Shown here: positions 1 through 64,000 of the stretch, one piece after another
How positions within the stretch are numbered: the first letter of the stretch is position 1
Layout: every line of letters starts with the position of its first letter
Assembly (NCBI GenBank): GCA_031372565.1
Contig: JANMLN010000020.1
Span: forward strand, 37,484 to 101,483
DNA: 64,000 nt
Source: Gemmatimonadota bacterium
GTDB lineage: Bacteria > Gemmatimonadota > Gemmatimonadetes > Gemmatimonadales > Gemmatimonadaceae
Direction: 5' to 3'
The notes under the pieces: model-generated
The model's input: only the letters and a program-made list of their open reading frames with translations
The model's database searches: none
What the model was told of the DNA's origin: nothing
Made by a program: the position numbers and the translations under genes

Positions 1-2
1 GC

Positions 3-1091
3 ATGCGCGCCGAGTACACGGAAGAAGAGGCGGCGTGGGCGCGCCTCACCGAGGCTGGTCGAAGCGAGGCCAGCTATGCCGATCTGCTCCTGCGGCTCAA
101 CCGGCTTCCTGAGGCCGAGGCGATGGCTCGTCGCAGCATCGCCAAGCCACCGTACAGTGGGGTTGCCTTCTGGAATCTGGCTGAGGCGCAAGCGGGGCAG
201 GAGCGCTTCGCCGCCTTCGACTCCACCGTCGCGCTCATCCAGGCCAAGCTGCCGGAGAACCCGTACGCGCACTTCATCCCCCTGCACGGGTTGCTCGTGC
301 GGCACATGTACGATAGCGCACAGGCCGTGCTGAGAGCGCCAGCCGTGCAGGGGCTGCCGCTGGCCAAGGAGTTCCAGTGCAGCGTGGATATGGCGCGTGG
401 GCGCCTGCGTGCCGCACAGGCGTGCGGGCAGCGGATGCTCGCATCCAGCATCAGCGAATTCCGGCTCACCGGCGACAGTGCGCGGATCATGCGCGACTAC
501 AGGGCCTTCATGGCCGTGCCCGCGGCCGAGCGACCGGTGGACCAGTATCCGTTCAGCATTGTGGCGCTCTGCGATGTGGGGCGCCTGCGCGATGCGCGCA
601 CGCTGCTCGACGAGTGGCGCACGCGGACCAAGGGCACCGGTCCGACGTTCCGAGCCGACTCGGCCTGGGCCGTCGGGTGCATCGCGGCGGGAGAACAGCG
701 CTGGAACGATGCGGCGCAGGCGTTCCTCGCGTGGGGCAAGGCGCCGCTCTTCTCTGCCTTCCACTTCTACAATCGTGGGCTGCCCGAGGCGGCACTCGCG
801 ATGGAACGACTCGGCAAGCCCGACTCTGCCATCGCGTTGCTCGAGCGGGCGCAGCATTTGCCATCGCTCGCCCTTGGCGCCGCCTATGACCGCACCTGGT
901 ACGCCGCCGCGCTGATGCGGCTCGGCAGCCTGTACGAAGGGCGCGGTGATCGCGTGAAGGCCGCCGACTACTATGCGAAGTACGCGGAGCTCATGAAGGA
1001 CGCCGACCCGGAGCTGCAAGCGAGCGTGAAGGAGGCGCGGGCCAAGGTCGAGGCGATGCGCGGGGAGCCGCGCTCGGGCGCGAAGAAGTAG
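3..1091 (+). CDS. TPR-repeat protein, C-terminal part (truncated at window start; probably the tail of a Ser/Thr kinase-TPR protein)
   Basis: Helical TPR-like repeats. C-terminal motif LGSLYE..GD..KA..YY....ELMKDADPELQ resembles the end of the kinase-TPR at 35410-38562. Confidence 0.75.
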   Translation: MRAEYTEEEAAWARLTEAGRSEASYADLLLRLNRLPEAEAMARRSIAKPPYSGVAFWNLAEAQAGQERFAAFDSTVALIQAKLPENPYAHFIPLHGLLVRHMYDSAQAVLRAPAVQGLPLAKEFQCSVDMARGRLRAAQACGQRMLASSISEFRLTGDSARIMRDYRAFMAVPAAERPVDQYPFSIVALCDVGRLRDARTLLDEWRTRTKGTGPTFRADSAWAVGCIAAGEQRWNDAAQAFLAWGKAPLFSAFHFYNRGLPEAALAMERLGKPDSAIALLERAQHLPSLALGAAYDRTWYAAALMRLGSLYEGRGDRVKAADYYAKYAELMKDADPELQASVKEARAKVEAMRGEPRSGAKK

Positions 1092-1181
1092 CAGGCGCCC
1101 TACAGGCCGAGACCGCGGCTGCGGCGTTGCGGTGTGCGTGCGATCAATGATGCGGGTGACGGGGGCGATCGCTGGTGATGG

Positions 1182-1748
1182 TCAACCGTCACGGTTGATC
1201 GGGTGCCCATGCGGCGCGTCGCGTCTCCATGCCAGCGCTCGCTGCTCTACGTCACGGATGAACGCCGTCTTCCCGTGCGAATAGCACGCCATGTCGTCGT
1301 GGCATTGTTCGATCAAGGACTCCTTCAGCGCGCTGTAGGCGCGTGCGACGTCCGGGTGATGGCACAGGTAGTCCCGAAAGTCGAGGTGGCGCGCGATCTC
1401 GCCAGCTGATGCCGGGGCATACGCATGCACCTGATGCGTGCGCACGCCGGCGGAGTCGTCCATGCGAAAGTACCGACGCCCGCTCAGGCCGAACTCGCCC
1501 ATGACCTCGTAGCCAAGCGCCTCGAAGTGGCGGGTTTGCAGGTCAAGCGCGTGCACGTCCGCGACGACGGCGAGGATGTCAATGACGGGCTTGGCGCGAA
1601 TCCCGGGAATGGCCGTGCTGCCGATATGGTGCAGCGCAACCAGGTGAGCGCCGAAGGCGGGCCGGATGCGCGCCGCCTCGTGCGCAAACGCGTGCTGCCA
1701 CGCGGGATCATGAGCGGCGAGGACGATCCGTTTGCTGGGCAATGGCAT
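1182..1748 (-). CDS. GrpB family protein (nucleotidyltransferase-like)
   Basis: HHIGSTAIPG..AKPVIDI, HLDFRDYL and Y...K motifs typical of GrpB/UPF0157. Confidence 0.9.
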   Translation of the reverse strand: MPLPSKRIVLAAHDPAWQHAFAHEAARIRPAFGAHLVALHHIGSTAIPGIRAKPVIDILAVVADVHALDLQTRHFEALGYEVMGEFGLSGRRYFRMDDSAGVRTHQVHAYAPASAGEIARHLDFRDYLCHHPDVARAYSALKESLIEQCHDDMACYSHGKTAFIRDVEQRALAWRRDAPHGHPINRDG

Positions 1749-1781
1749 CGCGTGCTCCCGGTTGAACTTTGAGGCGCAGGC

Positions 1782-2990
1782 TCAATCCCCGGGGTACAGC
1801 ACCCAGAGGTCCGGGCGCCCCACCGCGCAGTGCACCATGCGCCCCAGCAGGCCGAGCCCCGCCATCGACGCGTACAACGTGAGTCGCGTCTGTTGATGCC
1901 CGCCGCCGAACACGACCGCACGCTGCCGCCGAAGCGCTCGCTCGCGGTTCCCGCGTGATGGCACCGGATGAAAGATGAACTCCACCAATCGCGAGCGCTC
2001 GGGTTCGTCATCCTGCCAGCTGTCGAGCGTGCGCACCGCGGCGATCACGGGCTCGACGCCCAGCTGCTGCGCGGCGAACGCATCGGCCGCGTACACTGCC
2101 GGACGTGTGGCCGCGGGCAGCAGCAGCACCGCCACGAAGCTCCACAGCGTACTGGCCGCCGGCAGCGCGAGCCAGAGCCGCGCGTCGTCCCATCCCCACG
2201 GCAGGAGCGGCGCGAGCAACGCAACGCCCAACGCGGGCCACAGGGCAGCGCGCAGCACTCCGCGTTGCCGTGCGAGGGTGTCGCGCTGTGCAACCCGGCG
2301 CACCAGTTGCACGGCGAGCAGCGCGTGGTGCTGCTCCTCCGTCCACGCCGCCGGCACCCAGACCGTTGGCCCCACAAGCCCGACCCATCCGCCGACGAAC
2401 GCCTCGCTCGCGCCATGGACAACGCGCACGCGCTCAGGAGCGATGCCCGCCGATCGCGCCAGCGCGTGGAGCGATTCGTCCAGCGGACGCACGGTAAGCC
2501 GAGCGCCGACGCGTGCGAGTATCCCCTGCAGCGCGAGCAACGCGACCCCCATACCGAATGCAACCACGACCGCGCCAACCCAACCCAGCGACAGGGACGC
2601 GAACGACAGCGACGCAGCCACGCCTGCAACCACGGCGCCCTGCATCGCAACGCCGCGCAGCCACGCCGCAGCCCAGGCACCAACACCGAGCCGACCGCGC
2701 GACACCGCGAGTCCGCCGAGCGCCTCGACGGGGAGCAGGAGCAGCGCGTGCATGCCGAACACCGCAACGACGAGTGCGGCGCTGCGCACGACGGTTACGA
2801 GCGGTGACGCTGGAGCGAGGAGGGCTGCTGGAAGCGGCGCGAGATTGAATACGAGCAGCAGCAGCCACGCGGCGGACAGGACGACGGTCGCACCGACTCC
2901 GGTGATGCCGAGTCGGAGGCGGCGGCGGGCGAAGGTCGCGTGATCGCGAACGCCGGCCGCAGCGGGATGGGAAATCGCGTGAGATGTCAT
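1782..2990 (-). CDS. Multi-pass membrane protein, M48 (Ste24/HtpX)-like layout without HEXXH
   Basis: Several TM segments; AADAFA and FHPVPS..NR motifs; start placed at MTSHAI. Confidence 0.65.
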   Translation of the reverse strand: MTSHAISHPAAAGVRDHATFARRRLRLGITGVGATVVLSAAWLLLLVFNLAPLPAALLAPASPLVTVVRSAALVVAVFGMHALLLLPVEALGGLAVSRGRLGVGAWAAAWLRGVAMQGAVVAGVAASLSFASLSLGWVGAVVVAFGMGVALLALQGILARVGARLTVRPLDESLHALARSAGIAPERVRVVHGASEAFVGGWVGLVGPTVWVPAAWTEEQHHALLAVQLVRRVAQRDTLARQRGVLRAALWPALGVALLAPLLPWGWDDARLWLALPAASTLWSFVAVLLLPAATRPAVYAADAFAAQQLGVEPVIAAVRTLDSWQDDEPERSRLVEFIFHPVPSRGNRERALRRQRAVVFGGGHQQTRLTLYASMAGLGLLGRMVHCAVGRPDLWVLYPGD

Positions 2991-3048
2991 GGCGCCACGT
3001 GAGTGCGCGGGGCCACGCTTTGGTTCCCGGTGCGCGGTGCCGTTCAGA

Positions 3049-4059
3049 TCACCGGCCCATCTCCGCGAGCGCGAAACGCGCCGCACCAATCAGCGGCGCC
3101 TCGTCCGTCATGATGACGTACACCGGCATGGCCGCGAGCAGGGGGCTGAGCCGGCCCTTGGCAACGAACCGCGACAGGAAGGCGTCGCGGGCGCGCACCT
3201 GCCACGCCGTCGAGGTGCCCGGCGGACCGTACAGGAGGCTGCGTGCGATGCCGCCCCCGAGCCACATGCCCCCGGTTGACATCGTCCGCAGCGCCCAGTT
3301 GCCGGCCTCGGCACCGTACACGCCCAGAAAGAGCAGCACCGCATGCTCCGCGAGCTCGCTGCGGCCACTCAGCGCCGCTGCGGCAATCGTCGCCGGCGCG
3401 TTCCCCTCGGCCAAGGCGGTCGCGAGCCATGCCGCTTCCTCGCCCGGGTTCTGACTCAGGAGGAACTCGTACACGTTCACGAGGCCCGGGCCCGCGAGGA
3501 TCCGTTCGGAGCTCACGCGCCCGAAGCGCCGGGTCAGGAAGCGCAGCAGCTCGATCTCGACGTCGTCAATCGGGGCGAAGTCGGCGTGCCCGCCTTCGCT
3601 GGCGAGCGAGCGCACGGCACCGTCGCCGCGCAGCAGCGCCGACATGCCAAGGCCGCTGCCAGCCGAGATCACCGCGAGGTTGCCGGCCGTGCCCTCACCG
3701 TCCTGGAGCGTCGTTTGCGCGTGCGCGCCGAGCTCCGGTAGCGACCACGCCTGCACCTCGACGTCATTGAGGAGCGACACCTGCGGCAGCCCCAGCAGGT
3801 GCGCGAGGTCGGCCGCCTCGACGGTCCACGGCAGGTTGGTGGTCACCACGCGGTTGCCCATGACCGGACCTGCGACGCCGAATCCCGCCGCCTCGAGCTG
3901 CGGAGCTCCCGATCCCAGGAACGCCAGGACGATCTCGGAGAGCGAGGCGTGCTCTCCGCTGGGATAACGCTCGAGGCGCAGCACACGCCACGCGCTGCCC
4001 GTCTTCTCGAGCAAGGCCACGTTCGTCTTGGTGCCGCCAACGTCACAGGCAAGAATCAT
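3049..4059 (-). CDS. glk: Glucokinase
   Basis: CDVGGTKT, TNLPW, LLNDVE, GSGLG, SEGGHADFAP and VSSERILAGPGL motifs. Confidence 0.93.
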   Translation of the reverse strand: MILACDVGGTKTNVALLEKTGSAWRVLRLERYPSGEHASLSEIVLAFLGSGAPQLEAAGFGVAGPVMGNRVVTTNLPWTVEAADLAHLLGLPQVSLLNDVEVQAWSLPELGAHAQTTLQDGEGTAGNLAVISAGSGLGMSALLRGDGAVRSLASEGGHADFAPIDDVEIELLRFLTRRFGRVSSERILAGPGLVNVYEFLLSQNPGEEAAWLATALAEGNAPATIAAAALSGRSELAEHAVLLFLGVYGAEAGNWALRTMSTGGMWLGGGIARSLLYGPPGTSTAWQVRARDAFLSRFVAKGRLSPLLAAMPVYVIMTDEAPLIGAARFALAEMGR

Positions 4060-4101
4060 GTGATGACCGCGCCATGGGCGCGAGGCAAGAGGGAAGGGAA
4101 T

Positions 4102-5640
4102 TCAGGTCGCGGCGGCCGCGATCGGGGCGCGTCCGGCATCCGCTCCGGCGTGCGTCGAGAACACCAGATGCGGATCATCCACCCGATCCGTGCGCAACAG
4201 CTTCACGTCCGCGTGATAGTGCATCGAGGTGAGCCAGGGCGCGTCGGTGCCCTGACGCGGCAGCGCGTCGAGGGAACGCTTGATGTAGCCCGCTCCGAAA
4301 TCGAGCAGCGGACGCGTCGGCATCGCCGCATCGGTCAGCTCGGCGCGACAGATCGTGAAGCCGCGCGCGTCCATGTGTGCGAGCAATCGGCAGAAGTGCT
4401 CACACAAGAGACCGATCTTGAGCGTCCATGACGAGTTGGTGTAGCCGATGGCGATCGCGAAGTTGGGGACACCGCTCAGCATCATCCCCTTGAACGCGAC
4501 GGTCTCCGCAGGGCGCACGGGGGTGCCGTCCACCGTCAGCGTCATGCCGCCCAGCAGCAGGAGGTTGAGCCCGGTCGCGGTCACGATGATGTCCGCCTCG
4601 AGCTCGCGGCCCGACTTCAGCAGCACTCCCCGCTCCGTGAACGTCTCGACATGGTCCGTCACGACCGAGGCCTTGCCACTCGTGATGACCTTGAACAGAT
4701 CCGAGTCGGGCACCGCGCACAGCCGCTGGTCCCACGGGCCGTACGGCGGGTTGAAGTGCTCGTCAATCGGGAAATCAGGCGGGAGCTGCTTCGCGTTGAT
4801 CCAGCGGATGGCTCGCTTCGCCGCCTGCGGGAAGCGTTGGCAGAACGTCCATACGGCGCGCTGCATCGCGATGTTCTTGCGCCGGATGAGCGCGTGCGCG
4901 CGCTCCTTCGAGAAGAGCCTCTTCGCGAGCGTCGCGACGGGATCGACGGAGGGGGTGGGGAGGATGTAGCTCGGCGTGCGCTGCAGCATCGTCACGTGCG
5001 CCGCCGTTTCCGCCAGGGCGGGCACGAGTGTGACAGCCGTTGCGCCACTGCCGATCACGACGATGCGCTTGCCCGCATGGTCGAGGTGCTCGGGCCAGTG
5101 CTGCGGATGCACGATCGGGCCCGCGAACCGTTCGCGCCCTTCGAAGCGCGGCGTGAACCCCTCGTCGTAGCGGTAATAGCCGCCAGCACAGAAGAGCCAG
5201 CGGCAGGAGAGCGTGGAGCGCTCGCCGGTCTCGGTGTGCTCGATGTCCACGAGCCATCGCGCCTCTGCGGTGGACCACGACGCGCCGTGCACCTTCTGAT
5301 GAAAACGGATCTTGCGGTCGATGCCATGCTCGGCGGCCGTCTCGCGGAGATAGGCGAGAATGTCGCTGGCACCGGCGATCGATTTCTCACTCGTCCACGG
5401 CTTGAACTCGTACCCGAACGTATGAAGATCCGAATCGGAGCGGATGCCGGGGTAGCGGAAGAGGTCCCAGGTGCCGCCCGTCGCACCGCGCGCCTCGACG
5501 ATGGCGTACGTCCGGGACGGGTGCTCGCGCTGCAGGTAGTACGCGGCCCCGATGCCCGACAACCCCGCACCGACGATGAGCACGTCGAGGTGCTCGTCCG
5601 CCGGGGTGGTGCTGTCGTCGAAGGGCGCTCGGAGGTCCAT
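4102..5640 (-). CDS. Flavin-containing (Baeyer-Villiger/EthA-like) monooxygenase
   Basis: [35 protein letters not shown] (BVMO fingerprint-like), GSGATA, PWDQRLC. Confidence 0.9.
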
Positions 5641-5734
5641 GGCGATCTGTCGGGGAGGTCGACCGCGCACTGCGGATTACCGTTCGCAAGTTACCGACTT
5701 CCACCGGGTGCGACAGCCGCGCGGAGTGTTTCGT

Positions 5735-7324
5735 CTACGTGCGCACGTGCGCCGGCGTGAACCGTCGCGCGACCCACGCCAGCATCGCGTCCACCGTGAG
5801 CGCAAGGACGGCCGCGGGCACCGCGCCGCCGAGTACCAACTGCATGTCGGCCAGCGCGAGACCGGTGATGATCGGTTCTCCCAGTCCGCCGCCACCGACG
5901 AACGCTGCGAGCGTGGCGGTGCCCACGGTGAGCACCGCCGACGTTCGGATGCCTGACAGAATCACCGGCGCGGCGAGCGGCACGCGCGCCCACCAGAGGA
6001 GCTGCCTGCGCGTCGCGCCCATCGCCTCGAGCGACCTGACCGCCTCGGGGTCGGCGGCGCGCACCCCGGCGATCGTGGCCTGCGCGATCGGCAGCAGGCC
6101 ATACGCCCAGAGCGCGAGCAGTGCGGGCGCTGCGCCGATGCCAACAAGTGGCACCAACAGCGCGAGCAGGGCGAGGCCCGGAATCGTCTGCACGCTTCCC
6201 AGCACCAACAACAGCGGATCGGCGAGCGACGGGCGCGCCGCGAGCCAGAGTCCGCCTGGCACCGCGACAAGAATGGCGGCCCCGAGCGCCAGCGCGACGA
6301 GTCCCAGGTGCTCGAGCACGAGCCGTCCCGTCTCGCCGCGACGCTGCCATGCACGCTGCCACCTGGTTGCGCGCACGCTGCCGCTGCTCGTGGCTCGCGA
6401 GGTATCAGCGGGTCCCAGCCCCAGTGCCGCCAGCGCGCTCGCGGCCACGACCGGCACCGCCTCGCCGTCCACCTCGATACGACGGTTCCACTCACGCACC
6501 TGACGTTCGGTGAAGCGGCCACTCAGCTGCACGAGCGCAGCGATCGCACGCGGGTTGGTCGACGCGAGACGAGGCGATACCACCGCCACGGCGTCATACG
6601 GCGGAAAGAACCGACGATCATCCTCGAGGACCACGAGGCCGTAGCGCGCCAGCAGTCCGTCGGTCGCGTACCCGTCAATGATGTCCACCGCGCCCGCGGC
6701 CACCGCCTGGTACTTGAGCGACGCGGCCAGCGGCTTCACCGATGCCATCCGCATGCCGTACGCCGCCGAGACCCCCGGCCAGCCGTCGGCGCGCCCGATG
6801 AAGTCCGAGGTGAAGCCCGCGCGCAACGTTGGCCCCGCCGCAGCCACGTCGGACAGCGTCCGCAGGTGTAGCCGCTCGGCAAGCGCCGGCGCCACTGCAA
6901 TTGCGTACCCATTCTGGAAGCCGAGCGGCGGCAGCCAACTGACGCCATGCAGCCGACGACTCTCACGGGCCACATGCGCGTACGCGAGCCGCGGGTCGCG
7001 GCGCTCCTCGGCCGTCACGGTGTCGTGCAGGATCGCCACGAGCCCCGTGCCCACGTACTCGGGATAGACGTCCACGTCGTTGCGGCGCAGCGCGCCGAAC
7101 ACGAGCTCCGTGGCGCCGAACCCCGGGCGTCGCACCACGGGGACGCCGGCGGCCTCGAGCTGTTGCGCGAACATTTCCGCGAGCAGGTATGACTCGCCGA
7201 ACGGTTTGGACGCCACCACGACGCTCGCCTGCGCCTCGGCCAACGGCGCGACTGCGAGTTGCGCCGAGCCCAGCAGCAGCGCGGTGACGAGCGCGCGTCG
7301 ACCTGCGGTATGCCACATCATCAC
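5735..7324 (-). CDS. OpuBC/ProX-type substrate-binding domain fused to a ProW-type permease (betaine/ergothioneine ABC transporter)
   Basis: Signal peptide, ASKPFGES, YPEYVGT and FFPPY, then TM helices with an EAA-like loop (EAMGAT). GTGA/TGATG overlap with the ATPase stop; start could be 7324 or 7321. Confidence 0.88.
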   Translation of the reverse strand: MMMWHTAGRRALVTALLLGSAQLAVAPLAEAQASVVVASKPFGESYLLAEMFAQQLEAAGVPVVRRPGFGATELVFGALRRNDVDVYPEYVGTGLVAILHDTVTAEERRDPRLAYAHVARESRRLHGVSWLPPLGFQNGYAIAVAPALAERLHLRTLSDVAAAGPTLRAGFTSDFIGRADGWPGVSAAYGMRMASVKPLAASLKYQAVAAGAVDIIDGYATDGLLARYGLVVLEDDRRFFPPYDAVAVVSPRLASTNPRAIAALVQLSGRFTERQVREWNRRIEVDGEAVPVVAASALAALGLGPADTSRATSSGSVRATRWQRAWQRRGETGRLVLEHLGLVALALGAAILVAVPGGLWLAARPSLADPLLLVLGSVQTIPGLALLALLVPLVGIGAAPALLALWAYGLLPIAQATIAGVRAADPEAVRSLEAMGATRRQLLWWARVPLAAPVILSGIRTSAVLTVGTATLAAFVGGGGLGEPIITGLALADMQLVLGGAVPAAVLALTVDAMLAWVARRFTPAHVRT

Positions 7325-8106
7325 GTCACGGTGCCATCGGCGCTCGGCAGTGCGGCCACCGCCGACAGCGCGGCGGTCGCGCTTCGCGCACGCGCGAGCA
7401 GGGCCGCCACGTACGGCGTTGCGGGTGCGCGGAGCAGTTCGGCGACCGGCGCCCACTGTTCGATGCGTCCCGCGCGCATCACGGCCACCGCGTCGGCCAG
7501 CCGCACCGCCTCGACCAGATCGTGCGTGATGAAGGCGGCCGTGAAGCCCAGGTCGCGTCGCAAGGCAGCGAAGGCCTCGTAGAGCTCGTCACGCGCCATC
7601 GCGTCGAGCGCACCGAAGGGCTCGTCGAGGAGCACGACCGCCTGTCCCGCTGCGAGGGCGCGAGCGAGTGATGCACGCTGCCGCTGTCCGCCGGAGAGGG
7701 TGTGTGGCAGCCGGTCCGCGAACGTTGCGGGGGGTAACCCGCAGCGCACCATCATGGCGCGGGCGGCGTCTTCAGCGTCGGCGCGTTCGAGCAAGCGCGG
7801 GACCAGCGCGACGTTGCGGAGGATCGTCCAGTGCGGCAAGAGTCCGCCGTGCTGCGGCACGTAGCCGATGCGACGGCGAAGGGCCACCGGGTCCGCCAGG
7901 CGCACGTCGTCATCCCCCACGCGCAGCTCGCCCGCGTCGGGCGTCACGAGGGCGTTGAAGCAGCGGAGCAGGGTGGACTTGCCCGCGCCGCTCTCGCCAA
8001 CGATCGCGAGCACGCTCCCCGCGGGCGCCTCGACCGATACGTTGTCGAGGGCGACGATGGGACCGATCCGGTGCGAAACACCCGTTGCCGACAGGCGGTA
8101 CGCCAA
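7321..8106 (-). CDS. ABC transporter ATP-binding subunit (OpuBA/ProV-like)
   Basis: GESGAGKST, LSGGQRQR, LLDEPFGALD, ITHD. Confidence 0.92.
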   Translation of the reverse strand: MAYRLSATGVSHRIGPIVALDNVSVEAPAGSVLAIVGESGAGKSTLLRCFNALVTPDAGELRVGDDDVRLADPVALRRRIGYVPQHGGLLPHWTILRNVALVPRLLERADAEDAARAMMVRCGLPPATFADRLPHTLSGGQRQRASLARALAAGQAVVLLDEPFGALDAMARDELYEAFAALRRDLGFTAAFITHDLVEAVRLADAVAVMRAGRIEQWAPVAELLRAPATPYVAALLARARSATAALSAVAALPSADGTVT

Positions 8107-8204
8107 GCAATCCTCCGTGTCTGGACGTCGCCCGCTGTGCCCGTGGCCCGAGCGGCGCGTGCTGACGGGAACTATCCGGCCGTTTCAAACATACTGTTCG
8201 CGTC

Positions 8205-9482
8205 ATGACGATGTCCCCACTGACCGCGGTGGTTCCTGAGCGCGACTCCGCTGCGGCGGTCGTGCGTTTTCGTGCCGTGCGCGCCGCAACCGAGCGGCTG
8301 GCTGCGCCGCTGGAAACCGAGGATTACGTCGTCAGCAGCATGAGCGACGTGAGCCCGGCCAAGTGGCACCTCGCGCATACGACCTGGTTCTTCGAGACCT
8401 TCGTGCTTGCCCCGCACCTGGAGGGCTACACGCCGCGCGATCCCAAGTACGCCTTCCTGTTCAACTCGTACTACGTGCAGGCGGGAGAGCGCCACTGCCG
8501 CGCACAGCGCGGGCTCGTGACGCGCCCCACGGTGCGCGAGGTGTTTGCCTACCGTGCGCACGTGGACGAGGCCATGGACACGCTCTTCGCGCAGCTCGCC
8601 CACGACGCGGACCATCCTGCGTGGACGGTCATCGACCTCGGGACGCACCACGAACAGCAACATCAGGAGCTGTTCGTCACCGACATCAAGCACGTCTTCT
8701 GGACCAATCCGGTGCACCCCGCCTATTACGCGGTGGTGCCCGGGCGAGTGAACGCCGTGCCGCAGTCCTGGCTCACCGTCCCCGAGGGGCTCGCCGAGAT
8801 CGGGTTCGCCGGGTCCGGCTTCCACTTCGACAACGAAGCGCCCCGCCATCGCACCTGGCTCTCTGGCGCGCGCGTGGCGCACCGCCTCGTGACCAACGGC
8901 GAGTTCGCCGAGTTCGTGAGCGATGGTGGCTATCGCAAACCGGCGCTCTGGTTGAGCGCGGGTTTTGCCGCGGCACAGGAGCGCGCGTGGCATGCACCGC
9001 TCTACTGGCAGCGCGTGGAGGATGCCTGGGTCGAATTCACGCTCGCCGGTGACCAGCCGCTTGATCCCGACGCGCCCGTCACGCATGTCAGCTTTTATGA
9101 AGCTGATGCCTTCGCGCGCTGGGCAGGCGCGCGGCTTCCCACCGAAGCAGAATGGGAAGTGGCAGCCCGCGACCAGCCGGTGACCGGCCGTTTTGCCGAT
9201 GCGGGCCTGTTGCACCCCGGCGCCAACGCTGCACCCGGACCACAGCAGTTCTACGGCGATGCGTGGCAGTGGACGCAGAGCGCGTACCTGCCGTATCCCG
9301 GCTTTACGGCAGCCGAGGGTGCACTCGGAGAGTACAACGGCAAGTTCATGAGCGACCAGTGGGTACTCCGGGGCGCCTCGTGCGCCACCCCCGCGAGTCA
9401 TGCGCGACACACCTACCGCAACTTCTTTCCCAGCGATGCCCGGTGGCAGTTCTCCGGCATCCGTCTCGCGACTGACCCATGA
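8205..9482 (+). CDS. egtB: Ergothioneine biosynthesis sulfoxide synthase EgtB
   Basis: SPAKWHLAHTTWFFETF, HHEQQHQEL iron ligands, FGE-sulfatase domain, GEYNGKFM, YRNFF. Confidence 0.95.
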   Translation: MTMSPLTAVVPERDSAAAVVRFRAVRAATERLAAPLETEDYVVSSMSDVSPAKWHLAHTTWFFETFVLAPHLEGYTPRDPKYAFLFNSYYVQAGERHCRAQRGLVTRPTVREVFAYRAHVDEAMDTLFAQLAHDADHPAWTVIDLGTHHEQQHQELFVTDIKHVFWTNPVHPAYYAVVPGRVNAVPQSWLTVPEGLAEIGFAGSGFHFDNEAPRHRTWLSGARVAHRLVTNGEFAEFVSDGGYRKPALWLSAGFAAAQERAWHAPLYWQRVEDAWVEFTLAGDQPLDPDAPVTHVSFYEADAFARWAGARLPTEAEWEVAARDQPVTGRFADAGLLHPGANAAPGPQQFYGDAWQWTQSAYLPYPGFTAAEGALGEYNGKFMSDQWVLRGASCATPASHARHTYRNFFPSDARWQFSGIRLATDP

Positions 9483-10441
9483 GCGCTGCGCCCGAACTCC
9501 TCTACAATACGAGCTCGCCGACCGAGCGGCTGCGTGACGCGGTCGAGGACGGCCTGCGCACGCGCCCGCGCACACTCCCCGCGGCGCTGCTCTACGACGC
9601 CCGCGGTGCCCGGCTGTTCGAAGCGATCTGCGATCTGCCCGAGTACTACCCCACGCGCACCGAACACGCGATTCTCGCGCGCCACGCGGGCGACATCGCC
9701 GACCTCATCGGTCCGCAGGCCGTGATCATCGAGCTGGGGAGCGGCGCCGCCACCAAGGTGCGTCACCTGCTGCCCAAGCTGGTGCAGCCGGGAGGGTATG
9801 TGCCGGTCGACGTCTCGCGCGAGCAGCTGCTGGCGGTCGCCGCCGAGCGCGCGCTCGAGTTTCCGCATGTCCCAGTGCTCCCCGTGTGGGCCGACTTCGC
9901 GGACGAGCTGACGCTGCCGCTCATCACCGATGACGCGCGTCGCGTCGCCTTCTTCCCGGGCTCCACCATCGGGAACCTCGAGGCCGGCGACGCAGCGGCG
10001 TTCCTGCGTCGGGTACGCGAGATGGTCGGCGACGCGGGCGGCCTCGTGCTCGGCGTGGACCGGCGCAAGTCACCCCAGTTGCTGCACGCCGCTTACAACG
10101 ACGCGGCGGGCGTGACGGCGGAGTTCAACCTGAACGTGCTCTCGCACGTGAACCGGGAGTTTCGGGGCACGTTCAATCGCGGGGCGTTCCGGCATCGCGC
10201 GTTCTTCAACGGCGCCGAGAGCCGGATCGAGATGCACCTCGAGGCGGTATCGCCGCAGCATGTGCATGTCGCGGGGCTCTCGATCGACTTCGCTGCCGGA
10301 GAGAGCATTCGCACGGAGGTGTCGGTCAAGTACGACCGGTCGCGTCTCGATGTGCTCGCGGCCACTGGAGGATTCACGGTACACACGCTGTTCACCGACG
10401 AACGCGACTGGTTCTGGGTCGCGTGGCTCGTGCCTGTCTGA
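9479..10441 (+). CDS. egtD: L-histidine N-alpha-methyltransferase EgtD
   Basis: LYDARG.RLFE.IC.LPEYYPTRTE, ELGSG, FPGSTIGN, AYND..GVTAEFN, IRTEVS.KY; ATGA-coupled to egtB. Confidence 0.95.
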   Translation: MSAAPELLYNTSSPTERLRDAVEDGLRTRPRTLPAALLYDARGARLFEAICDLPEYYPTRTEHAILARHAGDIADLIGPQAVIIELGSGAATKVRHLLPKLVQPGGYVPVDVSREQLLAVAAERALEFPHVPVLPVWADFADELTLPLITDDARRVAFFPGSTIGNLEAGDAAAFLRRVREMVGDAGGLVLGVDRRKSPQLLHAAYNDAAGVTAEFNLNVLSHVNREFRGTFNRGAFRHRAFFNGAESRIEMHLEAVSPQHVHVAGLSIDFAAGESIRTEVSVKYDRSRLDVLAATGGFTVHTLFTDERDWFWVAWLVPV

Positions 10442-10478
10442 TTGTCATTCGACTTCACCATTCCCACTCATAGCTGAC

Positions 10479-10760
10479 ATGAAAGCCACCTGGAAAGGCA
10501 CCGTCATCGCACAGTCCGACGACACGGTCGTGGTCGAGGGGAATCACTACTTCCCGATCGACGCGTTGAACCGCGAGCATGTGGTCGAGAGCGCCCACAC
10601 CACGCGTTGTGGGTGGAAGGGAACGGCGAACTACTACACCGTGCGCGTGGGTGACGCCGAGAATCCGAACGCGGCGTGGTACTACGCCACGCCGATGAAG
10701 GGCGCGGAAGCGGTGGCTGGGCGCGTCGCGTTCTGGAAGGGCGTGGACGTCTCCCCGTGA
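10479..10760 (+). CDS. DUF427 family protein
   Basis: MKATWKGTVIAQSD..VVVEGNHYFP, CGWKG.ANYY, AAWYY motifs; start at ATG 10479. Confidence 0.9.
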   Translation: MKATWKGTVIAQSDDTVVVEGNHYFPIDALNREHVVESAHTTRCGWKGTANYYTVRVGDAENPNAAWYYATPMKGAEAVAGRVAFWKGVDVSP

Positions 10761-12169
10761 CCGGCGCGCCGGTGCTCGTCGACGCGGTGGTCATCGGCAC
10801 GGGGCAGGCCGGTCCGGGACTCGCGACGTCGCTCGCTGGCCTCGGCGAGACTGTCGTCATCTTCGAGGGAGACCGGATCGGCGGTAGTTGCGTGAACGTC
10901 GGTTGCACGCCGACCAAGACGCTGCGCAAGAGTGCGCGCATCGCGCATCTCGCGCGGCGGAGCGCCGACTTCGGTGTGCACACCGGTGAGGTGCGCGTGG
11001 ACTTCGGCGCCGTGATGACGCGCATGCATGCGGTGGTGGGCAAGAGCACCGCCGGGCTCACGGGGTGGTTGGGTCGCACGCCCAACCTCGCGCTCGTGCG
11101 CGACTGGGCGCGCCTCGATGGCCGCGCGGACGACCGGTTCGTGGTGCGTGCGGGTGCCGCCACCTATCACGCGCGCCACGTCTATCTGAACGTCGGCACG
11201 CGGCCTGCACTTCCTTCCATCCCGGGCCTCGCGGAGGCCAAGCCGCTCACCAACGAGACGCTGCTCGACCTCACCGAACTGCCGGCGCATCTGGTGGTCA
11301 TCGGCGGCAGCTACATCGGCCTCGAGTTCGCGCAGCTCTTCCGTCGGCTCGGCAGCGCGGTGACCGTGCTCGAAGCCGCGCCTGCGGTCGCCGCACGCGA
11401 GGATGCCGATGTGTCGGCGCGCATCGCGACGATTCTGTCGGATGAGGGAGTGGCCGTGCACGCGGGGGTACGCATCGTGTCGGTGGCGCGCACTGGGGAG
11501 GGGGTCACCGTCTCGCTGGTGCCTGCCGGCGCGAGCGAGCCGGTTGTGGTGACCGGCACGCACCTGCTCGTTGCGACCGGGCGCGTTCCGAGCACCAAGG
11601 GGCTCGGGCTCGAGACCGTGGGAGTGGCCATGGACGCTCAGGGCTACGTCCCTGTGAATGGCGCACTCGAGACAAGCGTGCCAGGCATCTTTGCGCTCGG
11701 CGACGTCAACCGTCGCGGCGCCTTCACGCACACGTCGTACCAGGACTACGAGATCGTGCTGGCCAATCACACTGGCGGCGATCGCACCGTCGAGGGACGG
11801 GTCAGCACCTACGCGATGTACACCGACCCGCCGCTCGGCCGCGTCGGCATGAACGAAACTGACGCGCGCGCAGCGATGTTAAGCGGACGGCGCTTCCTGC
11901 AGGCGACATTCGAGATGGCGAACGTGTCGCGGGCGAAGGAAGAAGGGGAGACGCTCGGCATGATCAAGGTGCTCGTCGACGCCGAGACGCACCGGTTCGT
12001 CGGGATCACGATGCTCGGGATCGGCGCCGATGAGATCGTGCAGGTAATCGGTGCGCAGATGGCGGCGGATGCGCCGTACGAGGTGCTGCGCGACGCGCTG
12101 CCCGTACATCCGACGGTGACGGAGTTCTTTCCGACGATCTTGAAGAAGCTCGCGCCGCTCGGCGGCTGA
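10757..12169 (+). CDS. Pyridine nucleotide-disulfide oxidoreductase, MerA/RclA-like
   Basis: GTGQAG, GGSCVNVGCTPTK redox disulfide, GGSYIGLE, HPT..E; no C-terminal Cys pair; GTGA overlap with DUF427. Confidence 0.88.
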   Translation: MTGAPVLVDAVVIGTGQAGPGLATSLAGLGETVVIFEGDRIGGSCVNVGCTPTKTLRKSARIAHLARRSADFGVHTGEVRVDFGAVMTRMHAVVGKSTAGLTGWLGRTPNLALVRDWARLDGRADDRFVVRAGAATYHARHVYLNVGTRPALPSIPGLAEAKPLTNETLLDLTELPAHLVVIGGSYIGLEFAQLFRRLGSAVTVLEAAPAVAAREDADVSARIATILSDEGVAVHAGVRIVSVARTGEGVTVSLVPAGASEPVVVTGTHLLVATGRVPSTKGLGLETVGVAMDAQGYVPVNGALETSVPGIFALGDVNRRGAFTHTSYQDYEIVLANHTGGDRTVEGRVSTYAMYTDPPLGRVGMNETDARAAMLSGRRFLQATFEMANVSRAKEEGETLGMIKVLVDAETHRFVGITMLGIGADEIVQVIGAQMAADAPYEVLRDALPVHPTVTEFFPTILKKLAPLGG

Positions 12170-12220
12170 GCGGCGGCGGACGGGGAGGTGCGAGTGAGCT
12201 GATTGGTCCGCATCAGTGGA

Positions 12221-12646
12221 TCAGAGGTCGCCTCGCCCGAGCACGATGCCCTTGTTGGCGTTTGCGCGCATGAACGCCTGATACGCTCGGAAGCCGCCGA
12301 GCTCGGCGATATCCACAAGCTTGTCGCCCGGGGTGATGCGATCGGGTACAAGGAGCATCGCGTTCACGCGCTCACCGTCCTCCAACTCGATCTCGCTCAG
12401 TGCCAACTCGCGCGGTTCGCCTGGCAGCAGTTGATCACGCAGCACGTGCTCGGGCATGTCGTAGAGTTCGCCGACGATCATGCGGCCACCGTGGTCCACG
12501 GGAAAGAGGCCGGGGAATTCGTCGCGCAGGACGAAGAACCGGTACTTGGCGGCGGTACGTGCCGGGCCGAGGAAGGCCGAGCCTGCGAGGCAGCCGTGGT
12601 CCTTCTGGCCGGACATGGCGGTGCCGTTGAGGAACATCTTGGGCAT
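12221..12646 (-). CDS. Gamma-glutamylcyclotransferase-like / allophanate-hydrolase C-terminal-like protein
   Basis: MFLNGTAMSG, FLG.ARTA..YR, IVGELYD, EP..L motifs. Confidence 0.75.
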   Translation of the reverse strand: MPKMFLNGTAMSGQKDHGCLAGSAFLGPARTAAKYRFFVLRDEFPGLFPVDHGGRMIVGELYDMPEHVLRDQLLPGEPRELALSEIELEDGERVNAMLLVPDRITPGDKLVDIAELGGFRAYQAFMRANANKGIVLGRGDL

Positions 12647-13051
12647 TCTGGCAGGCCTCCAATTGGAGCGGGGCGGTCTGTAGACGAACACGAGGTACTC
12701 GGATGCTCTCCCGAGCCCGCATTGAACTCGTGCATCGAGAACCGGATCCCGCTGAACCCGAACTCCGCGAGCGTCGCCAAGAACTGCCGCCGATCATCGC
12801 CTGACGTGCGCATGACAGTACCGTCGCCGAGGGAGGTCGCCGAATGCACGACGGGACGCGACTCCGTGAAGCTGCAGAGGTACGGTGACGGCCGCAACCG
12901 ATGGCGCCGAAGCGTCCCGCGAGTGAATGTCAGAAACTTTGCAACATCAGGCGTTGTTCTACTCACGAGGGAAGCGGGCGGCGTGCTCACCATGGTGCAC
13001 CGTAGGCCCCGCGAGTCATCACGAAGCGTGCGGACCTTCTCACAGTCACAG

Positions 13052-15511
13052 ATGGAGCCCTCCGCCGATCATTCCGTAGCCTCACCTCCTGAGCGCGCCG
13101 TGCACATCCGATCATCACTCCTCCCGGCACATCTCGCCGAGCGCATCCACGCACCACCCGCGAACGACGAGGTGCCGCCATCCGGGCAGTACGTCCTCTA
13201 CTGGGCCCGCACCGCCGTGCGGGCGCACGAGAATCCTGCCCTCGACACCGCGATCGGGCTCGGCGCCGCACTCGGCGTGCCCGTGTTCGTGTACCACGCG
13301 CTCTCGGAGCGATACCCGTACGCGAGTGACCGACACCACGTCTTCATCCTCGAAGGCGCACGCGACTTCGCCGCCGAGCTGGCAGCGCGCGGGGTCGGCA
13401 CGGCATTTCATCTGGAGCGTGAAGGCCATCGCGGACCACACCTGATCACGCTCGCACAGCGGGCCTGCGTGGTCGTCACCGAGCTGATGCCGGTAGCCCC
13501 GTTGGCGGCGTGGACGGACCGCGTGCGCTCATCAATCTCCGCGCCGCTCTGGCAGGTCGACACGGCATGTGTCGTGCCCATGACGCTGACAACAAAGGCG
13601 TACGAGCGCGCTTTCGTGTATCGTCAGGCGACCACTGCGTTGCGCGCCGAGCGGGTGCGCCGAGCGTGGCCGGAGCTCACGCCAGTCGGTGCGCCCTTCG
13701 TGCCGGATCTGCCGTTCACTCCCATCGATCTTGCCAACGCCGATATTGCCGCACTGGTCAGCGCGTGCGACATCGATCACGCAGTGGGACCCGTGTCGGA
13801 CACGCGTGGGGGCGCGCGCGCCGGCTACGCGCGCTGGGCCACTTTCGTGGACTCGGGCCGACTCGATCGGTATGACCGTACGCGCAATGACCCCACCAAC
13901 GGCGCTGGCGTCAGTCGCATGTCGGCATACCTGCACTACGGCATGGTCTCGCCGTTCAGGCTTGCACTTGAGGCCGCGGCGCGCTCGTCCGAGGGCGCGG
14001 CGAAGTGGCTCGATGAGCTCCTGGTCTGGCGGGAGCTGGCCTACACCTTCTGCTTCCATCGGCCCGATCACGGCACCATCGACGCCATTCCCGACTGGGC
14101 GCGCGCCACGCTGCAGCGACACGAAGGGGACGCGCGGACACTCTACGCCTGGGAGCAGCTCGCGCGCGGTCAGACGTCGGACCCGTTCTGGAATGCGATG
14201 CAACGGTCGCTGCTCGCGCACGGCGAGCTGCACAACAACGTGCGGATGACATGGGGCAAGGCGTTCAGCGGCTGGACGCCCAATGCCGCGCGCGCCCTGT
14301 CACGCTCCATCGATCTCAATCATCGCTACGCCCTGGATGGACGCGATCCCGGATCGTACGGTGGGCTGCTCTGGTGTCTCGGACAGTTCGATCGCGCCTT
14401 CACACCACCAACGCCTGTCCTTGGCACGGTCCGCGGTCGCCCGACGCAGGAGCAGGCCGCGCGCATCAATGTCGAGAAGTACACGGGTCATGTACAGCGC
14501 GCGGCGTATCGCACTCCTCGCAGGGTGGCGGTGGTCGGCGCAGGACTCTCTGGCCTGATGTGCGCTCGCACACTGACGGATCACAACATCGACGTGACCG
14601 TGTTCGAGAAGTCGCGGGGGTTCGGCGGTCGCTGTGCCACCAGGCGCGACGGACCGTGGCGCTTCGACCATGGGGCGCAGTACTTCACGTCACGCGATCG
14701 CCGCCTCGCGCCGTTGATTGCCAGCTGGCAGCAGCAACAGGTCATCGCCGAGTGGACGGGCGTGTTGGCAACGCATCAAGACGGCCGGTGGCAGCCGGCC
14801 AAGACCGGAGTGCGACGCTGGGTCGGCACGCCGGGCATGAGCGCGATCGGCGCCCACCTCGCGCATGATCTCGATGTGCGGCTCGAGACCCCCGTATCGT
14901 TGCTGCAGCACGAGGGCAAGCAGTGGCGGCTCCTCTCGGACTCGGGCGCCGAACTCGGCGTGTTTGATGCCGTGCTCACCTGCGTGCCTGCGCCGCAAGC
15001 GACCGCGTTGCTGGCAGAGGTGGCCCCTGGACTGGCCGGTCAGGCGGCGCGTGCGATCATGCACGCCACCATGGCCACCATGCTGGTCCTGCCCGAGCGT
15101 CCCGGGTTTGCGTTCGACGGGGCCTTTCTCAACGACGATCCCGTGCTTGGTTGGATCAGTCGTGATGCGAGCAAGCCAGGTCGCGCCGCCGATGAAGCGT
15201 GGGTGCTCCACGGGACTCGCGCGTGGAGCGCGGCGCACCTGGAAACGGACACGGAACAGATTGCGCACCTGATGACCGATGCCTTTCAGCGTGTCATCGG
15301 CACGTCCATCGTGCCCGTCCGCAGTGTCGCCCATCGTTGGAAGTACGCGCTCCCTGATCCTGTCGCCCCCGACGCCGCCCTGTTCGATGCTGGAATCGGA
15401 CTCGGCGCGGCTGGCGACTGGTGCGGTGGGCCGCGCCTGGAGGGTGCGCTGCTCAGTGGAGTGGCGCTGGCCGGTCGCGTGCTGACCTACGCGCAGGCCA
15501 CAACTGTATAG
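13052..15511 (+). CDS. Class II-like DNA photolyase fused to a renalase-like FAD-dependent oxidoreductase
   Basis: YVLYW..AVRAHENPALD, SRMSAYLHYG, WRELAY, HNNVRMTWGK, YALDGRDP; then GAGLSG, EKSRG.GGR.ATRR, FDHGAQYF, GDWC.GPRLEGA. Start uncertain (13052 or GTG near 13099). Confidence 0.85.
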   Translation: MEPSADHSVASPPERAVHIRSSLLPAHLAERIHAPPANDEVPPSGQYVLYWARTAVRAHENPALDTAIGLGAALGVPVFVYHALSERYPYASDRHHVFILEGARDFAAELAARGVGTAFHLEREGHRGPHLITLAQRACVVVTELMPVAPLAAWTDRVRSSISAPLWQVDTACVVPMTLTTKAYERAFVYRQATTALRAERVRRAWPELTPVGAPFVPDLPFTPIDLANADIAALVSACDIDHAVGPVSDTRGGARAGYARWATFVDSGRLDRYDRTRNDPTNGAGVSRMSAYLHYGMVSPFRLALEAAARSSEGAAKWLDELLVWRELAYTFCFHRPDHGTIDAIPDWARATLQRHEGDARTLYAWEQLARGQTSDPFWNAMQRSLLAHGELHNNVRMTWGKAFSGWTPNAARALSRSIDLNHRYALDGRDPGSYGGLLWCLGQFDRAFTPPTPVLGTVRGRPTQEQAARINVEKYTGHVQRAAYRTPRRVAVVGAGLSGLMCARTLTDHNIDVTVFEKSRGFGGRCATRRDGPWRFDHGAQYFTSRDRRLAPLIASWQQQQVIAEWTGVLATHQDGRWQPAKTGVRRWVGTPGMSAIGAHLAHDLDVRLETPVSLLQHEGKQWRLLSDSGAELGVFDAVLTCVPAPQATALLAEVAPGLAGQAARAIMHATMATMLVLPERPGFAFDGAFLNDDPVLGWISRDASKPGRAADEAWVLHGTRAWSAAHLETDTEQIAHLMTDAFQRVIGTSIVPVRSVAHRWKYALPDPVAPDAALFDAGIGLGAAGDWCGGPRLEGALLSGVALAGRVLTYAQATTV

Positions 15512-15624
15512 CGTCGCGGCCACCACGCTCATGCCCGGGTCTCACGCGAGTGCGGTTCTCAGCGTCTGAACGGATGTAGTGACCCGCTTCCGTCGCGTCA
15601 TGGACGTCAGATCCTCACGCCACC

Positions 15625-16258
<634 letters not shown>

Positions 16259-16272
<14 letters not shown>

Positions 16273-17860
16273 TGGACGTGCTCCTCTGGCGGTAGCTTTG
16301 CAGCTTGTTGTAGAAGTGCTTGAACTCGATGTCGATCTGCCGGTGGCGCGCCCCCTCCTCGAAATCCGTGAGGACATCGTACACGTCGCTGTCGATGAAG
16401 ATGGCCTTGCTGCCATCCACGATCAGACTCGATCCTGCCGGGAGTGATGCGAGCTTCAGCTTCAACTCGGTCTTGTTGACGAACGAGGCATCCTTGTTGA
16501 GTCGCAGCAGGTACATCGAGTCCTGGTTCACCAGCGTGAACGCGGAGTGGTGATTGGTGCGGATCACGAACCCGATGCCGATGACGATGCCGATCAGGAC
16601 GCCCGTCAGCAGGTCCGTGAAGACGATCGCGACGATCGTCAGGATGAACGGGACAAACTGATCGAGGCCGGAGCGCCAGACCGCACCATAGAGCCCCGGC
16701 TTCGTGAGCTTGTACCCGACCATGATCAGCACCGCCGCGAGGCAGGCGAGCGGAATCCGGTTGAGCAGGCCCGGGATCAACAGCACACACGTCAGCAGCA
16801 GTGCGCCGTGGATGAACGACGACCAGCGGGTCTTCGCGCCCGCGTAGACGTTGGCCGAGCTCCGCACGATCACGGCCGTCACCGGCAGGCCGCCGAACAG
16901 TCCGGCCATCACGTTCCCGACGCCCTGCGCGATCAGTTCGCGGTCCGGGTTCGAGATGCGACGCTCCGGATCGATCTTGTCGGATGCTTCGAGTGACAGC
17001 AGCGACTCGATGCTTGCCACGATCGCGAGGGTCAGCCCCGTCAAGTAGATCCGGCGGTCCGTCCAGCGCGACCAATCGGGCGCCGTGATCTGCGCGAGGA
17101 AGTCACGGGCGCCACCCGCAGGCAGCGTCACGAGATGGCCATCCTCTGCGCGCAGGACGAAGTCGGTGAACAGGCCGCGGAACAGCTCGTTCAGCGCCAC
17201 ACCGACGATCACCACGATCAGCGCACCGGGCACCATCGCGAGCGTCCGGCGGCTCTTCACCCAGCGGCTCTCCCAGAGCATCAGGATCGCCAATGACACG
17301 ACCGTGATCACGATCGCCTCGCCGTTGGCCGACAGCACCGCGTCCGAGATGTCGGACAACGTGGTCGACGCGCCATCCGCACTGCGGAAGAAGTCGAAAT
17401 CGCCCTCGTAGCCGCGGTCACGACCCAGCGCGTGCGGGATCTGCTTCAGGATGATGACGATGCCGATGGCGGCCAGCATGCCCTTGATCACCGCATTGGG
17501 CACGTAGTTCGCCACGCGACCAGCACGCAGGAACCCGAAGGCGAGCTGCAACACACCGGCCACGAGCACGGCAAGCAGGAAGGCCTGGAACGAACCGAGG
17601 GTCTGGATGGCCGTGGCGACAATCGCGGCGAGGCCGGCGGCCGGCCCACTGACGCTGATCGCGGACGACGACAGCAGGGAGACAACGAGACCACCGATGA
17701 TGCCGGCAATCACGCCCGAGAACAGCGGCGCACCCGACGCCAAGGCGATGCCGAGGCAGAGCGGCAGCGCGACGAGGAACACGACGAGGCCCGCTGACGC
17801 GTCGGCGCGGAGGGGATGCGGAGCCTCGGTCGTCACGGTTGCGCTGCGCTCGATGGGCAT
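16259..17860 (-). CDS. SulP family anion (bicarbonate/sulfate) permease
   Basis: [33 protein letters not shown]-terminal STAS-like tail; overlaps the can start. Confidence 0.93.
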
Positions 17861-18226
17861 GAGAGAAGTGGGGGCCTGTCAGCACGCTGGGGTGGCGATC
17901 CGCGATGAGCGCCCACGCCAAGGGTCACGGTCTCGAGCGAGCGCATGGAGAGAATAGTAGCGTATCGGCACGCGCACCAACGCGCGAACCGAGTCCCGTG
18001 ACGAGGCAGATCGCCCGTCCGGTCGGGTGCCGGTGGCTTCCCGTGCGCGGTCGCAATGCCCGGCTGTCCGACACGCACACTCGGGGCTGTTCGAGCCTCC
18101 CGAGGACATCCTCCCCCTGCAGACGTCACATGTTTCTTCTTGCGCGGCGCACCGTGCGACCTCAATGTCAACGTGTCGCCAGTCGCACGATGTACGCTCG
18201 AGTTTGTGACCACTGAGCTGACCGCC

Positions 18227-18940
18227 ATGCGCCCGACTCACCCGTTCGTCGCCACGCTCGGCCTGTTGGCGCTCATCGGTACTTCGGGTTGCGCAGATAG
18301 TGCCGCGCCCGGCCAGCCGCCGGCCGGCGCCACGCAGGGTGTCCGCGTCGTCAACGCGTACACCCAGCCCGTTGACGTGCTGGTGGATGGCGCGCTCGTC
18401 GCCTCGAACGTCGCACCGGCGCGCATCGACAGCCTGCCGCAGACCGCTGGCGCGCATACGGTCGCACTCCGCACCTCCGGCACCACCACCATCGTCTCCG
18501 TGCCGGTCCGGACGGTGACCGGCGCGCTGAGCACCATCATCGCGCTCCGCGTCGGCGCCGGGCTCGCCATCAGCACCTTCGATGATACCAACGCCGTCGT
18601 TCCAGCGGGGGCGACCAAGGTGCGCGTGCTGCACCTGGCGCCGAACGCTGGCGAGATCGAAGTGGCCCGCACGCAGCCCGATTGGCTCGCACCACCGCTG
18701 GTTGGATGGAAGATACCGTTCTACTATGACACGCTCATCACGGATCCACTCGCCAACCCCTACTACCAGAGCACGACGGGGACGTGGGATGTGCGCGCGT
18801 GGCGCAAGCCGTCGGAGAACGCCCTTGGGTGGAACGGTGCCACGGCCCGCGTGACCTTCACTCTGGCCAGCGGGGAGAAGCGCACCGTGTTGGTGCTGGA
18901 CGGGGTCGGTGGTGGCATTCGGCTGGAAGTCATCAAGTAG
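18227..18940 (+). CDS. DUF4397-like lipoprotein
   Basis: Lipobox TSGC; VRVVNA and VRVLHLAP..G repeats. Confidence 0.75.
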   Translation: MRPTHPFVATLGLLALIGTSGCADSAAPGQPPAGATQGVRVVNAYTQPVDVLVDGALVASNVAPARIDSLPQTAGAHTVALRTSGTTTIVSVPVRTVTGALSTIIALRVGAGLAISTFDDTNAVVPAGATKVRVLHLAPNAGEIEVARTQPDWLAPPLVGWKIPFYYDTLITDPLANPYYQSTTGTWDVRAWRKPSENALGWNGATARVTFTLASGEKRTVLVLDGVGGGIRLEVIK

Positions 18941-18974
18941 GGGTTGGCACGTTGCAGGCCAGCTCGATGCGGGC

Positions 18975-21900
18975 TCAGCGCACCCCCGCGCACCAACCCG
19001 CCGCCTTGTATCCGCATCGCACGCACGTTGCCGGGTCCACGGCAAGCGACGCGTGGTCGGGCACGGTCCGCTCGGCGGCCGCGACGCGCTCACGCATCGT
19101 CAAGCGCGCCCGATCGGCAGCCCCTGCGACGGTCGCCCCCGTCGCCGTGAACACGAAGTCGAACGATGTGACCGACCGGCCCGAGATGGCCTCCACCGCC
19201 TCGACGTAGGCATCGCGCTGCACGGTGTACTTGGACGCGACGTCGCTCTCCTCGCCCGCCCGCACGCGTCCCGTCTTCACGTCCACGATGGCGACGCCGT
19301 CGCCGTCAGGCGCCGCAAGGTCGATCGCGCCCTCGAGCGCCGAGCCGTCTGGCAGCACCCGCAGGAAGCGCAGCTCGCGGCGCGCGTGTTCGCGACGCGC
19401 CAGGTGCCCGTAGTGACCGGCCAACGCTGCCTCGACCTGCGCGCGAATGGCCGCGCGATCGTCGGGATGCCACCCACGGCCTGGCGCCGCGTCGTCCTCG
19501 TTCCACTCGGCCTCGGCTTGCGACAGCAGCGCGTCGAGCTCGGCCTGCTCATCCGCACGCGCGAGGATCTCGTGAACCGTCGTGCCGAGCTCTGCGGGGC
19601 TCATGCGCGCATCCACCGATTCGGCCTCGCGCTGTGCCTTGACCTTCGACGCGACCTTCGTTGCACCGGCCGACGCGTGCGCGCCGCCCTCCACGTCGCG
19701 CGGCTCGGCGACGCCGAGCAGGTACTTCCACGCGTACCGTCGCTCACACTGCGCGTGCAGCATGAGCGCGGTCGCAGAGTGCCGGAGCCGACCCATCGGC
19801 ACTGCAACGGCGGCAGGCGGCAGCACGATGTCTGCGGTCCCATCGACCAGCGGTGCAGGGGATGTGGGTGGTGCCTTCCTCGCGTCGTCACTCGCGCGGA
19901 CGTCCACCACCGTGAGCAACACCGGATGCGCCTGACCACCGGCACTCGGCACCGTGAGCGTGCCGCTCGTGCTGTCCGCGTCCAACCCGAGCGCTGCGCC
20001 GAGCCATGCGGCGTCTGTTCCCTTGGTGGCCTTGAGCAGCACACCGCTCACGATCAGGCGCGACTTGGCGCGCGTGGCGGCGACGTAGCGCAGCCGCAAT
20101 CGCTCCGCGTCCGCCTCGCGCTCGCCCTCACTCCGGAGTGCCTGTACCACGGGGTCCTGCTCCTGCTTGTCGACCCCGGGCTCAGCGAGCGCGATGCCAT
20201 CGCGTGTGATGAAGAGTCCGTTTGTGCCCCGATCACCTGGCGTGGTGCGCGCCAGGTCCGCCCACACCACGACGTCCCAGTCGAGCCCCTTGGCAGCGTG
20301 GATCGTCGTGATGGTCACGAACGGCTCCTCAGGGCCGACCAGTCGCGCCGGCGACACGTCATCCTCGCGCGCGCGGCGCTCGGCGAGCTCGCGCAGCCAA
20401 CCTCCGATACTCCGGCGCGGATCTTCCTCGAGCAATCGAGCGAAGCGCGCAAGGTTGGCCAGCGCTTGAGCGGCGTCCTCGTCACCACGCAATGCGAGAT
20501 GCGCGCGATAGCCGCCCTCGTCGAGCAGCTGCTCGAGCAGCTGGTGCGCCGGGACGCGATCGAGCCGTGCGCGCAGGCGAGCGAGCAGCGCTCGCCCATC
20601 GGCAAGGCGCATCGCTTCGTCCGGTGCGAGCGTCCACTGTGGCACGTCGGTATCCAGCCCACCGCCTTGGGCGAGTGCGAGCAGCGTCTCGTCGCGCACG
20701 CCGACAAACGGACTCCGCAACACCCCGGCCATGGCCACCGAATCGCGCGGGTCACGCACGGCGCGCAGCGCGAGCATCGCGTCGAGCACCTCGCGCGTTT
20801 CGAGCAGCCCCGCCGAGCGCAGGAAATAGAACGGGACGCCGGCAGATCGGAGAGCAGCCGCAAACGGATCCGCGCTGGCCCGCGCTCGCACAAGGATTGC
20901 CATGTGTCGCCAGCTGAGCGGCGTTCCATCGACGGCGAGCAGGCCGCTCTGCTGCAGCACCTGCAAACGTGCCACGACCGCCGCCGCGTCCACTTCGCGG
21001 ATGCGCTCGGCGTTCGCCGTGGTCTCACCCACTCTCCGCGGCGCGATGATCTCCACGGCCGGCGCATCGCCGACCGCGGGGCGCGTGGGGGTCAGCGATG
21101 CGTATCCGACCTCGTACGGCTTGCGCCCGCCCTCCGGCTCGGCATTCATCGCCGGCGCCATCACGTGGTCCACGAAGGCGAGGATCCCGGGAACCGAGCG
21201 GAACGAGTCATGGAGCGGACAGATCGCCGCGCGCGTCGGCATCGCGGCAAAGCGCTCCTCGACCTCACGCCAGACGCTCACGTCCGCGCGCCGGAATCGA
21301 TAGATACTCTGCTTCGGGTCCCCCACGAGCAGCAGTCGCGTGCCGCGCGGATCGTCCGGCTCGATGCCGCCAATCGCCAGCACGAGGTCGCGCTGCACGG
21401 GGTCCACATCCTGAAACTCGTCCACCACGAGAAGGCGCAGGCGGGCGCGCACGGCCGCCAGCACGTCGGCATCGCGCAGCAGGTCGCGTGTCCACGTCAG
21501 CAGTCGGTCGAAGTCCACCGCCGGCAGTTCGGCAAGCAGATGATCGTGCGCCTCACGGGTGCGCGTTGCCAGCGTGAGCAGCGCGTGCGTCTCGTCGGGG
21601 TGAACGCGAGGCGTCAGCGATGAGAGCGCCTCAAGTCGCCCGCCATCCGCGGCCAGCACTTCGAGCCAGCGCGAGACCACGTCCACCGCGTACGTGGCCA
21701 GCACGGTGCCCAAGCCGGGAACCTCGTTCGTTTCGAGCGCCTCGAGCAGCGTTTCGCGTGCGGCCGCAGCGAGCAACTCGCGCGCTTCACCTTCGAGCGC
21801 GAGCCGGCCAGGTGCCCGGCGCGCACCGCGGAGACCGAAGCCGCGCAGCAGCTCGCCCGCAAACCCGTGAATCGTGCCGATGCGTGCGGCATCCACGCGC

Positions 21901-22178
21901 TCGGCCAAGTCCGCGCGTCCTGCCGTGGTGAGCGCATCGCGCAGACTGCGCACGAGTTCGGCCGCCGAGGCGTTGGTAAAGCTGATCGCCGCCACCTGCT
22001 CGAGCGTGAGCGGAGCAGGGAGGGCTCCCGCTCCCGGAACCTCGACGCCCAACCGGTGCAGCAGGGCGCGCACGACGGTGAACGTCTTGCCGGAGCCCGC
22101 TCCTGCGGACACGAGCACGTGACGGTCGAGCGAGTCGAGGATCGCGCGCTGCTGGGGGCGAAGCACGGGCGGCGTCAT
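18975..22178 (-). CDS. addA: AddA/AdnB-like UvrD-family helicase with C-terminal PD-(D/E)XK nuclease
   Basis: AGAGSGKT, VDEFQD, VGDPKQSIYRFR.AD, TIHAAKGL, YVAATRAK, GAID...VDVKTG...Q..Y, terminal CxxC..C. Confidence 0.9.
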   Translation of the reverse strand: MTPPVLRPQQRAILDSLDRHVLVSAGAGSGKTFTVVRALLHRLGVEVPGAGALPAPLTLEQVAAISFTNASAAELVRSLRDALTTAGRADLAERVDAARIGTIHGFAGELLRGFGLRGARRAPGRLALEGEARELLAAAARETLLEALETNEVPGLGTVLATYAVDVVSRWLEVLAADGGRLEALSSLTPRVHPDETHALLTLATRTREAHDHLLAELPAVDFDRLLTWTRDLLRDADVLAAVRARLRLLVVDEFQDVDPVQRDLVLAIGGIEPDDPRGTRLLLVGDPKQSIYRFRRADVSVWREVEERFAAMPTRAAICPLHDSFRSVPGILAFVDHVMAPAMNAEPEGGRKPYEVGYASLTPTRPAVGDAPAVEIIAPRRVGETTANAERIREVDAAAVVARLQVLQQSGLLAVDGTPLSWRHMAILVRARASADPFAAALRSAGVPFYFLRSAGLLETREVLDAMLALRAVRDPRDSVAMAGVLRSPFVGVRDETLLALAQGGGLDTDVPQWTLAPDEAMRLADGRALLARLRARLDRVPAHQLLEQLLDEGGYRAHLALRGDEDAAQALANLARFARLLEEDPRRSIGGWLRELAERRAREDDVSPARLVGPEEPFVTITTIHAAKGLDWDVVVWADLARTTPGDRGTNGLFITRDGIALAEPGVDKQEQDPVVQALRSEGEREADAERLRLRYVAATRAKSRLIVSGVLLKATKGTDAAWLGAALGLDADSTSGTLTVPSAGGQAHPVLLTVVDVRASDDARKAPPTSPAPLVDGTADIVLPPAAVAVPMGRLRHSATALMLHAQCERRYAWKYLLGVAEPRDVEGGAHASAGATKVASKVKAQREAESVDARMSPAELGTTVHEILARADEQAELDALLSQAEAEWNEDDAAPGRGWHPDDRAAIRAQVEAALAGHYGHLARREHARRELRFLRVLPDGSALEGAIDLAAPDGDGVAIVDVKTGRVRAGEESDVASKYTVQRDAYVEAVEAISGRSVTSFDFVFTATGATVAGAADRARLTMRERVAAAERTVPDHASLAVDPATCVRCGYKAAGWCAGVR

Positions 22179-22185
22179 GGCCGGC

Positions 22186-25100
22186 TCACCACTCACCGGT
22201 CTTCGGGCCGCCCACGATGCGGCAGCTATCGAGCGCGACGCACCATGACGGGCAGTGATGCGACTCGGCCGGCGTGGGAGGGAAGGGGCCGGTGCGCGCG
22301 CGCACGATCGTGCGGGGAATGGCGTCTCGCGATGCGGCGAAATCCGCGTGACCGCCAAGCTCCGTGTCGAGCACCTTCGTCTTGTGATGCACTTCCGCGA
22401 GATTGATCGGAAGGACGGCCTTCCCCGTTCGCAGACTGCGGTACTCGATGCGCGCGATCTCGATGCCCGGCTCGAGGTGTTGCAGCGCCATTGCGTAGAG
22501 CGGTGCCTGTAGCACGATGCCGTCGGCGAACGCGCCCGACTTGCCGCCACCGGGAGCGGCGCCAGTCGAGCTCTTGTAATCCACGATGACGCGCCAGCGA
22601 CCGGGCTGTGGGATGCGATCATCCGTCACCACGTCCACGCGATCGATGCGGCCGTGCGCGCGGAAGCGAACGTCACCGACCGCCAACGTCATCGGACCGA
22701 ACGCGACCTCATGACGGTCCGCTCCCGCGTGTAGCGGTCGTCGCGACTGCCAGCTCTTGCCGGTGACCCACTTGTCGTGCTCCTCAGCCTCGGCTTCGAT
22801 GTATGCCGTGAGCGTTCGCAACCACTCCGCACGGCGCGCGCCCTCAAGCCCCGGCGCACCCATCCATGTGCCCGCCGCCTCTGCCTCATACGCGGCGTCG
22901 AACGCGGCACGCAGCGTGTCACGCACTCCGGCAAGATCGGCCGTCTGGAGAAACACCGGACGCGCCTGCTCCGCGCGCAGCCGGTCGAAGAATCGGGCCA
23001 GCGCGTCGTGCAGCACCTTCCCGCGCACCGTGGCCGCCACGTCGTCGTCCGGCTCCTCGACGCGCTCGAGCTTGAGGAGCCGTTGTGCGAACCAGGCATG
23101 CGGACACTTCGCGAGCCCCTCGAGCGACGTCGGACTCCACGTGTACGACTCGCCGTGCTGCGTTGCCAGCCACGCGCGGATGTCGACGTGCTCGATCTCG
23201 CCATCGTACGCGCCGCCGCTGCCCGTGAGCCGGGCGCGCTCGATCGCTGCCCCATGTGCACCCCGTGCGACAGCCGCGCGATGGGGCGCGAGCGGGTAGG
23301 CCGGCACGATCACGGTTGATGCGCGCATCCGGTCTGCCACGATGCTGCCACCCAGTCGCGTCGCCTCCTCGAAGAACGACGACACCACCGTCGCGCACTG
23401 TGCGTCGTCCTCGCGACTCCAGCTCAACACGAGCGACGATCTGGCGGACGCCACGAGCGAACGGAACAGTTCACGCTCGCGCTCCTCCCACGCCGTGCGA
23501 CGGTCCAGCGGCAGCCCGGCCGCGACCAGCGCGTCCCGTTCCTCGTCGTCGAGCACGATCCCCACCGGGCGACGACGCGGAAAGTGCCCCGCCTCCAGCC
23601 CGAGCACGAAGACGTGATCGAATCCCCGGTATGCCGCGGCCAGTGCCTCCGCGACAACGACGCCGTGGACGGTCGGCGACGCGAGCACGATGTCACCCGT
23701 CAGCACCGCATCGCACAGCGGCAGGAACCCGGCCGCGTCGATCAGGTCGGGCGGAGCATGCCGCGTCACGACGGCGCGCCAGCTGCGCACGGCCTGTCGA
23801 AGGAGCGTCCATCCGCGGATGTCCGCACGCGCGCTGGTGAGGTCATCCACCGCAGCCTTACGCGCGTGCTGCTCGAGCGTCCACGGATCGTCCGTGAGGA
23901 AGCCATCCAGCCACGCGAGCCAATCGCTCAAGGAACGCTCGCCGTCGAGGGCCGACGCAAACGCGGCGAACCGCTGGATACCGGCCTGCGCATCCGTCAC
24001 GCGCGCCGTTGCTGGCAACGGATGCCGGCGCTCGTCTTCGTCGCGTGGTGCAGCACCCGTGTCGCGCGCGGTCGCCCGCGCGAGCAGCGTCGCGTGCGCC
24101 GAGCGCCAGCCAGCCAGCCCGTCGACCCGACGCTCGAAGCCCAGGCGATTGATCACCAGTGGGTCCAGCTGGCCTGCTCCATACGGATGCTCGGCCAGCT
24201 CCACCAACGCGTGGCGCGACCAGCCTTCTGCCGCCGCCTCCAGCAATTGCCGCACGATGCGAACGACCGGTACCTCCGCCAGCGACACACGCTGACGCGT
24301 CGTCACCGGCACGCCCATGCGCGCAAGTGCGGGGGCCATGCGATCCACGAACGGGCGGGCTTCCCGGGCGACGACGGCGATGCGGTGCGGCGGAACCCCG
24401 CCGTCCACCAGCGCACGAACGTCCACCGCCACGCGCTCGATCTCGCGCCGTGGATCCGGCGATTCGAGCACGCGGAGCTGAGGCGCAACTGTCGCGGGCG
24501 GCTCCGCGCCTGCCGCAAAGAGAGCGCGCGCCATGGTCGTCTGGTCGCCCACGGACTCGTGTGCGTCAGGCGTGATGTCGCTGTCCGCCGAGAAGAGATC
24601 GGCGTGCATCGTGTACACCGCGACACGCTCGAGCGTCGTGTTCGCTCGCAGCACCCGCAGCAACGCGCGCCATCCGCCCCGAAGGTCCATGAGGCCGACG
24701 ATATGCAGTGTGCGGCGGGCCCCGAGAACCCGCGCGAGCTGGTCAGCGTCGTGTGCCAGAGCGCCGGCTGCCGCCGCGAGCGCATCGCGACCATCGCGCC
24801 GTCCCGCATCGACCAGCGCTGCGCGATAGCCCTCCCAGGCGGCAGCGATCTCTGCGTCGCGTCGCTCCTGGAAGGCATCCCGGTGTGCGTGTGCCTCACA
24901 CGCCGCACGGAACCGGTCCGGCATGATCCCTTCGGCCGCGAACTCGCCGAACAGTGCATCGGCCTCGCGCACGGTGAGCGACAGCCGATCCGGACGTCCG
25001 AGAATCTGCGGGGCGCGGTGGCGCAGCACTTCCTCGATGATCACCGTGCGTTCGATCGCGTCGAGGGCGGGGAGCAGCGTCGGATGCAGCACCTGTGCCA

Positions 25101-25323
25101 GCTCCGCGAACACGCGGATCTCCGGATCGAACCACCCCGCGACCCCACGCGCGCTCGCCATCCGCAGCAGGTCGTCGCGCAATCCGCCTTGCCGAAGCAC
25201 TAGCATCGTGGCCGGAGCCGCGAACGGATCGCTCGTCGCGAGCGGCGGGGCGAGATAGTCGCGCGCCGCGTCCGCGAGGAGTGCGTGCGGGTCGGTGCCG
25301 GTAACGAGAACGAGGTGCGCCAT
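22186..25323 (-). CDS. addB: AddB-like subunit: degenerate helicase plus Fe-S PD-(D/E)XK nuclease
   Basis: No Walker A; IAVVAR, FVLGLEAGHFP, SPTSLE...CP, GRIDRVD, VDYKS, LQAPLY, CPSWC...C; adjacent and co-oriented with addA. Confidence 0.87.
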   Translation of the reverse strand: MAHLVLVTGTDPHALLADAARDYLAPPLATSDPFAAPATMLVLRQGGLRDDLLRMASARGVAGWFDPEIRVFAELAQVLHPTLLPALDAIERTVIIEEVLRHRAPQILGRPDRLSLTVREADALFGEFAAEGIMPDRFRAACEAHAHRDAFQERRDAEIAAAWEGYRAALVDAGRRDGRDALAAAAGALAHDADQLARVLGARRTLHIVGLMDLRGGWRALLRVLRANTTLERVAVYTMHADLFSADSDITPDAHESVGDQTTMARALFAAGAEPPATVAPQLRVLESPDPRREIERVAVDVRALVDGGVPPHRIAVVAREARPFVDRMAPALARMGVPVTTRQRVSLAEVPVVRIVRQLLEAAAEGWSRHALVELAEHPYGAGQLDPLVINRLGFERRVDGLAGWRSAHATLLARATARDTGAAPRDEDERRHPLPATARVTDAQAGIQRFAAFASALDGERSLSDWLAWLDGFLTDDPWTLEQHARKAAVDDLTSARADIRGWTLLRQAVRSWRAVVTRHAPPDLIDAAGFLPLCDAVLTGDIVLASPTVHGVVVAEALAAAYRGFDHVFVLGLEAGHFPRRRPVGIVLDDEERDALVAAGLPLDRRTAWEERERELFRSLVASARSSLVLSWSREDDAQCATVVSSFFEEATRLGGSIVADRMRASTVIVPAYPLAPHRAAVARGAHGAAIERARLTGSGGAYDGEIEHVDIRAWLATQHGESYTWSPTSLEGLAKCPHAWFAQRLLKLERVEEPDDDVAATVRGKVLHDALARFFDRLRAEQARPVFLQTADLAGVRDTLRAAFDAAYEAEAAGTWMGAPGLEGARRAEWLRTLTAYIEAEAEEHDKWVTGKSWQSRRPLHAGADRHEVAFGPMTLAVGDVRFRAHGRIDRVDVVTDDRIPQPGRWRVIVDYKSSTGAAPGGGKSGAFADGIVLQAPLYAMALQHLEPGIEIARIEYRSLRTGKAVLPINLAEVHHKTKVLDTELGGHADFAASRDAIPRTIVRARTGPFPPTPAESHHCPSWCVALDSCRIVGGPKTGEW

Positions 25324-25332
25324 GACCACGGT

Positions 25333-25354
25333 ACGTTACCGGCGGGCACTGACA
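25333..25354 (-). promoter_or_regulatory. PafBC-type (RecA-NDp) promoter for addB-addA: TGTCAG-N10-TAACGT
   Basis: Minus strand reads TGTCAG tgcccgccgg TAACGT accgtggtc ATG, matching the mycobacterial TGTCRG-N10-TANNNT consensus. Confidence 0.75.
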
Positions 25355-25392
25355 CTGGCGAGCGCCCCGCGCTGCCCGCCCGCCTTGCGCCC

Positions 25393-25414
25393 CGTCAGAC
25401 CCCGCCCCCAATCT
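25393..25414 (+). promoter_or_regulatory. Degenerate PafBC-type promoter for the WYL pair: CGTCAG-N10-CAATCT, 6 nt before ATG
   Basis: Same spacing as the addB site, with one mismatch in each hexamer. Confidence 0.45.
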
Positions 25415-25420
25415 CCCCGC

Positions 25421-26539
25421 ATGCCCTCGGCCAACAAGACCCAGCGCTGGCTCGACCTCATAGCCGCCCTGCTCGCACGTCGCTATGGCGCCAGCTTCGA
25501 CGAACTCACCGAGCACGTGCCCGGCTACCGTCACGATGGCTCGACCAAGGCCAAGGAATCGGCCAAGCGCACCTTCGAGCGCGACAAGGATGAACTCCGC
25601 GCCTGCGGCGTGCCGCTCGAGTCACAGGTGGCCGCCGGCAACGAGGACGAACCCGACGCGCACCGCTATCTCCTCCGCTCCACCGATTTCTACCTCCCGC
25701 TGATCAGCGCGACGCTCGACGGCGCGACACCGGGCAGTGTTGCCATACCGAAGCGCCCACCTCGCGGCATCGGGTACGCCGGCTTGGGCGTGGTCGCCCT
25801 CGCCTTCGACGAGCTCGAGGCCATGGCGCGTGCCGGCGACCGAGCCCGCAACATCGGCGACCCCGTGCTCGCGATGGAGGCGGAAGACGCGCTCCGCAAG
25901 CTCGCGTTCGACCAACCGCTGGCCGTCGCCACCGATGGTACCGTGCACATCGCCGCCGCGACGCCGAAACCCGCACGCGACGTGCAGGCCGCCGTGAGTG
26001 ACGCCCTGCGGCGGCGCAAGCGCCTGACCTTCGACTACCACTCGATCGGACGCGACGCCCACGGCAGACGCACCGTCGAGCCCTACGGCCTCGTGCTGCA
26101 GATGGGCCACTGGTATCTCGTGGCCCGCGACACCGACGCCGACGCGCTCCGACTCTTCCGACTCGGGCGCATGCGCGCCGCCAAGGTGCGTGCGCAGCAG
26201 CCCAACTCCGCCGACTACGAGGTGCCCGCCGACTTCGACCTGGCCGAGCAGGCACGCTCGCGCGAAGCGTGGGAACTCGGTGACGCCGAAGCCGTCGAGG
26301 TGATCGTCCGATTCCGCGCTGTCACGGGCGCTGTGCGACCAGCGATCGCGCTGGGCACACCGGTGCGAGGGCGCGCAGGCCATCGCCGCTTCCTGGTGCG
26401 GCGCCCCGACGCCTTCGTGCGCTGGCTCCTGTCGTTCGCGGGCGCCGCGGCGCCCGTATCGCCCGCTGCCGTCGTGCGCGAATGGACGTCGGTGGTGGCC
26501 GCGACGACCAAGCTCTATGCCAACGCGGGGCCGGCATGA
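25421..26539 (+). CDS. pafB: PafB-like HTH-WYL-WCX transcriptional regulator
   Basis: RWLDLIAALL, KRTFERDKDELRACGVPL (PafB-like FERDK..LR..G.PL), RTVEPYGL, HWYLVA, FRLGRM. Confidence 0.85.
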   Translation: MPSANKTQRWLDLIAALLARRYGASFDELTEHVPGYRHDGSTKAKESAKRTFERDKDELRACGVPLESQVAAGNEDEPDAHRYLLRSTDFYLPLISATLDGATPGSVAIPKRPPRGIGYAGLGVVALAFDELEAMARAGDRARNIGDPVLAMEAEDALRKLAFDQPLAVATDGTVHIAAATPKPARDVQAAVSDALRRRKRLTFDYHSIGRDAHGRRTVEPYGLVLQMGHWYLVARDTDADALRLFRLGRMRAAKVRAQQPNSADYEVPADFDLAEQARSREAWELGDAEAVEVIVRFRAVTGAVRPAIALGTPVRGRAGHRRFLVRRPDAFVRWLLSFAGAAAPVSPAAVVREWTSVVAATTKLYANAGPA

Positions 26540-27528
26540 GCGACGCACTTGCCGTCTTCCGCCGCCTGCTTGCCCTCGTGCCCCTGCTTGGCGACGAGGA
26601 GGCGCACCCGATTGAAGAGGTGGCCGCGAGCATCGGCGCCGACGCCGACACGGTGCTCCGCGAGCTCATGGCCCTGGGCGAGCGCGCCGATGATCCCGCC
26701 GGCTTCATGGCCGGGCTCACCTTGCACGTCGAGGCCGCGCCCGGGATGCGCGTCCAGGCCCGCTCGCCGCACCTCAAGCGCCCGATGCGTCTCACCTGGT
26801 CGGAGCGCCAGGCGCTTGAGCTCGGTCTCGCCGCGCTGGCGCTCGAACGTCCGCCGACTGAGCAGGCGTCCATCGCGCGTGCGCGCAACCAACTGTCGAA
26901 GCTCGCGACCAAGCCGCCGCGCGACGAACTCGCCACCGAGCGACGCAAGCTGGCCGCCTACAAGGCCTCCGACCCGGGGGTCCTGCGGCTCGTGCAGCAA
27001 GCCGCCCGCGAGAAGCGGGTCGTGGACCTTCGCTACCAGCGAGGCGACGCGTCGGTCGCGGTCGCGCGTGTCGTCCACCCGTACGCAGTCATCCTCGCGA
27101 AAGGCACATGGTACTGTCCGGCCTGGTGCGAGACGGCAAGCGCGCTGCGGATCTTCCGCCTGGATCGCGTGGAGGCCGCCACGGTGCGCAGCACCACCTT
27201 CGAACGCCCCGACGACTTCGATCCCCGGGCCCTCGTGCGGGACGGCCGCGTCTTCCAGCACGACGGCGCCCCCACGATGATCGTGCGCTATTCGCCGCGC
27301 ATTGCGCGCTGGATCGCCGAGCGGGAAGGGCGCGCGCCAGACGCCGACGGCTCGCTGACGCTCGAGCATCCGCTGGCCGACGAGGATTGGGGGATTCGCC
27401 ACGTACTCCAGTACGGGCCCGATGCGGAGGTCATCGGCCCGCCGACGCTGCGCACGGCCATGGCGCGGAAGCTGCGGGCGATCGCGGGGCAACGCGCGAC
27501 GGCGCGCGTCCCCGCGCGACGAGATTGA
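26536..27528 (+). CDS. pafC: PafC-like HTH-WYL-WCX transcriptional regulator
   Basis: RLLALVPLL, RPMRLT..E..AL, RVVHPY, WYC.AWC, RIFRLDRV, LQYGPDAEVIGP; ATGA-coupled to the upstream WYL gene. Confidence 0.85.
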   Translation: MSDALAVFRRLLALVPLLGDEEAHPIEEVAASIGADADTVLRELMALGERADDPAGFMAGLTLHVEAAPGMRVQARSPHLKRPMRLTWSERQALELGLAALALERPPTEQASIARARNQLSKLATKPPRDELATERRKLAAYKASDPGVLRLVQQAAREKRVVDLRYQRGDASVAVARVVHPYAVILAKGTWYCPAWCETASALRIFRLDRVEAATVRSTTFERPDDFDPRALVRDGRVFQHDGAPTMIVRYSPRIARWIAEREGRAPDADGSLTLEHPLADEDWGIRHVLQYGPDAEVIGPPTLRTAMARKLRAIAGQRATARVPARRD

Positions 27529-27594
27529 TACCATGGTCATGCCTGCGGGACCGCAGGGCGGTCCCGGTCCGCGGTCTGCTCCCGCCTCGCCGCG

Positions 27595-28701
27595 CTACGG
27601 CACCCGCACGTTGTACGCCATGCTCGTGAGCACGAACCGTCCGTACGCCCAGTCGCGCCCACCCTCGCGGTAGCGCGCTTCGCCGTCGGTCACGATGCGC
27701 ACGCCCTCCCGCTGCCCAAGCTGCATCACGGGCGTCGAGAAGGGGGTGCGTACCATCGCCGCCCCCTTCGCCATCGACCGGTCGTCCGACGTGAAATTCG
27801 CCAGATCGCCATGCGCGTCGAACCAGAGCACGGCGCGCACGGTGTGCCCTGCGTTCGTGTAGGTCACGCGGGCTGAGCGGTCATCGATCGGCTCCCACGT
27901 CACCCGTACGTCGAACAGCGCGCCCGGCGCGAGCAGGCAGATGTCGTTCAACAGCGTGACCGTCTCGCTCTGCGTCGCCTCGGGACCGCTCAGGTGCTGC
28001 ACCGGCACGAGGCCGGCGAGCCTGACGTCCATCGTCGCGTTGCTTCCCTCGTACCGATGCAGCACGACAACCGGAACGCCCCCCTTCGACGCTCGCATCA
28101 AGAACAGGCGCGCCGCAGGCTGGAACACCTCCACCTGCTCGGCCGTGGCCTGCATCCACGGGTCCTGCTCGCTGCCGCGCATCTTCGCATCGAACGTGAG
28201 CCGGAAGCTGCGCACGCGCGGCCTGCCGACCACCCCCGCTCGCGTGAGCCACCGCCGCACCGGATCCGGCAGTGGGGCAAGGTCGACCTCGGTCACGAGC
28301 GGCGGCGTGCCACCCGGTGACGCCGCCAGCGCCACCCCCGAGGCGCGTTCATACTGCGACCGCAAGCTCGACGGCAGCAGCTCGGCCATGGCGATCACGA
28401 GCGGCACGAGCACGATCACGTTGGCGATCGTGCCGAACCTCGCATCGGACCATGCGCCGACGATGAGCCACTGCGAGAGCACGAGACCGAGTGCGCCCGG
28501 CAACCACCACCAGCGCGGGAGCGCAAGGTAGAGAACGGCGGCCGTCATCAGCAGCGTCGCCGCGATGAGCCAGAGCCAGCCACCGCGCGTCGAGATCGGC
28601 TGCGTGAGCTGGGACACCTCGCCGAGGCGCAGCCCCTTCACGGCACCGAGCAGGTGGATCGCGCCATGCAGCAACACGAAGAGCGAAACGAGGTATCGCA
28701 T
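27595..28701 (-). CDS. Membrane-anchored DUF6544-like protein
   Basis: HGAIHLLG TM region, DLAPLPDPVRRWL..AGVVG, QSETVTLLNDICLLAP, FTSDDR, FSTP. Confidence 0.75.
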   Translation of the reverse strand: MRYLVSLFVLLHGAIHLLGAVKGLRLGEVSQLTQPISTRGGWLWLIAATLLMTAAVLYLALPRWWWLPGALGLVLSQWLIVGAWSDARFGTIANVIVLVPLVIAMAELLPSSLRSQYERASGVALAASPGGTPPLVTEVDLAPLPDPVRRWLTRAGVVGRPRVRSFRLTFDAKMRGSEQDPWMQATAEQVEVFQPAARLFLMRASKGGVPVVVLHRYEGSNATMDVRLAGLVPVQHLSGPEATQSETVTLLNDICLLAPGALFDVRVTWEPIDDRSARVTYTNAGHTVRAVLWFDAHGDLANFTSDDRSMAKGAAMVRTPFSTPVMQLGQREGVRIVTDGEARYREGGRDWAYGRFVLTSMAYNVRVP

Positions 28702-28767
28702 TGCACCGTCCAACGGGGGGACACACGCGAGGGCGCGCCAGTCGCCCGACCATCTGTAGGTTACGGC

Positions 28768-29997
28768 ATGCCGCCGAGCCGCACATCCGTCGAACGGCTG
28801 ACTCGGAGTCCGGGAATGTCCGTCGTCGCCGCAGTCCTGCTGTGCGGGTTCGCCGCGTGCCGGGCCGGTGTCCCCGCTGCGACACCGTGGCCGGTGCGCA
28901 TGGCGCTCCCGGACTCGCTGCGCACCATCCTGGCCCGCGCGCGCACCGACTCCGTCTTCCCCGGCGGCATCGCGATCATCGGCACGCGCGACTCGGTGCT
29001 CGTCACGGTGCCCGTCGGCACGCACGACTGGGCGACATCACCTGATGTCACCGACTCGACCCTCTGGGACATCGCCTCGCTCACCAAGCTCGTCGCGCTC
29101 ACCACGACGATCGCCACGCTGGTCGACGACGGCCGCCTCGCGCTGGACGATCCGGTGCGCCGCTTCGTCCCCGAGTGGCGCATCGCAGGGAGCGAAGGCG
29201 TCACGATCCGTGACCTGCTCACGCACCGCAGCGGCCTGCCGGCCTTCAAGCTCTTCTTCAAGCAAGCCGTTGGGCGCGATGCCATCCGTGCCCTGGTGCT
29301 CGCCACGCCGCTCGACACGGTACCCCGCACGCGCATGGTCTACTCAGATCTGGGCGCGATCATTCTCGGCATCGTGGTCGAGCGCATCACCGGTCAGCCC
29401 TTCGACGTGGCGGTGCAGCAGCGCATCTTCACACCGCTCGGCATGACCGACGCGCAGTTCAATCCGCCGCCAACACTCACGCCGCGCATCGCCCCCACCG
29501 AGCGCGATCCGTGGCGCGGTCGCCTGGTCCACGGCGAGGTCCACGACGAGAACGCGTACGCGCTCGGCGGCATCTCGTCGCATGCCGGGGTCTTCGCGAG
29601 CGCGCGCGACATGGTGCGCTTCGCACAGGCGTGGCTCGGCGCACCCACGGCGAACGGCGCGCCGATCATCGCCGCAACAACACGGCGCACGTTTGCCACG
29701 GTCGACGATTCAACCTTCAGCTCGCGCGCGATCGGCTGGGACACCCCAACAGGCACGAGCAGCGCCGGCACGCGCATGACGCGCCCCGCTTTCGGGCACA
29801 CCGGATTCACCGGCACGTCGCTCTGGATCGATCCGTCGCGCGACCTGTTCGTCCTGTTGTTGACCAATCGCGTCAACCCATCGCGCGAACGCAGCGGAAT
29901 CGCTGCCGTGCGCATCGCGGTGGCGGATGCGGTCGTGGCCTGGCGCGACCGGATGCTCGTTGAACGTGCGACCAGGACCGGAACAGCAACGCGGTGA
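28768..29997 (+). CDS. Serine hydrolase (beta-lactamase class C family), probable lipoprotein
   Basis: ASLTK (SxxK), LLTHRSGL, YSD, GEVHDENA, GHTGFTGT; lipobox FAAC. Confidence 0.88.
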   Translation: MPPSRTSVERLTRSPGMSVVAAVLLCGFAACRAGVPAATPWPVRMALPDSLRTILARARTDSVFPGGIAIIGTRDSVLVTVPVGTHDWATSPDVTDSTLWDIASLTKLVALTTTIATLVDDGRLALDDPVRRFVPEWRIAGSEGVTIRDLLTHRSGLPAFKLFFKQAVGRDAIRALVLATPLDTVPRTRMVYSDLGAIILGIVVERITGQPFDVAVQQRIFTPLGMTDAQFNPPPTLTPRIAPTERDPWRGRLVHGEVHDENAYALGGISSHAGVFASARDMVRFAQAWLGAPTANGAPIIAATTRRTFATVDDSTFSSRAIGWDTPTGTSSAGTRMTRPAFGHTGFTGTSLWIDPSRDLFVLLLTNRVNPSRERSGIAAVRIAVADAVVAWRDRMLVERATRTGTATR

Positions 29998-30010
29998 CGG
30001 GCGCCCGGCG

Positions 30011-30364
30011 CTACCGCGTTCCGTCCGCGTCCCAGTGGTACTTGTGCAGCACCCGGTGGATCACGGGAGCGAGCATCAGCCCCGTGATCGCGATCACCGC
30101 GAGTCCTGCATACAACGCGTACGTGCCGGCAAAGAGCTTGCCAGCGCCGGTCATGATCGGGTTCACCTGACCCATGCCGCCGAGCAGCATCGCGGCGTTG
30201 AGATAGCTGTCTGTCCAGCTGTACCCCTCGGTGAGATGGAACCCCATCACACCGATCGCCAGCGACCCCGCGATGACACCCGCCGCGACGGCACCATGGC
30301 GCACGAGCCGCTGGATGAAGAAGTGGCGACTCAGTGGCGGCTGTCGGTTGTGCTCGTACATCAT
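30011..30364 (-). CDS. Small membrane protein (two TM helices around a pore-like segment)
   Basis: YEH..QP, SLAIGVMGF, DSYLNAAMLLGGMG, GKLFAGTYALY, PVIHRVLHKYH. Confidence 0.75.
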   Translation of the reverse strand: MMYEHNRQPPLSRHFFIQRLVRHGAVAAGVIAGSLAIGVMGFHLTEGYSWTDSYLNAAMLLGGMGQVNPIMTGAGKLFAGTYALYAGLAVIAITGLMLAPVIHRVLHKYHWDADGTR

Positions 30365-30366
30365 CG

Positions 30367-30903
30367 CTACGGGTCCGCGCGCGTCCCACCACACCCGCGC
30401 ATCAGGCGTGCATCAAGCCGGACATCCACGCTGTGCGTGAGCACGACCCCGGGGTCGCCCGGTCGGCACGGCTTCTCCGTTGCGATCACCTGCAACGAAT
30501 GTCGACCGTTCCGTGTCCGCCAGCGCACCAGGCCCTGGAGCGTATCCGACTTGACACTGGGGAAGCCGAGTCCGTCGGGCGTCTTCGCCAACGTCAGCAC
30601 GATCGAGTCACGGCGAATCGCCAGCACCCAGAGCGGGCCGGCGCCGGCCGCCGAGAAGAGCGACTCTTCGGATGTCATGCGCGGTGCCTTGAGTCGCGCA
30701 CGCTGCGTCGTGTCGCGTGGAAACCGTTCGCGAAGGGTGCGGCTGTGGGGCGCACTCGGCGGCGTCTCGACGCGGGGCTTCCCCGACTGCGCGTCGCCTC
30801 GGGACGCCGACAGCATGACAAGGGCGCCGACGAGCGCCGTGCGCGCTGCGTATCGCGTCGAGCGCCGATGACCACGCGTGCGCACGTCTGGCAGATGTCG
30901 CAT
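30367..30903 (-). CDS. Hypothetical exported protein
   Basis: Fills the gap between nadE and the next gene with 2-3 nt spacing; hydrophobic N-terminal stretch; C-terminal C...RGCG. Confidence 0.5.
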   Translation of the reverse strand: MRHLPDVRTRGHRRSTRYAARTALVGALVMLSASRGDAQSGKPRVETPPSAPHSRTLRERFPRDTTQRARLKAPRMTSEESLFSAAGAGPLWVLAIRRDSIVLTLAKTPDGLGFPSVKSDTLQGLVRWRTRNGRHSLQVIATEKPCRPGDPGVVLTHSVDVRLDARLMRGCGGTRADP

Positions 30904-30906
30904 CTG

Positions 30907-32760
30907 CTAGTAATCCACCGGGCGGAGATAACTCTCTCCGATGGCCGTCGGACTCACCATCGCGTTGGCCGGCAGCCGCCGCTTCCAGTGTGTGCTTTCG
31001 AGTCGCTTCCGCACCAGTTCCACCTCGTGTGAATCGAAGCCGCGCGCACGCAGCGCGGCAGGTTCGTATCCGTGCAGGAGCCAGTTGAGAATCGTGTCGG
31101 CCTTGGCGTAACTGATGCCAAAGTCACCCTCATCCGTCTGCCCCGTGATCAGGTCGGCACTCGCCGGCTTGTGAATGATCGCATCTGGTACCCCCAAGTG
31201 CCGCGCCAGTGCCCACACCTGGGTCTTGTAGAGGTCGCCGATCGGGTTCACCGGCGGCGAATCATCGGCGTGCCAGGTGAAGTAGCCGAACAACCGTTCC
31301 GTCTTGTTCCCCGTGCCCACGGGCAGCGCGCGCAGTTTCGCACTCTGATCGAACAGCACGATCATGCGGGTGCGCGCCATCACGTTGCCGCGTCGCGCCG
31401 GATCCGCGTCGCTGTCGAGCGACAGGTAGCCATCCACCGCTGGCGAGATGTCCACCGTGTGCGCGCGAATGCCCAGCTGGTCGATCACCAACTGCGCGTG
31501 CGCGAGCGAGTCGGCGCTCGAGGTCCTGTACGGCATGCGGACGGCGTGTACACGCCCGGGTCCGAACGCCTTGGCACAGAGAAAGGCGACGACCGCCGAG
31601 TCCACGCCACCGGAGAGGCCAAGCACCGCGTCGTGGAATCCGCGCCGCGCGAACTCCTGCCGGAGAAAGCGCACCAGCCATCCTTCGAGCATCGCCGGGT
31701 CGAGCGAGAGCGAACTGGGTGTGCCGTGCTCCTCGAACGGCAGCGTGACGACGGGCAGCGCGCCCGCCGCGTCTTTCGCGGGACGTGCACGCCCGCTCCG
31801 CGCCGTGACGTCGGTGGGCGCGAGCATCGGATCGTCATCCCACAACACCGGTGGCTTCTCGAGCCCGTCCGCGTCGTCGAGCCCGCGCATGATGAACGGC
31901 AGCGCCGTGCGCAGGTCGGCCAGCATCGGCACATCCGCACGCGCGCGATCAAGATCGGCCAGGTCGAGCGTGAGCGTCAGCACCGCCTCGTCGAACACGG
32001 GCGCCCTGAGCCGCACGTCACCACGCGGTCCCACGATCGTGCTCGAGCCCTGAAACGACTTTCCGCCCTCGCTGCCCACGAGATTGGCCAACACGACAAA
32101 CACGCCGTGCTCCTCGGCGATGTCGCGCACGAGCCGCTCCCATCGCGCAACCGTCGCGGGGCCGGGAATCGCGTCATCGCGCGGCCACGCACCACGCGCG
32201 GGCGCGGCCGCGATCACCATTACCACCTGCGCCCCGTCCAACGCGGCCACCGTGCCACTCATCGAATGCCACGCATCCTCGCACACCAGCACCGCCGCGC
32301 GACCCCACCCGGTCTCGAAGGCACGGATCTCGTGGCCACGCTCGACAAACCGCTCCTCGTCGAACATCCCGTACGTGGGAAGGAAGTTCTTGCGATGCAC
32401 GTGCAGCACCTCACCACCGGGAGCCGCTCCCAGACGCACGACGAGGGCCGAGTTGTGCAGCGTGTTGCGCCACCGTTCGTAGAAGCCGATCACGACGTCG
32501 ATCACGTGCGCGCCGCGCACGGCCGCGCGATAGCGCTCGTCGAGCGCGCGGGCGAGCGCACCGGCGGTCATCGCCAGGTCGCGCACGCCACCCTCGACGA
32601 AGTAGCCCGTGGTGGTCGTTTCGGGGAAGACGAGCAGCTGGGGGCGTACCGCGAGCGCGTCCAGCTGCGCGAAGACCGCCTGCACGCGGTCCAGATTCGC
32701 GTTGATATCGCCCTTGGCCGGGGCGAACTGCGCCACGGCGACCGTCAGCGTTGGAGCCAT
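30907..32760 (-). CDS. nadE: Glutamine-dependent NAD+ synthetase (nitrilase domain plus NAD synthase)
   Basis: FPE, HRKNFLPTYGMFDEERF and CEDAW triad; LSGGVDS, GNVMAR.RM, GNKTE, KPASADL..GQTDE. Confidence 0.93.
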   Translation of the reverse strand: MAPTLTVAVAQFAPAKGDINANLDRVQAVFAQLDALAVRPQLLVFPETTTTGYFVEGGVRDLAMTAGALARALDERYRAAVRGAHVIDVVIGFYERWRNTLHNSALVVRLGAAPGGEVLHVHRKNFLPTYGMFDEERFVERGHEIRAFETGWGRAAVLVCEDAWHSMSGTVAALDGAQVVMVIAAAPARGAWPRDDAIPGPATVARWERLVRDIAEEHGVFVVLANLVGSEGGKSFQGSSTIVGPRGDVRLRAPVFDEAVLTLTLDLADLDRARADVPMLADLRTALPFIMRGLDDADGLEKPPVLWDDDPMLAPTDVTARSGRARPAKDAAGALPVVTLPFEEHGTPSSLSLDPAMLEGWLVRFLRQEFARRGFHDAVLGLSGGVDSAVVAFLCAKAFGPGRVHAVRMPYRTSSADSLAHAQLVIDQLGIRAHTVDISPAVDGYLSLDSDADPARRGNVMARTRMIVLFDQSAKLRALPVGTGNKTERLFGYFTWHADDSPPVNPIGDLYKTQVWALARHLGVPDAIIHKPASADLITGQTDEGDFGISYAKADTILNWLLHGYEPAALRARGFDSHEVELVRKRLESTHWKRRLPANAMVSPTAIGESYLRPVDY

Positions 32761-32793
32761 GTCGAAAGCTCGCTGGCGGGCACCAAACGAACA

Positions 32794-32831
32794 ACGCCCC
32801 GGTGCTCCCACGATCGGGAACACCGGGGCGT
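32794..32831 (-). terminator. Probable intrinsic terminator
   Basis: acgccccggtg...caccggggcgt inverted repeat followed on the minus strand by tgttcgttt, just downstream of 32872-33153. Confidence 0.6.
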
Positions 32832-32871
32832 CCGTCACCCCACCCAAAGCGGGGAGCGACCGCTACCTACG

Positions 32872-33153
32872 TTACGCGCCCGGAGGCAGGTACCCGCGCG
32901 AACGCCGCGCCCCGGAGGCCACCCCGGTGCCAACGCCGGCGCCAAGGCAGATGGCGGTGGCGGCGGTGACCAGCGGCAACGGCGTCAGCAGCATGCCGAC
33001 CCCGAACGCAGCGAGCCCGGCAAACCAGGCGGCGCTCGGCTTCTGCACGGCGTCGACGAACTTGAGCCGCGAGGCCGTGTAATCACGGGCCAGCGAGTGG
33101 CCGAACATGCCGGCGGCGGCGGTGATGGCGAGCGAGATGAGGCCGGTAATCAT
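32872..33153 (-). CDS. Small hypothetical membrane protein
   Basis: Three hydrophobic segments; purine-rich RBS-like sequence upstream. Confidence 0.7.
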   Translation of the reverse strand: MITGLISLAITAAAGMFGHSLARDYTASRLKFVDAVQKPSAAWFAGLAAFGVGMLLTPLPLVTAATAICLGAGVGTGVASGARRSRGYLPPGA

Positions 33154-33266
33154 GGTGCCCCCTCCGGGGGTCGTGGGACAGCTCTCCCTACGGCACCACG
33201 ACCGCGGCGGTTTCGCCGCGTGCGAGACGCGCTCCCCGGCCGCGGGTGGCTAGTTTCCACTCCGCC

Positions 33267-35318
33267 ATGACACGCCGCACCACCCTTTCGCTCCTCGCCG
33301 GCTGCGCCCTTGCTGCGACGCCCGCGTTCATCCGCGCGCAGGCGACCGCAGGCGCTCCTGCCCAGCCGCCCTCCACCGGCGAAGCCTGGCAGATCATTCC
33401 GCTCCCGCAGTCGTCGCTCGTCTACGCCCGCGACGGCTCGCTGATCGGTGAGATCGGCAAGCAGTGGCGCACCTCGGTCAGCCTCGCCACCGTCCCCAAG
33501 CACGTCGGCCAGGCGTTCATCGCCGTCGAGGACCGTCGCTTCTACAATCACGACGGGGTCGACGTCGTCGGCATTGCCAGCGCGATCAAGGGCAAGATCC
33601 TCGGCCAGAACCGCGGCGGTGCCAGCACCATCACGCAGCAGCTGGTCGGCAACATGCACCCCGACCTGATCAGTCGTCGCGACATGTCGTTCGGTCGCAA
33701 GCTCAAGGAGCAGTCGGCCGCGCGCGAGATGGAGCGTCACTACACCAAGGAGCAGATCCTCGAAGGGTACCTGAACACGATCAACTTCGGGCATGGGTGG
33801 TACGGCATCGAAGCGGCGGCACGCCATTACTTCGGCAAGAACGCCGCACGGTTGACCATCGCCGAAGCGGCGTCGCTGGCCGCCATGCCCAAGGCACCAG
33901 CGACGTACGATCCTGCGGCCAAACCGGGGCTCAACCTCCGCCGTCGCAACATCATCCTCGAGCTCATGGCGGAGCAGGGGTTCATCCCGCAAGTCGAGGC
34001 GGATCGGCTCAAGGGGACGCCGGTCGTGACGGTGCCCAACGGTGGCATGAGTGCGCCGTCACCGTACTTCATCGACGTCGCGCGCAAGCAGGCCGAACGC
34101 GCCGGCGTGCCGGTCATGAACGGCGGCTACCGCGTGTACACGACGCTCGATCCCTCGATCCAGCGCGCGGCGGTCGCGGCGGTGGTCGAGGGCACCCTCG
34201 CCATCGAGGGCGGTGCCAAGTACACGCGCGCCAAGCGCGAAGCGGGCAGCGGCAAGACCGACTACCTGCAAGCGATGGCGATTGCCATGGATGCCTCCAC
34301 GGGTGACGTGCGCGCCCTCGTCGGCGGGCGCAATTACGCCGAAGGGCCGTTCAATCGTGCGGTCGATGGTCTGCGGCAGCCCGGGTCGAGCATCAAGCCG
34401 TTCGTGTACGCAGCCGCCATGGCGGGCGCGCGCATGACGCCGCTCGATATCGTGGGCGACACGGCCATCACGCTCACCTTCGCGGGGAGTCCGCCCTACT
34501 CCCCCAAGAACGCCGACGGCGAGTTCCTCGGCCTCATCCCGCTCCGCGAAGCGCTCGCCAAGTCGCGGAACCCGGTGGCCGTGCAGCTCTTCGAGAAGGC
34601 GGGCGCCGACTCCGTGGTCGCGCTGGTCAAGCGTGCCGGTATTGACGCGCCGATGGCGCCGTACCCCTCGAGCGCGCTGGGTGCGAGCGCCGTGCAGCCC
34701 CTCGACATGGTTGCGGCCTACTCCACCTTCGCGAACCTCGGCACGCCGGTGCGCCCGCGCTTCGTGCAGCGCGTCGACGATGCGCGCGGTCGCACGGTCT
34801 GGAGCCCCGCACGCGTGTCGCTGCCACCGGCCATGGATTCCGCGGTCGCGTACGTGGTCCGCGACATGATGCGTGACGTGGTCGACCGCGGCACGGGCGG
34901 TGCCGTGCGCCGCTACGTGGGACCCCAGGTGCCGGTCGCCGGCAAGACGGGCACCACGGACAACAACACCGACGTCTGGTTCGTCGGCATGACCCCCGAC
35001 ATGGTGGGTGCGGTCTGGCTCGGCTTCGATCGCCCCAAGACGATCGCCCGCGGAGCCGCGGGTGGTACGCTCGCCGCACCGATCTGGGGACGGATGATGG
35101 CCGCGGCCGGGCGCGGCTCGCGCGATTGGTCGGTTCCCCCCTCGATGGTCGCGCCGGGCACCTATGACCGCGAGACGCGCGAACTCGCCACCGACGCCAC
35201 GCCGCCCGAGCGCCGCTACACGGAGTACTTCCTGCCGGGCACGCAACCGCGCGCGGTGGCGCTCGAGAACTGGAAGAAGTGGCGCTATCCGCTGGACGAG
35301 ACGCCGCACTTTCCATAG
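33267..35318 (+). CDS. Class A penicillin-binding protein (PBP1A family)
   Basis: EDRRFY.H.G, GASTITQQL, RKLKE; transpeptidase motifs SSIK, SRN, KTGT. Confidence 0.93.
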   Translation: MTRRTTLSLLAGCALAATPAFIRAQATAGAPAQPPSTGEAWQIIPLPQSSLVYARDGSLIGEIGKQWRTSVSLATVPKHVGQAFIAVEDRRFYNHDGVDVVGIASAIKGKILGQNRGGASTITQQLVGNMHPDLISRRDMSFGRKLKEQSAAREMERHYTKEQILEGYLNTINFGHGWYGIEAAARHYFGKNAARLTIAEAASLAAMPKAPATYDPAAKPGLNLRRRNIILELMAEQGFIPQVEADRLKGTPVVTVPNGGMSAPSPYFIDVARKQAERAGVPVMNGGYRVYTTLDPSIQRAAVAAVVEGTLAIEGGAKYTRAKREAGSGKTDYLQAMAIAMDASTGDVRALVGGRNYAEGPFNRAVDGLRQPGSSIKPFVYAAAMAGARMTPLDIVGDTAITLTFAGSPPYSPKNADGEFLGLIPLREALAKSRNPVAVQLFEKAGADSVVALVKRAGIDAPMAPYPSSALGASAVQPLDMVAAYSTFANLGTPVRPRFVQRVDDARGRTVWSPARVSLPPAMDSAVAYVVRDMMRDVVDRGTGGAVRRYVGPQVPVAGKTGTTDNNTDVWFVGMTPDMVGAVWLGFDRPKTIARGAAGGTLAAPIWGRMMAAAGRGSRDWSVPPSMVAPGTYDRETRELATDATPPERRYTEYFLPGTQPRAVALENWKKWRYPLDETPHFP

Positions 35319-35409
35319 ACGTCGCGAAACGTCACGTCGGTGCCGAGCAAGCCGCGCATGGAATCGAGCATCTCGAACTCTAACCTGCCCCGCCTGCTCG
35401 ATGACGACG

Positions 35410-38400
35410 CTAGGCGCCCAGCTTGTTGCGCAACTGTTCCGCCCGCGCCCGCGCCGCCTTCACTCGCGGCTGAAACTCCGCGTCGGCGTCGCTCCACAGT
35501 CGCGTGAACGCATCGTACGCTTCGAGTGCGCGCTTCGCGTCGCCCTTGGCATCATAGAGCTCGGCGAGTCGCTTGAGCGACGCCGCCAGGAAGCGCGGGT
35601 CGACGCGCACACGGTTCAAGTCCGGTGAGCGGCGATACCGATCCAGCACGGCGATCGCCGAGTCGGTCTGACCGGCCAGGTCGTACGTGAAGCCGATGTA
35701 CGGAAGGGCGCACGACGTGCACCCGCCGACGTCGCCCTTGCGCATCTCGGCGATCGCCTCGGCGTACTTGCCCTCGGCGGCGAGAATGGCGCCAAACGTC
35801 ATCGTGCGGTCGTTCCGTTCTGCCCGCAACGTCACCGAGTCCTTGATCACGGCATCGTGTTCGGCGATGAGCGCGCGTGCGAGGCCGGGGCGCCCGAGGA
35901 TCGTCTGCGTCGCGGCGAGCGCGTAGTACGGGCGGCGCGCCGGCTCGAGGCTCGACAACGGCGACGCCGCAAGCGCGACATCGAGGCGTCGCCGCGCCCC
36001 CGCCGTGTCGGCGCGGAACCAGACATCGTCGAGGGCGAAGCCGGCCGCCGTGTCGATGGCGGTGAACTTCATGCCGAGCTGGGTCGCGATCCGGAGCGTT
36101 TCGCGCGTGCGAGCCGCGGCAGCACCAAGCCGGCCACGTGCCTGATCGAGCGACGTCCGGAACTGTTCGATAGTCGCCTCGTTCTCCGGCGTGCGCGCCA
36201 TCGTCTTCTCGAAGGCGCTCAGCGTGGCGGCCGCGCTGTCGTACTGTCCATCGATGAACTGCAGTCCCGTGAGCTGCGCGGTCAACACGATCGCGGTGGG
36301 AATCCGCTTGCGTCCTTCCAACAGGGTGTTCCGCGCCTCGCCCAGCTTGCCTTGCGCCGCCAGCGCAGCGGCCAGGTTGGACCACGTCTGCGCGCGGCTC
36401 GAGTCCTGTGCCAGTTGGCGCCGCAGCGTGCTCTCGGCGGCCCCCGGCTGGCGCTGGTCCAGCAACACGACGGCCGAGTTGTTGAGGGCAATCAGGTTCT
36501 GTGGATCGAGCGCCAACGCGGCTCGGTAGGCGGACAGCGACTTCTCCGGGTCATTGGCGACGTTCATGTAGTACGTCGCTTCGGTCAGGTACTTCTCGAG
36601 CTCGGGCAAACGCGTGCCGTACGCGAGCGCGCGCGTGATGAGCTTGTCGCCGCGCGGCCGGTCGATGCCGTAGTTGCTCAACACGATGCCAAGCTTGCGA
36701 TAGGCCATGGCAAAGGTCGTGTCGAGCTTGATGGCGGCCTCGAGATGGCCGATCGCCTCGCGCACGTCGCCCCGCCGTTCGATGATCTGCACCCCCGTGG
36801 CGTACTCCTTGAGCGCATCGAGCGACGCCGTCGTGACCTGCTCGAGGGGCGGGTCGCTCCGCAGCTCGCGCAGCGACTCCCCGATCCGCTCGCGCATCTT
36901 CTTCGAGAGCCGGTCGATCGCGGGGATCAGCTGCGCACCGTCGGCGGCGCTCTCCCGGAACGCGGCCAGCTCGTTGCCGCTCGACGCATCGGTCAGCCGC
37001 GCGATCACGAGGTACGCGGTGCCGACCTGCTGGACTTCGCCGCTGATGATCGCCTTGATGCCGAGTCGTTGGGCGACCTCGCGCGCGAGCGACGTGTCGA
37101 GGCGCGCGGCGCTCGTGCGCTGCATGCGCTGCAGCGTCAGCCGGATCGTGCCGTCCTGCGTCAGCGTCACGACCTTCGACTGGCGCAGGTCCGTGCGGAG
37201 GGCTTCGGTCACGACGTCCGCGAGCGACGAGTCCGTGCCACGCGATGAGAAGTCCGCCACGAGGATCTGCTCGTGGTCGCGCAGCTTGCCCGCGGCCATG
37301 AGCGACGCCCCCGGTCCGATCCCCAGCGTGCGCAGCACGATGAAGCCCGACACGAAGAGGCCATACGCGACCAACGACCCGGCGCTGGCCACCGCGGCCT
37401 GCCGCCAGGTCGGCCGAATCTTCGGGGCCGGTGTTCCGCGCGGCGTCACCGTGTTGGCGGCGGCGCGATGCCGCCACGCCGTCACCGCGAACAGCGGAAG
37501 GCCGAGCACCAACAGCGCGGCCGCGCCCGTGAACACCCAGTCGGGCAGCGCGAACAGCAGCACGGCGACGCGCGCCATGCCGGCCGTCAGCGCCGCCGCC
37601 GTCAGATAGAGCCCGATGGCCCGCCGCGCGGTGCCCCCCTTGGGCTCCGACGACGCGAGCGGCCCGAGCAGCACCGTGGTCAGCCGCGCCCGGCCGGAGA
37701 TCGATCCGGACGACGTCACGTGGTCCAACGCCGTCACGACGGCGTCGGCGGTCTGCGGCCGATCGTCCGGATTCTTCTGCAGGCACGACATCACCAGCGC
37801 CACGAGCTCCGCCGGCAGGTCGCCGCGCATCTCGTCGAGCGGCACCGGCACTTCCATCAGCTGTGCGACAAGCAGTTCCTGCGCCGGGCGCCCGTGGAAC
37901 GGCGGCTGGCCCACGAGCATCTCGTACGCCATGATGCCGAACGCGTAGATGTCCGCGCGGTGGTCCACCCCAGGATCGGCAGCCGCCTGCTCGGGCGCCA
38001 TGTACATCGGCGTCCCCAGCGCGATGCCCATCTGCGTGAGCGCACCGTCGCCTGAGGGCGCGGCCGCCGCTTCGCGGATCGCCTTGGCCACGCCGAAGTC
38101 GGTCACGGTGGCGGAGCCGCCCGAGAGCAGCACGTTGTCCGGCTTGATGTCGCGGTGCACCACGCCCTCGGAGTGGGCATACGCCAGCGCCGACGCAACG
38201 TCACGCAGCAAGCGCACCGCTTCAGCCGTACCCAACCGGCCGCCCGAGCGCAGCTTCTGCCGCAGCCCCTCGCCCTTCACGTACGGCATCGTGAAGAACG
38301 GGACGCCGTCGATCTCGCCCGCGTTCAACCGCGGCACGATGTGCGGATGCTGCAAGCGCGCGGCGGTCATGATCTCGCGCTTGAACCGCTCGACGCTCAC

Positions 38401-38562
38401 CCCCGCGATATCGGTGGGGAGCACCTTGACCACGACCTCGCGGCCCAGTGCGTTCTCGCGCGCCACGAAGACGCGCGACATGCCGCCACCGCCGAGTTCC
38501 GTGTCGAGCGTGTAGGCGGAGCCGAGGGCTCGCTGCAACTGGTCGCGGAGATCCGTCGTCAC
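35410..38562 (-). CDS. Ser/Thr protein kinase with TM segments, TolB-N/FlgO-like domain and TPR repeats
   Basis: GGGGMS, VVKV, HRDIKPDN, DFG, APE, D.YAFG, then TM helices and TPRs. Confidence 0.92.
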   Translation of the reverse strand: MTTDLRDQLQRALGSAYTLDTELGGGGMSRVFVARENALGREVVVKVLPTDIAGVSVERFKREIMTAARLQHPHIVPRLNAGEIDGVPFFTMPYVKGEGLRQKLRSGGRLGTAEAVRLLRDVASALAYAHSEGVVHRDIKPDNVLLSGGSATVTDFGVAKAIREAAAAPSGDGALTQMGIALGTPMYMAPEQAAADPGVDHRADIYAFGIMAYEMLVGQPPFHGRPAQELLVAQLMEVPVPLDEMRGDLPAELVALVMSCLQKNPDDRPQTADAVVTALDHVTSSGSISGRARLTTVLLGPLASSEPKGGTARRAIGLYLTAAALTAGMARVAVLLFALPDWVFTGAAALLVLGLPLFAVTAWRHRAAANTVTPRGTPAPKIRPTWRQAAVASAGSLVAYGLFVSGFIVLRTLGIGPGASLMAAGKLRDHEQILVADFSSRGTDSSLADVVTEALRTDLRQSKVVTLTQDGTIRLTLQRMQRTSAARLDTSLAREVAQRLGIKAIISGEVQQVGTAYLVIARLTDASSGNELAAFRESAADGAQLIPAIDRLSKKMRERIGESLRELRSDPPLEQVTTASLDALKEYATGVQIIERRGDVREAIGHLEAAIKLDTTFAMAYRKLGIVLSNYGIDRPRGDKLITRALAYGTRLPELEKYLTEATYYMNVANDPEKSLSAYRAALALDPQNLIALNNSAVVLLDQRQPGAAESTLRRQLAQDSSRAQTWSNLAAALAAQGKLGEARNTLLEGRKRIPTAIVLTAQLTGLQFIDGQYDSAAATLSAFEKTMARTPENEATIEQFRTSLDQARGRLGAAAARTRETLRIATQLGMKFTAIDTAAGFALDDVWFRADTAGARRRLDVALAASPLSSLEPARRPYYALAATQTILGRPGLARALIAEHDAVIKDSVTLRAERNDRTMTFGAILAAEGKYAEAIAEMRKGDVGGCTSCALPYIGFTYDLAGQTDSAIAVLDRYRRSPDLNRVRVDPRFLAASLKRLAELYDAKGDAKRALEAYDAFTRLWSDADAEFQPRVKAARARAEQLRNKLGA

Positions 38563-38579
38563 GCCCGAATCTTACCGAC

Positions 38580-38658
38580 GTCGTGCTCGAAGCGAAGGAC
38601 CTGCTCACCCCCTCCAAACGGGCGGGAGACGCAGCGCCTTCGCTTCGATCAGGACGAC
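38580..38658. repeat. REP-like palindrome, degenerate copy
   Basis: cgaagcgaagg/ccttcgcttcg stem; 38588-38605 is identical to 55777-55794. Confidence 0.7.
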
Positions 38659-38664
38659 ACCGGC

Positions 38665-41235
38665 CTACGCACCCTTCGCCGCCACCCGCAGCCCGGCCTC
38701 CGCACTGCCACCGTCCGCCGACCCCGGCAGCCCCGGGACCAGGGCGATCGCGAACACCTGGTCCAGCGTCTCCACGCAATGGAAGGTCAGCTGCGACCGC
38801 ACATCATCCGGAATGTCCTCGAGATCCGCCTCGTTGTCCTTCGGCAGGATGATCGTGGTGATCCCCGCCCGATGCGCACCCAGCACCTTCTCCTTCACGC
38901 CGCCGATCGGCAGGACCCGGCCGCGGAGGGTGATCTCGCCCGTCATGGCCACGTCCCGGCGCACCAGCCGTCCCGACATGGCCGATACCAGCGCGGTCGC
39001 CATCGTCACGCCCGCACTCGGCCCGTCCTTCGGGATCGCGCCCGCGGGCACGTGGATGTGCACTTCGATCGGCCCGAGCTTGTCCTCGGAAATACGGAGC
39101 CGCTGCGCATGCGTGGCCGCATACGTGAGCGCCGCGCGCGCCGACTCCTTCATCACGTCGCCCAGTTGCCCGGTGAGGATGAGCGACACGTTGCCCATCC
39201 CGCTCACCTGCACCTTGTCGTCCTGCGCCGGCGCCGAGCCGAGTCGCCGGATGGCCGCCTCGACGAACATGATGTCGCCACCGGCCGGCGTGTAGTACAT
39301 CGCCGTGGCGGTCCCCACCTCGTTCTGCTCCGCAGCGTGCTCCGGGTGCACCTTCGGGCGCCCGAGCAACTCGCGCACGTCCTCCACCGAGAGTTCGCCC
39401 GTCGCGTTCGACGGCGAGACCGGATCGCCCGTGGCCAAGCGGCGCGCCACCTTGCGGGCCACCGCGCCGATGCGCTGTTCCAGCTGGCGCACGCCGCTCT
39501 CGCGCGTGTAACGCGTCACGATGCTCGCCACCGCCTCGTTGGTGAAGGTCACCGACTTGTCGGCGAGTCCCGCATCCTCGAGCTGGCGCGGAATCAGGTA
39601 CTTCTTCGCGATCTCCTGCTTCTCGCGCTCCGTGTAGCCGGCAAAGTCCACCACTTCCATGCGGTCGAGCAGCGGACCGGGAATGTTCTGGATGAAGTTC
39701 GCCGTCGCGACGAACAGCACTTCGCTCAGGTCGAACGGGACGCCCACGTAGTGATCGGTAAACGAGTCGTTCTGCGCCGGGTCGAGCACCTCGAGCAGCG
39801 CGCTCGACGGGTCCCCCTGGTACGACGTGCCCAGCTTGTCCACTTCATCGAGCAGGAAGACGGGATTCCTCGTCCCCGCCTGCTTGAGGCCCTGAATGAT
39901 GCGCCCGGGCATGGCGCCCACATACGTGCGCCGGTGGCCGCGGATGTCGGCTTCGTCACGCGCGCCACCGAGCGCCACGCGGACGTACTCGCGTCCCAGC
40001 GAGCGCGCGATCGACTTGGCGATGCTCGTCTTGCCCACGCCCGGCGGGCCCACGAACAGCAGGATCGGCCCCTTCGCCATCGCGCGCGACTTGGCTTCCT
40101 TGGTGTCCGTGATCGTCGCGTCGGACCCGTCACCCGCACTCGGCTCCCGGTCGGTGTGCAGCTTGATCACGGGCAGTTCGCCAGTCCGGCCGAGCTCGTC
40201 GGCCAACTGCTTGGCACGCAACTGACGGACCGCCAGAAACTCGAGCACGCGATCCTTCACGTCGCCCAGTCCGTAATGGTCGTCGTCGAGCACGTCGATG
40301 GCACGCTTGAGGTCCAGTTGGTCGTCCGACCGGCTGTTCCACGGCAACTCGGCGATCCACTCCAGATAGGTGCGAATCACCTGCGCTTCCATGGACTCGC
40401 GGCCGGAGCGCTCCAGGCGCCCGAGCTCGCGCTCCACTTCGGCGCGCGCCTCCTTGGGCAGCACGAGCTTGGCCAGCTTGTCGCGCAGTTCGGTGATTTC
40501 CTTGGCCTGGTCTTCCTCGCCGAGCTCCTTCTGGATCGCCTTCATCTGCTCGCGGAGGAACATCTCGCGCTGCCGTTCGCCCAGTTCTTCCTGCACCTGC
40601 GACTTGATCTCCTCCTGCGCTTCGAGGAGGCCGATCTGTCGCTGCACGTGCACCAGGACCTTCCGCAACCGATCTTCGACGCTCAGCGTCTCGAGCAGCC
40701 CCTGCTTTTCCGGGACCGGGATGTCGATGTAGCCGGCCACGAGGTCGGTGAACTTCCCCGCATCGGTCACCTGGTCGAGCACCTGATGCACGACCTCTTC
40801 CGGCAGGCCACGGCGCTCGCCCAGCTCGGCGGCACGCTCGCGCGTCTCCTTGTGCAGGGCCTCGAAGGCCGGATCGTGCTCGTCCAGTGGCCCCATCTCG
40901 TCAGTCGTGACGACCACGGCGGTCATGTACCCGTCGGTGGAGCCGTACTGGAGTGCGGTGGCGCGCTGCTCGCCCTGGAGCAGCAATTGCACGCCGCCCA
41001 AGCCGCGCTGGATCTGCCCGATCCGGGCCACGACGCCCATGGAGTACAGAATCTCGGGATTGGGCTCGTCCGAACTGTCGCGCTGCGACACCGCGAAGAC
41101 GAGGCGATCCGTCTTCAGGGCGGCCTCGATCGCGCGGAGCGTGCCGGGTCGGCCCGCCGCAACTGGGTTGGTGAGCCCGGGGAACATGACGGTTCCGCGG
41201 AGGGGCAGAACCGGAAGGGTCTGGCGCTGAGTCAT
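38665..41235 (-). CDS. lon: ATP-dependent protease La
   Basis: LPVLPLR N-domain, GPPGVGKTS, HRRTYVGAMPG, PKDGPSAG catalytic Ser, GGVKEK. Confidence 0.96.
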   Translation of the reverse strand: MTQRQTLPVLPLRGTVMFPGLTNPVAAGRPGTLRAIEAALKTDRLVFAVSQRDSSDEPNPEILYSMGVVARIGQIQRGLGGVQLLLQGEQRATALQYGSTDGYMTAVVVTTDEMGPLDEHDPAFEALHKETRERAAELGERRGLPEEVVHQVLDQVTDAGKFTDLVAGYIDIPVPEKQGLLETLSVEDRLRKVLVHVQRQIGLLEAQEEIKSQVQEELGERQREMFLREQMKAIQKELGEEDQAKEITELRDKLAKLVLPKEARAEVERELGRLERSGRESMEAQVIRTYLEWIAELPWNSRSDDQLDLKRAIDVLDDDHYGLGDVKDRVLEFLAVRQLRAKQLADELGRTGELPVIKLHTDREPSAGDGSDATITDTKEAKSRAMAKGPILLFVGPPGVGKTSIAKSIARSLGREYVRVALGGARDEADIRGHRRTYVGAMPGRIIQGLKQAGTRNPVFLLDEVDKLGTSYQGDPSSALLEVLDPAQNDSFTDHYVGVPFDLSEVLFVATANFIQNIPGPLLDRMEVVDFAGYTEREKQEIAKKYLIPRQLEDAGLADKSVTFTNEAVASIVTRYTRESGVRQLEQRIGAVARKVARRLATGDPVSPSNATGELSVEDVRELLGRPKVHPEHAAEQNEVGTATAMYYTPAGGDIMFVEAAIRRLGSAPAQDDKVQVSGMGNVSLILTGQLGDVMKESARAALTYAATHAQRLRISEDKLGPIEVHIHVPAGAIPKDGPSAGVTMATALVSAMSGRLVRRDVAMTGEITLRGRVLPIGGVKEKVLGAHRAGITTIILPKDNEADLEDIPDDVRSQLTFHCVETLDQVFAIALVPGLPGSADGGSAEAGLRVAAKGA

Positions 41236-41571
41236 GGTAGACGTGAAAAGGCCTCGGGATGGTATCGGCATGGGCTCCGAAAAGGTCCCAGGCCCGGGTC
41301 GTCTGCGCTCGCTGCGCCCCCGACCCCGGGGAAACGGCCGCCGCCACGAGTGGGAGGCCGTGAGAGCCTCTCTATTGCATGGCTCGGTCCCACTGATATG
41401 CGCCAAGGCGACGGGCTTTGCAACTTTTTGCCGCCTTGGTGACGTAGGACCCTGTCAGAGCGGCGTGGCAGCCAGACACAGGGCCACTCCGGCCCGATCA
41501 AATGCTCGCCCGGGTGTGGGATGCGTACTATCTTGGACGGTCCGACTTCAACCATTCGACGACACCGCCCG

Positions 41572-43608
41572 GTGCCCGATCCGGTTACGTCCGCGTCTGA
41601 CGCGGAATTGCGCTCCCATGTGGAACGCACGCTCGCCGCCACGTACGAGATCGAGCATGAGCTCGGCCGTGGCGGTATGGGGATCGTCTACCGCGCCCGC
41701 GACAAGCGGCTCAAGCGTGCGGTGGCGATCAAGCTGTTGCCCCCCGAGCTGGCCTTCCGGTCCGAGATCCGCTCGCGCTTCCTGCGCGAGGCGGAGACGT
41801 CGGCGGCGCTGTCGCATCCGAACATCGTCCCGATCTACTCGGTCGACGAAAAGGACGGCCTCGTCTTCTTCGTCATGCAGTTCGTGGACGGCGACAACCT
41901 CGGGAAGCGGATCCATGCGACCGGCCCGATGGACGTCGCCGACGTGCGCCGCATCATGGGCGAAGTCGCCTCCGCGCTCGCCCTCGCCCATTCGCGCTCT
42001 GTCGTGCACCGCGACATCAAGCCCGACAACATCCTCCTGAACAAGGAAGACGGGCGCGCCATGGTCACCGACTTCGGCATTGCGCGCGCGATTTCCGATG
42101 GCGCCGACTCGCGCCTGACCGCCACCGGCGTGGCGATCGGCACGCCGCATTACATGTCCCCCGAGCAGTGTGCCGGCGACCGCGACGTGGATGGGCGCGC
42201 CGACCTCTACTCGCTGGGCGTCGTGGGCTACCTGATGCTCACCGGCGAACTGCCCTTCTCGGCCGGCAGCACACCGGCGTTGCTGGTCAAGCAGATCTCC
42301 GAGATTCCCGTGGCCGTCGAGCGCAAGCGCGCGGGGGTGCCGGAGGATCTCGCGCGCAGCGTCATGCGGCTGCTGGAAAAGGATCCCGCCGATCGCTTCC
42401 CGGATGCCACGAGCCTCGAGCAGGCGCTCGAGTCAGGCGTCGTGCCAGACCAGCCGCGGCGATCGAGCAGCGCGCCGATCGCCCCGATGGACCTCGGTGC
42501 CTACGGCGGGTCCGCCTCGTCCTACGGGGCCACGGGCTCGGGGTACGGCGGGAGTGCGGCGGGCATGGGCAACAGCGGCTATGGCATGATGAGTCATGCG
42601 GGCGGCTCCGCGCCGGCCTCGTGGGCCGCCAGCGAGCCGACCTCCGACGAAGTCGCGCGCTGGTACGCGGAGCCGGTCACCAAGTTCCGCCGCAAACTCG
42701 CCCCGTATCTGGCGGTCAACAGCGTCTTCCTCTTCTTCGCGATCTTCTCGGGCACCAACCTGCTCGGCGTGTCCGCGATCTGGAGCGTCGTGATCGCGTA
42801 CCAGTACGCCAAGATCTGGAGCGAAGGCTTCGATTGGCGCGACGTGTTCAAGCAGCCGCGCGACCGACTCTTCTTCGATGTGGTCGCCGAGTGGATCGAG
42901 GACGCCAAGTCACTCTTCGATCCGCAGAAGCGCACCGAGCTGCGCAACCGCACGCGTGCGCAGCGCCAGTTGGCGCGCGAACGGGGGACCGGTGGCCTGT
43001 TCGAAGGGCCGTCGCCGCGCCTCTCCGCGGGCGGCAGCACAGTCGGTAGCGCGTCCGCCGCTCCAGCACCGGGTCCGCAGGGCGACGCCACCCGGCAAGC
43101 GCGCAGTGACCGCGACGAGATTCTCCGCCTCATCGAGACGATGCCGCGTGGCGAACGCGAGCGCGTGGCCGACGTGGCGTCGTCCGCGCGCGCCCTCTGC
43201 GACCGGATCGAGTCGCTGGGCGCGCTGCTCGCCGACCTCGAGCGCAACGCGACGCCGGGCGCGCTCGAAGTGATTGACCGCGAGATTGCCAAGCTCGAGT
43301 CGGAGGCGAACCCGCTGGACCGGGTGGGTAGCGAGGATCGCATTCGCCGTCTGGCCTATCTCAAGCGGCAGCGTCGCGCCGTGGCCGATGTCGGCGCCAA
43401 GCGCTCGAGCACGGCCGCGCGCCTCGAGAGCTGCCGCACGGCACTGCAATCCATGCGCTTCGACGTATTGCGGCTCCGCACCGGGACGCAGGACCTGGCC
43501 GGCATCACGCTCATGGCCGAGCAGGCGCTGGTGCTCGCGCGCGATGTCGATGGCATGGTTGCCGGCACCGACGCCGTCCGCGGTCTCGCCCCGCGCGGGC
43601 GCGCGTGA
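41572..43608 (+). CDS. Ser/Thr protein kinase with 2TM-like segment and C-terminal coiled-coil domain
   Basis: GRGGMG, VAIK, HRDIKPDN, DFG, SPE; start uncertain (GTG 41572 or ATG 41521). Confidence 0.9.
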   Translation: MPDPVTSASDAELRSHVERTLAATYEIEHELGRGGMGIVYRARDKRLKRAVAIKLLPPELAFRSEIRSRFLREAETSAALSHPNIVPIYSVDEKDGLVFFVMQFVDGDNLGKRIHATGPMDVADVRRIMGEVASALALAHSRSVVHRDIKPDNILLNKEDGRAMVTDFGIARAISDGADSRLTATGVAIGTPHYMSPEQCAGDRDVDGRADLYSLGVVGYLMLTGELPFSAGSTPALLVKQISEIPVAVERKRAGVPEDLARSVMRLLEKDPADRFPDATSLEQALESGVVPDQPRRSSSAPIAPMDLGAYGGSASSYGATGSGYGGSAAGMGNSGYGMMSHAGGSAPASWAASEPTSDEVARWYAEPVTKFRRKLAPYLAVNSVFLFFAIFSGTNLLGVSAIWSVVIAYQYAKIWSEGFDWRDVFKQPRDRLFFDVVAEWIEDAKSLFDPQKRTELRNRTRAQRQLARERGTGGLFEGPSPRLSAGGSTVGSASAAPAPGPQGDATRQARSDRDEILRLIETMPRGERERVADVASSARALCDRIESLGALLADLERNATPGALEVIDREIAKLESEANPLDRVGSEDRIRRLAYLKRQRRAVADVGAKRSSTAARLESCRTALQSMRFDVLRLRTGTQDLAGITLMAEQALVLARDVDGMVAGTDAVRGLAPRGRA

Positions 43609-46055
43609 GTACCCTCGGAGGTCGCCCTGAGGGCGACCTGATGAAGGACCGGGTGATCGCCGCGATCGGCGATCTCTACGACATCGAGGCCGAGATCGGA
43701 CGCGGCGGCATGGCCATCGTCTACCGGGCACTCGACGTCAAGCTGCGCCGGAAGGTGGCCGTCAAGGTCCTCCCCCCGGAACTCGCCTATCGAGACGAGG
43801 TCCGGCAGCGCTTCGTGCGCGAGGCGCAGACGGCCGCGCAGCTGTCGCACCCGAACATCGTGCCCATCTACGCCGTCGGCGATGCCGGCGGCATCGTCTA
43901 CTTCGTGATGGGGCTCGTCGAAGGCCCGACGCTGGGGCAATACCTGCAGCAGGAACCCCATGTGCCCGTCGCGTTCGTGCGCTCGGTGCTCCGCGACGTG
44001 GCCGATGCGCTCGGCTACGCGCACTCGCGCGGCGTCGTGCATCGCGACGTGAAGCCGGACAACATCCTGCTCGACGGGCCCGCCATGCGCGCGGTCGTCA
44101 CCGACTTCGGCATCGCGCGCGCGGCCGAGGGCGACGCACGGCTGACGGTCACCGGCGTGGCGGTGGGCACGCCGGCGTACATGTCGCCCGAGCAGGCAGT
44201 CGGCGAGCGCGAGGTGGATGGCCGGGCCGACCTCTACGGTCTCGGCGTGGTCGGGTGGCAGATGTGCGCCGGCGAACTGCCCTTCAAGGCCACCAACACG
44301 CCGGCCATGATGATGAAGCACCTGAGCGAGACGCCGCCGCCGCTCAGTGTTCGCGCGCCAGGCACGCCACCCAACCTCGTGGCCGCCATCGAGCGCGCGA
44401 TGGCCAAGAAGCCGGACGAACGCTGGCAGACGGCGGCCGAGTTTCGCGCGGCGGTGAGTGAGGACGCGCTGCTCGGTCCGGTGTCGCGCGTGACGCCACG
44501 CGCACAGGCGCCCGTGCCGCCGATGCCACTCGCGGGCGATGCAGGCACGCGTGCGAACGACCGCTTGCCCAACCCGACGCGTGATCCGGTCGGGTTCGGC
44601 ACCGAGCTCGGCGCGCGCATTGCGGGACAGGTCGGCAGCGCCGTTTCGCGCGTCGTGGCGGAGAGTGTCGCGGGCACGGTGGCCGGCATGCAGAACGCGC
44701 GTGCGGGGTTGCCTGCGCCTCCAGGAGCGTCCCCTGCGCTGCCGCCCTTCCCGGCCTACCCGACGGCTGGCGACGCGGCCGATCGCGACGCCTGGCGCGA
44801 CGCGCGCCGTCGGTGGCGCGAACAGGTGCGGCAGCAGGGCGTCGCGTTCCGTGAGCAGGCGCGCGCGCACGAGGTCATGGTGCGCGAAGCGACGCGTGAC
44901 GGGCGGTGGGATCGGAGCGAGATCGCCGTGGGTCCCGACGGTCGCGTCAACGTGCTCGAACGCCCGCTCGACGTGCGCATTCGCGCCCTCCGGCGGAAGC
45001 TCTTCACGAACACCTTCTGGTCGCTCCTGCTGATCGGGATCAACATCGGGACCAGGTCGCACTTTCCGTGGGCCATCTTCCCGGTGTTCGGCATGGCCGC
45101 GGGGCTGTGGCGCCGCTACGACCAGTTGGCGGTCGAGGGGGTGACCATGGGCGACGTGCTGCTCGGCCGTACCCCCGATGAGCGAACTGGACGCGTGGGG
45201 GGACCCGTCAAGACCATGGCGCAGCTCAAGGCGCGCGTGGCCGGCTTCAAGCGGCGCCTCGTCACCGCCGGAGCCGCGGCGGTCGCGGCCGTCACGTCAT
45301 TCGCGATCGGAAGCGCCTTCGAGATGAACCCGATGATCCCCGTGTTCATCGGCTCCTCGATTGCGACGCTCATCTTCTCGGTTCGGTCGATCGGGGGCGC
45401 GCTCGACATGCGCCGCTTCAACATCGGTATTGGCGATGCCCTGGCCGGGCGCTGGGAAGACGACTTCCACCTGCGCAATCCGCAGCTCGCGGCGCAACTC
45501 ATGGCGGGCGAAATGGCCGAGGCGGTGCCAGAGGAACTCAGGCGCGGCCGCTACGGCGAGGTCGTGCGCGGTGCGGCAGCCGATCGCGCGGCCATCCTCG
45601 AGATCATGGGCAAGCTGGGCGAGGCTGATCGGGCGCTCATTCCCGATGTCGTCCCCACGGTGCGTGGCCTCGAGGAGCGGATCACGAGCCTGGGCCTGGC
45701 GCTCCAGCGGATGGACGGCACGGTGGGGCCGGGCGCGCTCGAGTCACTCGACCGCCGTCTCGCGGCACTGAACGCCCAGGGCGAGGGCTCGGCCGAGCGG
45801 GATCGCACGCGCGCACTGCTGGAGCGGCAGCGGCAGACGGTCACCGATCTCTCGGAGCGTCAGGGGACGCTGCACGCGCAGCTGGACGATGCGGTGCTGC
45901 TGTTGCAGACCATGAAGCTCGACCTGCTCAAGCTGCGCTCCGCTGGTGTGCAGTCGGCACTCGAGGACGTGACGAGTGCGACACAGGAAGCGCGCGCGCT
46001 GTCGCGCGAGATCGGGACGGTGCTCGAGGCGGCGGACGAGGTGCGGCGGGTCTGA
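43605..46055 (+). CDS. Ser/Thr protein kinase, tandem paralog with TM segments and coiled-coil domain
   Basis: GRGGMA, VAVK, HRDVKPDN, DFG, SPE; GTGA overlap with the upstream kinase. Confidence 0.9.
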   Translation: MSTLGGRPEGDLMKDRVIAAIGDLYDIEAEIGRGGMAIVYRALDVKLRRKVAVKVLPPELAYRDEVRQRFVREAQTAAQLSHPNIVPIYAVGDAGGIVYFVMGLVEGPTLGQYLQQEPHVPVAFVRSVLRDVADALGYAHSRGVVHRDVKPDNILLDGPAMRAVVTDFGIARAAEGDARLTVTGVAVGTPAYMSPEQAVGEREVDGRADLYGLGVVGWQMCAGELPFKATNTPAMMMKHLSETPPPLSVRAPGTPPNLVAAIERAMAKKPDERWQTAAEFRAAVSEDALLGPVSRVTPRAQAPVPPMPLAGDAGTRANDRLPNPTRDPVGFGTELGARIAGQVGSAVSRVVAESVAGTVAGMQNARAGLPAPPGASPALPPFPAYPTAGDAADRDAWRDARRRWREQVRQQGVAFREQARAHEVMVREATRDGRWDRSEIAVGPDGRVNVLERPLDVRIRALRRKLFTNTFWSLLLIGINIGTRSHFPWAIFPVFGMAAGLWRRYDQLAVEGVTMGDVLLGRTPDERTGRVGGPVKTMAQLKARVAGFKRRLVTAGAAAVAAVTSFAIGSAFEMNPMIPVFIGSSIATLIFSVRSIGGALDMRRFNIGIGDALAGRWEDDFHLRNPQLAAQLMAGEMAEAVPEELRRGRYGEVVRGAAADRAAILEIMGKLGEADRALIPDVVPTVRGLEERITSLGLALQRMDGTVGPGALESLDRRLAALNAQGEGSAERDRTRALLERQRQTVTDLSERQGTLHAQLDDAVLLLQTMKLDLLKLRSAGVQSALEDVTSATQEARALSREIGTVLEAADEVRRV

Positions 46056-46070
46056 CGGGAAGCCGCGCTG

Positions 46071-46535
46071 CTAGAACCAGCGACGGACCCGCGCCCGATA
46101 CGCCTCGAACTCGGCGCCGAACAGGCCGGCGAGGATCCGCTCTTCGGGCATGATCTGGAACCGGGTGAGGTAGGCGCCGTAGGCCGCGAGCCACAGTACC
46201 CCCATCGGGCTGCCGATCCAGAGCGCCCACGCCGCGAGCAGCAGCAGCTGGCCCACGTACATCGGGTTGCGCGACCAGGCGTGCAATCCGGTCGTCACCA
46301 GCACCGAGCTGCGCGCCGGCGTGAGCGGGTTGACGGTCGTGCCCGCGCGGAAGAATCCCGACGCGGCCACGATTTCGATGGCGAGGCCGAGGGCCGCAAC
46401 GACCATCGCGAGAGCGCCGATCGCGCCCACCGAGGCGAGTGATGCCGCGTGAGGCGTCGGTGCGGTCAGCCAGAGCGACACGCCGCACACCGCGCCGACG
46501 AGCGGAGGCGGGACCTTCAGTTCGAGCGCGCGCAT
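46071..46535 (-). CDS. Isoprenylcysteine carboxyl methyltransferase / PEMT family protein
   Basis: TTVNP, LVTTG...SRNPMY, QI.PEE..L...FG..F..Y...VRRW. Confidence 0.9.
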   Translation of the reverse strand: MRALELKVPPPLVGAVCGVSLWLTAPTPHAASLASVGAIGALAMVVAALGLAIEIVAASGFFRAGTTVNPLTPARSSVLVTTGLHAWSRNPMYVGQLLLLAAWALWIGSPMGVLWLAAYGAYLTRFQIMPEERILAGLFGAEFEAYRARVRRWF

Positions 46536-46575
46536 GCGGCCGGCGTGTTCACGATCATGCGCGCGCCCTCGCCGG

Positions 46576-47154
46576 TCAGACGATTTCCTTCGGGCTGCGG
46601 ATGATCTTTCCCGCGAGGCCGTACGCGATCGCGGCTTCGGCTTCGAGCCAGAAGTTGCGGTTCGTGTCTTCCTCGATCCGCTCGAGCGTCTGCCCGGTGG
46701 CCTTGGCCATCAACACGTTGAGGCGCTCGCGCATCTTCACGATCTCGCGTGCCTCGATGGCGATGTCGGCCGCCGTACCGCCCGCGCCGCCCGCCGGCTG
46801 GTGCAGCAGGAAGCGCGTGTTCGGCAGGCAGTAGCGCCGCTCGCGCGGCACGGACACGTAGATGAGCGCCCCTGCGCTCGCCACCCAGCCGGTCCCGATG
46901 ATGTTCACCGGTGCGTCCACGTAGCCGATCATGTCGTGAATCGTGTCACCCGCCTCGACATGGCCACCCTGGCTGTTGATGTAGAGGTTGATCGGATCGG
47001 ACGAGTCGGCGGTCATCGCGATCAGCTGCGTGCTGATGCGCTCCGACAGCTCCTGGTCGATGCCGCCGCTGATGACGATCGTGCGCGCCTTGAAGAGGCG
47101 TTCGGCGTACAGGTCCGCGGGGATGCCGCTGGAAGCAGTGGAACTCGGGCTCAT
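46576..47154 (-). CDS. clpP: ATP-dependent Clp protease proteolytic subunit
   Basis: YINSQGG, VASAG (Ser), LHQP (His). Confidence 0.92.
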
Positions 47155-47210
47155 GCGTTGGACGCTCGTGGTCGGAATGGATCGTGCAAAGCTAGTGACG
47201 TGCAGTCCTG

Positions 47211-47783
47211 CTATCGGGGCGCGTTCAAGTAGTACGGCGGCGCGATCTTCTCCCAACTGTCCTTGCCACTGAAGTACCCCAGCGTGCCGCCGATGATGCC
47301 GCCGGCAATGCCGCCAATGACGAAGCCCGACACGAAGTCGGAGCCATTCGGGTTGACCCCCTGGCCGTTGGACAGCGCGCCGACGAGACCACCGGCCCCT
47401 GCGCCAATGAGTCCGTACCTGATGAGGCCTCCGGTCTTCGACGTGCCGGTCCGGACATCCACCGATCGCATGTCTTGCGCGCGGATGGCCACGAACCGGT
47501 ACTGGTCGACCGGAACGATGTTGGCATCAAACAGCCCGCCGCCCTGACGCGGGGCCACCGTATCCAGCACGACCCACTCACCGCGCAACGAGTCCACGCG
47601 CCCGATGATCGGGTCGGAGCCGAGCGAGCGCGCGACGATGCGCAGTACCGCGCCGAGCACGAACGGCTCATTCTGCGGCACGCGCGCCGGAGACGAGGCT
47701 CCGGACGCCTGCGCACCCGCGCTTGCCGGCAACAGCGCAACGGCGAGGGCCGTGATGGCCGCGCGGGCGCGCCGCGCGATCAC
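47211..47783 (-). CDS. Hypothetical exported protein with glycine-zipper C-terminus
   Basis: Signal peptide ending AGA-Q; GxxxG-rich C-terminal helices. Confidence 0.7.
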
Positions 47784-48205
47784 GGCTTGGCCTTTGCCGC
47801 GGCCGCCTTGGCTTCGTCTTCCTTTTCCTTCGCCGCGTTCTTGTCGAAGATCGCGGCCTGCTCCGGTGTCAGCAGTGCACGGAACTCGGCGTGCTCCTTG
47901 GTCTCGATGGCGGCCAACTGCTTCTTGACCTTGTCAGTCGCCGGCATCGTCTTGCCGTCGTTGTCCTTCGTCTTCGTCGTGACCTTGATCGCCGTCATCT
48001 GCGAGTGGTACTCGTGATGCAACGCGCGGATCTTGGTCTTCTGCTCTTCGGTGAGCGTGATACCGTCGAAGTGGTCCGGGATCCCCTTCTCACGCTTGGG
48101 CGCCTTGGCTTCCTGAGCGGATGCGCTCGGGCCCGACTGGGCAGAACCCTGAGTGGCGGATGCGGCCACGAGGGCCAAGGCGGCAAGGACGACGACAGGG
48201 CGCAT
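47780..48205 (-). CDS. Spy/CpxP-like periplasmic chaperone
   Basis: Signal peptide plus two LTxxQ motifs (LTEEQ, LTPEQ). Confidence 0.75.
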   Translation of the reverse strand: MRPVVVLAALALVAASATQGSAQSGPSASAQEAKAPKREKGIPDHFDGITLTEEQKTKIRALHHEYHSQMTAIKVTTKTKDNDGKTMPATDKVKKQLAAIETKEHAEFRALLTPEQAAIFDKNAAKEKEDEAKAAAAKAKP

Positions 48206-48416
48206 GACGCGTCTCCGGGAGCTGGTTGGTGAGGGCAGGGGCGCACCACGGCCCCAATGGGACGGTCAACTCTAGGTGCCGGAAGAAGATAGCGCGAGTG
48301 CGGCTGCCACTGGCGGACGCCCGAAAAAAGGGTATTGTTACGGCGCCAGCCGGATCAATCACGATGATGTGTTCGCAAGTTGTTGTGCGGCTTGCACTTG
48401 AGGAGACCAAAGGACC

Positions 48417-49628
48417 GTGACAGTTCCGATCCCCCCTGCCGGCTCCGTGCCGCCAGCCGCTCAGCCTGAAGCGCCGTTGGCGCCCGCCGCCCCCGCTGCG
48501 GCCGCTCCCGCGACGACCCCGGCAGCTCCGATTCCCCCGCCGCCGCCGGCACCGGTGACCTTCCCGATCACGTGGATGCTCGACCACGCCGCGCCGCCGC
48601 TGCAGTACCGGGCGATGGCCGAGGTGGCCCGGTGTTCCCCGTCGGTAGCGGAGCGTGCCCGCGCTCTGTCGTATGCCTTCGCGCCCGCGATGTCGTTGTC
48701 GCTCACTCAGGGCGTTGACGGCACCTGGAACGGCAGCATGTTCGGGATGCCCGCCGCCAAGTCGGCACACTTCGAGGGGGTCGGCACGATGCTCGCCGTT
48801 CGCCGCCTGCTCGAGTACGGCTGGGAGCGCGAGGCGCCGCCGCTGGTCCACGCGCGACGGCTGCTGTTTCGGCTGCTCGCCGAGGATGAAGATCCGCAGT
48901 TCCTCTTCGAGTTGCTCCCGGCCAAGGGGGTGACGCGTGAGTTGCGGCACCGCGGCCGTCGCATGTTGCGCGAGTGCGCGGCCTCGCTGCTGGCGCAGGC
49001 CGGCTATGAAGACGACCCGCGACTGCGTGGCGCAGCGCGGCGCGCGCTCCATCGCGTCGGGGACTATCTCGCGTCGCCCTTGGGGGCCAAGCCATGGGTG
49101 CGCATCGGCAACAAGCAGGTGCTCGCGGCCGAGGCGCAACCGCCGTCCATCTGGCTGCTCTGGATGATGGCGTTCATGCCGCACTTCCGGAACGAGCATC
49201 ATGCCCAGATGGAGCTCCTCTACACGCACCTGTCGCAGCCGTTGCCGCGCCAGGAGCCCGTGCAGGCGGTCGGGGAGAAGCTCATCGAGCAGGAGCACCT
49301 CGTGCTGGGGGACTGGCTGCCGCATCGCAACGCCGTCGATGCCGACGTGCCGCGCGCGCTGGCTTGGCTGGAGCTCATGGCGCGCCTGGGCTTCCTCAAG
49401 CGCAACGAGAACTGGCTCAAGCTGTTCGAGCGGTTTGTCGACGACTGCGATGCGCAGGGCGTCTGGCACCCGCACAAGGGGACGACGGCCCCCCGCAGCA
49501 GCGACGTGCACTCGTGGGGCAGCTATCCCCTCGAGCCAGCCAGGGCGGGGGACGAGCGGTACAGTGACGCCACGTTCCGCATCGGACTGATCGCGCGCCT
49601 TCTCGGGCGGCAGATCGAACTCACCTGA
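48417..49628 (+). CDS. Hypothetical protein, Pro/Ala-rich N-terminus, possible alpha/alpha-toroid fold
   Basis: GGAG/AAGGA upstream; Q..DG.W and C...G.W repeats reminiscent of QW motifs. Confidence 0.7.
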   Translation: MTVPIPPAGSVPPAAQPEAPLAPAAPAAAAPATTPAAPIPPPPPAPVTFPITWMLDHAAPPLQYRAMAEVARCSPSVAERARALSYAFAPAMSLSLTQGVDGTWNGSMFGMPAAKSAHFEGVGTMLAVRRLLEYGWEREAPPLVHARRLLFRLLAEDEDPQFLFELLPAKGVTRELRHRGRRMLRECAASLLAQAGYEDDPRLRGAARRALHRVGDYLASPLGAKPWVRIGNKQVLAAEAQPPSIWLLWMMAFMPHFRNEHHAQMELLYTHLSQPLPRQEPVQAVGEKLIEQEHLVLGDWLPHRNAVDADVPRALAWLELMARLGFLKRNENWLKLFERFVDDCDAQGVWHPHKGTTAPRSSDVHSWGSYPLEPARAGDERYSDATFRIGLIARLLGRQIELT

Positions 49629-49692
49629 GCGCGCGACGGATCGATCGACGGCACGCGCGGGGGGGCTTCGGCCTCCCCGTAGCTTTGTGCAC

Positions 49693-50610
49693 GTGAATCC
49701 CACCCTGACTACGAGCCGCCGTCGTGGCGGCCAGCTGCCCCCCGCGGCCTGGTACCCCGCCAACGACGCCCGCGCCGAGGCCCGCATCATCGATGCCGGC
49801 GGCGAACGGGTGCGCCTCGTCGAAGCCGGCCCGGCCGACGGACCTCCCGTGCTCCTCGTGCATGGATGGGGATGCTCGGCCTTCGCGTGGCGACATGTCC
49901 TGCCGGCGCTCGCTGCCGCAGGCCACCGCGCAATCGCGGTGGATCTCCGCGGACATGGCCTCTCCGACAAGCCCGACGAGGAGAGCGCGTACACGACCGG
50001 CGCGCTCGTCGCCCACCTCGAGCGGGTGCGCACGGCCCTCGGCATCGGTCGTCACGCCCTGATCGGACATTCGATGGGCGCCGTGCTCGCGCGGGAGCTC
50101 CTGTTCCGCGATGCGCAGCGGATCACGCACGCGGTGCTGGTGTCGCCGGCCGGATTCGGCCGGATTCGACGGCGCGAGATGGGGGTGCTCTTTTCGCCGA
50201 CCTTCGTGACGTCGGTGATTCCGCTCGTCGTCACCCGCAAGGCCGTCGAGCGCTCGATGCGTCACACGTTCGGGCCGAACGGCGAGCCGAGCCCGCGCGA
50301 GATCGAGGACTACTGGGCGCCGTCGCAGTTCGCGTCCTTCGTGCGCGCGAGCCGTCACCTCTTGCACGTGTTCGACTGGGTGCCGCCCGCGCCGCAACTG
50401 TGGCAGAGCGTGGAGCTGCCGCCGATCCTCGCCATCCTCGGCTCGCACGAGCGCCTGCTCGACGCCGAGGCGACCGAGGTGTACCTGGCCGCCCACGTGC
50501 GGCAGGCCCGCGTCGAGGTCGTGGAGGGAGGCGGCCACGCGGTGCAGGAGGATTCGCCGGCGGTGGTGAATCCGATGATCGTGCGTTTCCTGGCCGGCGC
50601 GCGCGGGTAG
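49693..50610 (+). CDS. Alpha/beta hydrolase
   Basis: LVHGW, DLRGHG.S, GHSMG nucleophile elbow, GGH...E; start placed at GTG 49693 from -10 box spacing. Confidence 0.9.
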   Translation: MNPTLTTSRRRGGQLPPAAWYPANDARAEARIIDAGGERVRLVEAGPADGPPVLLVHGWGCSAFAWRHVLPALAAAGHRAIAVDLRGHGLSDKPDEESAYTTGALVAHLERVRTALGIGRHALIGHSMGAVLARELLFRDAQRITHAVLVSPAGFGRIRRREMGVLFSPTFVTSVIPLVVTRKAVERSMRHTFGPNGEPSPREIEDYWAPSQFASFVRASRHLLHVFDWVPPAPQLWQSVELPPILAILGSHERLLDAEATEVYLAAHVRQARVEVVEGGGHAVQEDSPAVVNPMIVRFLAGARG

Positions 50611-50656
50611 GCGCACGGGAGCGGTCGGCGGCGACACCCGCTAGACTCCGTGGTTC

Positions 50657-51817
50657 ATGGCAGACGCTGCGATCACCGACGACGCCCCCCTGTTTACCTC
50701 CCTCGGGCTGGGCGAACACACTCTCCGCGCACTCGCCGATTCCGGCTACGAGCGCCCGACCCCGATCCAGGCGCAGGCGATCCCGCTCGCGCTCAAGGGG
50801 CGCGACGTGATGGGGCTCGCGCAGACGGGCACCGGCAAGACGGCCGCCTTCACGATTCCGATCATCGAGCGACTCGTCGGCGGTCCGCGTCGGTCGCGCG
50901 CGCTCATTCTCACTCCCACGCGCGAACTGTGCGTGCAGGTCGAGGACAGCGTGCGCACCTACGCCAAGTTCGCCGACCTCGATGTCATCTCGGTGTACGG
51001 CGGCGTGCCCTACGAGCCGCAGGAGACCGCGCTCCGCAACGGCGTCGATGTCGTCGTCGCCACGCCGGGGCGGCTCATCGACCACCTCGAGAAGCAGAAC
51101 GTCGTCTTCGACGAACTCGAGGTGCTCGTGCTCGACGAAGCCGACCGGATGCTCGACATGGGCTTTGCGCCGCAGCTCAACCGGATCGTGGCGCAGATTC
51201 CGACCTACCGGCAGACGCTCCTCTTCTCGGCCACCATGCCGCCCGAAGTCGAGGCGCTCGCGCGCAAGTATCTGCGCAAGCCGGTGGTGGTGCAGGTGGG
51301 GCGCCGCTCGAGCGCGGCCACCACGGTGACGCACGCGGTCTATCCCGTGCCACAAGACCGCAAGCACACCCTGCTCGCGCATCTCATCACCGAAGGCAAC
51401 CTCGACACGGTGCTCGTGTTCACGCGCACCAAGTACGGGGCCGATCGCGTGGTGCGCCACCTCAAGGATCAGGGGATCGAAGCGACGGCCATGCACTCCG
51501 ACCGCTCGCAGAAGGAGCGCACGGCGGCCATCGAGGACTTCAAGGCGGGCAAGATCCGCGTGCTCGTGGCCACCGACATCGCGCAGCGCGGCCTCGACAT
51601 CAATGGCATCACGCACGTCATCAACTACGACGTGCCGACGCAGGCCGAGGACTACGTGCACCGGATCGGGCGCACCGGGCGCGCCGCGACCTCGGGAGAC
51701 GCCTACACCTTCATGGCGACCGACGAGATCGGAATGGTCCGTACCATCGAGCACGTGATCGGGCAGAAGATTCCACGCATCTCAATTCCCGGGTACGACT
51801 TCGGGACCCTGGGGTAG
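50657..51817 (+). CDS. DEAD-box RNA helicase (RhlE-like)
   Basis: Q motif PTPIQ, AQTGTGKT, PTREL, DEAD, SAT, HRIGRTGR. Confidence 0.95.
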   Translation: MADAAITDDAPLFTSLGLGEHTLRALADSGYERPTPIQAQAIPLALKGRDVMGLAQTGTGKTAAFTIPIIERLVGGPRRSRALILTPTRELCVQVEDSVRTYAKFADLDVISVYGGVPYEPQETALRNGVDVVVATPGRLIDHLEKQNVVFDELEVLVLDEADRMLDMGFAPQLNRIVAQIPTYRQTLLFSATMPPEVEALARKYLRKPVVVQVGRRSSAATTVTHAVYPVPQDRKHTLLAHLITEGNLDTVLVFTRTKYGADRVVRHLKDQGIEATAMHSDRSQKERTAAIEDFKAGKIRVLVATDIAQRGLDINGITHVINYDVPTQAEDYVHRIGRTGRAATSGDAYTFMATDEIGMVRTIEHVIGQKIPRISIPGYDFGTLG

Positions 51818-52222
51818 CACGCGGCGCCCGGCCGGGTCATCCGGCTGGTTGCGCATGAAGTCCGCCAACTCGTGCAGCCTGGACCTGAGCGCGGCGCGCA
51901 GTGCATCGGGCATCGGCTGCTCCGCCAGCGCGCGATCCATGCACCAGAGCCATTCGTCGCGCTCCCGCGCCCCGATGGCAAAGGGCATGTGCCGCTGCCG
52001 AAGTCGTGGGTGGCCGCGCTGCTCCACATAGGTCTGCGGGCCGCCGGTCCAGAACGACAGGTACAAGAACAGCTTCTCGCGCGACGCCTTGAGGTTCTCG
52101 GCGTGCAGCGCCCGAACGGCTGCCGCTTCGGGTGCGGTGTCCATGAGGTCGTAGAACCGGTCCACCAGACGGTGGATGCCGGCGTCGCCGCCGAGCAGCT
52201 CGTAGTGCGTTGGGGTGGTCAC
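51782..52222 (-). CDS. Group II truncated hemoglobin
   Basis: YELLGG, LVDRFY, GGP..Y....GHPRLR.RH.PF, W..CM; start uncertain. Confidence 0.9.
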   Translation of the reverse strand: MTTPTHYELLGGDAGIHRLVDRFYDLMDTAPEAAAVRALHAENLKASREKLFLYLSFWTGGPQTYVEQRGHPRLRQRHMPFAIGARERDEWLWCMDRALAEQPMPDALRAALRSRLHELADFMRNQPDDPAGRRVLPQGPEVVPGN

Positions 52223-52291
52223 GGTGGTGGGACGGTCGGTGTCATTCCCGGGCACAGGCGCTGCGGGAACTGAGTGCAACCTAGGCGAACT

Positions 52292-52714
52292 CTACCGGAT
52301 GCGCCCCGCGCGCGAGACGGTCACCGTCTCTGCCACCGCGCCGCGGGCGACCACGACGCTCGTGTTGCTTGCCCCCCACCCGAGCCCGATCGGTGAGAAC
52401 GCGATCGAATCTCGCGTGACCCGCAGCCTCACGGCGTCCGCGGCGCCCACCGGGTGCGCGCTCATGCCGCCGGCCGCGTCACCCACACGCAGCATGGCCT
52501 CGGTGGAGTCGATGTACACCGCCACGGGCACGCCCAGCGCCACCGCCCGCTGTCGCGCCAAGCCGAGCGCGGATCGCACGCGCACTGCGGCATGGTGCAC
52601 CACGACACGGTCCGCGATCGCGCGGACGCGCGGCAGCGCCTCGGCCGCGCACACGGCCGCGATCACCAGCACGACCAGCAGTTCGAGCAGGGTGACGCCG
52701 CGGTTCGATCGCAT
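52292..52714 (-). CDS. GspH/FimT-like prepilin protein
   Basis: RGVTLLELLVVLVI N-terminal methylation motif. Confidence 0.85.
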   Translation of the reverse strand: MRSNRGVTLLELLVVLVIAAVCAAEALPRVRAIADRVVVHHAAVRVRSALGLARQRAVALGVPVAVYIDSTEAMLRVGDAAGGMSAHPVGAADAVRLRVTRDSIAFSPIGLGWGASNTSVVVARGAVAETVTVSRAGRIR

Positions 52715-52820
52715 CGATCCAGCTTCGCCTCGGCGCACGCGTCGAGCGTCACCCGAATCACGCCCCCCCGGTCCGGGCCTTGCGGCGCTACTTTCGAGGA
52801 TCCGCTACCGGATGGATGCC

Positions 52821-53075
52821 ATGCGCCGTCGCTTGTTCTCTCTCGCCACCCTCGCCCTCGCGGGCGCCGGGTTTGCCTGTGTCACGCCGCCCACCAAGGG
52901 CGACCTCAACAACACGCAGATGGTCAACGACATGGTCGATGCCGTGAACGACCTCCGCGCGGTCAACAGCGAGATGCGCACCTCGCTCGACTCGCTGCGA
53001 CTGGCGGTGGCGCGGCAGGACACCCTCCTGCGGCAGCTTGCCAACGTGGCGGGGGTGCAGGTGCCGGCGCGATGA
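52821..53075 (+). CDS. Small lipoprotein with coiled coil
   Basis: MRRRLFSL signal with lipobox GFAC; ATGA overlap with the next gene. Confidence 0.7.
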   Translation: MRRRLFSLATLALAGAGFACVTPPTKGDLNNTQMVNDMVDAVNDLRAVNSEMRTSLDSLRLAVARQDTLLRQLANVAGVQVPAR

Positions 53076-53791
53076 CGTTCGTCTACATCGAGGCGATCGC
53101 CGAGGGGTTGCTGGTCATCGGCATGCTGATCTACGGCGCGAGCGAGCTTCGCGCCGCGAACGCAGCCACCGCCAAGTTGGCCGCCGCGGAGGCGCGCTTC
53201 CTCGCGCTCGGCGACAGCTACACGATCGGTGAGCAGGTGGCGCCGACGGATCGATGGCCCGCGCAACTCGCGGCGCTGTTGCGCGCCGGCGGGGTGCCGG
53301 TCGCCGACCCCGAGATCATCGCGACCACGGGCTGGACCACCGATGAACTCAAGGGCGGCATCGCGGCGCGCGATCCCAAGGGGCCGTACGACCTCGTGAC
53401 GCTGCTGATTGGCGTCAACAACCAGTATCGAGGACGCGCGAGTGACCAGTATCGGGGCGAGTTCCGCGCGCTGCTCGCCCAGGCGATCGGCTTCGCGGGT
53501 GGTGTGCCCGCGCGCGTGATCGTCGTCTCGATTCCCGACTGGGGGGTGACCCCCTTCGCAGCGGGCAAGGATCGTGCGCTCATCGGTGCCGCCATCGACA
53601 CCTTCAACGCGATTGGCCGCGACGAGGCAACAGCCGCCGGCGTGCCATTCGTGGACATCACCCCCACCTCCCGTGAGCGCCACGACGCCTGGGAAGCCAC
53701 CGACGGTCTGCATCCGAGCGGCGCGCAGTACTCGGCGTGGGCGCGCCTCGTGCTCCCGGTCGCCCAGCGTGCCTTGGCGCGCCGTCCCTGA
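53072..53791 (+). CDS. SGNH/GDSL hydrolase
   Basis: LGDSYT, GWTT, GVNNQYRG, DGLHP. Confidence 0.9.
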   Translation: MTFVYIEAIAEGLLVIGMLIYGASELRAANAATAKLAAAEARFLALGDSYTIGEQVAPTDRWPAQLAALLRAGGVPVADPEIIATTGWTTDELKGGIAARDPKGPYDLVTLLIGVNNQYRGRASDQYRGEFRALLAQAIGFAGGVPARVIVVSIPDWGVTPFAAGKDRALIGAAIDTFNAIGRDEATAAGVPFVDITPTSRERHDAWEATDGLHPSGAQYSAWARLVLPVAQRALARRP

Positions 53792-53809
53792 CTCTCATCT
53801 CCGACCCGC

Positions 53810-54370
53810 ATGACGACGACCACCGAACGCCTCGCTGCACTCTTCGCCCAGTACTCGTACCGCGAGGGCGACTTCACGCTGTCCTCCGGCGCCAAGAGCA
53901 CCTTCTACCTCGACGCCAAGCAGGTGACCTACCGGCCCGACGGGGTCGCGCTGGTTGGCCAAGCGGTGCTGGAGGCTGCTCGCGATTTCCACGTGAGTGG
54001 CGTGGGCGGACTGACCATGGGTGCCGATGCGATCGTGCTCTCCGCGGTCTGGGCGTCGCAACAGGCGGGCACGCCGCTGTCCGGCTTCATCGTGCGCAAG
54101 GAGGCCAAGGGGCACGGCACGCAGCAGTACGTCGAGGGGGTACACCCCAAGGGGCAGGTCGTCGCGATCGTCGATGACGTGATCACCTCGGGCGGCTCCG
54201 CGCTCAAGGCCGCCGAACGGGTACAGGCGGTGGGCGCCACGGTGGCCGTGATCATCGGACTCGTCGATCGGCTGCAGGGAGGCGGGGCGGCCATCGAGGC
54301 GGCGGGGATCGCGTTCCGGGCCGCCTGCACGATCGACGATGTGCGCGCCGCCTTTCGCAAGTCGTCCTGA
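53810..54370 (+). CDS. pyrE: Orotate phosphoribosyltransferase
   Basis: F.LSSG..S.FY.D, RKEAK.HG, VDDVITSGGS. Confidence 0.95.
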   Translation: MTTTTERLAALFAQYSYREGDFTLSSGAKSTFYLDAKQVTYRPDGVALVGQAVLEAARDFHVSGVGGLTMGADAIVLSAVWASQQAGTPLSGFIVRKEAKGHGTQQYVEGVHPKGQVVAIVDDVITSGGSALKAAERVQAVGATVAVIIGLVDRLQGGGAAIEAAGIAFRAACTIDDVRAAFRKSS

Positions 54371-54432
54371 CCTCGGCGCGTGCGCTGGCGCTCGCGCGCG
54401 CGTCCGCGGACATTTCGAGCATGACAGGCCCC

Positions 54433-54657
54433 ATGCAGATCACGATCGAGTACTGCGTCGTCTGAAGTTACGAACCTCGGGCTGCCGGTCTGGCGGCCGA
54501 ACTGGCGCGTGAGTTTGCTGGCGCGACTATCGACATGATCCCTTCGCAAGGAGGGCGATTCGAGGTCACGCTGGATGGCATGCCGATCTTCCAGAAGTCG
54601 AAGCTTGCGCGCCACGCCCGCCCGGGCGAGGTCGTGCGTCTCATCCGTTCCCGCTGA
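54433..54657 (+). CDS. SelW/SelT/SelH (Rdx family) selenoprotein with in-frame UGA read as Sec
   Basis: MQITIEYCVV-TGA(54463-54465)-SYEPRAAGLAAEL...GGRFEV..DG..IFQK...RHARPGEV; CxxU motif; absent from the ORF track. Alternative in-frame ATG at 54421. Confidence 0.9.
54477..54500 (+). promoter_or_regulatory. Bacterial SECIS hairpin
   Basis: tcgggctgcc-ggtct-ggcggccga stem-loop begins 11 nt after the UGA and has a GGUC apical loop like E. coli fdhF SECIS. Confidence 0.8.
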
Positions 54658-54683
54658 CCGTCCTGTAAACGAAGAGTTCATTC

Positions 54684-55763
54684 ATGCGTATTGCGATTTC
54701 GACTGGGGGCGGTGATGCCCCGGGCCTCAACGCCGTCATCCGTGCCGCCGTCCTCTCCGCATTGGGGCGCGGCTGGGAAGTGCTCGGCATCAAGCGTGGC
54801 TTCGCGGGTCTCATGGGCGACGACGAAGTCGTCGAGCTCACGCGGGCGTCCGTCCGTGGCATCGCCGCACAGGGCGGCACGATTCTCCGCACGACCAACC
54901 GCGGCAGCCCGTTCGCGTACCCGCGCCAGCGCGCCGACGGGACCTGGGAAGAGATCGACCGCTCCGATGAGTTGATCGGCAATGCGCAGCGCTTGGGGAT
55001 CGACGCCATCATCACGATCGGCGGTGACGGCTCGCTCTCCATCGCGCAGCGGCTCTTCGAGAAGGGGGTGCGCATCGTTGGCGTCCCCAAGACCATCGAC
55101 AACGACGTCTCGGGCACGGTGACCACGTTCGGCTTCGACACGGCCGTGAGCACCGCCATCGAGGCGATCGACAAGCTGAAGACGACCGCCGAGAGCCATG
55201 ATCGCGTGCTGGTGCTCGAAGTCATGGGACGGCATGCGGGGTTCATCGCCCTGCATTCGGGGTTGGCGGGCACGGCCGACGTGATTCTCATTCCCGAGAT
55301 TCCGTACGACATTGACGCGGTCTGCCACAAGATCAAGCAGCGCGACGCCAACGGACGGCTCTTCTCGATCGTCGTCGTGGCGGAGGGTGCGGTCCCCAAG
55401 GACGGCGAAGTGACGATCATGGGAGAGTCGCTCCCGGGGCAGGACCGCCGCGTGGGCGGACTCGCGCAGCGACTCGCCTACCAGATCTCCGATCGGACGG
55501 GCAAGGAGTCGCGCTCGCTGGTGCTCGGCCACCTGCAGCGCGGCGGCATGCCCACGGGCTACGACCGCCTGCTCGCGACCCGCTTCGGCGGCGCGGCGGT
55601 GCGTGCCGTCGCGGAGGGCAAGTGGGGGCACATGGTCGCCCTGCAGACGCCGCACATCGTCACCGTGCCGTTCACCGAAGCGCTGGCGGGTCCCAAGATG
55701 GTAGACCCGAAGCATGACATCGTGCAAACCGCGCGCGCGGTGGGTATTTCGTTCGGCGACTGA
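54684..55763 (+). CDS. pfkA: 6-phosphofructokinase
   Basis: GGDAPGLN, GGTIL.T, GGDGS, PKTIDND, EVMGR, LGHLQRGG. Confidence 0.94.
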   Translation: MRIAISTGGGDAPGLNAVIRAAVLSALGRGWEVLGIKRGFAGLMGDDEVVELTRASVRGIAAQGGTILRTTNRGSPFAYPRQRADGTWEEIDRSDELIGNAQRLGIDAIITIGGDGSLSIAQRLFEKGVRIVGVPKTIDNDVSGTVTTFGFDTAVSTAIEAIDKLKTTAESHDRVLVLEVMGRHAGFIALHSGLAGTADVILIPEIPYDIDAVCHKIKQRDANGRLFSIVVVAEGAVPKDGEVTIMGESLPGQDRRVGGLAQRLAYQISDRTGKESRSLVLGHLQRGGMPTGYDRLLATRFGGAAVRAVAEGKWGHMVALQTPHIVTVPFTEALAGPKMVDPKHDIVQTARAVGISFGD

Positions 55764-55765
55764 CT

Positions 55766-55844
55766 GTCGTCCTGAGCGAAGCGAAGGACCTGCTTGTCCT
55801 TCACGTGCGGCGAACAGCAGGTCCTGCGCTACGCTCAGGACGAC
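55766..55844. repeat. REP-like long palindrome (29-bp arms, 2 mismatches, 21-nt spacer)
   Basis: 55766-55794 gtcgtcctgagcgaagcgaaggacctgct pairs with 55816-55844 agcaggtcctgcgctacgctcaggacgac. Confidence 0.85.
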
Positions 55845-55913
55845 GATCGACGGAACCTCGCCCTCGCGTCGGGGTTCCACTCTCCGTACCGATCCACCTA
55901 GCTTCTCCAGTTG

Positions 55914-56633
55914 ATGAATCGCCGCGTCACCCTCCTTGCCATCGCCATCGTGTTCGCTGCCCCCCTCGGGGCGCAAACGGCGCGCGTCGACGATGTCCCC
56001 ACCGGCTACCTCCCGCCCGCCGGGATGTGCCGCGTCTGGGTGGATGGCGTGCCCGCCGCGCAGCAGCCCGCTCCCACCGACTGCAATTCGGCCATGCGCT
56101 CGCGGCCGGCCAAGTCGCGCGTCCTCGTCGGGGAGGGACTTCCCTCCGGTAGCCTCCCCTCGAGCGGCTACTCCGGTGGCAACAGCTTCGCCGGTAATCC
56201 GACCGGGAGCGCACGCTATGTGCGGGCGCCCTTCGCGGACGCCGATGATCGGCGCCGCGTGGGCGGCGAACTCTGCCTCGATGCCGATCACGACGGCAGC
56301 TGCGACGATTCCGCGCCCGGCGTGGCCGGCTGCCTCGACGCCAACCGCGACGGCAAATGCGACGACGCGCGCCGCGACGTTCCGGCCATGATCGACGCCG
56401 GCGCCTTCCGCGCCGGTAGCGCGCTGGGTGGCATCTGCATCGACCGGAACCGCGACGGCAAGTGCGACGAGACCTGGCTCTCGGCCGACGTATGCCTCGA
56501 CCGTGACGGCGATGGCAAGTGCGATTCGCCGGCAGCGGCGGTCGTGAAGCCCGCCGAGGCAGCGACCGTACGGGCTGAGCCGGCATCGCCAGCCGCCGAC
56601 AAGTCGCGCAAGAAGCCGCAGCGCCCCGAGTAG
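55914..56633 (+). CDS. Secreted protein with four Cys-flanked DxDxDG Ca-binding-like repeats
   Basis: Signal peptide, LPPAGMCRVW..G.P...QP.PTDC, and four CxDx[DN]xDGxCD repeats. Confidence 0.8.
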   Translation: MNRRVTLLAIAIVFAAPLGAQTARVDDVPTGYLPPAGMCRVWVDGVPAAQQPAPTDCNSAMRSRPAKSRVLVGEGLPSGSLPSSGYSGGNSFAGNPTGSARYVRAPFADADDRRRVGGELCLDADHDGSCDDSAPGVAGCLDANRDGKCDDARRDVPAMIDAGAFRAGSALGGICIDRNRDGKCDETWLSADVCLDRDGDGKCDSPAAAVVKPAEAATVRAEPASPAADKSRKKPQRPE

Positions 56634-56685
56634 CGCGCGCGTCGCGACTGGCGCGCGCGGCACGTCCGGGTCGTATCTTCCGCGC

Positions 56686-59463
56686 ATGACCTCGGGCGAC
56701 GCGCCGATCCGCACCATCCGCGACCAGTACCTCCCGCCCGACCCCCAGGCCTTCCACGCCAGCGCGCCGAGCACCGGGCGCGTCATCGTCATCGCGCCCA
56801 CGCGCGCGGCGTGCGAAACGATCGAGCTCGCGCTGCACCTCGAGCTCGAGACGTACCTGATCCAGCACCACAAGGCCGAACTCATGGCCGCGGCGGCGAG
56901 CGGCAAGGGGTTCGGCATCGTCGCCGGCACGGGCACGGGCAAGACGCTCGCGGTGCGCCCGATCGCGCAGACCATCCTCGGCACCACCGAGCTCAAGGTC
57001 GGCGTCGTCAATCGCGAGCGCGAAGCGACCCCCGATACGCCCAACTGGAACGTCGTCGTTGTCACCACCGGCATCGCGCGCCGCTGGTTCCAGGGCGGCG
57101 AGATCACCGCGCGCGACACGCTCGTCGTCGACGAGATCCACCAGACCTCCGCCGAACTCGAGCTCTGCCTCGCCCTCGGCAAGCGCGCGGGCTGCCGCTA
57201 CATCTGGCTCTCGGCGACCGTCGATCCGGCGTTCTACTCACGGTACCTGAACTCGGCGCACGTGCTGCAGGTCTTCGCGTTCGACGAGGACAAGCGCGCG
57301 ACCGTGAAGGTCATGCGCAAGAGCCCGCTCGAGTTCCTGAACGAGAAGTTCCTCGAAACGGTCGTGCGCGAACGGCGCGGCGTCGGGATCTTCATGCCGA
57401 CGCGCGCGGGCGTCGAGCAGGTCGCCAGCGAAGTGGCCGACCGGTATCCGCGTCTCACGAGCGCGCACTATCACGGGGGCGAGCCGATTCGCATCATCCG
57501 CCCCTTCCTCGAAGGTGATGGTGCGCCGCGGCCGTTCTTCCTCGCGATGACGGCCGCCGGGCAGAGCGCGCTCAACGTGCGCGGACTCGATACCGTGATC
57601 ATCGACGACACGCGCTTCACCAACGTGGTGGAGCGCGGCAAGAACGTGCTCACCAAGGTGAATCTGGGCGCCAACGAGATTCTCCAGATGGCGGGGCGCG
57701 TACACGGTCGCGTGGCGGGCGGACGCGTCTTCATCCTGAGTGACCGGGATCTGCACTTCGAGTCGCTGCGGGCCACCGCGCCGGAGTTCCAGCTGGCAGG
57801 CGATTCCGAGCGCGTCGCGCTCACCTGCGCGGCCATGGGGGTGCGCGCCGACGAACTCGACCTCCCCGTTCCGCTCGACAAGCTGGCCTATCGACGGGCG
57901 CTCGATCATCTCGAGGCGCGCGGCGTCATCGAGGACGGGCGCCTCACGCGGTACGGCCGGGAAGTCGAGAAGCTGCCCGTGGAGCGCGCGTGGGCCGAGC
58001 TGATCGTCCACGGCGAGGACGACCTGCTGCCCTATCTCGCCGTGATGGCGAGCATCGAGAGTCTGCACCGGATGACGCGCGATGAGCGCGATCTCGAGGG
58101 ACTCATCGTGGCGGGGAGCGATCACCTCACCGCGTACAACGTGTACGCCGAGGCGTTCACGCGGTGCGGCTACGTGGGCGAGGTGTACGGGTTGCCGCGC
58201 CACCAGTTCGACGAGAGCGTGGAGCACTGGGCCGAGCGGCGCGGGGTGCTGGTCAAGTCGCTCGAAGACACGGCGCTCGCCATGGCGAGCGTGTATCGCG
58301 GCGTGGGGATGGCGCTCCCGACCGCCCTGCCGCGCGCCGGGGAGCCCGTGCGTCAGCGCTTCGGCCAGCTCCTGTCGCAGTACATGCCGTTCGATCTGGT
58401 GATCGACGAGCGCACGGCCACCGGCGACGAAGCGCGCGTCTCGCGCACGAGCGTGTGCGGAAGTTGGGGCGCGGTGGCGGGCACGTTGCGCTACTTCGCC
58501 GACCGGTTCGGGCAGGCGCGCGCGGGCATCGAAGGCACGCAACTCGCACCCGATCTCATCCGTCGCTACGCCACGGGACGAGCGGCCACGCTCTTCTTCG
58601 AGGGACGCCGCAAGGAGAATCCGCTGGTGCTGGTGCGCCGGCTCGACTACTTCGGCTTCGAACTGGAGCGCGAGAGCGAGCCGATCAGCGAACCGTGGCC
58701 CGCAGAGCACGCCGTGCAGGCGCGCGCCCTGGTGGCGGAGGCGCTCGCGCGCGGCGAAGCGCGGCATGCGGCGGTCAAGCGCAACCAGGCGATCATCGAC
58801 GAGATCCGGATGTGCTGGCGTCGCTCGGGAGGCGAGACGCCGCCGCTCTCGCAGCACGACCTCGCCGCGTGGTATGCGTCGCAGCTGACCGAGGCCCGCT
58901 CGATTGCCGACGTGCGCGCCGCACCGCTCCGCCTCTCGATCGACGACTTCGTGGACGTCGCCACGCGCACGCGACTCGCGGCGTTGCCCGGCGCGGCCGA
59001 GATCCGCGGCAAGGCGGCGCCGATCGACTACGACATCGAGGACGTGGACGGCGTGCGGATGGCGGTGGCTCGACTCCGGCTGCATGAGCGGCAGGCGCGC
59101 GGCCTCGTCGAGGAGGAGCTGCCCGAGCTCGATCGTCCGGTGCGGTTTGTCGTGCTGCGTGGCGCGCGTGGGGCCGTGCGAGCGCGAACGCTCGAGGAAC
59201 TGCACGATGTGCTCGACCGTCCGTGGACCGACGAGGAGCTGGAGGCCGCGCGTGCACAGTCGCAGGCCCATCGGGACGGGCGGCAGCGCGAGGAGCAGGC
59301 TCGGCGCGCCGAGCGCGATGTGCGCGGCCACCAGCGGGCGCTGAAGTCGCACCGTGAAGGGCGTGGGCCGGGGAACGGGCCGCACGGGAAGCGCGATGAT
59401 CGCGGCGGGCCGGGCGGGATCGGGAAGAAGAAGGGGAAGTTCGGGAAGAAGCGCGGACGGTAG
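56686..59463 (+). CDS. DExH-box helicase, distant HrpA/HrpB-like
   Basis: AGTGTGKT, TTG, DEIH, SAT, QMAGR, LT.YG....LP winged-helix-like region, basic Gly/Lys tail. Confidence 0.85.
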   Translation: MTSGDAPIRTIRDQYLPPDPQAFHASAPSTGRVIVIAPTRAACETIELALHLELETYLIQHHKAELMAAAASGKGFGIVAGTGTGKTLAVRPIAQTILGTTELKVGVVNREREATPDTPNWNVVVVTTGIARRWFQGGEITARDTLVVDEIHQTSAELELCLALGKRAGCRYIWLSATVDPAFYSRYLNSAHVLQVFAFDEDKRATVKVMRKSPLEFLNEKFLETVVRERRGVGIFMPTRAGVEQVASEVADRYPRLTSAHYHGGEPIRIIRPFLEGDGAPRPFFLAMTAAGQSALNVRGLDTVIIDDTRFTNVVERGKNVLTKVNLGANEILQMAGRVHGRVAGGRVFILSDRDLHFESLRATAPEFQLAGDSERVALTCAAMGVRADELDLPVPLDKLAYRRALDHLEARGVIEDGRLTRYGREVEKLPVERAWAELIVHGEDDLLPYLAVMASIESLHRMTRDERDLEGLIVAGSDHLTAYNVYAEAFTRCGYVGEVYGLPRHQFDESVEHWAERRGVLVKSLEDTALAMASVYRGVGMALPTALPRAGEPVRQRFGQLLSQYMPFDLVIDERTATGDEARVSRTSVCGSWGAVAGTLRYFADRFGQARAGIEGTQLAPDLIRRYATGRAATLFFEGRRKENPLVLVRRLDYFGFELERESEPISEPWPAEHAVQARALVAEALARGEARHAAVKRNQAIIDEIRMCWRRSGGETPPLSQHDLAAWYASQLTEARSIADVRAAPLRLSIDDFVDVATRTRLAALPGAAEIRGKAAPIDYDIEDVDGVRMAVARLRLHERQARGLVEEELPELDRPVRFVVLRGARGAVRARTLEELHDVLDRPWTDEELEAARAQSQAHRDGRQREEQARRAERDVRGHQRALKSHREGRGPGNGPHGKRDDRGGPGGIGKKKGKFGKKRGR

Positions 59464-59471
59464 CGCGCCGC

Positions 59472-60056
59472 TTATTCCCCGAGCACCGTCGTGTACCGCT
59501 CCTCTCGAAACGGCACGAACCCGCGCGCCTTGTAATTCGGCAGCGCCCGGGGCGAATCGAGGGTGCAGGTGTGCAGCCACACGAGCGGCGGCTTCTGCTT
59601 CCACGCCTCCTCGGCTGCCACGGTGAGCAGGTGCTTGCCGAACCCCCGCCCCACGAAGCGCGGCATCAGCCCGAACAGCGCAATCTCGATCGACCCGTCG
59701 GTGTGTCGCTGGAACTCGACGTAGCCCGCGTCTTCGGCACCGAAGCGCAGCACCCACAGCGAGCAGCCAGGCTGCGCGAGATACGCGCCATACTCGGCGT
59801 CGCTCCACGCGTTGCGATCGTGCCAGTGGAACGCCTCGCCGATCGCACGATAGAAGAAGCGTGAGCGCGCGACCGTCGGCGCTTCGAGCGGCACGAAGGC
59901 GAGCCGCGGGTCGTCGCGCCGCGCCGGCTTGAGATCGGCCGGCCGGAGCAGGCGCAGGTAGGTGCGCGTGACGACCACCTCGCGCGGGGCTGACGGCTGG
60001 CCGACGGCGTCGGGGCTCACGGCGGTACGCGGGCGGGAAGGGGTGGAGAGCCGCAT
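59472..60056 (-). CDS. GNAT family N-acetyltransferase
   Basis: FGLMPRFVGRGFGK motif A and WLHTCTLD.P.ALPNY.ARGF; start uncertain (60056 or 60020). Confidence 0.88.
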   Translation of the reverse strand: MRLSTPSRPRTAVSPDAVGQPSAPREVVVTRTYLRLLRPADLKPARRDDPRLAFVPLEAPTVARSRFFYRAIGEAFHWHDRNAWSDAEYGAYLAQPGCSLWVLRFGAEDAGYVEFQRHTDGSIEIALFGLMPRFVGRGFGKHLLTVAAEEAWKQKPPLVWLHTCTLDSPRALPNYKARGFVPFREERYTTVLGE

Positions 60057-60288
60057 CCGCCAACGGTGGGGGCGCGCACCGCGCGGGACCGTGACGGGTG
60101 AAGCGCAGAAACTGTGCGGTCGCGCGCCCTGCGGATACCCCGGTCGCCCAAGACGCGGGTGAGCAGGGACTTGGACTGACCAGTCATATTCCGACCCGAA
60201 ACCATTTATGAACGTCAGTCCTAAAACGTCAGAAGATGGATCTGTAAACCACATATTTGCATACGGTTAGCAAAACCGATGCCATGTA

Positions 60289-60317
60289 TTGACTTTAGGA
60301 CCATCCAGTCCTATTAT
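60289..60317 (+). promoter_or_regulatory. Sigma70 promoter TTGACT-N17-TATTAT with palindromic operator TAGGAC-N6-GTCCTA (60296-60313)
   Basis: Read directly; lies 6 nt upstream of the TetR GTG. Related site TTGGACTGACCAGTCATA at 60171-60188. Confidence 0.75.
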
Positions 60318-60323
60318 TCCGGT

Positions 60324-60923
60324 GTGAACAACCGCCGAACCCAGATCCTCGATGCCGCCGCGCAGCTCATCGCGCAGCATGGCTACTCGCAGACGTCGGT
60401 CGATGATGTCATCCGTCATTCCGGTCTGTCGGGCAAGAGTCACTTCTATCACTACTTCAAGAGCAAGGAAGAACTCGGCTACGAAGTGCTGAATCGGCAG
60501 TTCGAGCGGTTCGCAGAGCACGGCCTCGCGATCCTTCGCGAGCCGATGATCGATCCCCTCGATCGCCTCGCGCTGTTCATCGACTCGCTCGTGGCCTCGC
60601 AGGCCGAGCGCGGGTGGCGCGGCGGTTCGACCTTCGGATCGCTTGCATCCGAACTGGCGGACGCGCACGAAGGCTTTCGGACGAGGATCGAGACGGTGTT
60701 CGAGCGCTGGGCGAGCCAGATCCAGTCGCTGCTCTGGGAAGCCCGGCCGCGCATGATCGATGATGTCGACACGGCCCGGATGGCCCGCTTCATCATCGCC
60801 ACGCTCGAGGGGGCGGTCCTGATGTCGAGGGTCAAGCGCGATGGGGCGGTCTTGCTCGGGATCGCCGAAGACCTCAAGAAGTACGTGAACATGCATGTCC
60901 GGGATGGCGCGTTGGCAGGGTGA
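60324..60923 (+). CDS. TetR/AcrR family regulator (NemR/LmrA-like)
   Basis: ILDAAAQL...GY..TSVDDV...SG..KSHFYHYFKSKEEL HTH. Confidence 0.92.
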   Translation: MNNRRTQILDAAAQLIAQHGYSQTSVDDVIRHSGLSGKSHFYHYFKSKEELGYEVLNRQFERFAEHGLAILREPMIDPLDRLALFIDSLVASQAERGWRGGSTFGSLASELADAHEGFRTRIETVFERWASQIQSLLWEARPRMIDDVDTARMARFIIATLEGAVLMSRVKRDGAVLLGIAEDLKKYVNMHVRDGALAG

Positions 60924-61006
60924 GCACGTGACGGGACACGGCGGACACTGAAGTCCGATGGCGCGCCCCGCACGAACGAAGGACGGCACGACGGAGACAC
61001 TGACGA

Positions 61007-61705
61007 ATGAGCCAGCTGCGAGAAGACCAGTTGCTGCAACAGGTGCGAAGCGCCGCCACGGACCGCGATGCGCGTCCGGATGCGCGTCCCGAGGGTCGCG
61101 CCACGGCGGCCGGCGCTGCGCACGCGGCGCGCCGCGCCCAGTTCGAGACCGAGGCGCTCGTGCACCTCGACGCGCTGTACTCCTTTGCCCTCAAGCTCTC
61201 GTGCTCGCGCGACGACGCCGAAGACCTCGTGTCCGACACGATCCTCCGCGCCTTCGAGCGCTGGGAGCAGTACCACCTCGGCACCAACATCCGCGCCTGG
61301 CTGTTCACGATCCTTTACCACGTCTTCGTGAGCCGCAAGCGCCGCATCGATGCACGCGAGGTGCAGCCCACCGAGACCGAGGATGGCTGGACGACGTTCG
61401 AGGCGGTCGGCGAGATCGATCCCGAAGGGCGCTTCTTCGACTCCTTCCTCGACGACGAGATCACGCGTGCCATCGCGGCACTGCCCGATGAGTATCGCGC
61501 TGCCGTGGTCCTCTCCGACCTGCACCAGCTGCGCTATGCCGAGATCGCGGGCATCCTTGGCGTGCCCGAGGGTACGGTCAAGTCGCGCCTCTTCCGCGGG
61601 CGCCGCATCCTCCAGAAGAAGCTCGTCGGCTACGCCGTCGACATGGGCTACATCAAGCGCCGCGACGGCGTGACGCTCCCCGCGTCGGAGAGCGAGGCGG
61701 CGTAA
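61007..61705 (+). CDS. ECF sigma-70 factor (SigH/SigR-like)
   Basis: DAEDLV..T.LRAF..W, GTN.RAWLF.I, Y.EIA..LG.P.GTVKSRL.RGR. Confidence 0.92.
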   Translation: MSQLREDQLLQQVRSAATDRDARPDARPEGRATAAGAAHAARRAQFETEALVHLDALYSFALKLSCSRDDAEDLVSDTILRAFERWEQYHLGTNIRAWLFTILYHVFVSRKRRIDAREVQPTETEDGWTTFEAVGEIDPEGRFFDSFLDDEITRAIAALPDEYRAAVVLSDLHQLRYAEIAGILGVPEGTVKSRLFRGRRILQKKLVGYAVDMGYIKRRDGVTLPASESEAA

Positions 61706-62354
61706 CGGCGTGCGACCCCGGCGGCGACTGCCGCCGGGCGCGATGCCGGGCTGCCTTGGCCCGGTTGCCGCAGTCGGCCATGGCGCACCAGCGCCGTGAG
61801 TGATTGCGGGTGAGATCGAGGTAGACGCGCGCGCAGCCGGTCGCGCCGCAGCGTTTGACGCGCGCGATCTCGCCGGCCACGAGCGCGTCGGCCGCGCTCT
61901 CCACCACGGCCAGCAACAAGGCGCCGAACACGTCGCCTCCAGCGCGGAAGCTGCGCGCAAAACCGCCGGGCGACGCCTCGATTGCCCGCGTGCCCGCCGA
62001 ACGACCCAGCACGCGATTGATCTCTGCGAGCGCCGCGTCGCGGACGCGCTCCTGCGCCGCGCCACGTTCCGCGAGTGTGCGCAGCGCGTTGCGCACGCGG
62101 CGCGCATCGACCAGCGCGGCCTGCGCCCCCATCGGTTGCTCGTGCGCGCGTCGCTCGAGCTGCGCCGCCCGCTCCGCGTCCAGCACGCCTGCATCCGTGA
62201 GCCACCGGGTCCAGGCGCTGAAGCCCACCAGGTGTTCGGTGCGTACGCCGTGATGCTCGTCGTCGGTGTTCACGAAGTCGAGCCAGAGGCGACCACCGAG
62301 GCGTGGGGCGGTGGACGGAGCGAATGTGGAGGTGCGGCTGGACGCAGATGCCAT
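61653..62354 (-). CDS. ABATE domain / CGNR zinc-finger protein
   Basis: LWLDFVNT and C....C...YLD.TRN.SRRWC.M..CGNRAK. Confidence 0.9.
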   Translation of the reverse strand: MASASSRTSTFAPSTAPRLGGRLWLDFVNTDDEHHGVRTEHLVGFSAWTRWLTDAGVLDAERAAQLERRAHEQPMGAQAALVDARRVRNALRTLAERGAAQERVRDAALAEINRVLGRSAGTRAIEASPGGFARSFRAGGDVFGALLLAVVESAADALVAGEIARVKRCGATGCARVYLDLTRNHSRRWCAMADCGNRAKAARHRARRQSPPGSHAVTPPRSPTRGASRRRGA

Positions 62355-62379
62355 CGTGGCGATAGGATGCACCTCCGTC

Positions 62380-64000
62380 ATGCGCTCCGCCATCGTTGCC
62401 GTCGTTGTTGCGGCCAGCTTGTTTCCCGCCGCCGCGCGCGCGCAGGGCCCGGATCTGCCGCCGCCCAATCCGCGGCCGCGACTGGGGGCGAAGCGCGCGA
62501 CCGCACCGATTGTCGTGGACGGGCGACTCGATGAGCCCGATTGGCTCACCGCGCCGCGCATTGAACGCATGATGCAGGTCGAGCCCAACGTCGGAGAGCC
62601 CAGTCGCAACCGGGCCACGATTCGCATCCTGTTCGACGCCGAGTACCTGTACGTCGGGCTCTTCGGCGGCGACTCGCTCGGCGTCGCCGGGGTCCGCGTG
62701 CAGGACTTCAAGCGCGACTTCGACTTCGGGCCCAACGATTTCTTCGCCGTGACGTTCGATCCGACGGCGGCGGGCAAGTACAACCAGGCCTTCCAGATCA
62801 CGCCGTGGGGGACGCAGAAGGACGTGGAGGCGTTCGACGGCGGACAGGACTTCAACGAGAGCTGGGATGCGCTCTGGCGCGGGCAGGCCGTGCGCACCGA
62901 CAGCGGCTTCACGGCGGAGATGGCGATTCCGTGGAAGTCGCTCCGCTACGTGAACGACGGCCGGCCGTGGTTGATGAACTTCTATCGGATCGCGCGGCGG
63001 ACCAACGAGTTCAGCGGGTGGAGTCCGTGGGGGCGTGCGTTCACGCCGCATCGCACGGCGTACATGGGGGAGTTGGTCGGACTCGAGCCGCCGCCCCCCT
63101 CGACCAATGTCCGGTTCCGTCCGTACTCGATCGGGGAAGTCACGAGCGAGGGGGCGGGGGCGAGGTTCGAGCGGCCGATCGGGCGCTACGGCGGTGAGGT
63201 CACGTGGGCGCCGACGCCGAACGCCGTGCTCGACCTGACCGCCAACACCGACTTCGCGCAGGCCGATGTCGATCGGCAGGTGGTCAACTTGCGGCGCTTC
63301 TCCGTGTTCTTTCCCGAGCGGCGGCCGTTCTTCCAGGAGAACGCGACGCTGTTCAGCCCGGGCCTGGGCGCGGCGTTCGATCAGGCGTTCTTCATCCGAC
63401 CGTTCTTCAGCCGGCGCGTGGGGCTCGATGGCAACGGCGCGCCACTGCCCATTGATGCCGGGGCGCGTCTCGTCTATCGCGGGGCCGGGCGCACGGCCGC
63501 GGGCATGTTGGTGCGCCAGAGCGGCGCCTTCGATGGCTCGAGCGGCATGGCGACGTTCGGCGTCGTGCGCTACGAGCACAACCTCGGACTGAGCGGGCGT
63601 GTGGGAGCACTCGTGGCCACGCGCATGGGCGATCCGCACGCGGGGATGGGTGCCACGCAGAGCGTGGTGGGGTCACTCGACGGCTTTTCGCGGTTGTCGG
63701 AGAAGCTCAACGTGCAGGGCTTCGTCTCGATGGTGCGCGCGACGGCGGCCGGCAGTTCGCGCGACGGTTTCGCGGCCTTTGCGCGCATGGCCAACGAGAC
63801 GGGTACCGCGAGCTGGTTTCTCACCGTCGGCATGATCACGAAGGATTACGATCCGGCCACGGGCTTCGTCTCGCGCACCGATGCCACGATGGTGCGCCCT
63901 GTGTGGCGGTATGATTGGCGCCCGACCTGGCGTCCGGACTGGCTACGCGGCATTCTCACGACGCTCGACAATCAGGTCTTCACGAGCACGAGCACGAGCA
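62380..64000 (+). CDS. Secreted CBM9-like/DUF5916 domain protein (runs off window end)
   Basis: Own translation: MRSAIVAVVVAASLFPAAARAQ..., IVVDGRLDEPDW, AEMAIPWKSLRY, NTDFAQADVDRQVVNLRRFSVFFPERRPFF. Absent from the ORF track, apparently because no stop falls inside the window. Confidence 0.88.
   Translation, partial: MRSAIVAVVVAASLFPAAARAQGPDLPPPNPRPRLGAKRATAPIVVDGRLDEPDWLTAPRIERMMQVEPNVGEPSRNRATIRILFDAEYLYVGLFGGDSLGVAGVRVQDFKRDFDFGPNDFFAVTFDPTAAGKYNQAFQITPWGTQKDVEAFDGGQDFNESWDALWRGQAVRTDSGFTAEMAIPWKSLRYVNDGRPWLMNFYRIARRTNEFSGWSPWGRAFTPHRTAYMGELVGLEPPPPSTNVRFRPYSIGEVTSEGAGARFERPIGRYGGEVTWAPTPNAVLDLTANTDFAQADVDRQVVNLRRFSVFFPERRPFFQENATLFSPGLGAAFDQAFFIRPFFSRRVGLDGNGAPLPIDAGARLVYRGAGRTAAGMLVRQSGAFDGSSGMATFGVVRYEHNLGLSGRVGALVATRMGDPHAGMGATQSVVGSLDGFSRLSEKLNVQGFVSMVRATAAGSSRDGFAAFARMANETGTASWFLTVGMITKDYDPATGFVSRTDATMVRPVWRYDWRPTWRPDWLRGILTTLDNQVFTSTSTS

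Follow-up and report, generated by a model that had tools for sequence, protein, structure and literature searches.

Two adjacent genes for WYL-domain proteins lie head-to-head with an AddAB-like operon in the 64,000-nucleotide stretch of DNA analysed here (the window), and the question that they raise is whether they encode a PafBC-type regulator of that operon. In our assessment, the pair is probably a heterodimeric transcription activator of the PafBC type, and the operon that faces it one of its targets.

Organization of the locus and its host

The pafB-pafC pair is divergent from addB-addA (25323-18975), across a gap of 97 bp (25324-25420; Table 1). In the ORF list pafC began at 26482; we replaced this start by the ATG at 26536, which overlaps the pafB stop as ATGA and gives a protein beginning with MSDALAVF. 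These coordinates and the overlap confirm the arrangement proposed in an earlier, sequence-only reading of this DNA, that of coupled PafB- and PafC-type WYL genes facing addB-addA; the two WYL genes are paralogues, and their translation is coupled. The ATG chosen for addB (MAHL...) aligns with the MASL start in the closest relative, locus L004, and the addA ATG lies 7 nt past the addB stop. Pfam detected WYL in the pafB product (1.1e-22) and HTH_PafC (40.3 bits; gathering cut-off, 32), WYL and WCX in the pafC product.

Table 1. Coordinates of the genes and promoter-like motifs of the locus
Feature	Position	Strand	Description
addA-like	18975-22178	-	1067 aa; UvrD-type SF1 helicase and C-terminal PD-(D/E)XK nuclease; operon gene 2
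addB-like	22186-25323	-	1045 aa; C-terminal PD-(D/E)XK nuclease; operon gene 1; predicted PafBC target
addB promoter motif TGTCAG-N10-TAACGT	25354-25333	-	Only strict match in the window; top weight-matrix score
pafB promoter-like motif CGTCAG-ACCCC-N5-CAATCT	25393-25414	+	Read from the sequence; second weight-matrix score
pafB-like	25421-26539	+	372 aa; wHTH-WYL-WCX; predicted DNA-reading and ssDNA-sensing subunit
pafC-like	26536-27528	+	330 aa; HTH_PafC-WYL-WCX

All of the 11 organism-named matches to the Lon marker were to Gemmatimonadaceae, at 80-82% identity, which places the host in this family as far as the marker tells. We also assembled a comparison set of 80 related loci, 77 of which have titles that name Gemmatimonadota lineages. 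Both results agree with the Gemmatimonadota-like host suggested before and rule out an actinobacterial contig. The absence of an adjacent pafA or proteasome gene, also part of the earlier reading, held: no Pup ligase or proteasome family was found in 41 window ORFs of at least 80 aa, a size above that of pup, or among recurrent neighbour families.

The WYL proteins match PafB and PafC subunit for subunit

The PafBC references were those of Mycobacterium smegmatis (Msm) and M. tuberculosis and the fused protein of Arthrobacter aurescens (PDB 7P5X, 9FND, 6SJ9), along with RecA-NDp promoters. As a single sequence, the PafB-like protein matched M. smegmatis PafB at 1.8e-18 and PafC at 3e-7, and in single-sequence searches each subunit matched its own mycobacterial counterpart far above the paralogue, DriD, BrxR or CapW. 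Family profiles gave the same picture. The PafB-like profile matched Msm PafB at 6e-35, Msm PafC at 2e-14, 6sj9 at 6e-41 and DriD at about 1e-8; the PafC-like profile matched Msm PafC over its full length at 1.7e-39, Msm PafB at 1.3e-22, the C-terminal half of 6sj9 at 3e-57 and DriD at about 5e-21. CapW and BrxR reached 1e-5 to 1e-8, against 1e-35 to 1e-57 for PafB/PafC. The predicted PafB structure (mean pLDDT, 72.3) had its best PDB fold match in 9fnd_X, the PafB chain of a PafBC-RNA polymerase complex (1.1e-16). Grouping by sequence, profile and, for PafB, fold was thus subunit for subunit, as in mycobacterial PafBC, and a non-PafBC WYL class (DriD, BrxR or CapW) was rejected on its lower scores. 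The fold alignment gave an identity of only about 24% with the mycobacterial proteins. Compared with its mycobacterial counterpart, the Gemmatimonadota PafB has about 40 extra aa, and residues 91-181 of the model form a low-confidence linker.

By alignment, the pair keeps the residues with which M. smegmatis PafBC recognizes the GTC triplet and binds ssDNA (PMC8635444, PMC11804915, as far as the accessible text of these papers goes). The putative GTC-reading arginines of PafB, R50 and R54, which correspond to Msm R46 and R50, are invariant in 73/73 sequences, as are R217, Y232 and R250; R247 is kept in 71/73. Of the six PafB residues that contact ssDNA, one is lost (Msm R204 aligns with A240, in a variable column). 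PafC R208 and R211, which align with Msm R201 and R204, are invariant in 65/65 sequences, so that ssDNA-binding arginines are predicted in both WYL domains, as in mycobacteria. The window protein has Thr at the PafC position that corresponds to Msm D62, a residue in contact with sigma; this column varies.

As in mycobacteria, the wHTH-WYL-WCX paralogues are adjacent, B then C: pafC directly follows pafB in all 76 loci whose contig continues, pafC begins within the end of pafB, with 4-11 nt shared, in 48 of 61 pairs, and 3 further pairs are fused. Fused forms make up 49 clusters of 699-802 aa in this lineage. A PafB-PafC heterodimer model scored 0.74 (best control, 0.00), with at least 59% of contacts agreeing between runs and a partner pLDDT of at least 73 (custom alignments). 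The mark used for this score was reached by 116/157 solved complexes and 2/215 mismatched pairs; the pass may reflect likeness to known structures, because PafBC complexes have already been solved.

The neighbouring enzyme is AddAB-like

Pfam identified UvrD-helicase, UvrD_C and PDDEXK_1 in the addA-like product, whose best solved relative was B. subtilis AddA (9e-34), followed by RecB (1.5e-21) and AdnB (5e-17). The addB-like product carries PDDEXK_1 (9.9e-26), and its sole solved relative was B. subtilis AddB, at 4.3e-5. Gene order and domains are those of B. subtilis AddAB (PDB 3U44), with addB before addA, a UvrD-type helicase and RecB-type nuclease in AddA and a C-terminal PD-(D/E)XK domain in AddB, but the window proteins are very divergent in sequence; the NCBIfam equivalogs gave 183 bits for AddA (cut-off, 860) and 61 bits for AddB (cut-off, 904). 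An enzyme of the AdnAB type was rejected, because no second motor domain was detectable in AddB; with AddA, moreover, AdnB scored below RecB. In the related loci, AddAB-like genes adjoin pafBC divergently, upstream and co-directionally, downstream and co-directionally, or convergently.

Two candidate promoter motifs in the intergenic gap

The addB promoter TGTCAG-N10-TAACGT named in the sequence-only reading was confirmed as TGTCAGTGCCCGCCGGTAACGT, with a -26 element at 25354-25349 and a -10-like hexamer at 25338-25333; the motif stops 9 nt short of the addB ATG. This is the sole match to TGTCRG-N10-TANNNT in 64 kb (shuffle mean, 0.11). At least one match occurred in 11 of 100 shuffles, and therefore one strict match somewhere in 64 kb is not rare; its weight comes from its place in the 97-bp gap and on the strand that faces addB. 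No sigma-70 type -35/-10 promoter was found in 25200-25550.

The degenerate copy described ahead of pafB, CGTCAG-N10-CAATCT, was found as CGTCAGACCCCGCCCCCAATCT, ending 6 nt ahead of the pafB ATG, a distance from which we infer a leaderless pafB mRNA. It has an off-core first base and a CAnnnT -10. Its pattern is no commoner than chance: GTCRG-N11-ANNNT had 12 matches in the window, against 11.9 expected, and the class [CG]GTCRG-N10-CAnnnT was not enriched at N10. What speaks for this copy as a candidate promoter is comparison with other loci, including L004, which shares the whole 21-mer from GTCAG to CAATCT although its flanks differ. A weight matrix derived from 49 sites of other loci ranked the two gap sites first and second in the window (19.1 and 14.0); the maxima of ten mononucleotide shuffles, 12.2-20.0, overlapped these values, and by themselves the scores therefore lack significance.

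The motif recurs in related loci

Across the 80 loci the strict motif occurred 35 times, against 2.8 +/- 1.6 in 30 shuffles, counts that are not independent events because related loci share ancestry. It was enriched at N10 alone; the remaining spacings from N6 to N15 yielded 0-8 sites. Two variants behaved likewise, TGTCAC-N10-TAnnnT with 24 sites (1-3 at other spacings) and TGTCRG-N10-CAnnnT with 42 (3-16 at other spacings). Thus, the form TGTCRG-N10-TANNNT expected from the earlier reading is enriched, but the lineage motif is broader: TGTCA[G/C] or TGTCGG, often followed by ACCCC, and then TAnnnT or CAnnnT as the -10. No -35 was conserved upstream of 50 sites.

Of 18 other loci with AddB-like genes, 13 have a slightly wider (core) form ahead of that gene, so that the motif proposed for addB is conserved; the remaining five are L001, L010, L021, L056 and L059, of which L056 has just a relaxed form. 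Within 150 nt upstream of pafB the motif was present in 21/72 (core form) to 25/72 (relaxed form) loci, 12 of the sites ending 6-7 nt ahead of the start, and was absent from 47-51. For VWA-domain genes, a core site lies upstream in 14 of 19 loci. The 123 core sites include 22 ahead of pafB, 14 ahead of AddB-like genes and 14 ahead of VWA genes, and single sites precede a RecD-like helicase, a Cas4/AddB-type nuclease, an RNase T-type exonuclease, a RecB-like nuclease-helicase and a SNF2 helicase. No site was found upstream of addA, the second gene of the operon (0/14), or in control stretches inside pafB (0/72). Another 45 core sites lie ahead of unrelated singleton ORFs and 15 ahead of no ORF of at least 80 aa; part of the core set is therefore noise. 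By crude gene calls, only 73/122 sites fall outside called coding DNA, although uncalled DNA makes up 31%. Overall, a bipartite, -35-less putative promoter motif recurs before AddB-like, pafB and other nuclease/helicase genes across Gemmatimonadota.

It is possible, though rather unlikely, that the pair is a local regulator of the neighbouring break-repair operon and of itself and not, as in mycobacteria, a master of a broad damage regulon. Both of the only two sites in the 64-kb window lie within the gap, and just three gene families that adjoin pafBC account for 50 of the 123 core sites, in loci that cover the DNA around pafBC. Against such a limited role, the motif occurs within about 10 kb of pafBC ahead of VWA, HP0729/Pua-like, RecD-like, Cas4-like nuclease and RNase T genes, with SNF2 helicase, RecB-like nuclease-helicase, ARPP-1 and ADP-ribosylglycohydrolase as further families. 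Moreover, no AddB-like gene was found in 61/80 loci (tblastn, and Pfam on motif-downstream ORFs), where the pair must therefore act on other targets.

Comparison with known WYL regulators

The accessible text of the papers on mycobacterial PafBC bears out what the earlier reading gave as established: promoters with the consensus tGTCgg(N10)tA(N3)T are activated by sigma adaptation (PMC8635444), adnA depends on PafBC exclusively (PMC8682763) and pafBC is tied to the Pup-proteasome locus (PMC8223512). RecBCD also belongs to the regulon (PMC8223512), and PafBC levels are unchanged on damage (PMC8223512, PMC8682763). The system studied here shares the GTC core, the 10-nt spacing, the TAnnnT -10, the lack of a -35 and, among its predicted targets, a two-subunit break-resection helicase-nuclease. 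It differs in its Gemmatimonadota host, in genes that lie away from pafA and the Pup-proteasome locus and often share their locus with AddAB-like or RecBCD-like genes, in a preference for TGTCA[G/C]ACCCC over tGTCgg as the -26 element, and in a motif ahead of pafB, which implies autoregulation.

DriD of Caulobacter crescentus (PDB 8TP8, 9PFQ) is likewise a wHTH-WYL-WCX, ssDNA-sensing activator, of an SOS-independent damage response, and binds its own promoter (PMC7617703, accessible part). Unlike the window pair, it is a single-gene homodimer, anchoring RNA polymerase via alpha-CTD and beta contacts (PMC13004042, accessible part), and its similarity to the pair is much weaker. CapW and BrxR, which repress phage-defence systems, are WYL proteins with the same domain architecture, and CapW senses ssDNA; unlike the window pair, they are homodimers tied to defence islands.

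That the pair is a repressor of the CapW/BrxR kind, with the motif as a promoter-overlapping operator from which ssDNA releases it, seems improbable. Several WYL regulators are ssDNA-released repressors (PMC11662680, accessible part), the sites do overlap the core promoter region, and damage induction would look alike from outside. Yet the site is non-palindromic, with a fixed 10-nt spacing to the -10-like hexamer and no -35, the layout of hybrid promoters that depend on an activator; the profile scores for CapW and BrxR are far weaker than those for PafB/PafC, and the window has a conserved pair where those repressors are single-gene homodimers. Least credible of all, and very improbable, is that the motif belongs to another factor (an alternative sigma or an unrelated activator) while the WYL pair controls something else: the window motifs score within reach of shuffles, but the motif has the GTC core, spacing and -10 of the mycobacterial PafBC consensus, precedes pafB itself in a share of the loci, is matched by invariant GTC-reading arginines in PafB, and leaves between its elements a 10-nt gap, less than sigma-70 family factors need between a -35 and a -10.

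A possible mechanism and its significance

For the PafBC-type activator that we favour, the link to the motif is drawn from association and conserved contact residues, and the subunit, motif and host tests support the proposal that regulator, motif and target share one locus. By analogy with M. smegmatis PafBC, ssDNA would arise from DNA damage, and the activated heterodimer would be placed between domain 4 of the housekeeping sigma factor and the DNA (sigma adaptation), its PafB HTH reading the -26 element. RNA polymerase would then fire from the -10-like hexamer, with the transcript starting at, or a few bases from, the start codon. Possibly, the two divergent gap sites would in this manner switch on both addB-addA, for resection of double-strand break ends, and pafB-pafC.

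Our literature search found no paper that ties PafBC to Gemmatimonadota, in line with the novelty supposed at the outset. PafBC has been described so far in Actinobacteria only; here, a PafBC-type pair is predicted in a soil-type Gemmatimonadota bacterium, beside a DNA-break repair enzyme. If true, self-activation of pafB-pafC would constitute a positive feedback that has not been reported in mycobacteria.

Two divergent operons across a short gap

The locus carries four genes in two divergent operons, as read from the ORF list and Pfam searches (see the table). A genome scan of species-representative genomes confirmed 581 related pafBC loci, of which the best 80 (L001 to L080, 1.11 Mb) were compared with the window. 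The ORF list opens pafC at 26482, but an ATG at 26536 overlaps the pafB stop codon as ATGA (26536-26539), and translation from this ATG starts just 5' of the region matching the N-terminal end of the PafC half in Arthrobacter (A.) aurescens PafBC. Because of this overlap and this alignment we placed the start of pafC at 26536, and the translational coupling of the two WYL genes, proposed in an earlier sequence-only reading, stands. On the minus strand addB precedes addA with 7 nt between the two genes, and the addB start (ATG at 25323) is backed by L004, the closest relative (MAHL in the window, MASL in L004). The ORF at 17879-19093 (minus strand) was considered as a third gene of this operon after addA, and rejected: its third-position GC is low (0.67) and it has no relatives in the loci. 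The gap between pafB and addB measures 97 bp, the length given in the sequence-only reading. We detected no sigma-70 type -35/-10 promoter in the gap, and the only inverted repeat found there, considered as a possible operator, is made of the two motif copies, which point apart from each other. The window holds no gene for a housekeeping sigma factor.

Features of the window locus and of related pafBC loci (L-numbers) from the genome scan
Feature	Location	Strand	Description
pafB-like gene	window 25421-26539	+	372 aa; WYL (Pfam)
pafC-like gene	window 26536-27528	+	330 aa; HTH_PafC, WYL and WCX (Pfam)
addB-like gene	window 22186-25323	-	C-terminal PD-(D/E)XK nuclease (Pfam)
addA-like gene	window 18975-22178	-	UvrD-type SF1 helicase and C-terminal RecB-type nuclease (Pfam)
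addB-side motif	window 25354-25333	-	TGTCAG-N10-TAACGT; strict match
pafB-side motif	window 25393-25414	+	CGTCAG-N10-CAATCT; degenerate copy, 6 nt to pafB start
RecC gene near pafBC	L013:1586-4864		RecBCD-type neighbour
RecD-like genes near pafBC	L027:4059-6083; L049:8078-9979		RecBCD-type neighbours
Natural PafB-PafC fusions	L011:9998-12010; L013:9977-12136; L029:9998-12031		one ORF each
VWA gene with motif upstream	L025, L028, L030, L036, L038, L042 (2803-4050), L043, L051, L058, L061, L066, L068, L074, L080		
HP0729-family (Pua-like) gene	L076:13061-14242; L060:559-1737; 9 further loci		about 394 aa

The two WYL proteins match PafB and PafC subunit by subunit

Compared as a single sequence with all solved structures, the PafB-like protein scored 1.8e-18 with Mycobacterium smegmatis (Msm) PafB as against 3e-7 with PafC. 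For the PafC-like protein the E-values were 2e-19 (PafC half of A. aurescens PafBC), 2.4e-16 (Msm PafC) and 5e-6 (PafB). Family profiles, built from 22 and 23 members, widened the gap between own subunit and paralogue and left the order unchanged. The PafB-like profile reached 6e-35 against Msm PafB, 2e-14 against Msm PafC and about 1e-8 against DriD, and the PafC-like profile reached 1.7e-39 against Msm PafC (full length), 1.3e-22 against Msm PafB and 5e-21 against DriD or DriD-like proteins, with BrxR and CapW below DriD (1e-5 to 1e-8). PafBC is a heterodimeric WYL activator of the DNA-damage response that is independent of RecA, and its two genes are co-transcribed in the order pafB, pafC or are fused. 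A DriD-type regulator is encoded by a single gene and forms a homodimer, whereas the window locus has two distinct, conserved and coupled paralogues, and DriD scores well below PafB and PafC. The pair thus groups with PafB/PafC rather than with other WYL classes, as had been proposed, and the two proteins are orthologue-like to PafB and PafC, subunit by subunit.

The residues known to make contacts were then located in the family. According to PMC8635444, R46 and R50 of the Msm PafB HTH read two guanines of the GTC triplet; these correspond to R50 and R54 of the window PafB, and both arginines are found in 73 of 73 PafB-like sequences. The WYL residues reported to bind ssDNA (PMC11804915) are R181, Y196, R204, R208, R211 and R214 of Msm PafB and R201 and R204 of PafC. 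Five of the six PafB residues are kept in the window (R217, Y232, A240, R244, R247 and R250 being the equivalents), the exception being Msm R204, which is Ala (A240) in a variable column. Family-wide, R217, Y232 and R250 are present in 73/73 sequences and R247 in 71/73, and position 244 is Arg in 59 and Lys in 14. The two PafC residues, R208 and R211 in the window, are kept in 65/65. The sigma contact is less constrained: Msm PafC contacts sigma domain 4 through D62, a position occupied by Asp or Glu in actinobacteria, the remaining contacts being made by main-chain atoms (PMC8635444), and in the profile alignment the column opposite D62 is variable, with Thr in the window.

The AlphaFold model of the PafB-like protein has a mean pLDDT of 72.3, with a low-confidence linker (91-181). 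Among PDB folds it comes closest to the PafB chain (9fnd_X) of the complex of PafBC with RNA polymerase (1.1e-16); the TM-scores are low, about 0.3, as is to be expected when several domains are joined by a flexible linker. A PafB-PafC heterodimer model, with alignments of our own making as input, scored 0.74 and the best control 0.00; of 157 solved complexes, 116 attained the mark used for such models, as did 2 of 215 mismatched pairs. The model runs agreed in at least 59% of contacts, with partner pLDDT of at least 73. Since PafBC complexes have already been solved, the score may reflect likeness to them, and we take the model as a sign of likeness more than as independent proof.

A spaced motif recurs upstream of addB and pafB

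Within the window, the strict motif (TGTCRG-N10-TANNNT) has one match, against a shuffle mean of 0.11 and at least one match in 11 of 100 shuffles, and the degenerate pafB-side copy is, as a pattern, not above chance. A weight matrix derived from the other loci gives its two highest window scores, 19.1 and 14.0, to the gap sites, both within the range that shuffled sequence reaches (12-20). The third-ranked site (41453-41474, plus strand), flanked by the genes for Lon protease and a Ser/Thr kinase, begins with TGTCAG and has a -10 element without the final T; its score of 11.9 is within chance, and it was rejected as a third motif site. The window by itself would make a modest case against chance, and the comparative evidence carries the weight.

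In the best 80 of the 581 loci, the strict motif occurs at 35 sites, as compared with 2.8 +/- 1.6 (maximum 6) in 30 dinucleotide shuffles, and at 0-8 sites when the spacing is set to values from N6 to N15 other than N10. Two variants show the same dependence on spacing: TGTCAC-N10-TAnnnT has 24 sites against 1-3 at other spacings, and TGTCRG-N10-CAnnnT has 42 against 3-16. Combined into a core form, TGTC[AG][GC]-N10-[TC]AnnnT, the motif is found at 123 sites in these loci, the window's included. Of these, 22 lie before pafB, 14 before AddB-like genes (13 loci and the window) and 14 before a gene for a VWA protein of about 420 aa. Another 45 lie before singleton ORFs and 15 before no ORF of at least 80 aa, so that part of the set is noise. 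Outside called coding DNA lie 73 of 122 sites, in sequence of which 31% is uncalled by crude gene calls. This crude gene calling over-extended several starts and lost several genes; upstream counts from it alone are therefore underestimates, and were combined with two other counts. Nor are the site counts independent events, because the loci share ancestry.

AddB-like genes have the core motif upstream in 13 of the 18 loci, among the best 80 of 581, in which their 5' end is in the sequence (15 loci plus L037, L038 and L069). The five without it are L001, L010, L021, L056 (relaxed form only) and L059. No motif was found upstream of any of 14 addA genes in the related loci (crude gene calls), which fits a promoter before the first gene of the operon. 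The sequence-only reading had staked its case on conservation of the motif before addB orthologues, and these counts, together with the excess of strict sites over shuffles, bear it out. For pafB, a motif lies within 150 nt upstream in 21 of 72 (core form) to 25 of 72 (relaxed form) loci, and in 0 of 72 control stretches inside pafB. In 12 of these pafB-upstream sites 6-7 nt separate the end of the -10 hexamer from the start codon, the distance in the window being 6 nt.

The degenerate copy before pafB, also described in the sequence-only reading, does not hold up as a pattern and is rescued by L004. This locus has 61-67% protein identity to the window, the same divergent layout and a strict motif before addB; before pafB, the 21-mer GTCAGACCCCGCCCCCAATCT is identical in the two, the other gap sequence having diverged.

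An alignment of 50 sites shows no conserved -35 element and a lineage-specific extension, TGTCA[G/C]ACCCC. The -26 element (the TGTC-type hexamer) thereby differs in detail from that of the PafBC consensus, tGTCgg-N10-tAnnnT. Single sites lie before genes for a RecD-like helicase, a Cas4/AddB-type nuclease, an RNase T exonuclease, a RecB-like nuclease-helicase and an SNF2 helicase; further sites lie before ARPP-1, HP0729/Pua-like proteins, an ADP-ribosylglycohydrolase and some unrelated genes. We conclude that the motif is real in the Gemmatimonadota lineage and marks repair genes.

The neighbouring repair enzyme is AddAB-like

The best solved relatives of the window enzyme are Bacillus (B.) subtilis AddA (9e-34) and AddB (4.3e-5), with AdnB ranking lower. 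It shares with AddAB the domain layout of both subunits and the adjacent order addB to addA. We name it AddAB-like because its scores fall short of the curated NCBIfam equivalog cut-offs, in bits 183 against 860.75 (addA_alphas) and 180.9 against 707.65 (addA_Gpos) for addA, and 61 against 903.7 (addB_Gpos) and 39.1 against 486.5 (addB_alphas) for addB. The enzyme is too divergent for these models.

At least 19 of the best 80 of 581 loci have AddAB-like genes in the vicinity of pafBC, in four layouts: divergent, upstream co-directional, downstream co-directional and convergent. Some loci have RecC or RecD genes instead; in L049 a strict motif stands 32 nt upstream of the RecD-like gene, which reaches almost to pafB. 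The recurrent neighbour families are AddA, VWA, AddB, HP0729/Pua-like, RecD, RmuC, RecC and Fpg. Among ORFs of at least 80-100 aa, no Pup ligase or proteasome family was found in the 41 of the window, in agreement with the earlier observation that no pafA, pup or proteasome gene is adjacent, nor among the scanned representatives of the 29 neighbour clusters that each occur in at least 2 of the best 80 loci. PafBC reportedly owes its name to its position in the Pup-proteasome locus, downstream of pafA, and Muller et al. 2019 are said to have used this position to verify orthologues. Proteasome linkage is a feature of context and not of mechanism. In the loci compared, the proteasome link appears to be absent at pafBC and the link to break resection recurrent.

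Pairing, fusion and distribution of the family

Among the best 80 of 581 loci, pafC follows pafB in all 76 in which the contig continues. Of 61 complete pairs, 48 have stop and start codons that overlap by 4-11 nt; in three pairs the two genes form a single ORF. Searching for longer proteins gave 49 fused clusters (protein clusters P0121-P0169) of 699-802 aa with HTH_PafC, WYL and WCX and 38-48% identity; the few that bear organism names come from Gemmatimonadetes or Gemmatimonadaceae, plus one Cytophagaceae MAG. These fusions parallel the natural PafBC fusions known in some actinobacteria (PMC6789036). L030 has two complete pafBC pairs (4859-6904 and 11417-13457) 6.5 kb apart, and L047 has a second pafB fragment at the locus end (20539-21054).

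A word-based search returned 888 relatives, named proteasome accessory factor B or YafY by JGI, and WYL proteins of Gemmatimonadaceae or Gemmatimonadales by NCBI. Family members are mostly less than 50% identical to one another, and a protein-atlas search with PafB returned Gemmatimonadota WYL clusters only. By title, 77 of the best 80 of 581 loci are Gemmatimonadota lineages, one is a Kuenenia MAG and two are uncultured bacterium. The locus titled Candidatus Kuenenia stuttgartiensis (L025) and the Cytophagaceae cluster (P0162) carry a typical Gemmatimonadota pafBC (43-45% identity), and their labels are likelier to be binning errors than true occurrences. Among the best 80 of 581 loci and the named relatives, the PafBC-like family thus appears endemic to Gemmatimonadota. 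An actinobacterial origin of the contig, which would have undercut the sequence-only reading, is contradicted by this distribution and by the window Lon protease, which is 80-82% identical to Gemmatimonadaceae proteins; since all 11 of its organism-named matches come from Gemmatimonadaceae, the host is not actinobacterial. Around the Lon gene (35410-46055) lie three genes for Ser/Thr protein kinases, one of which has TPR repeats.

Other putative targets

Of 19 loci with the VWA gene (best 80 of 581), 14 have the motif upstream of it, and the gene often lies directly 3' of pafC; its product, of about 420 aa, carries the VWA domain at the N-terminus. No copy was found in the window. HP0729-family genes are recurrent pafBC neighbours in 11 loci and have the motif upstream in 3 (4 by looser clustering). 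Against NCBIfam and PDB, the VWA and HP0729/Pua-like proteins gave generic matches only.

Ergothioneine synthesis genes, egtB-like (FGE-sulfatase and DinB_2) and egtD-like (histidine methyltransferase), are present at 8205-10441 of the window, with no upstream motif scoring 11 or more; in mycobacteria the ergothioneine cluster belongs to the PafBC regulon (PMC8223512). In L073 an ADP-ribosylglycohydrolase gene (8793-9839) has the motif upstream, and the term RecA-NDp, the mycobacterial PafBC promoter type, occurs in Streptomyces work on the macrodomain hydrolase SCO6735, which hints that a connection of this regulon type with ADP-ribose removal may be shared. A window ORF of 1102 aa (12203-15511, plus strand) joins a DNA-photolyase domain (331-482) to an FAD amine-oxidase-type domain (775-839); it may be a genuine fusion, a pair of genes sharing a frame, or an ORF whose start is set too far upstream.

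Discussion

The comparative data robustly support a putative PafBC-type system in Gemmatimonadota. The homology itself is not hidden, since JGI automatic annotation already gives them the names proteasome accessory factor B or C; the novelty lies in the conservation of the motif, in the set of targets and in the wiring. PafBC is described as present in "almost every actinobacterial species" (PMC8635444), and in the literature consulted PafBC and the RecA-NDp promoter are treated as actinobacterial. We found no link of PafBC to Gemmatimonadetes or Gemmatimonadota in the literature searched (subscription-only articles and bioRxiv supplements lay outside the search), and in the searchable literature RecA-NDp is tied only to Mycobacterium or Streptomyces. 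The sequence-only reading, which knew of no such description for this lineage, thus agrees with the literature searched.

The best-supported reading, by analogy, is that the mycobacterial mechanism would transfer to the Gemmatimonadota locus. ssDNA would bind in the WYL-WCX tunnel, the PafB HTH would read the -26 element, PafC would contact sigma domain 4, and the housekeeping polymerase would initiate at the -10 element without a -35. Sequence comparison establishes subunit identity, contact residues, gene pairing and the grammar and distribution of the motif for the locus. The nature of the ligand, activation rather than repression, and induction by damage would follow from the mycobacterial system. 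The sigma contact of PafC is likewise presumed from that system, with a variable column opposite Msm PafC D62, and transcripts would probably start leaderless.

The motif stands either in front of pafB or, in loci including L026, L037, L038 and L069, in front of an operon addB-addA-pafB-pafC, and this arrangement predicts positive autoregulation of pafBC in Gemmatimonadota. In mycobacteria, in contrast, PafBC levels do not change on damage (PMC8223512 and PMC8682763).

It is possible, and we put it forward tentatively, that PafBC and the -26 element, that is, an ssDNA-sensing heterodimer acting on the housekeeping RNA polymerase by sigma adaptation, are not a proteasome-tied speciality of actinobacteria but the phylum-wide master DNA-damage response of Gemmatimonadota, positively autoregulated, physically linked to break-resection enzymes, and working without actinobacteria-specific polymerase factors such as RbpA. 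If so, the association with break repair would be older than that with the proteasome. Regulator, contact residues and promoter grammar are all kept here in a Gram-negative phylum. This second phylum would allow sigma adaptation to be tested independently, away from the actinobacterial polymerase, and nature itself would show by comparison what is gained from linkage to the proteasome. The locus, which has the regulator, two sites and a target within 8.5 kb, would be a ready minimal system for in vitro work, and it may give a first way into the DNA-damage response of a phylum abundant in soil.
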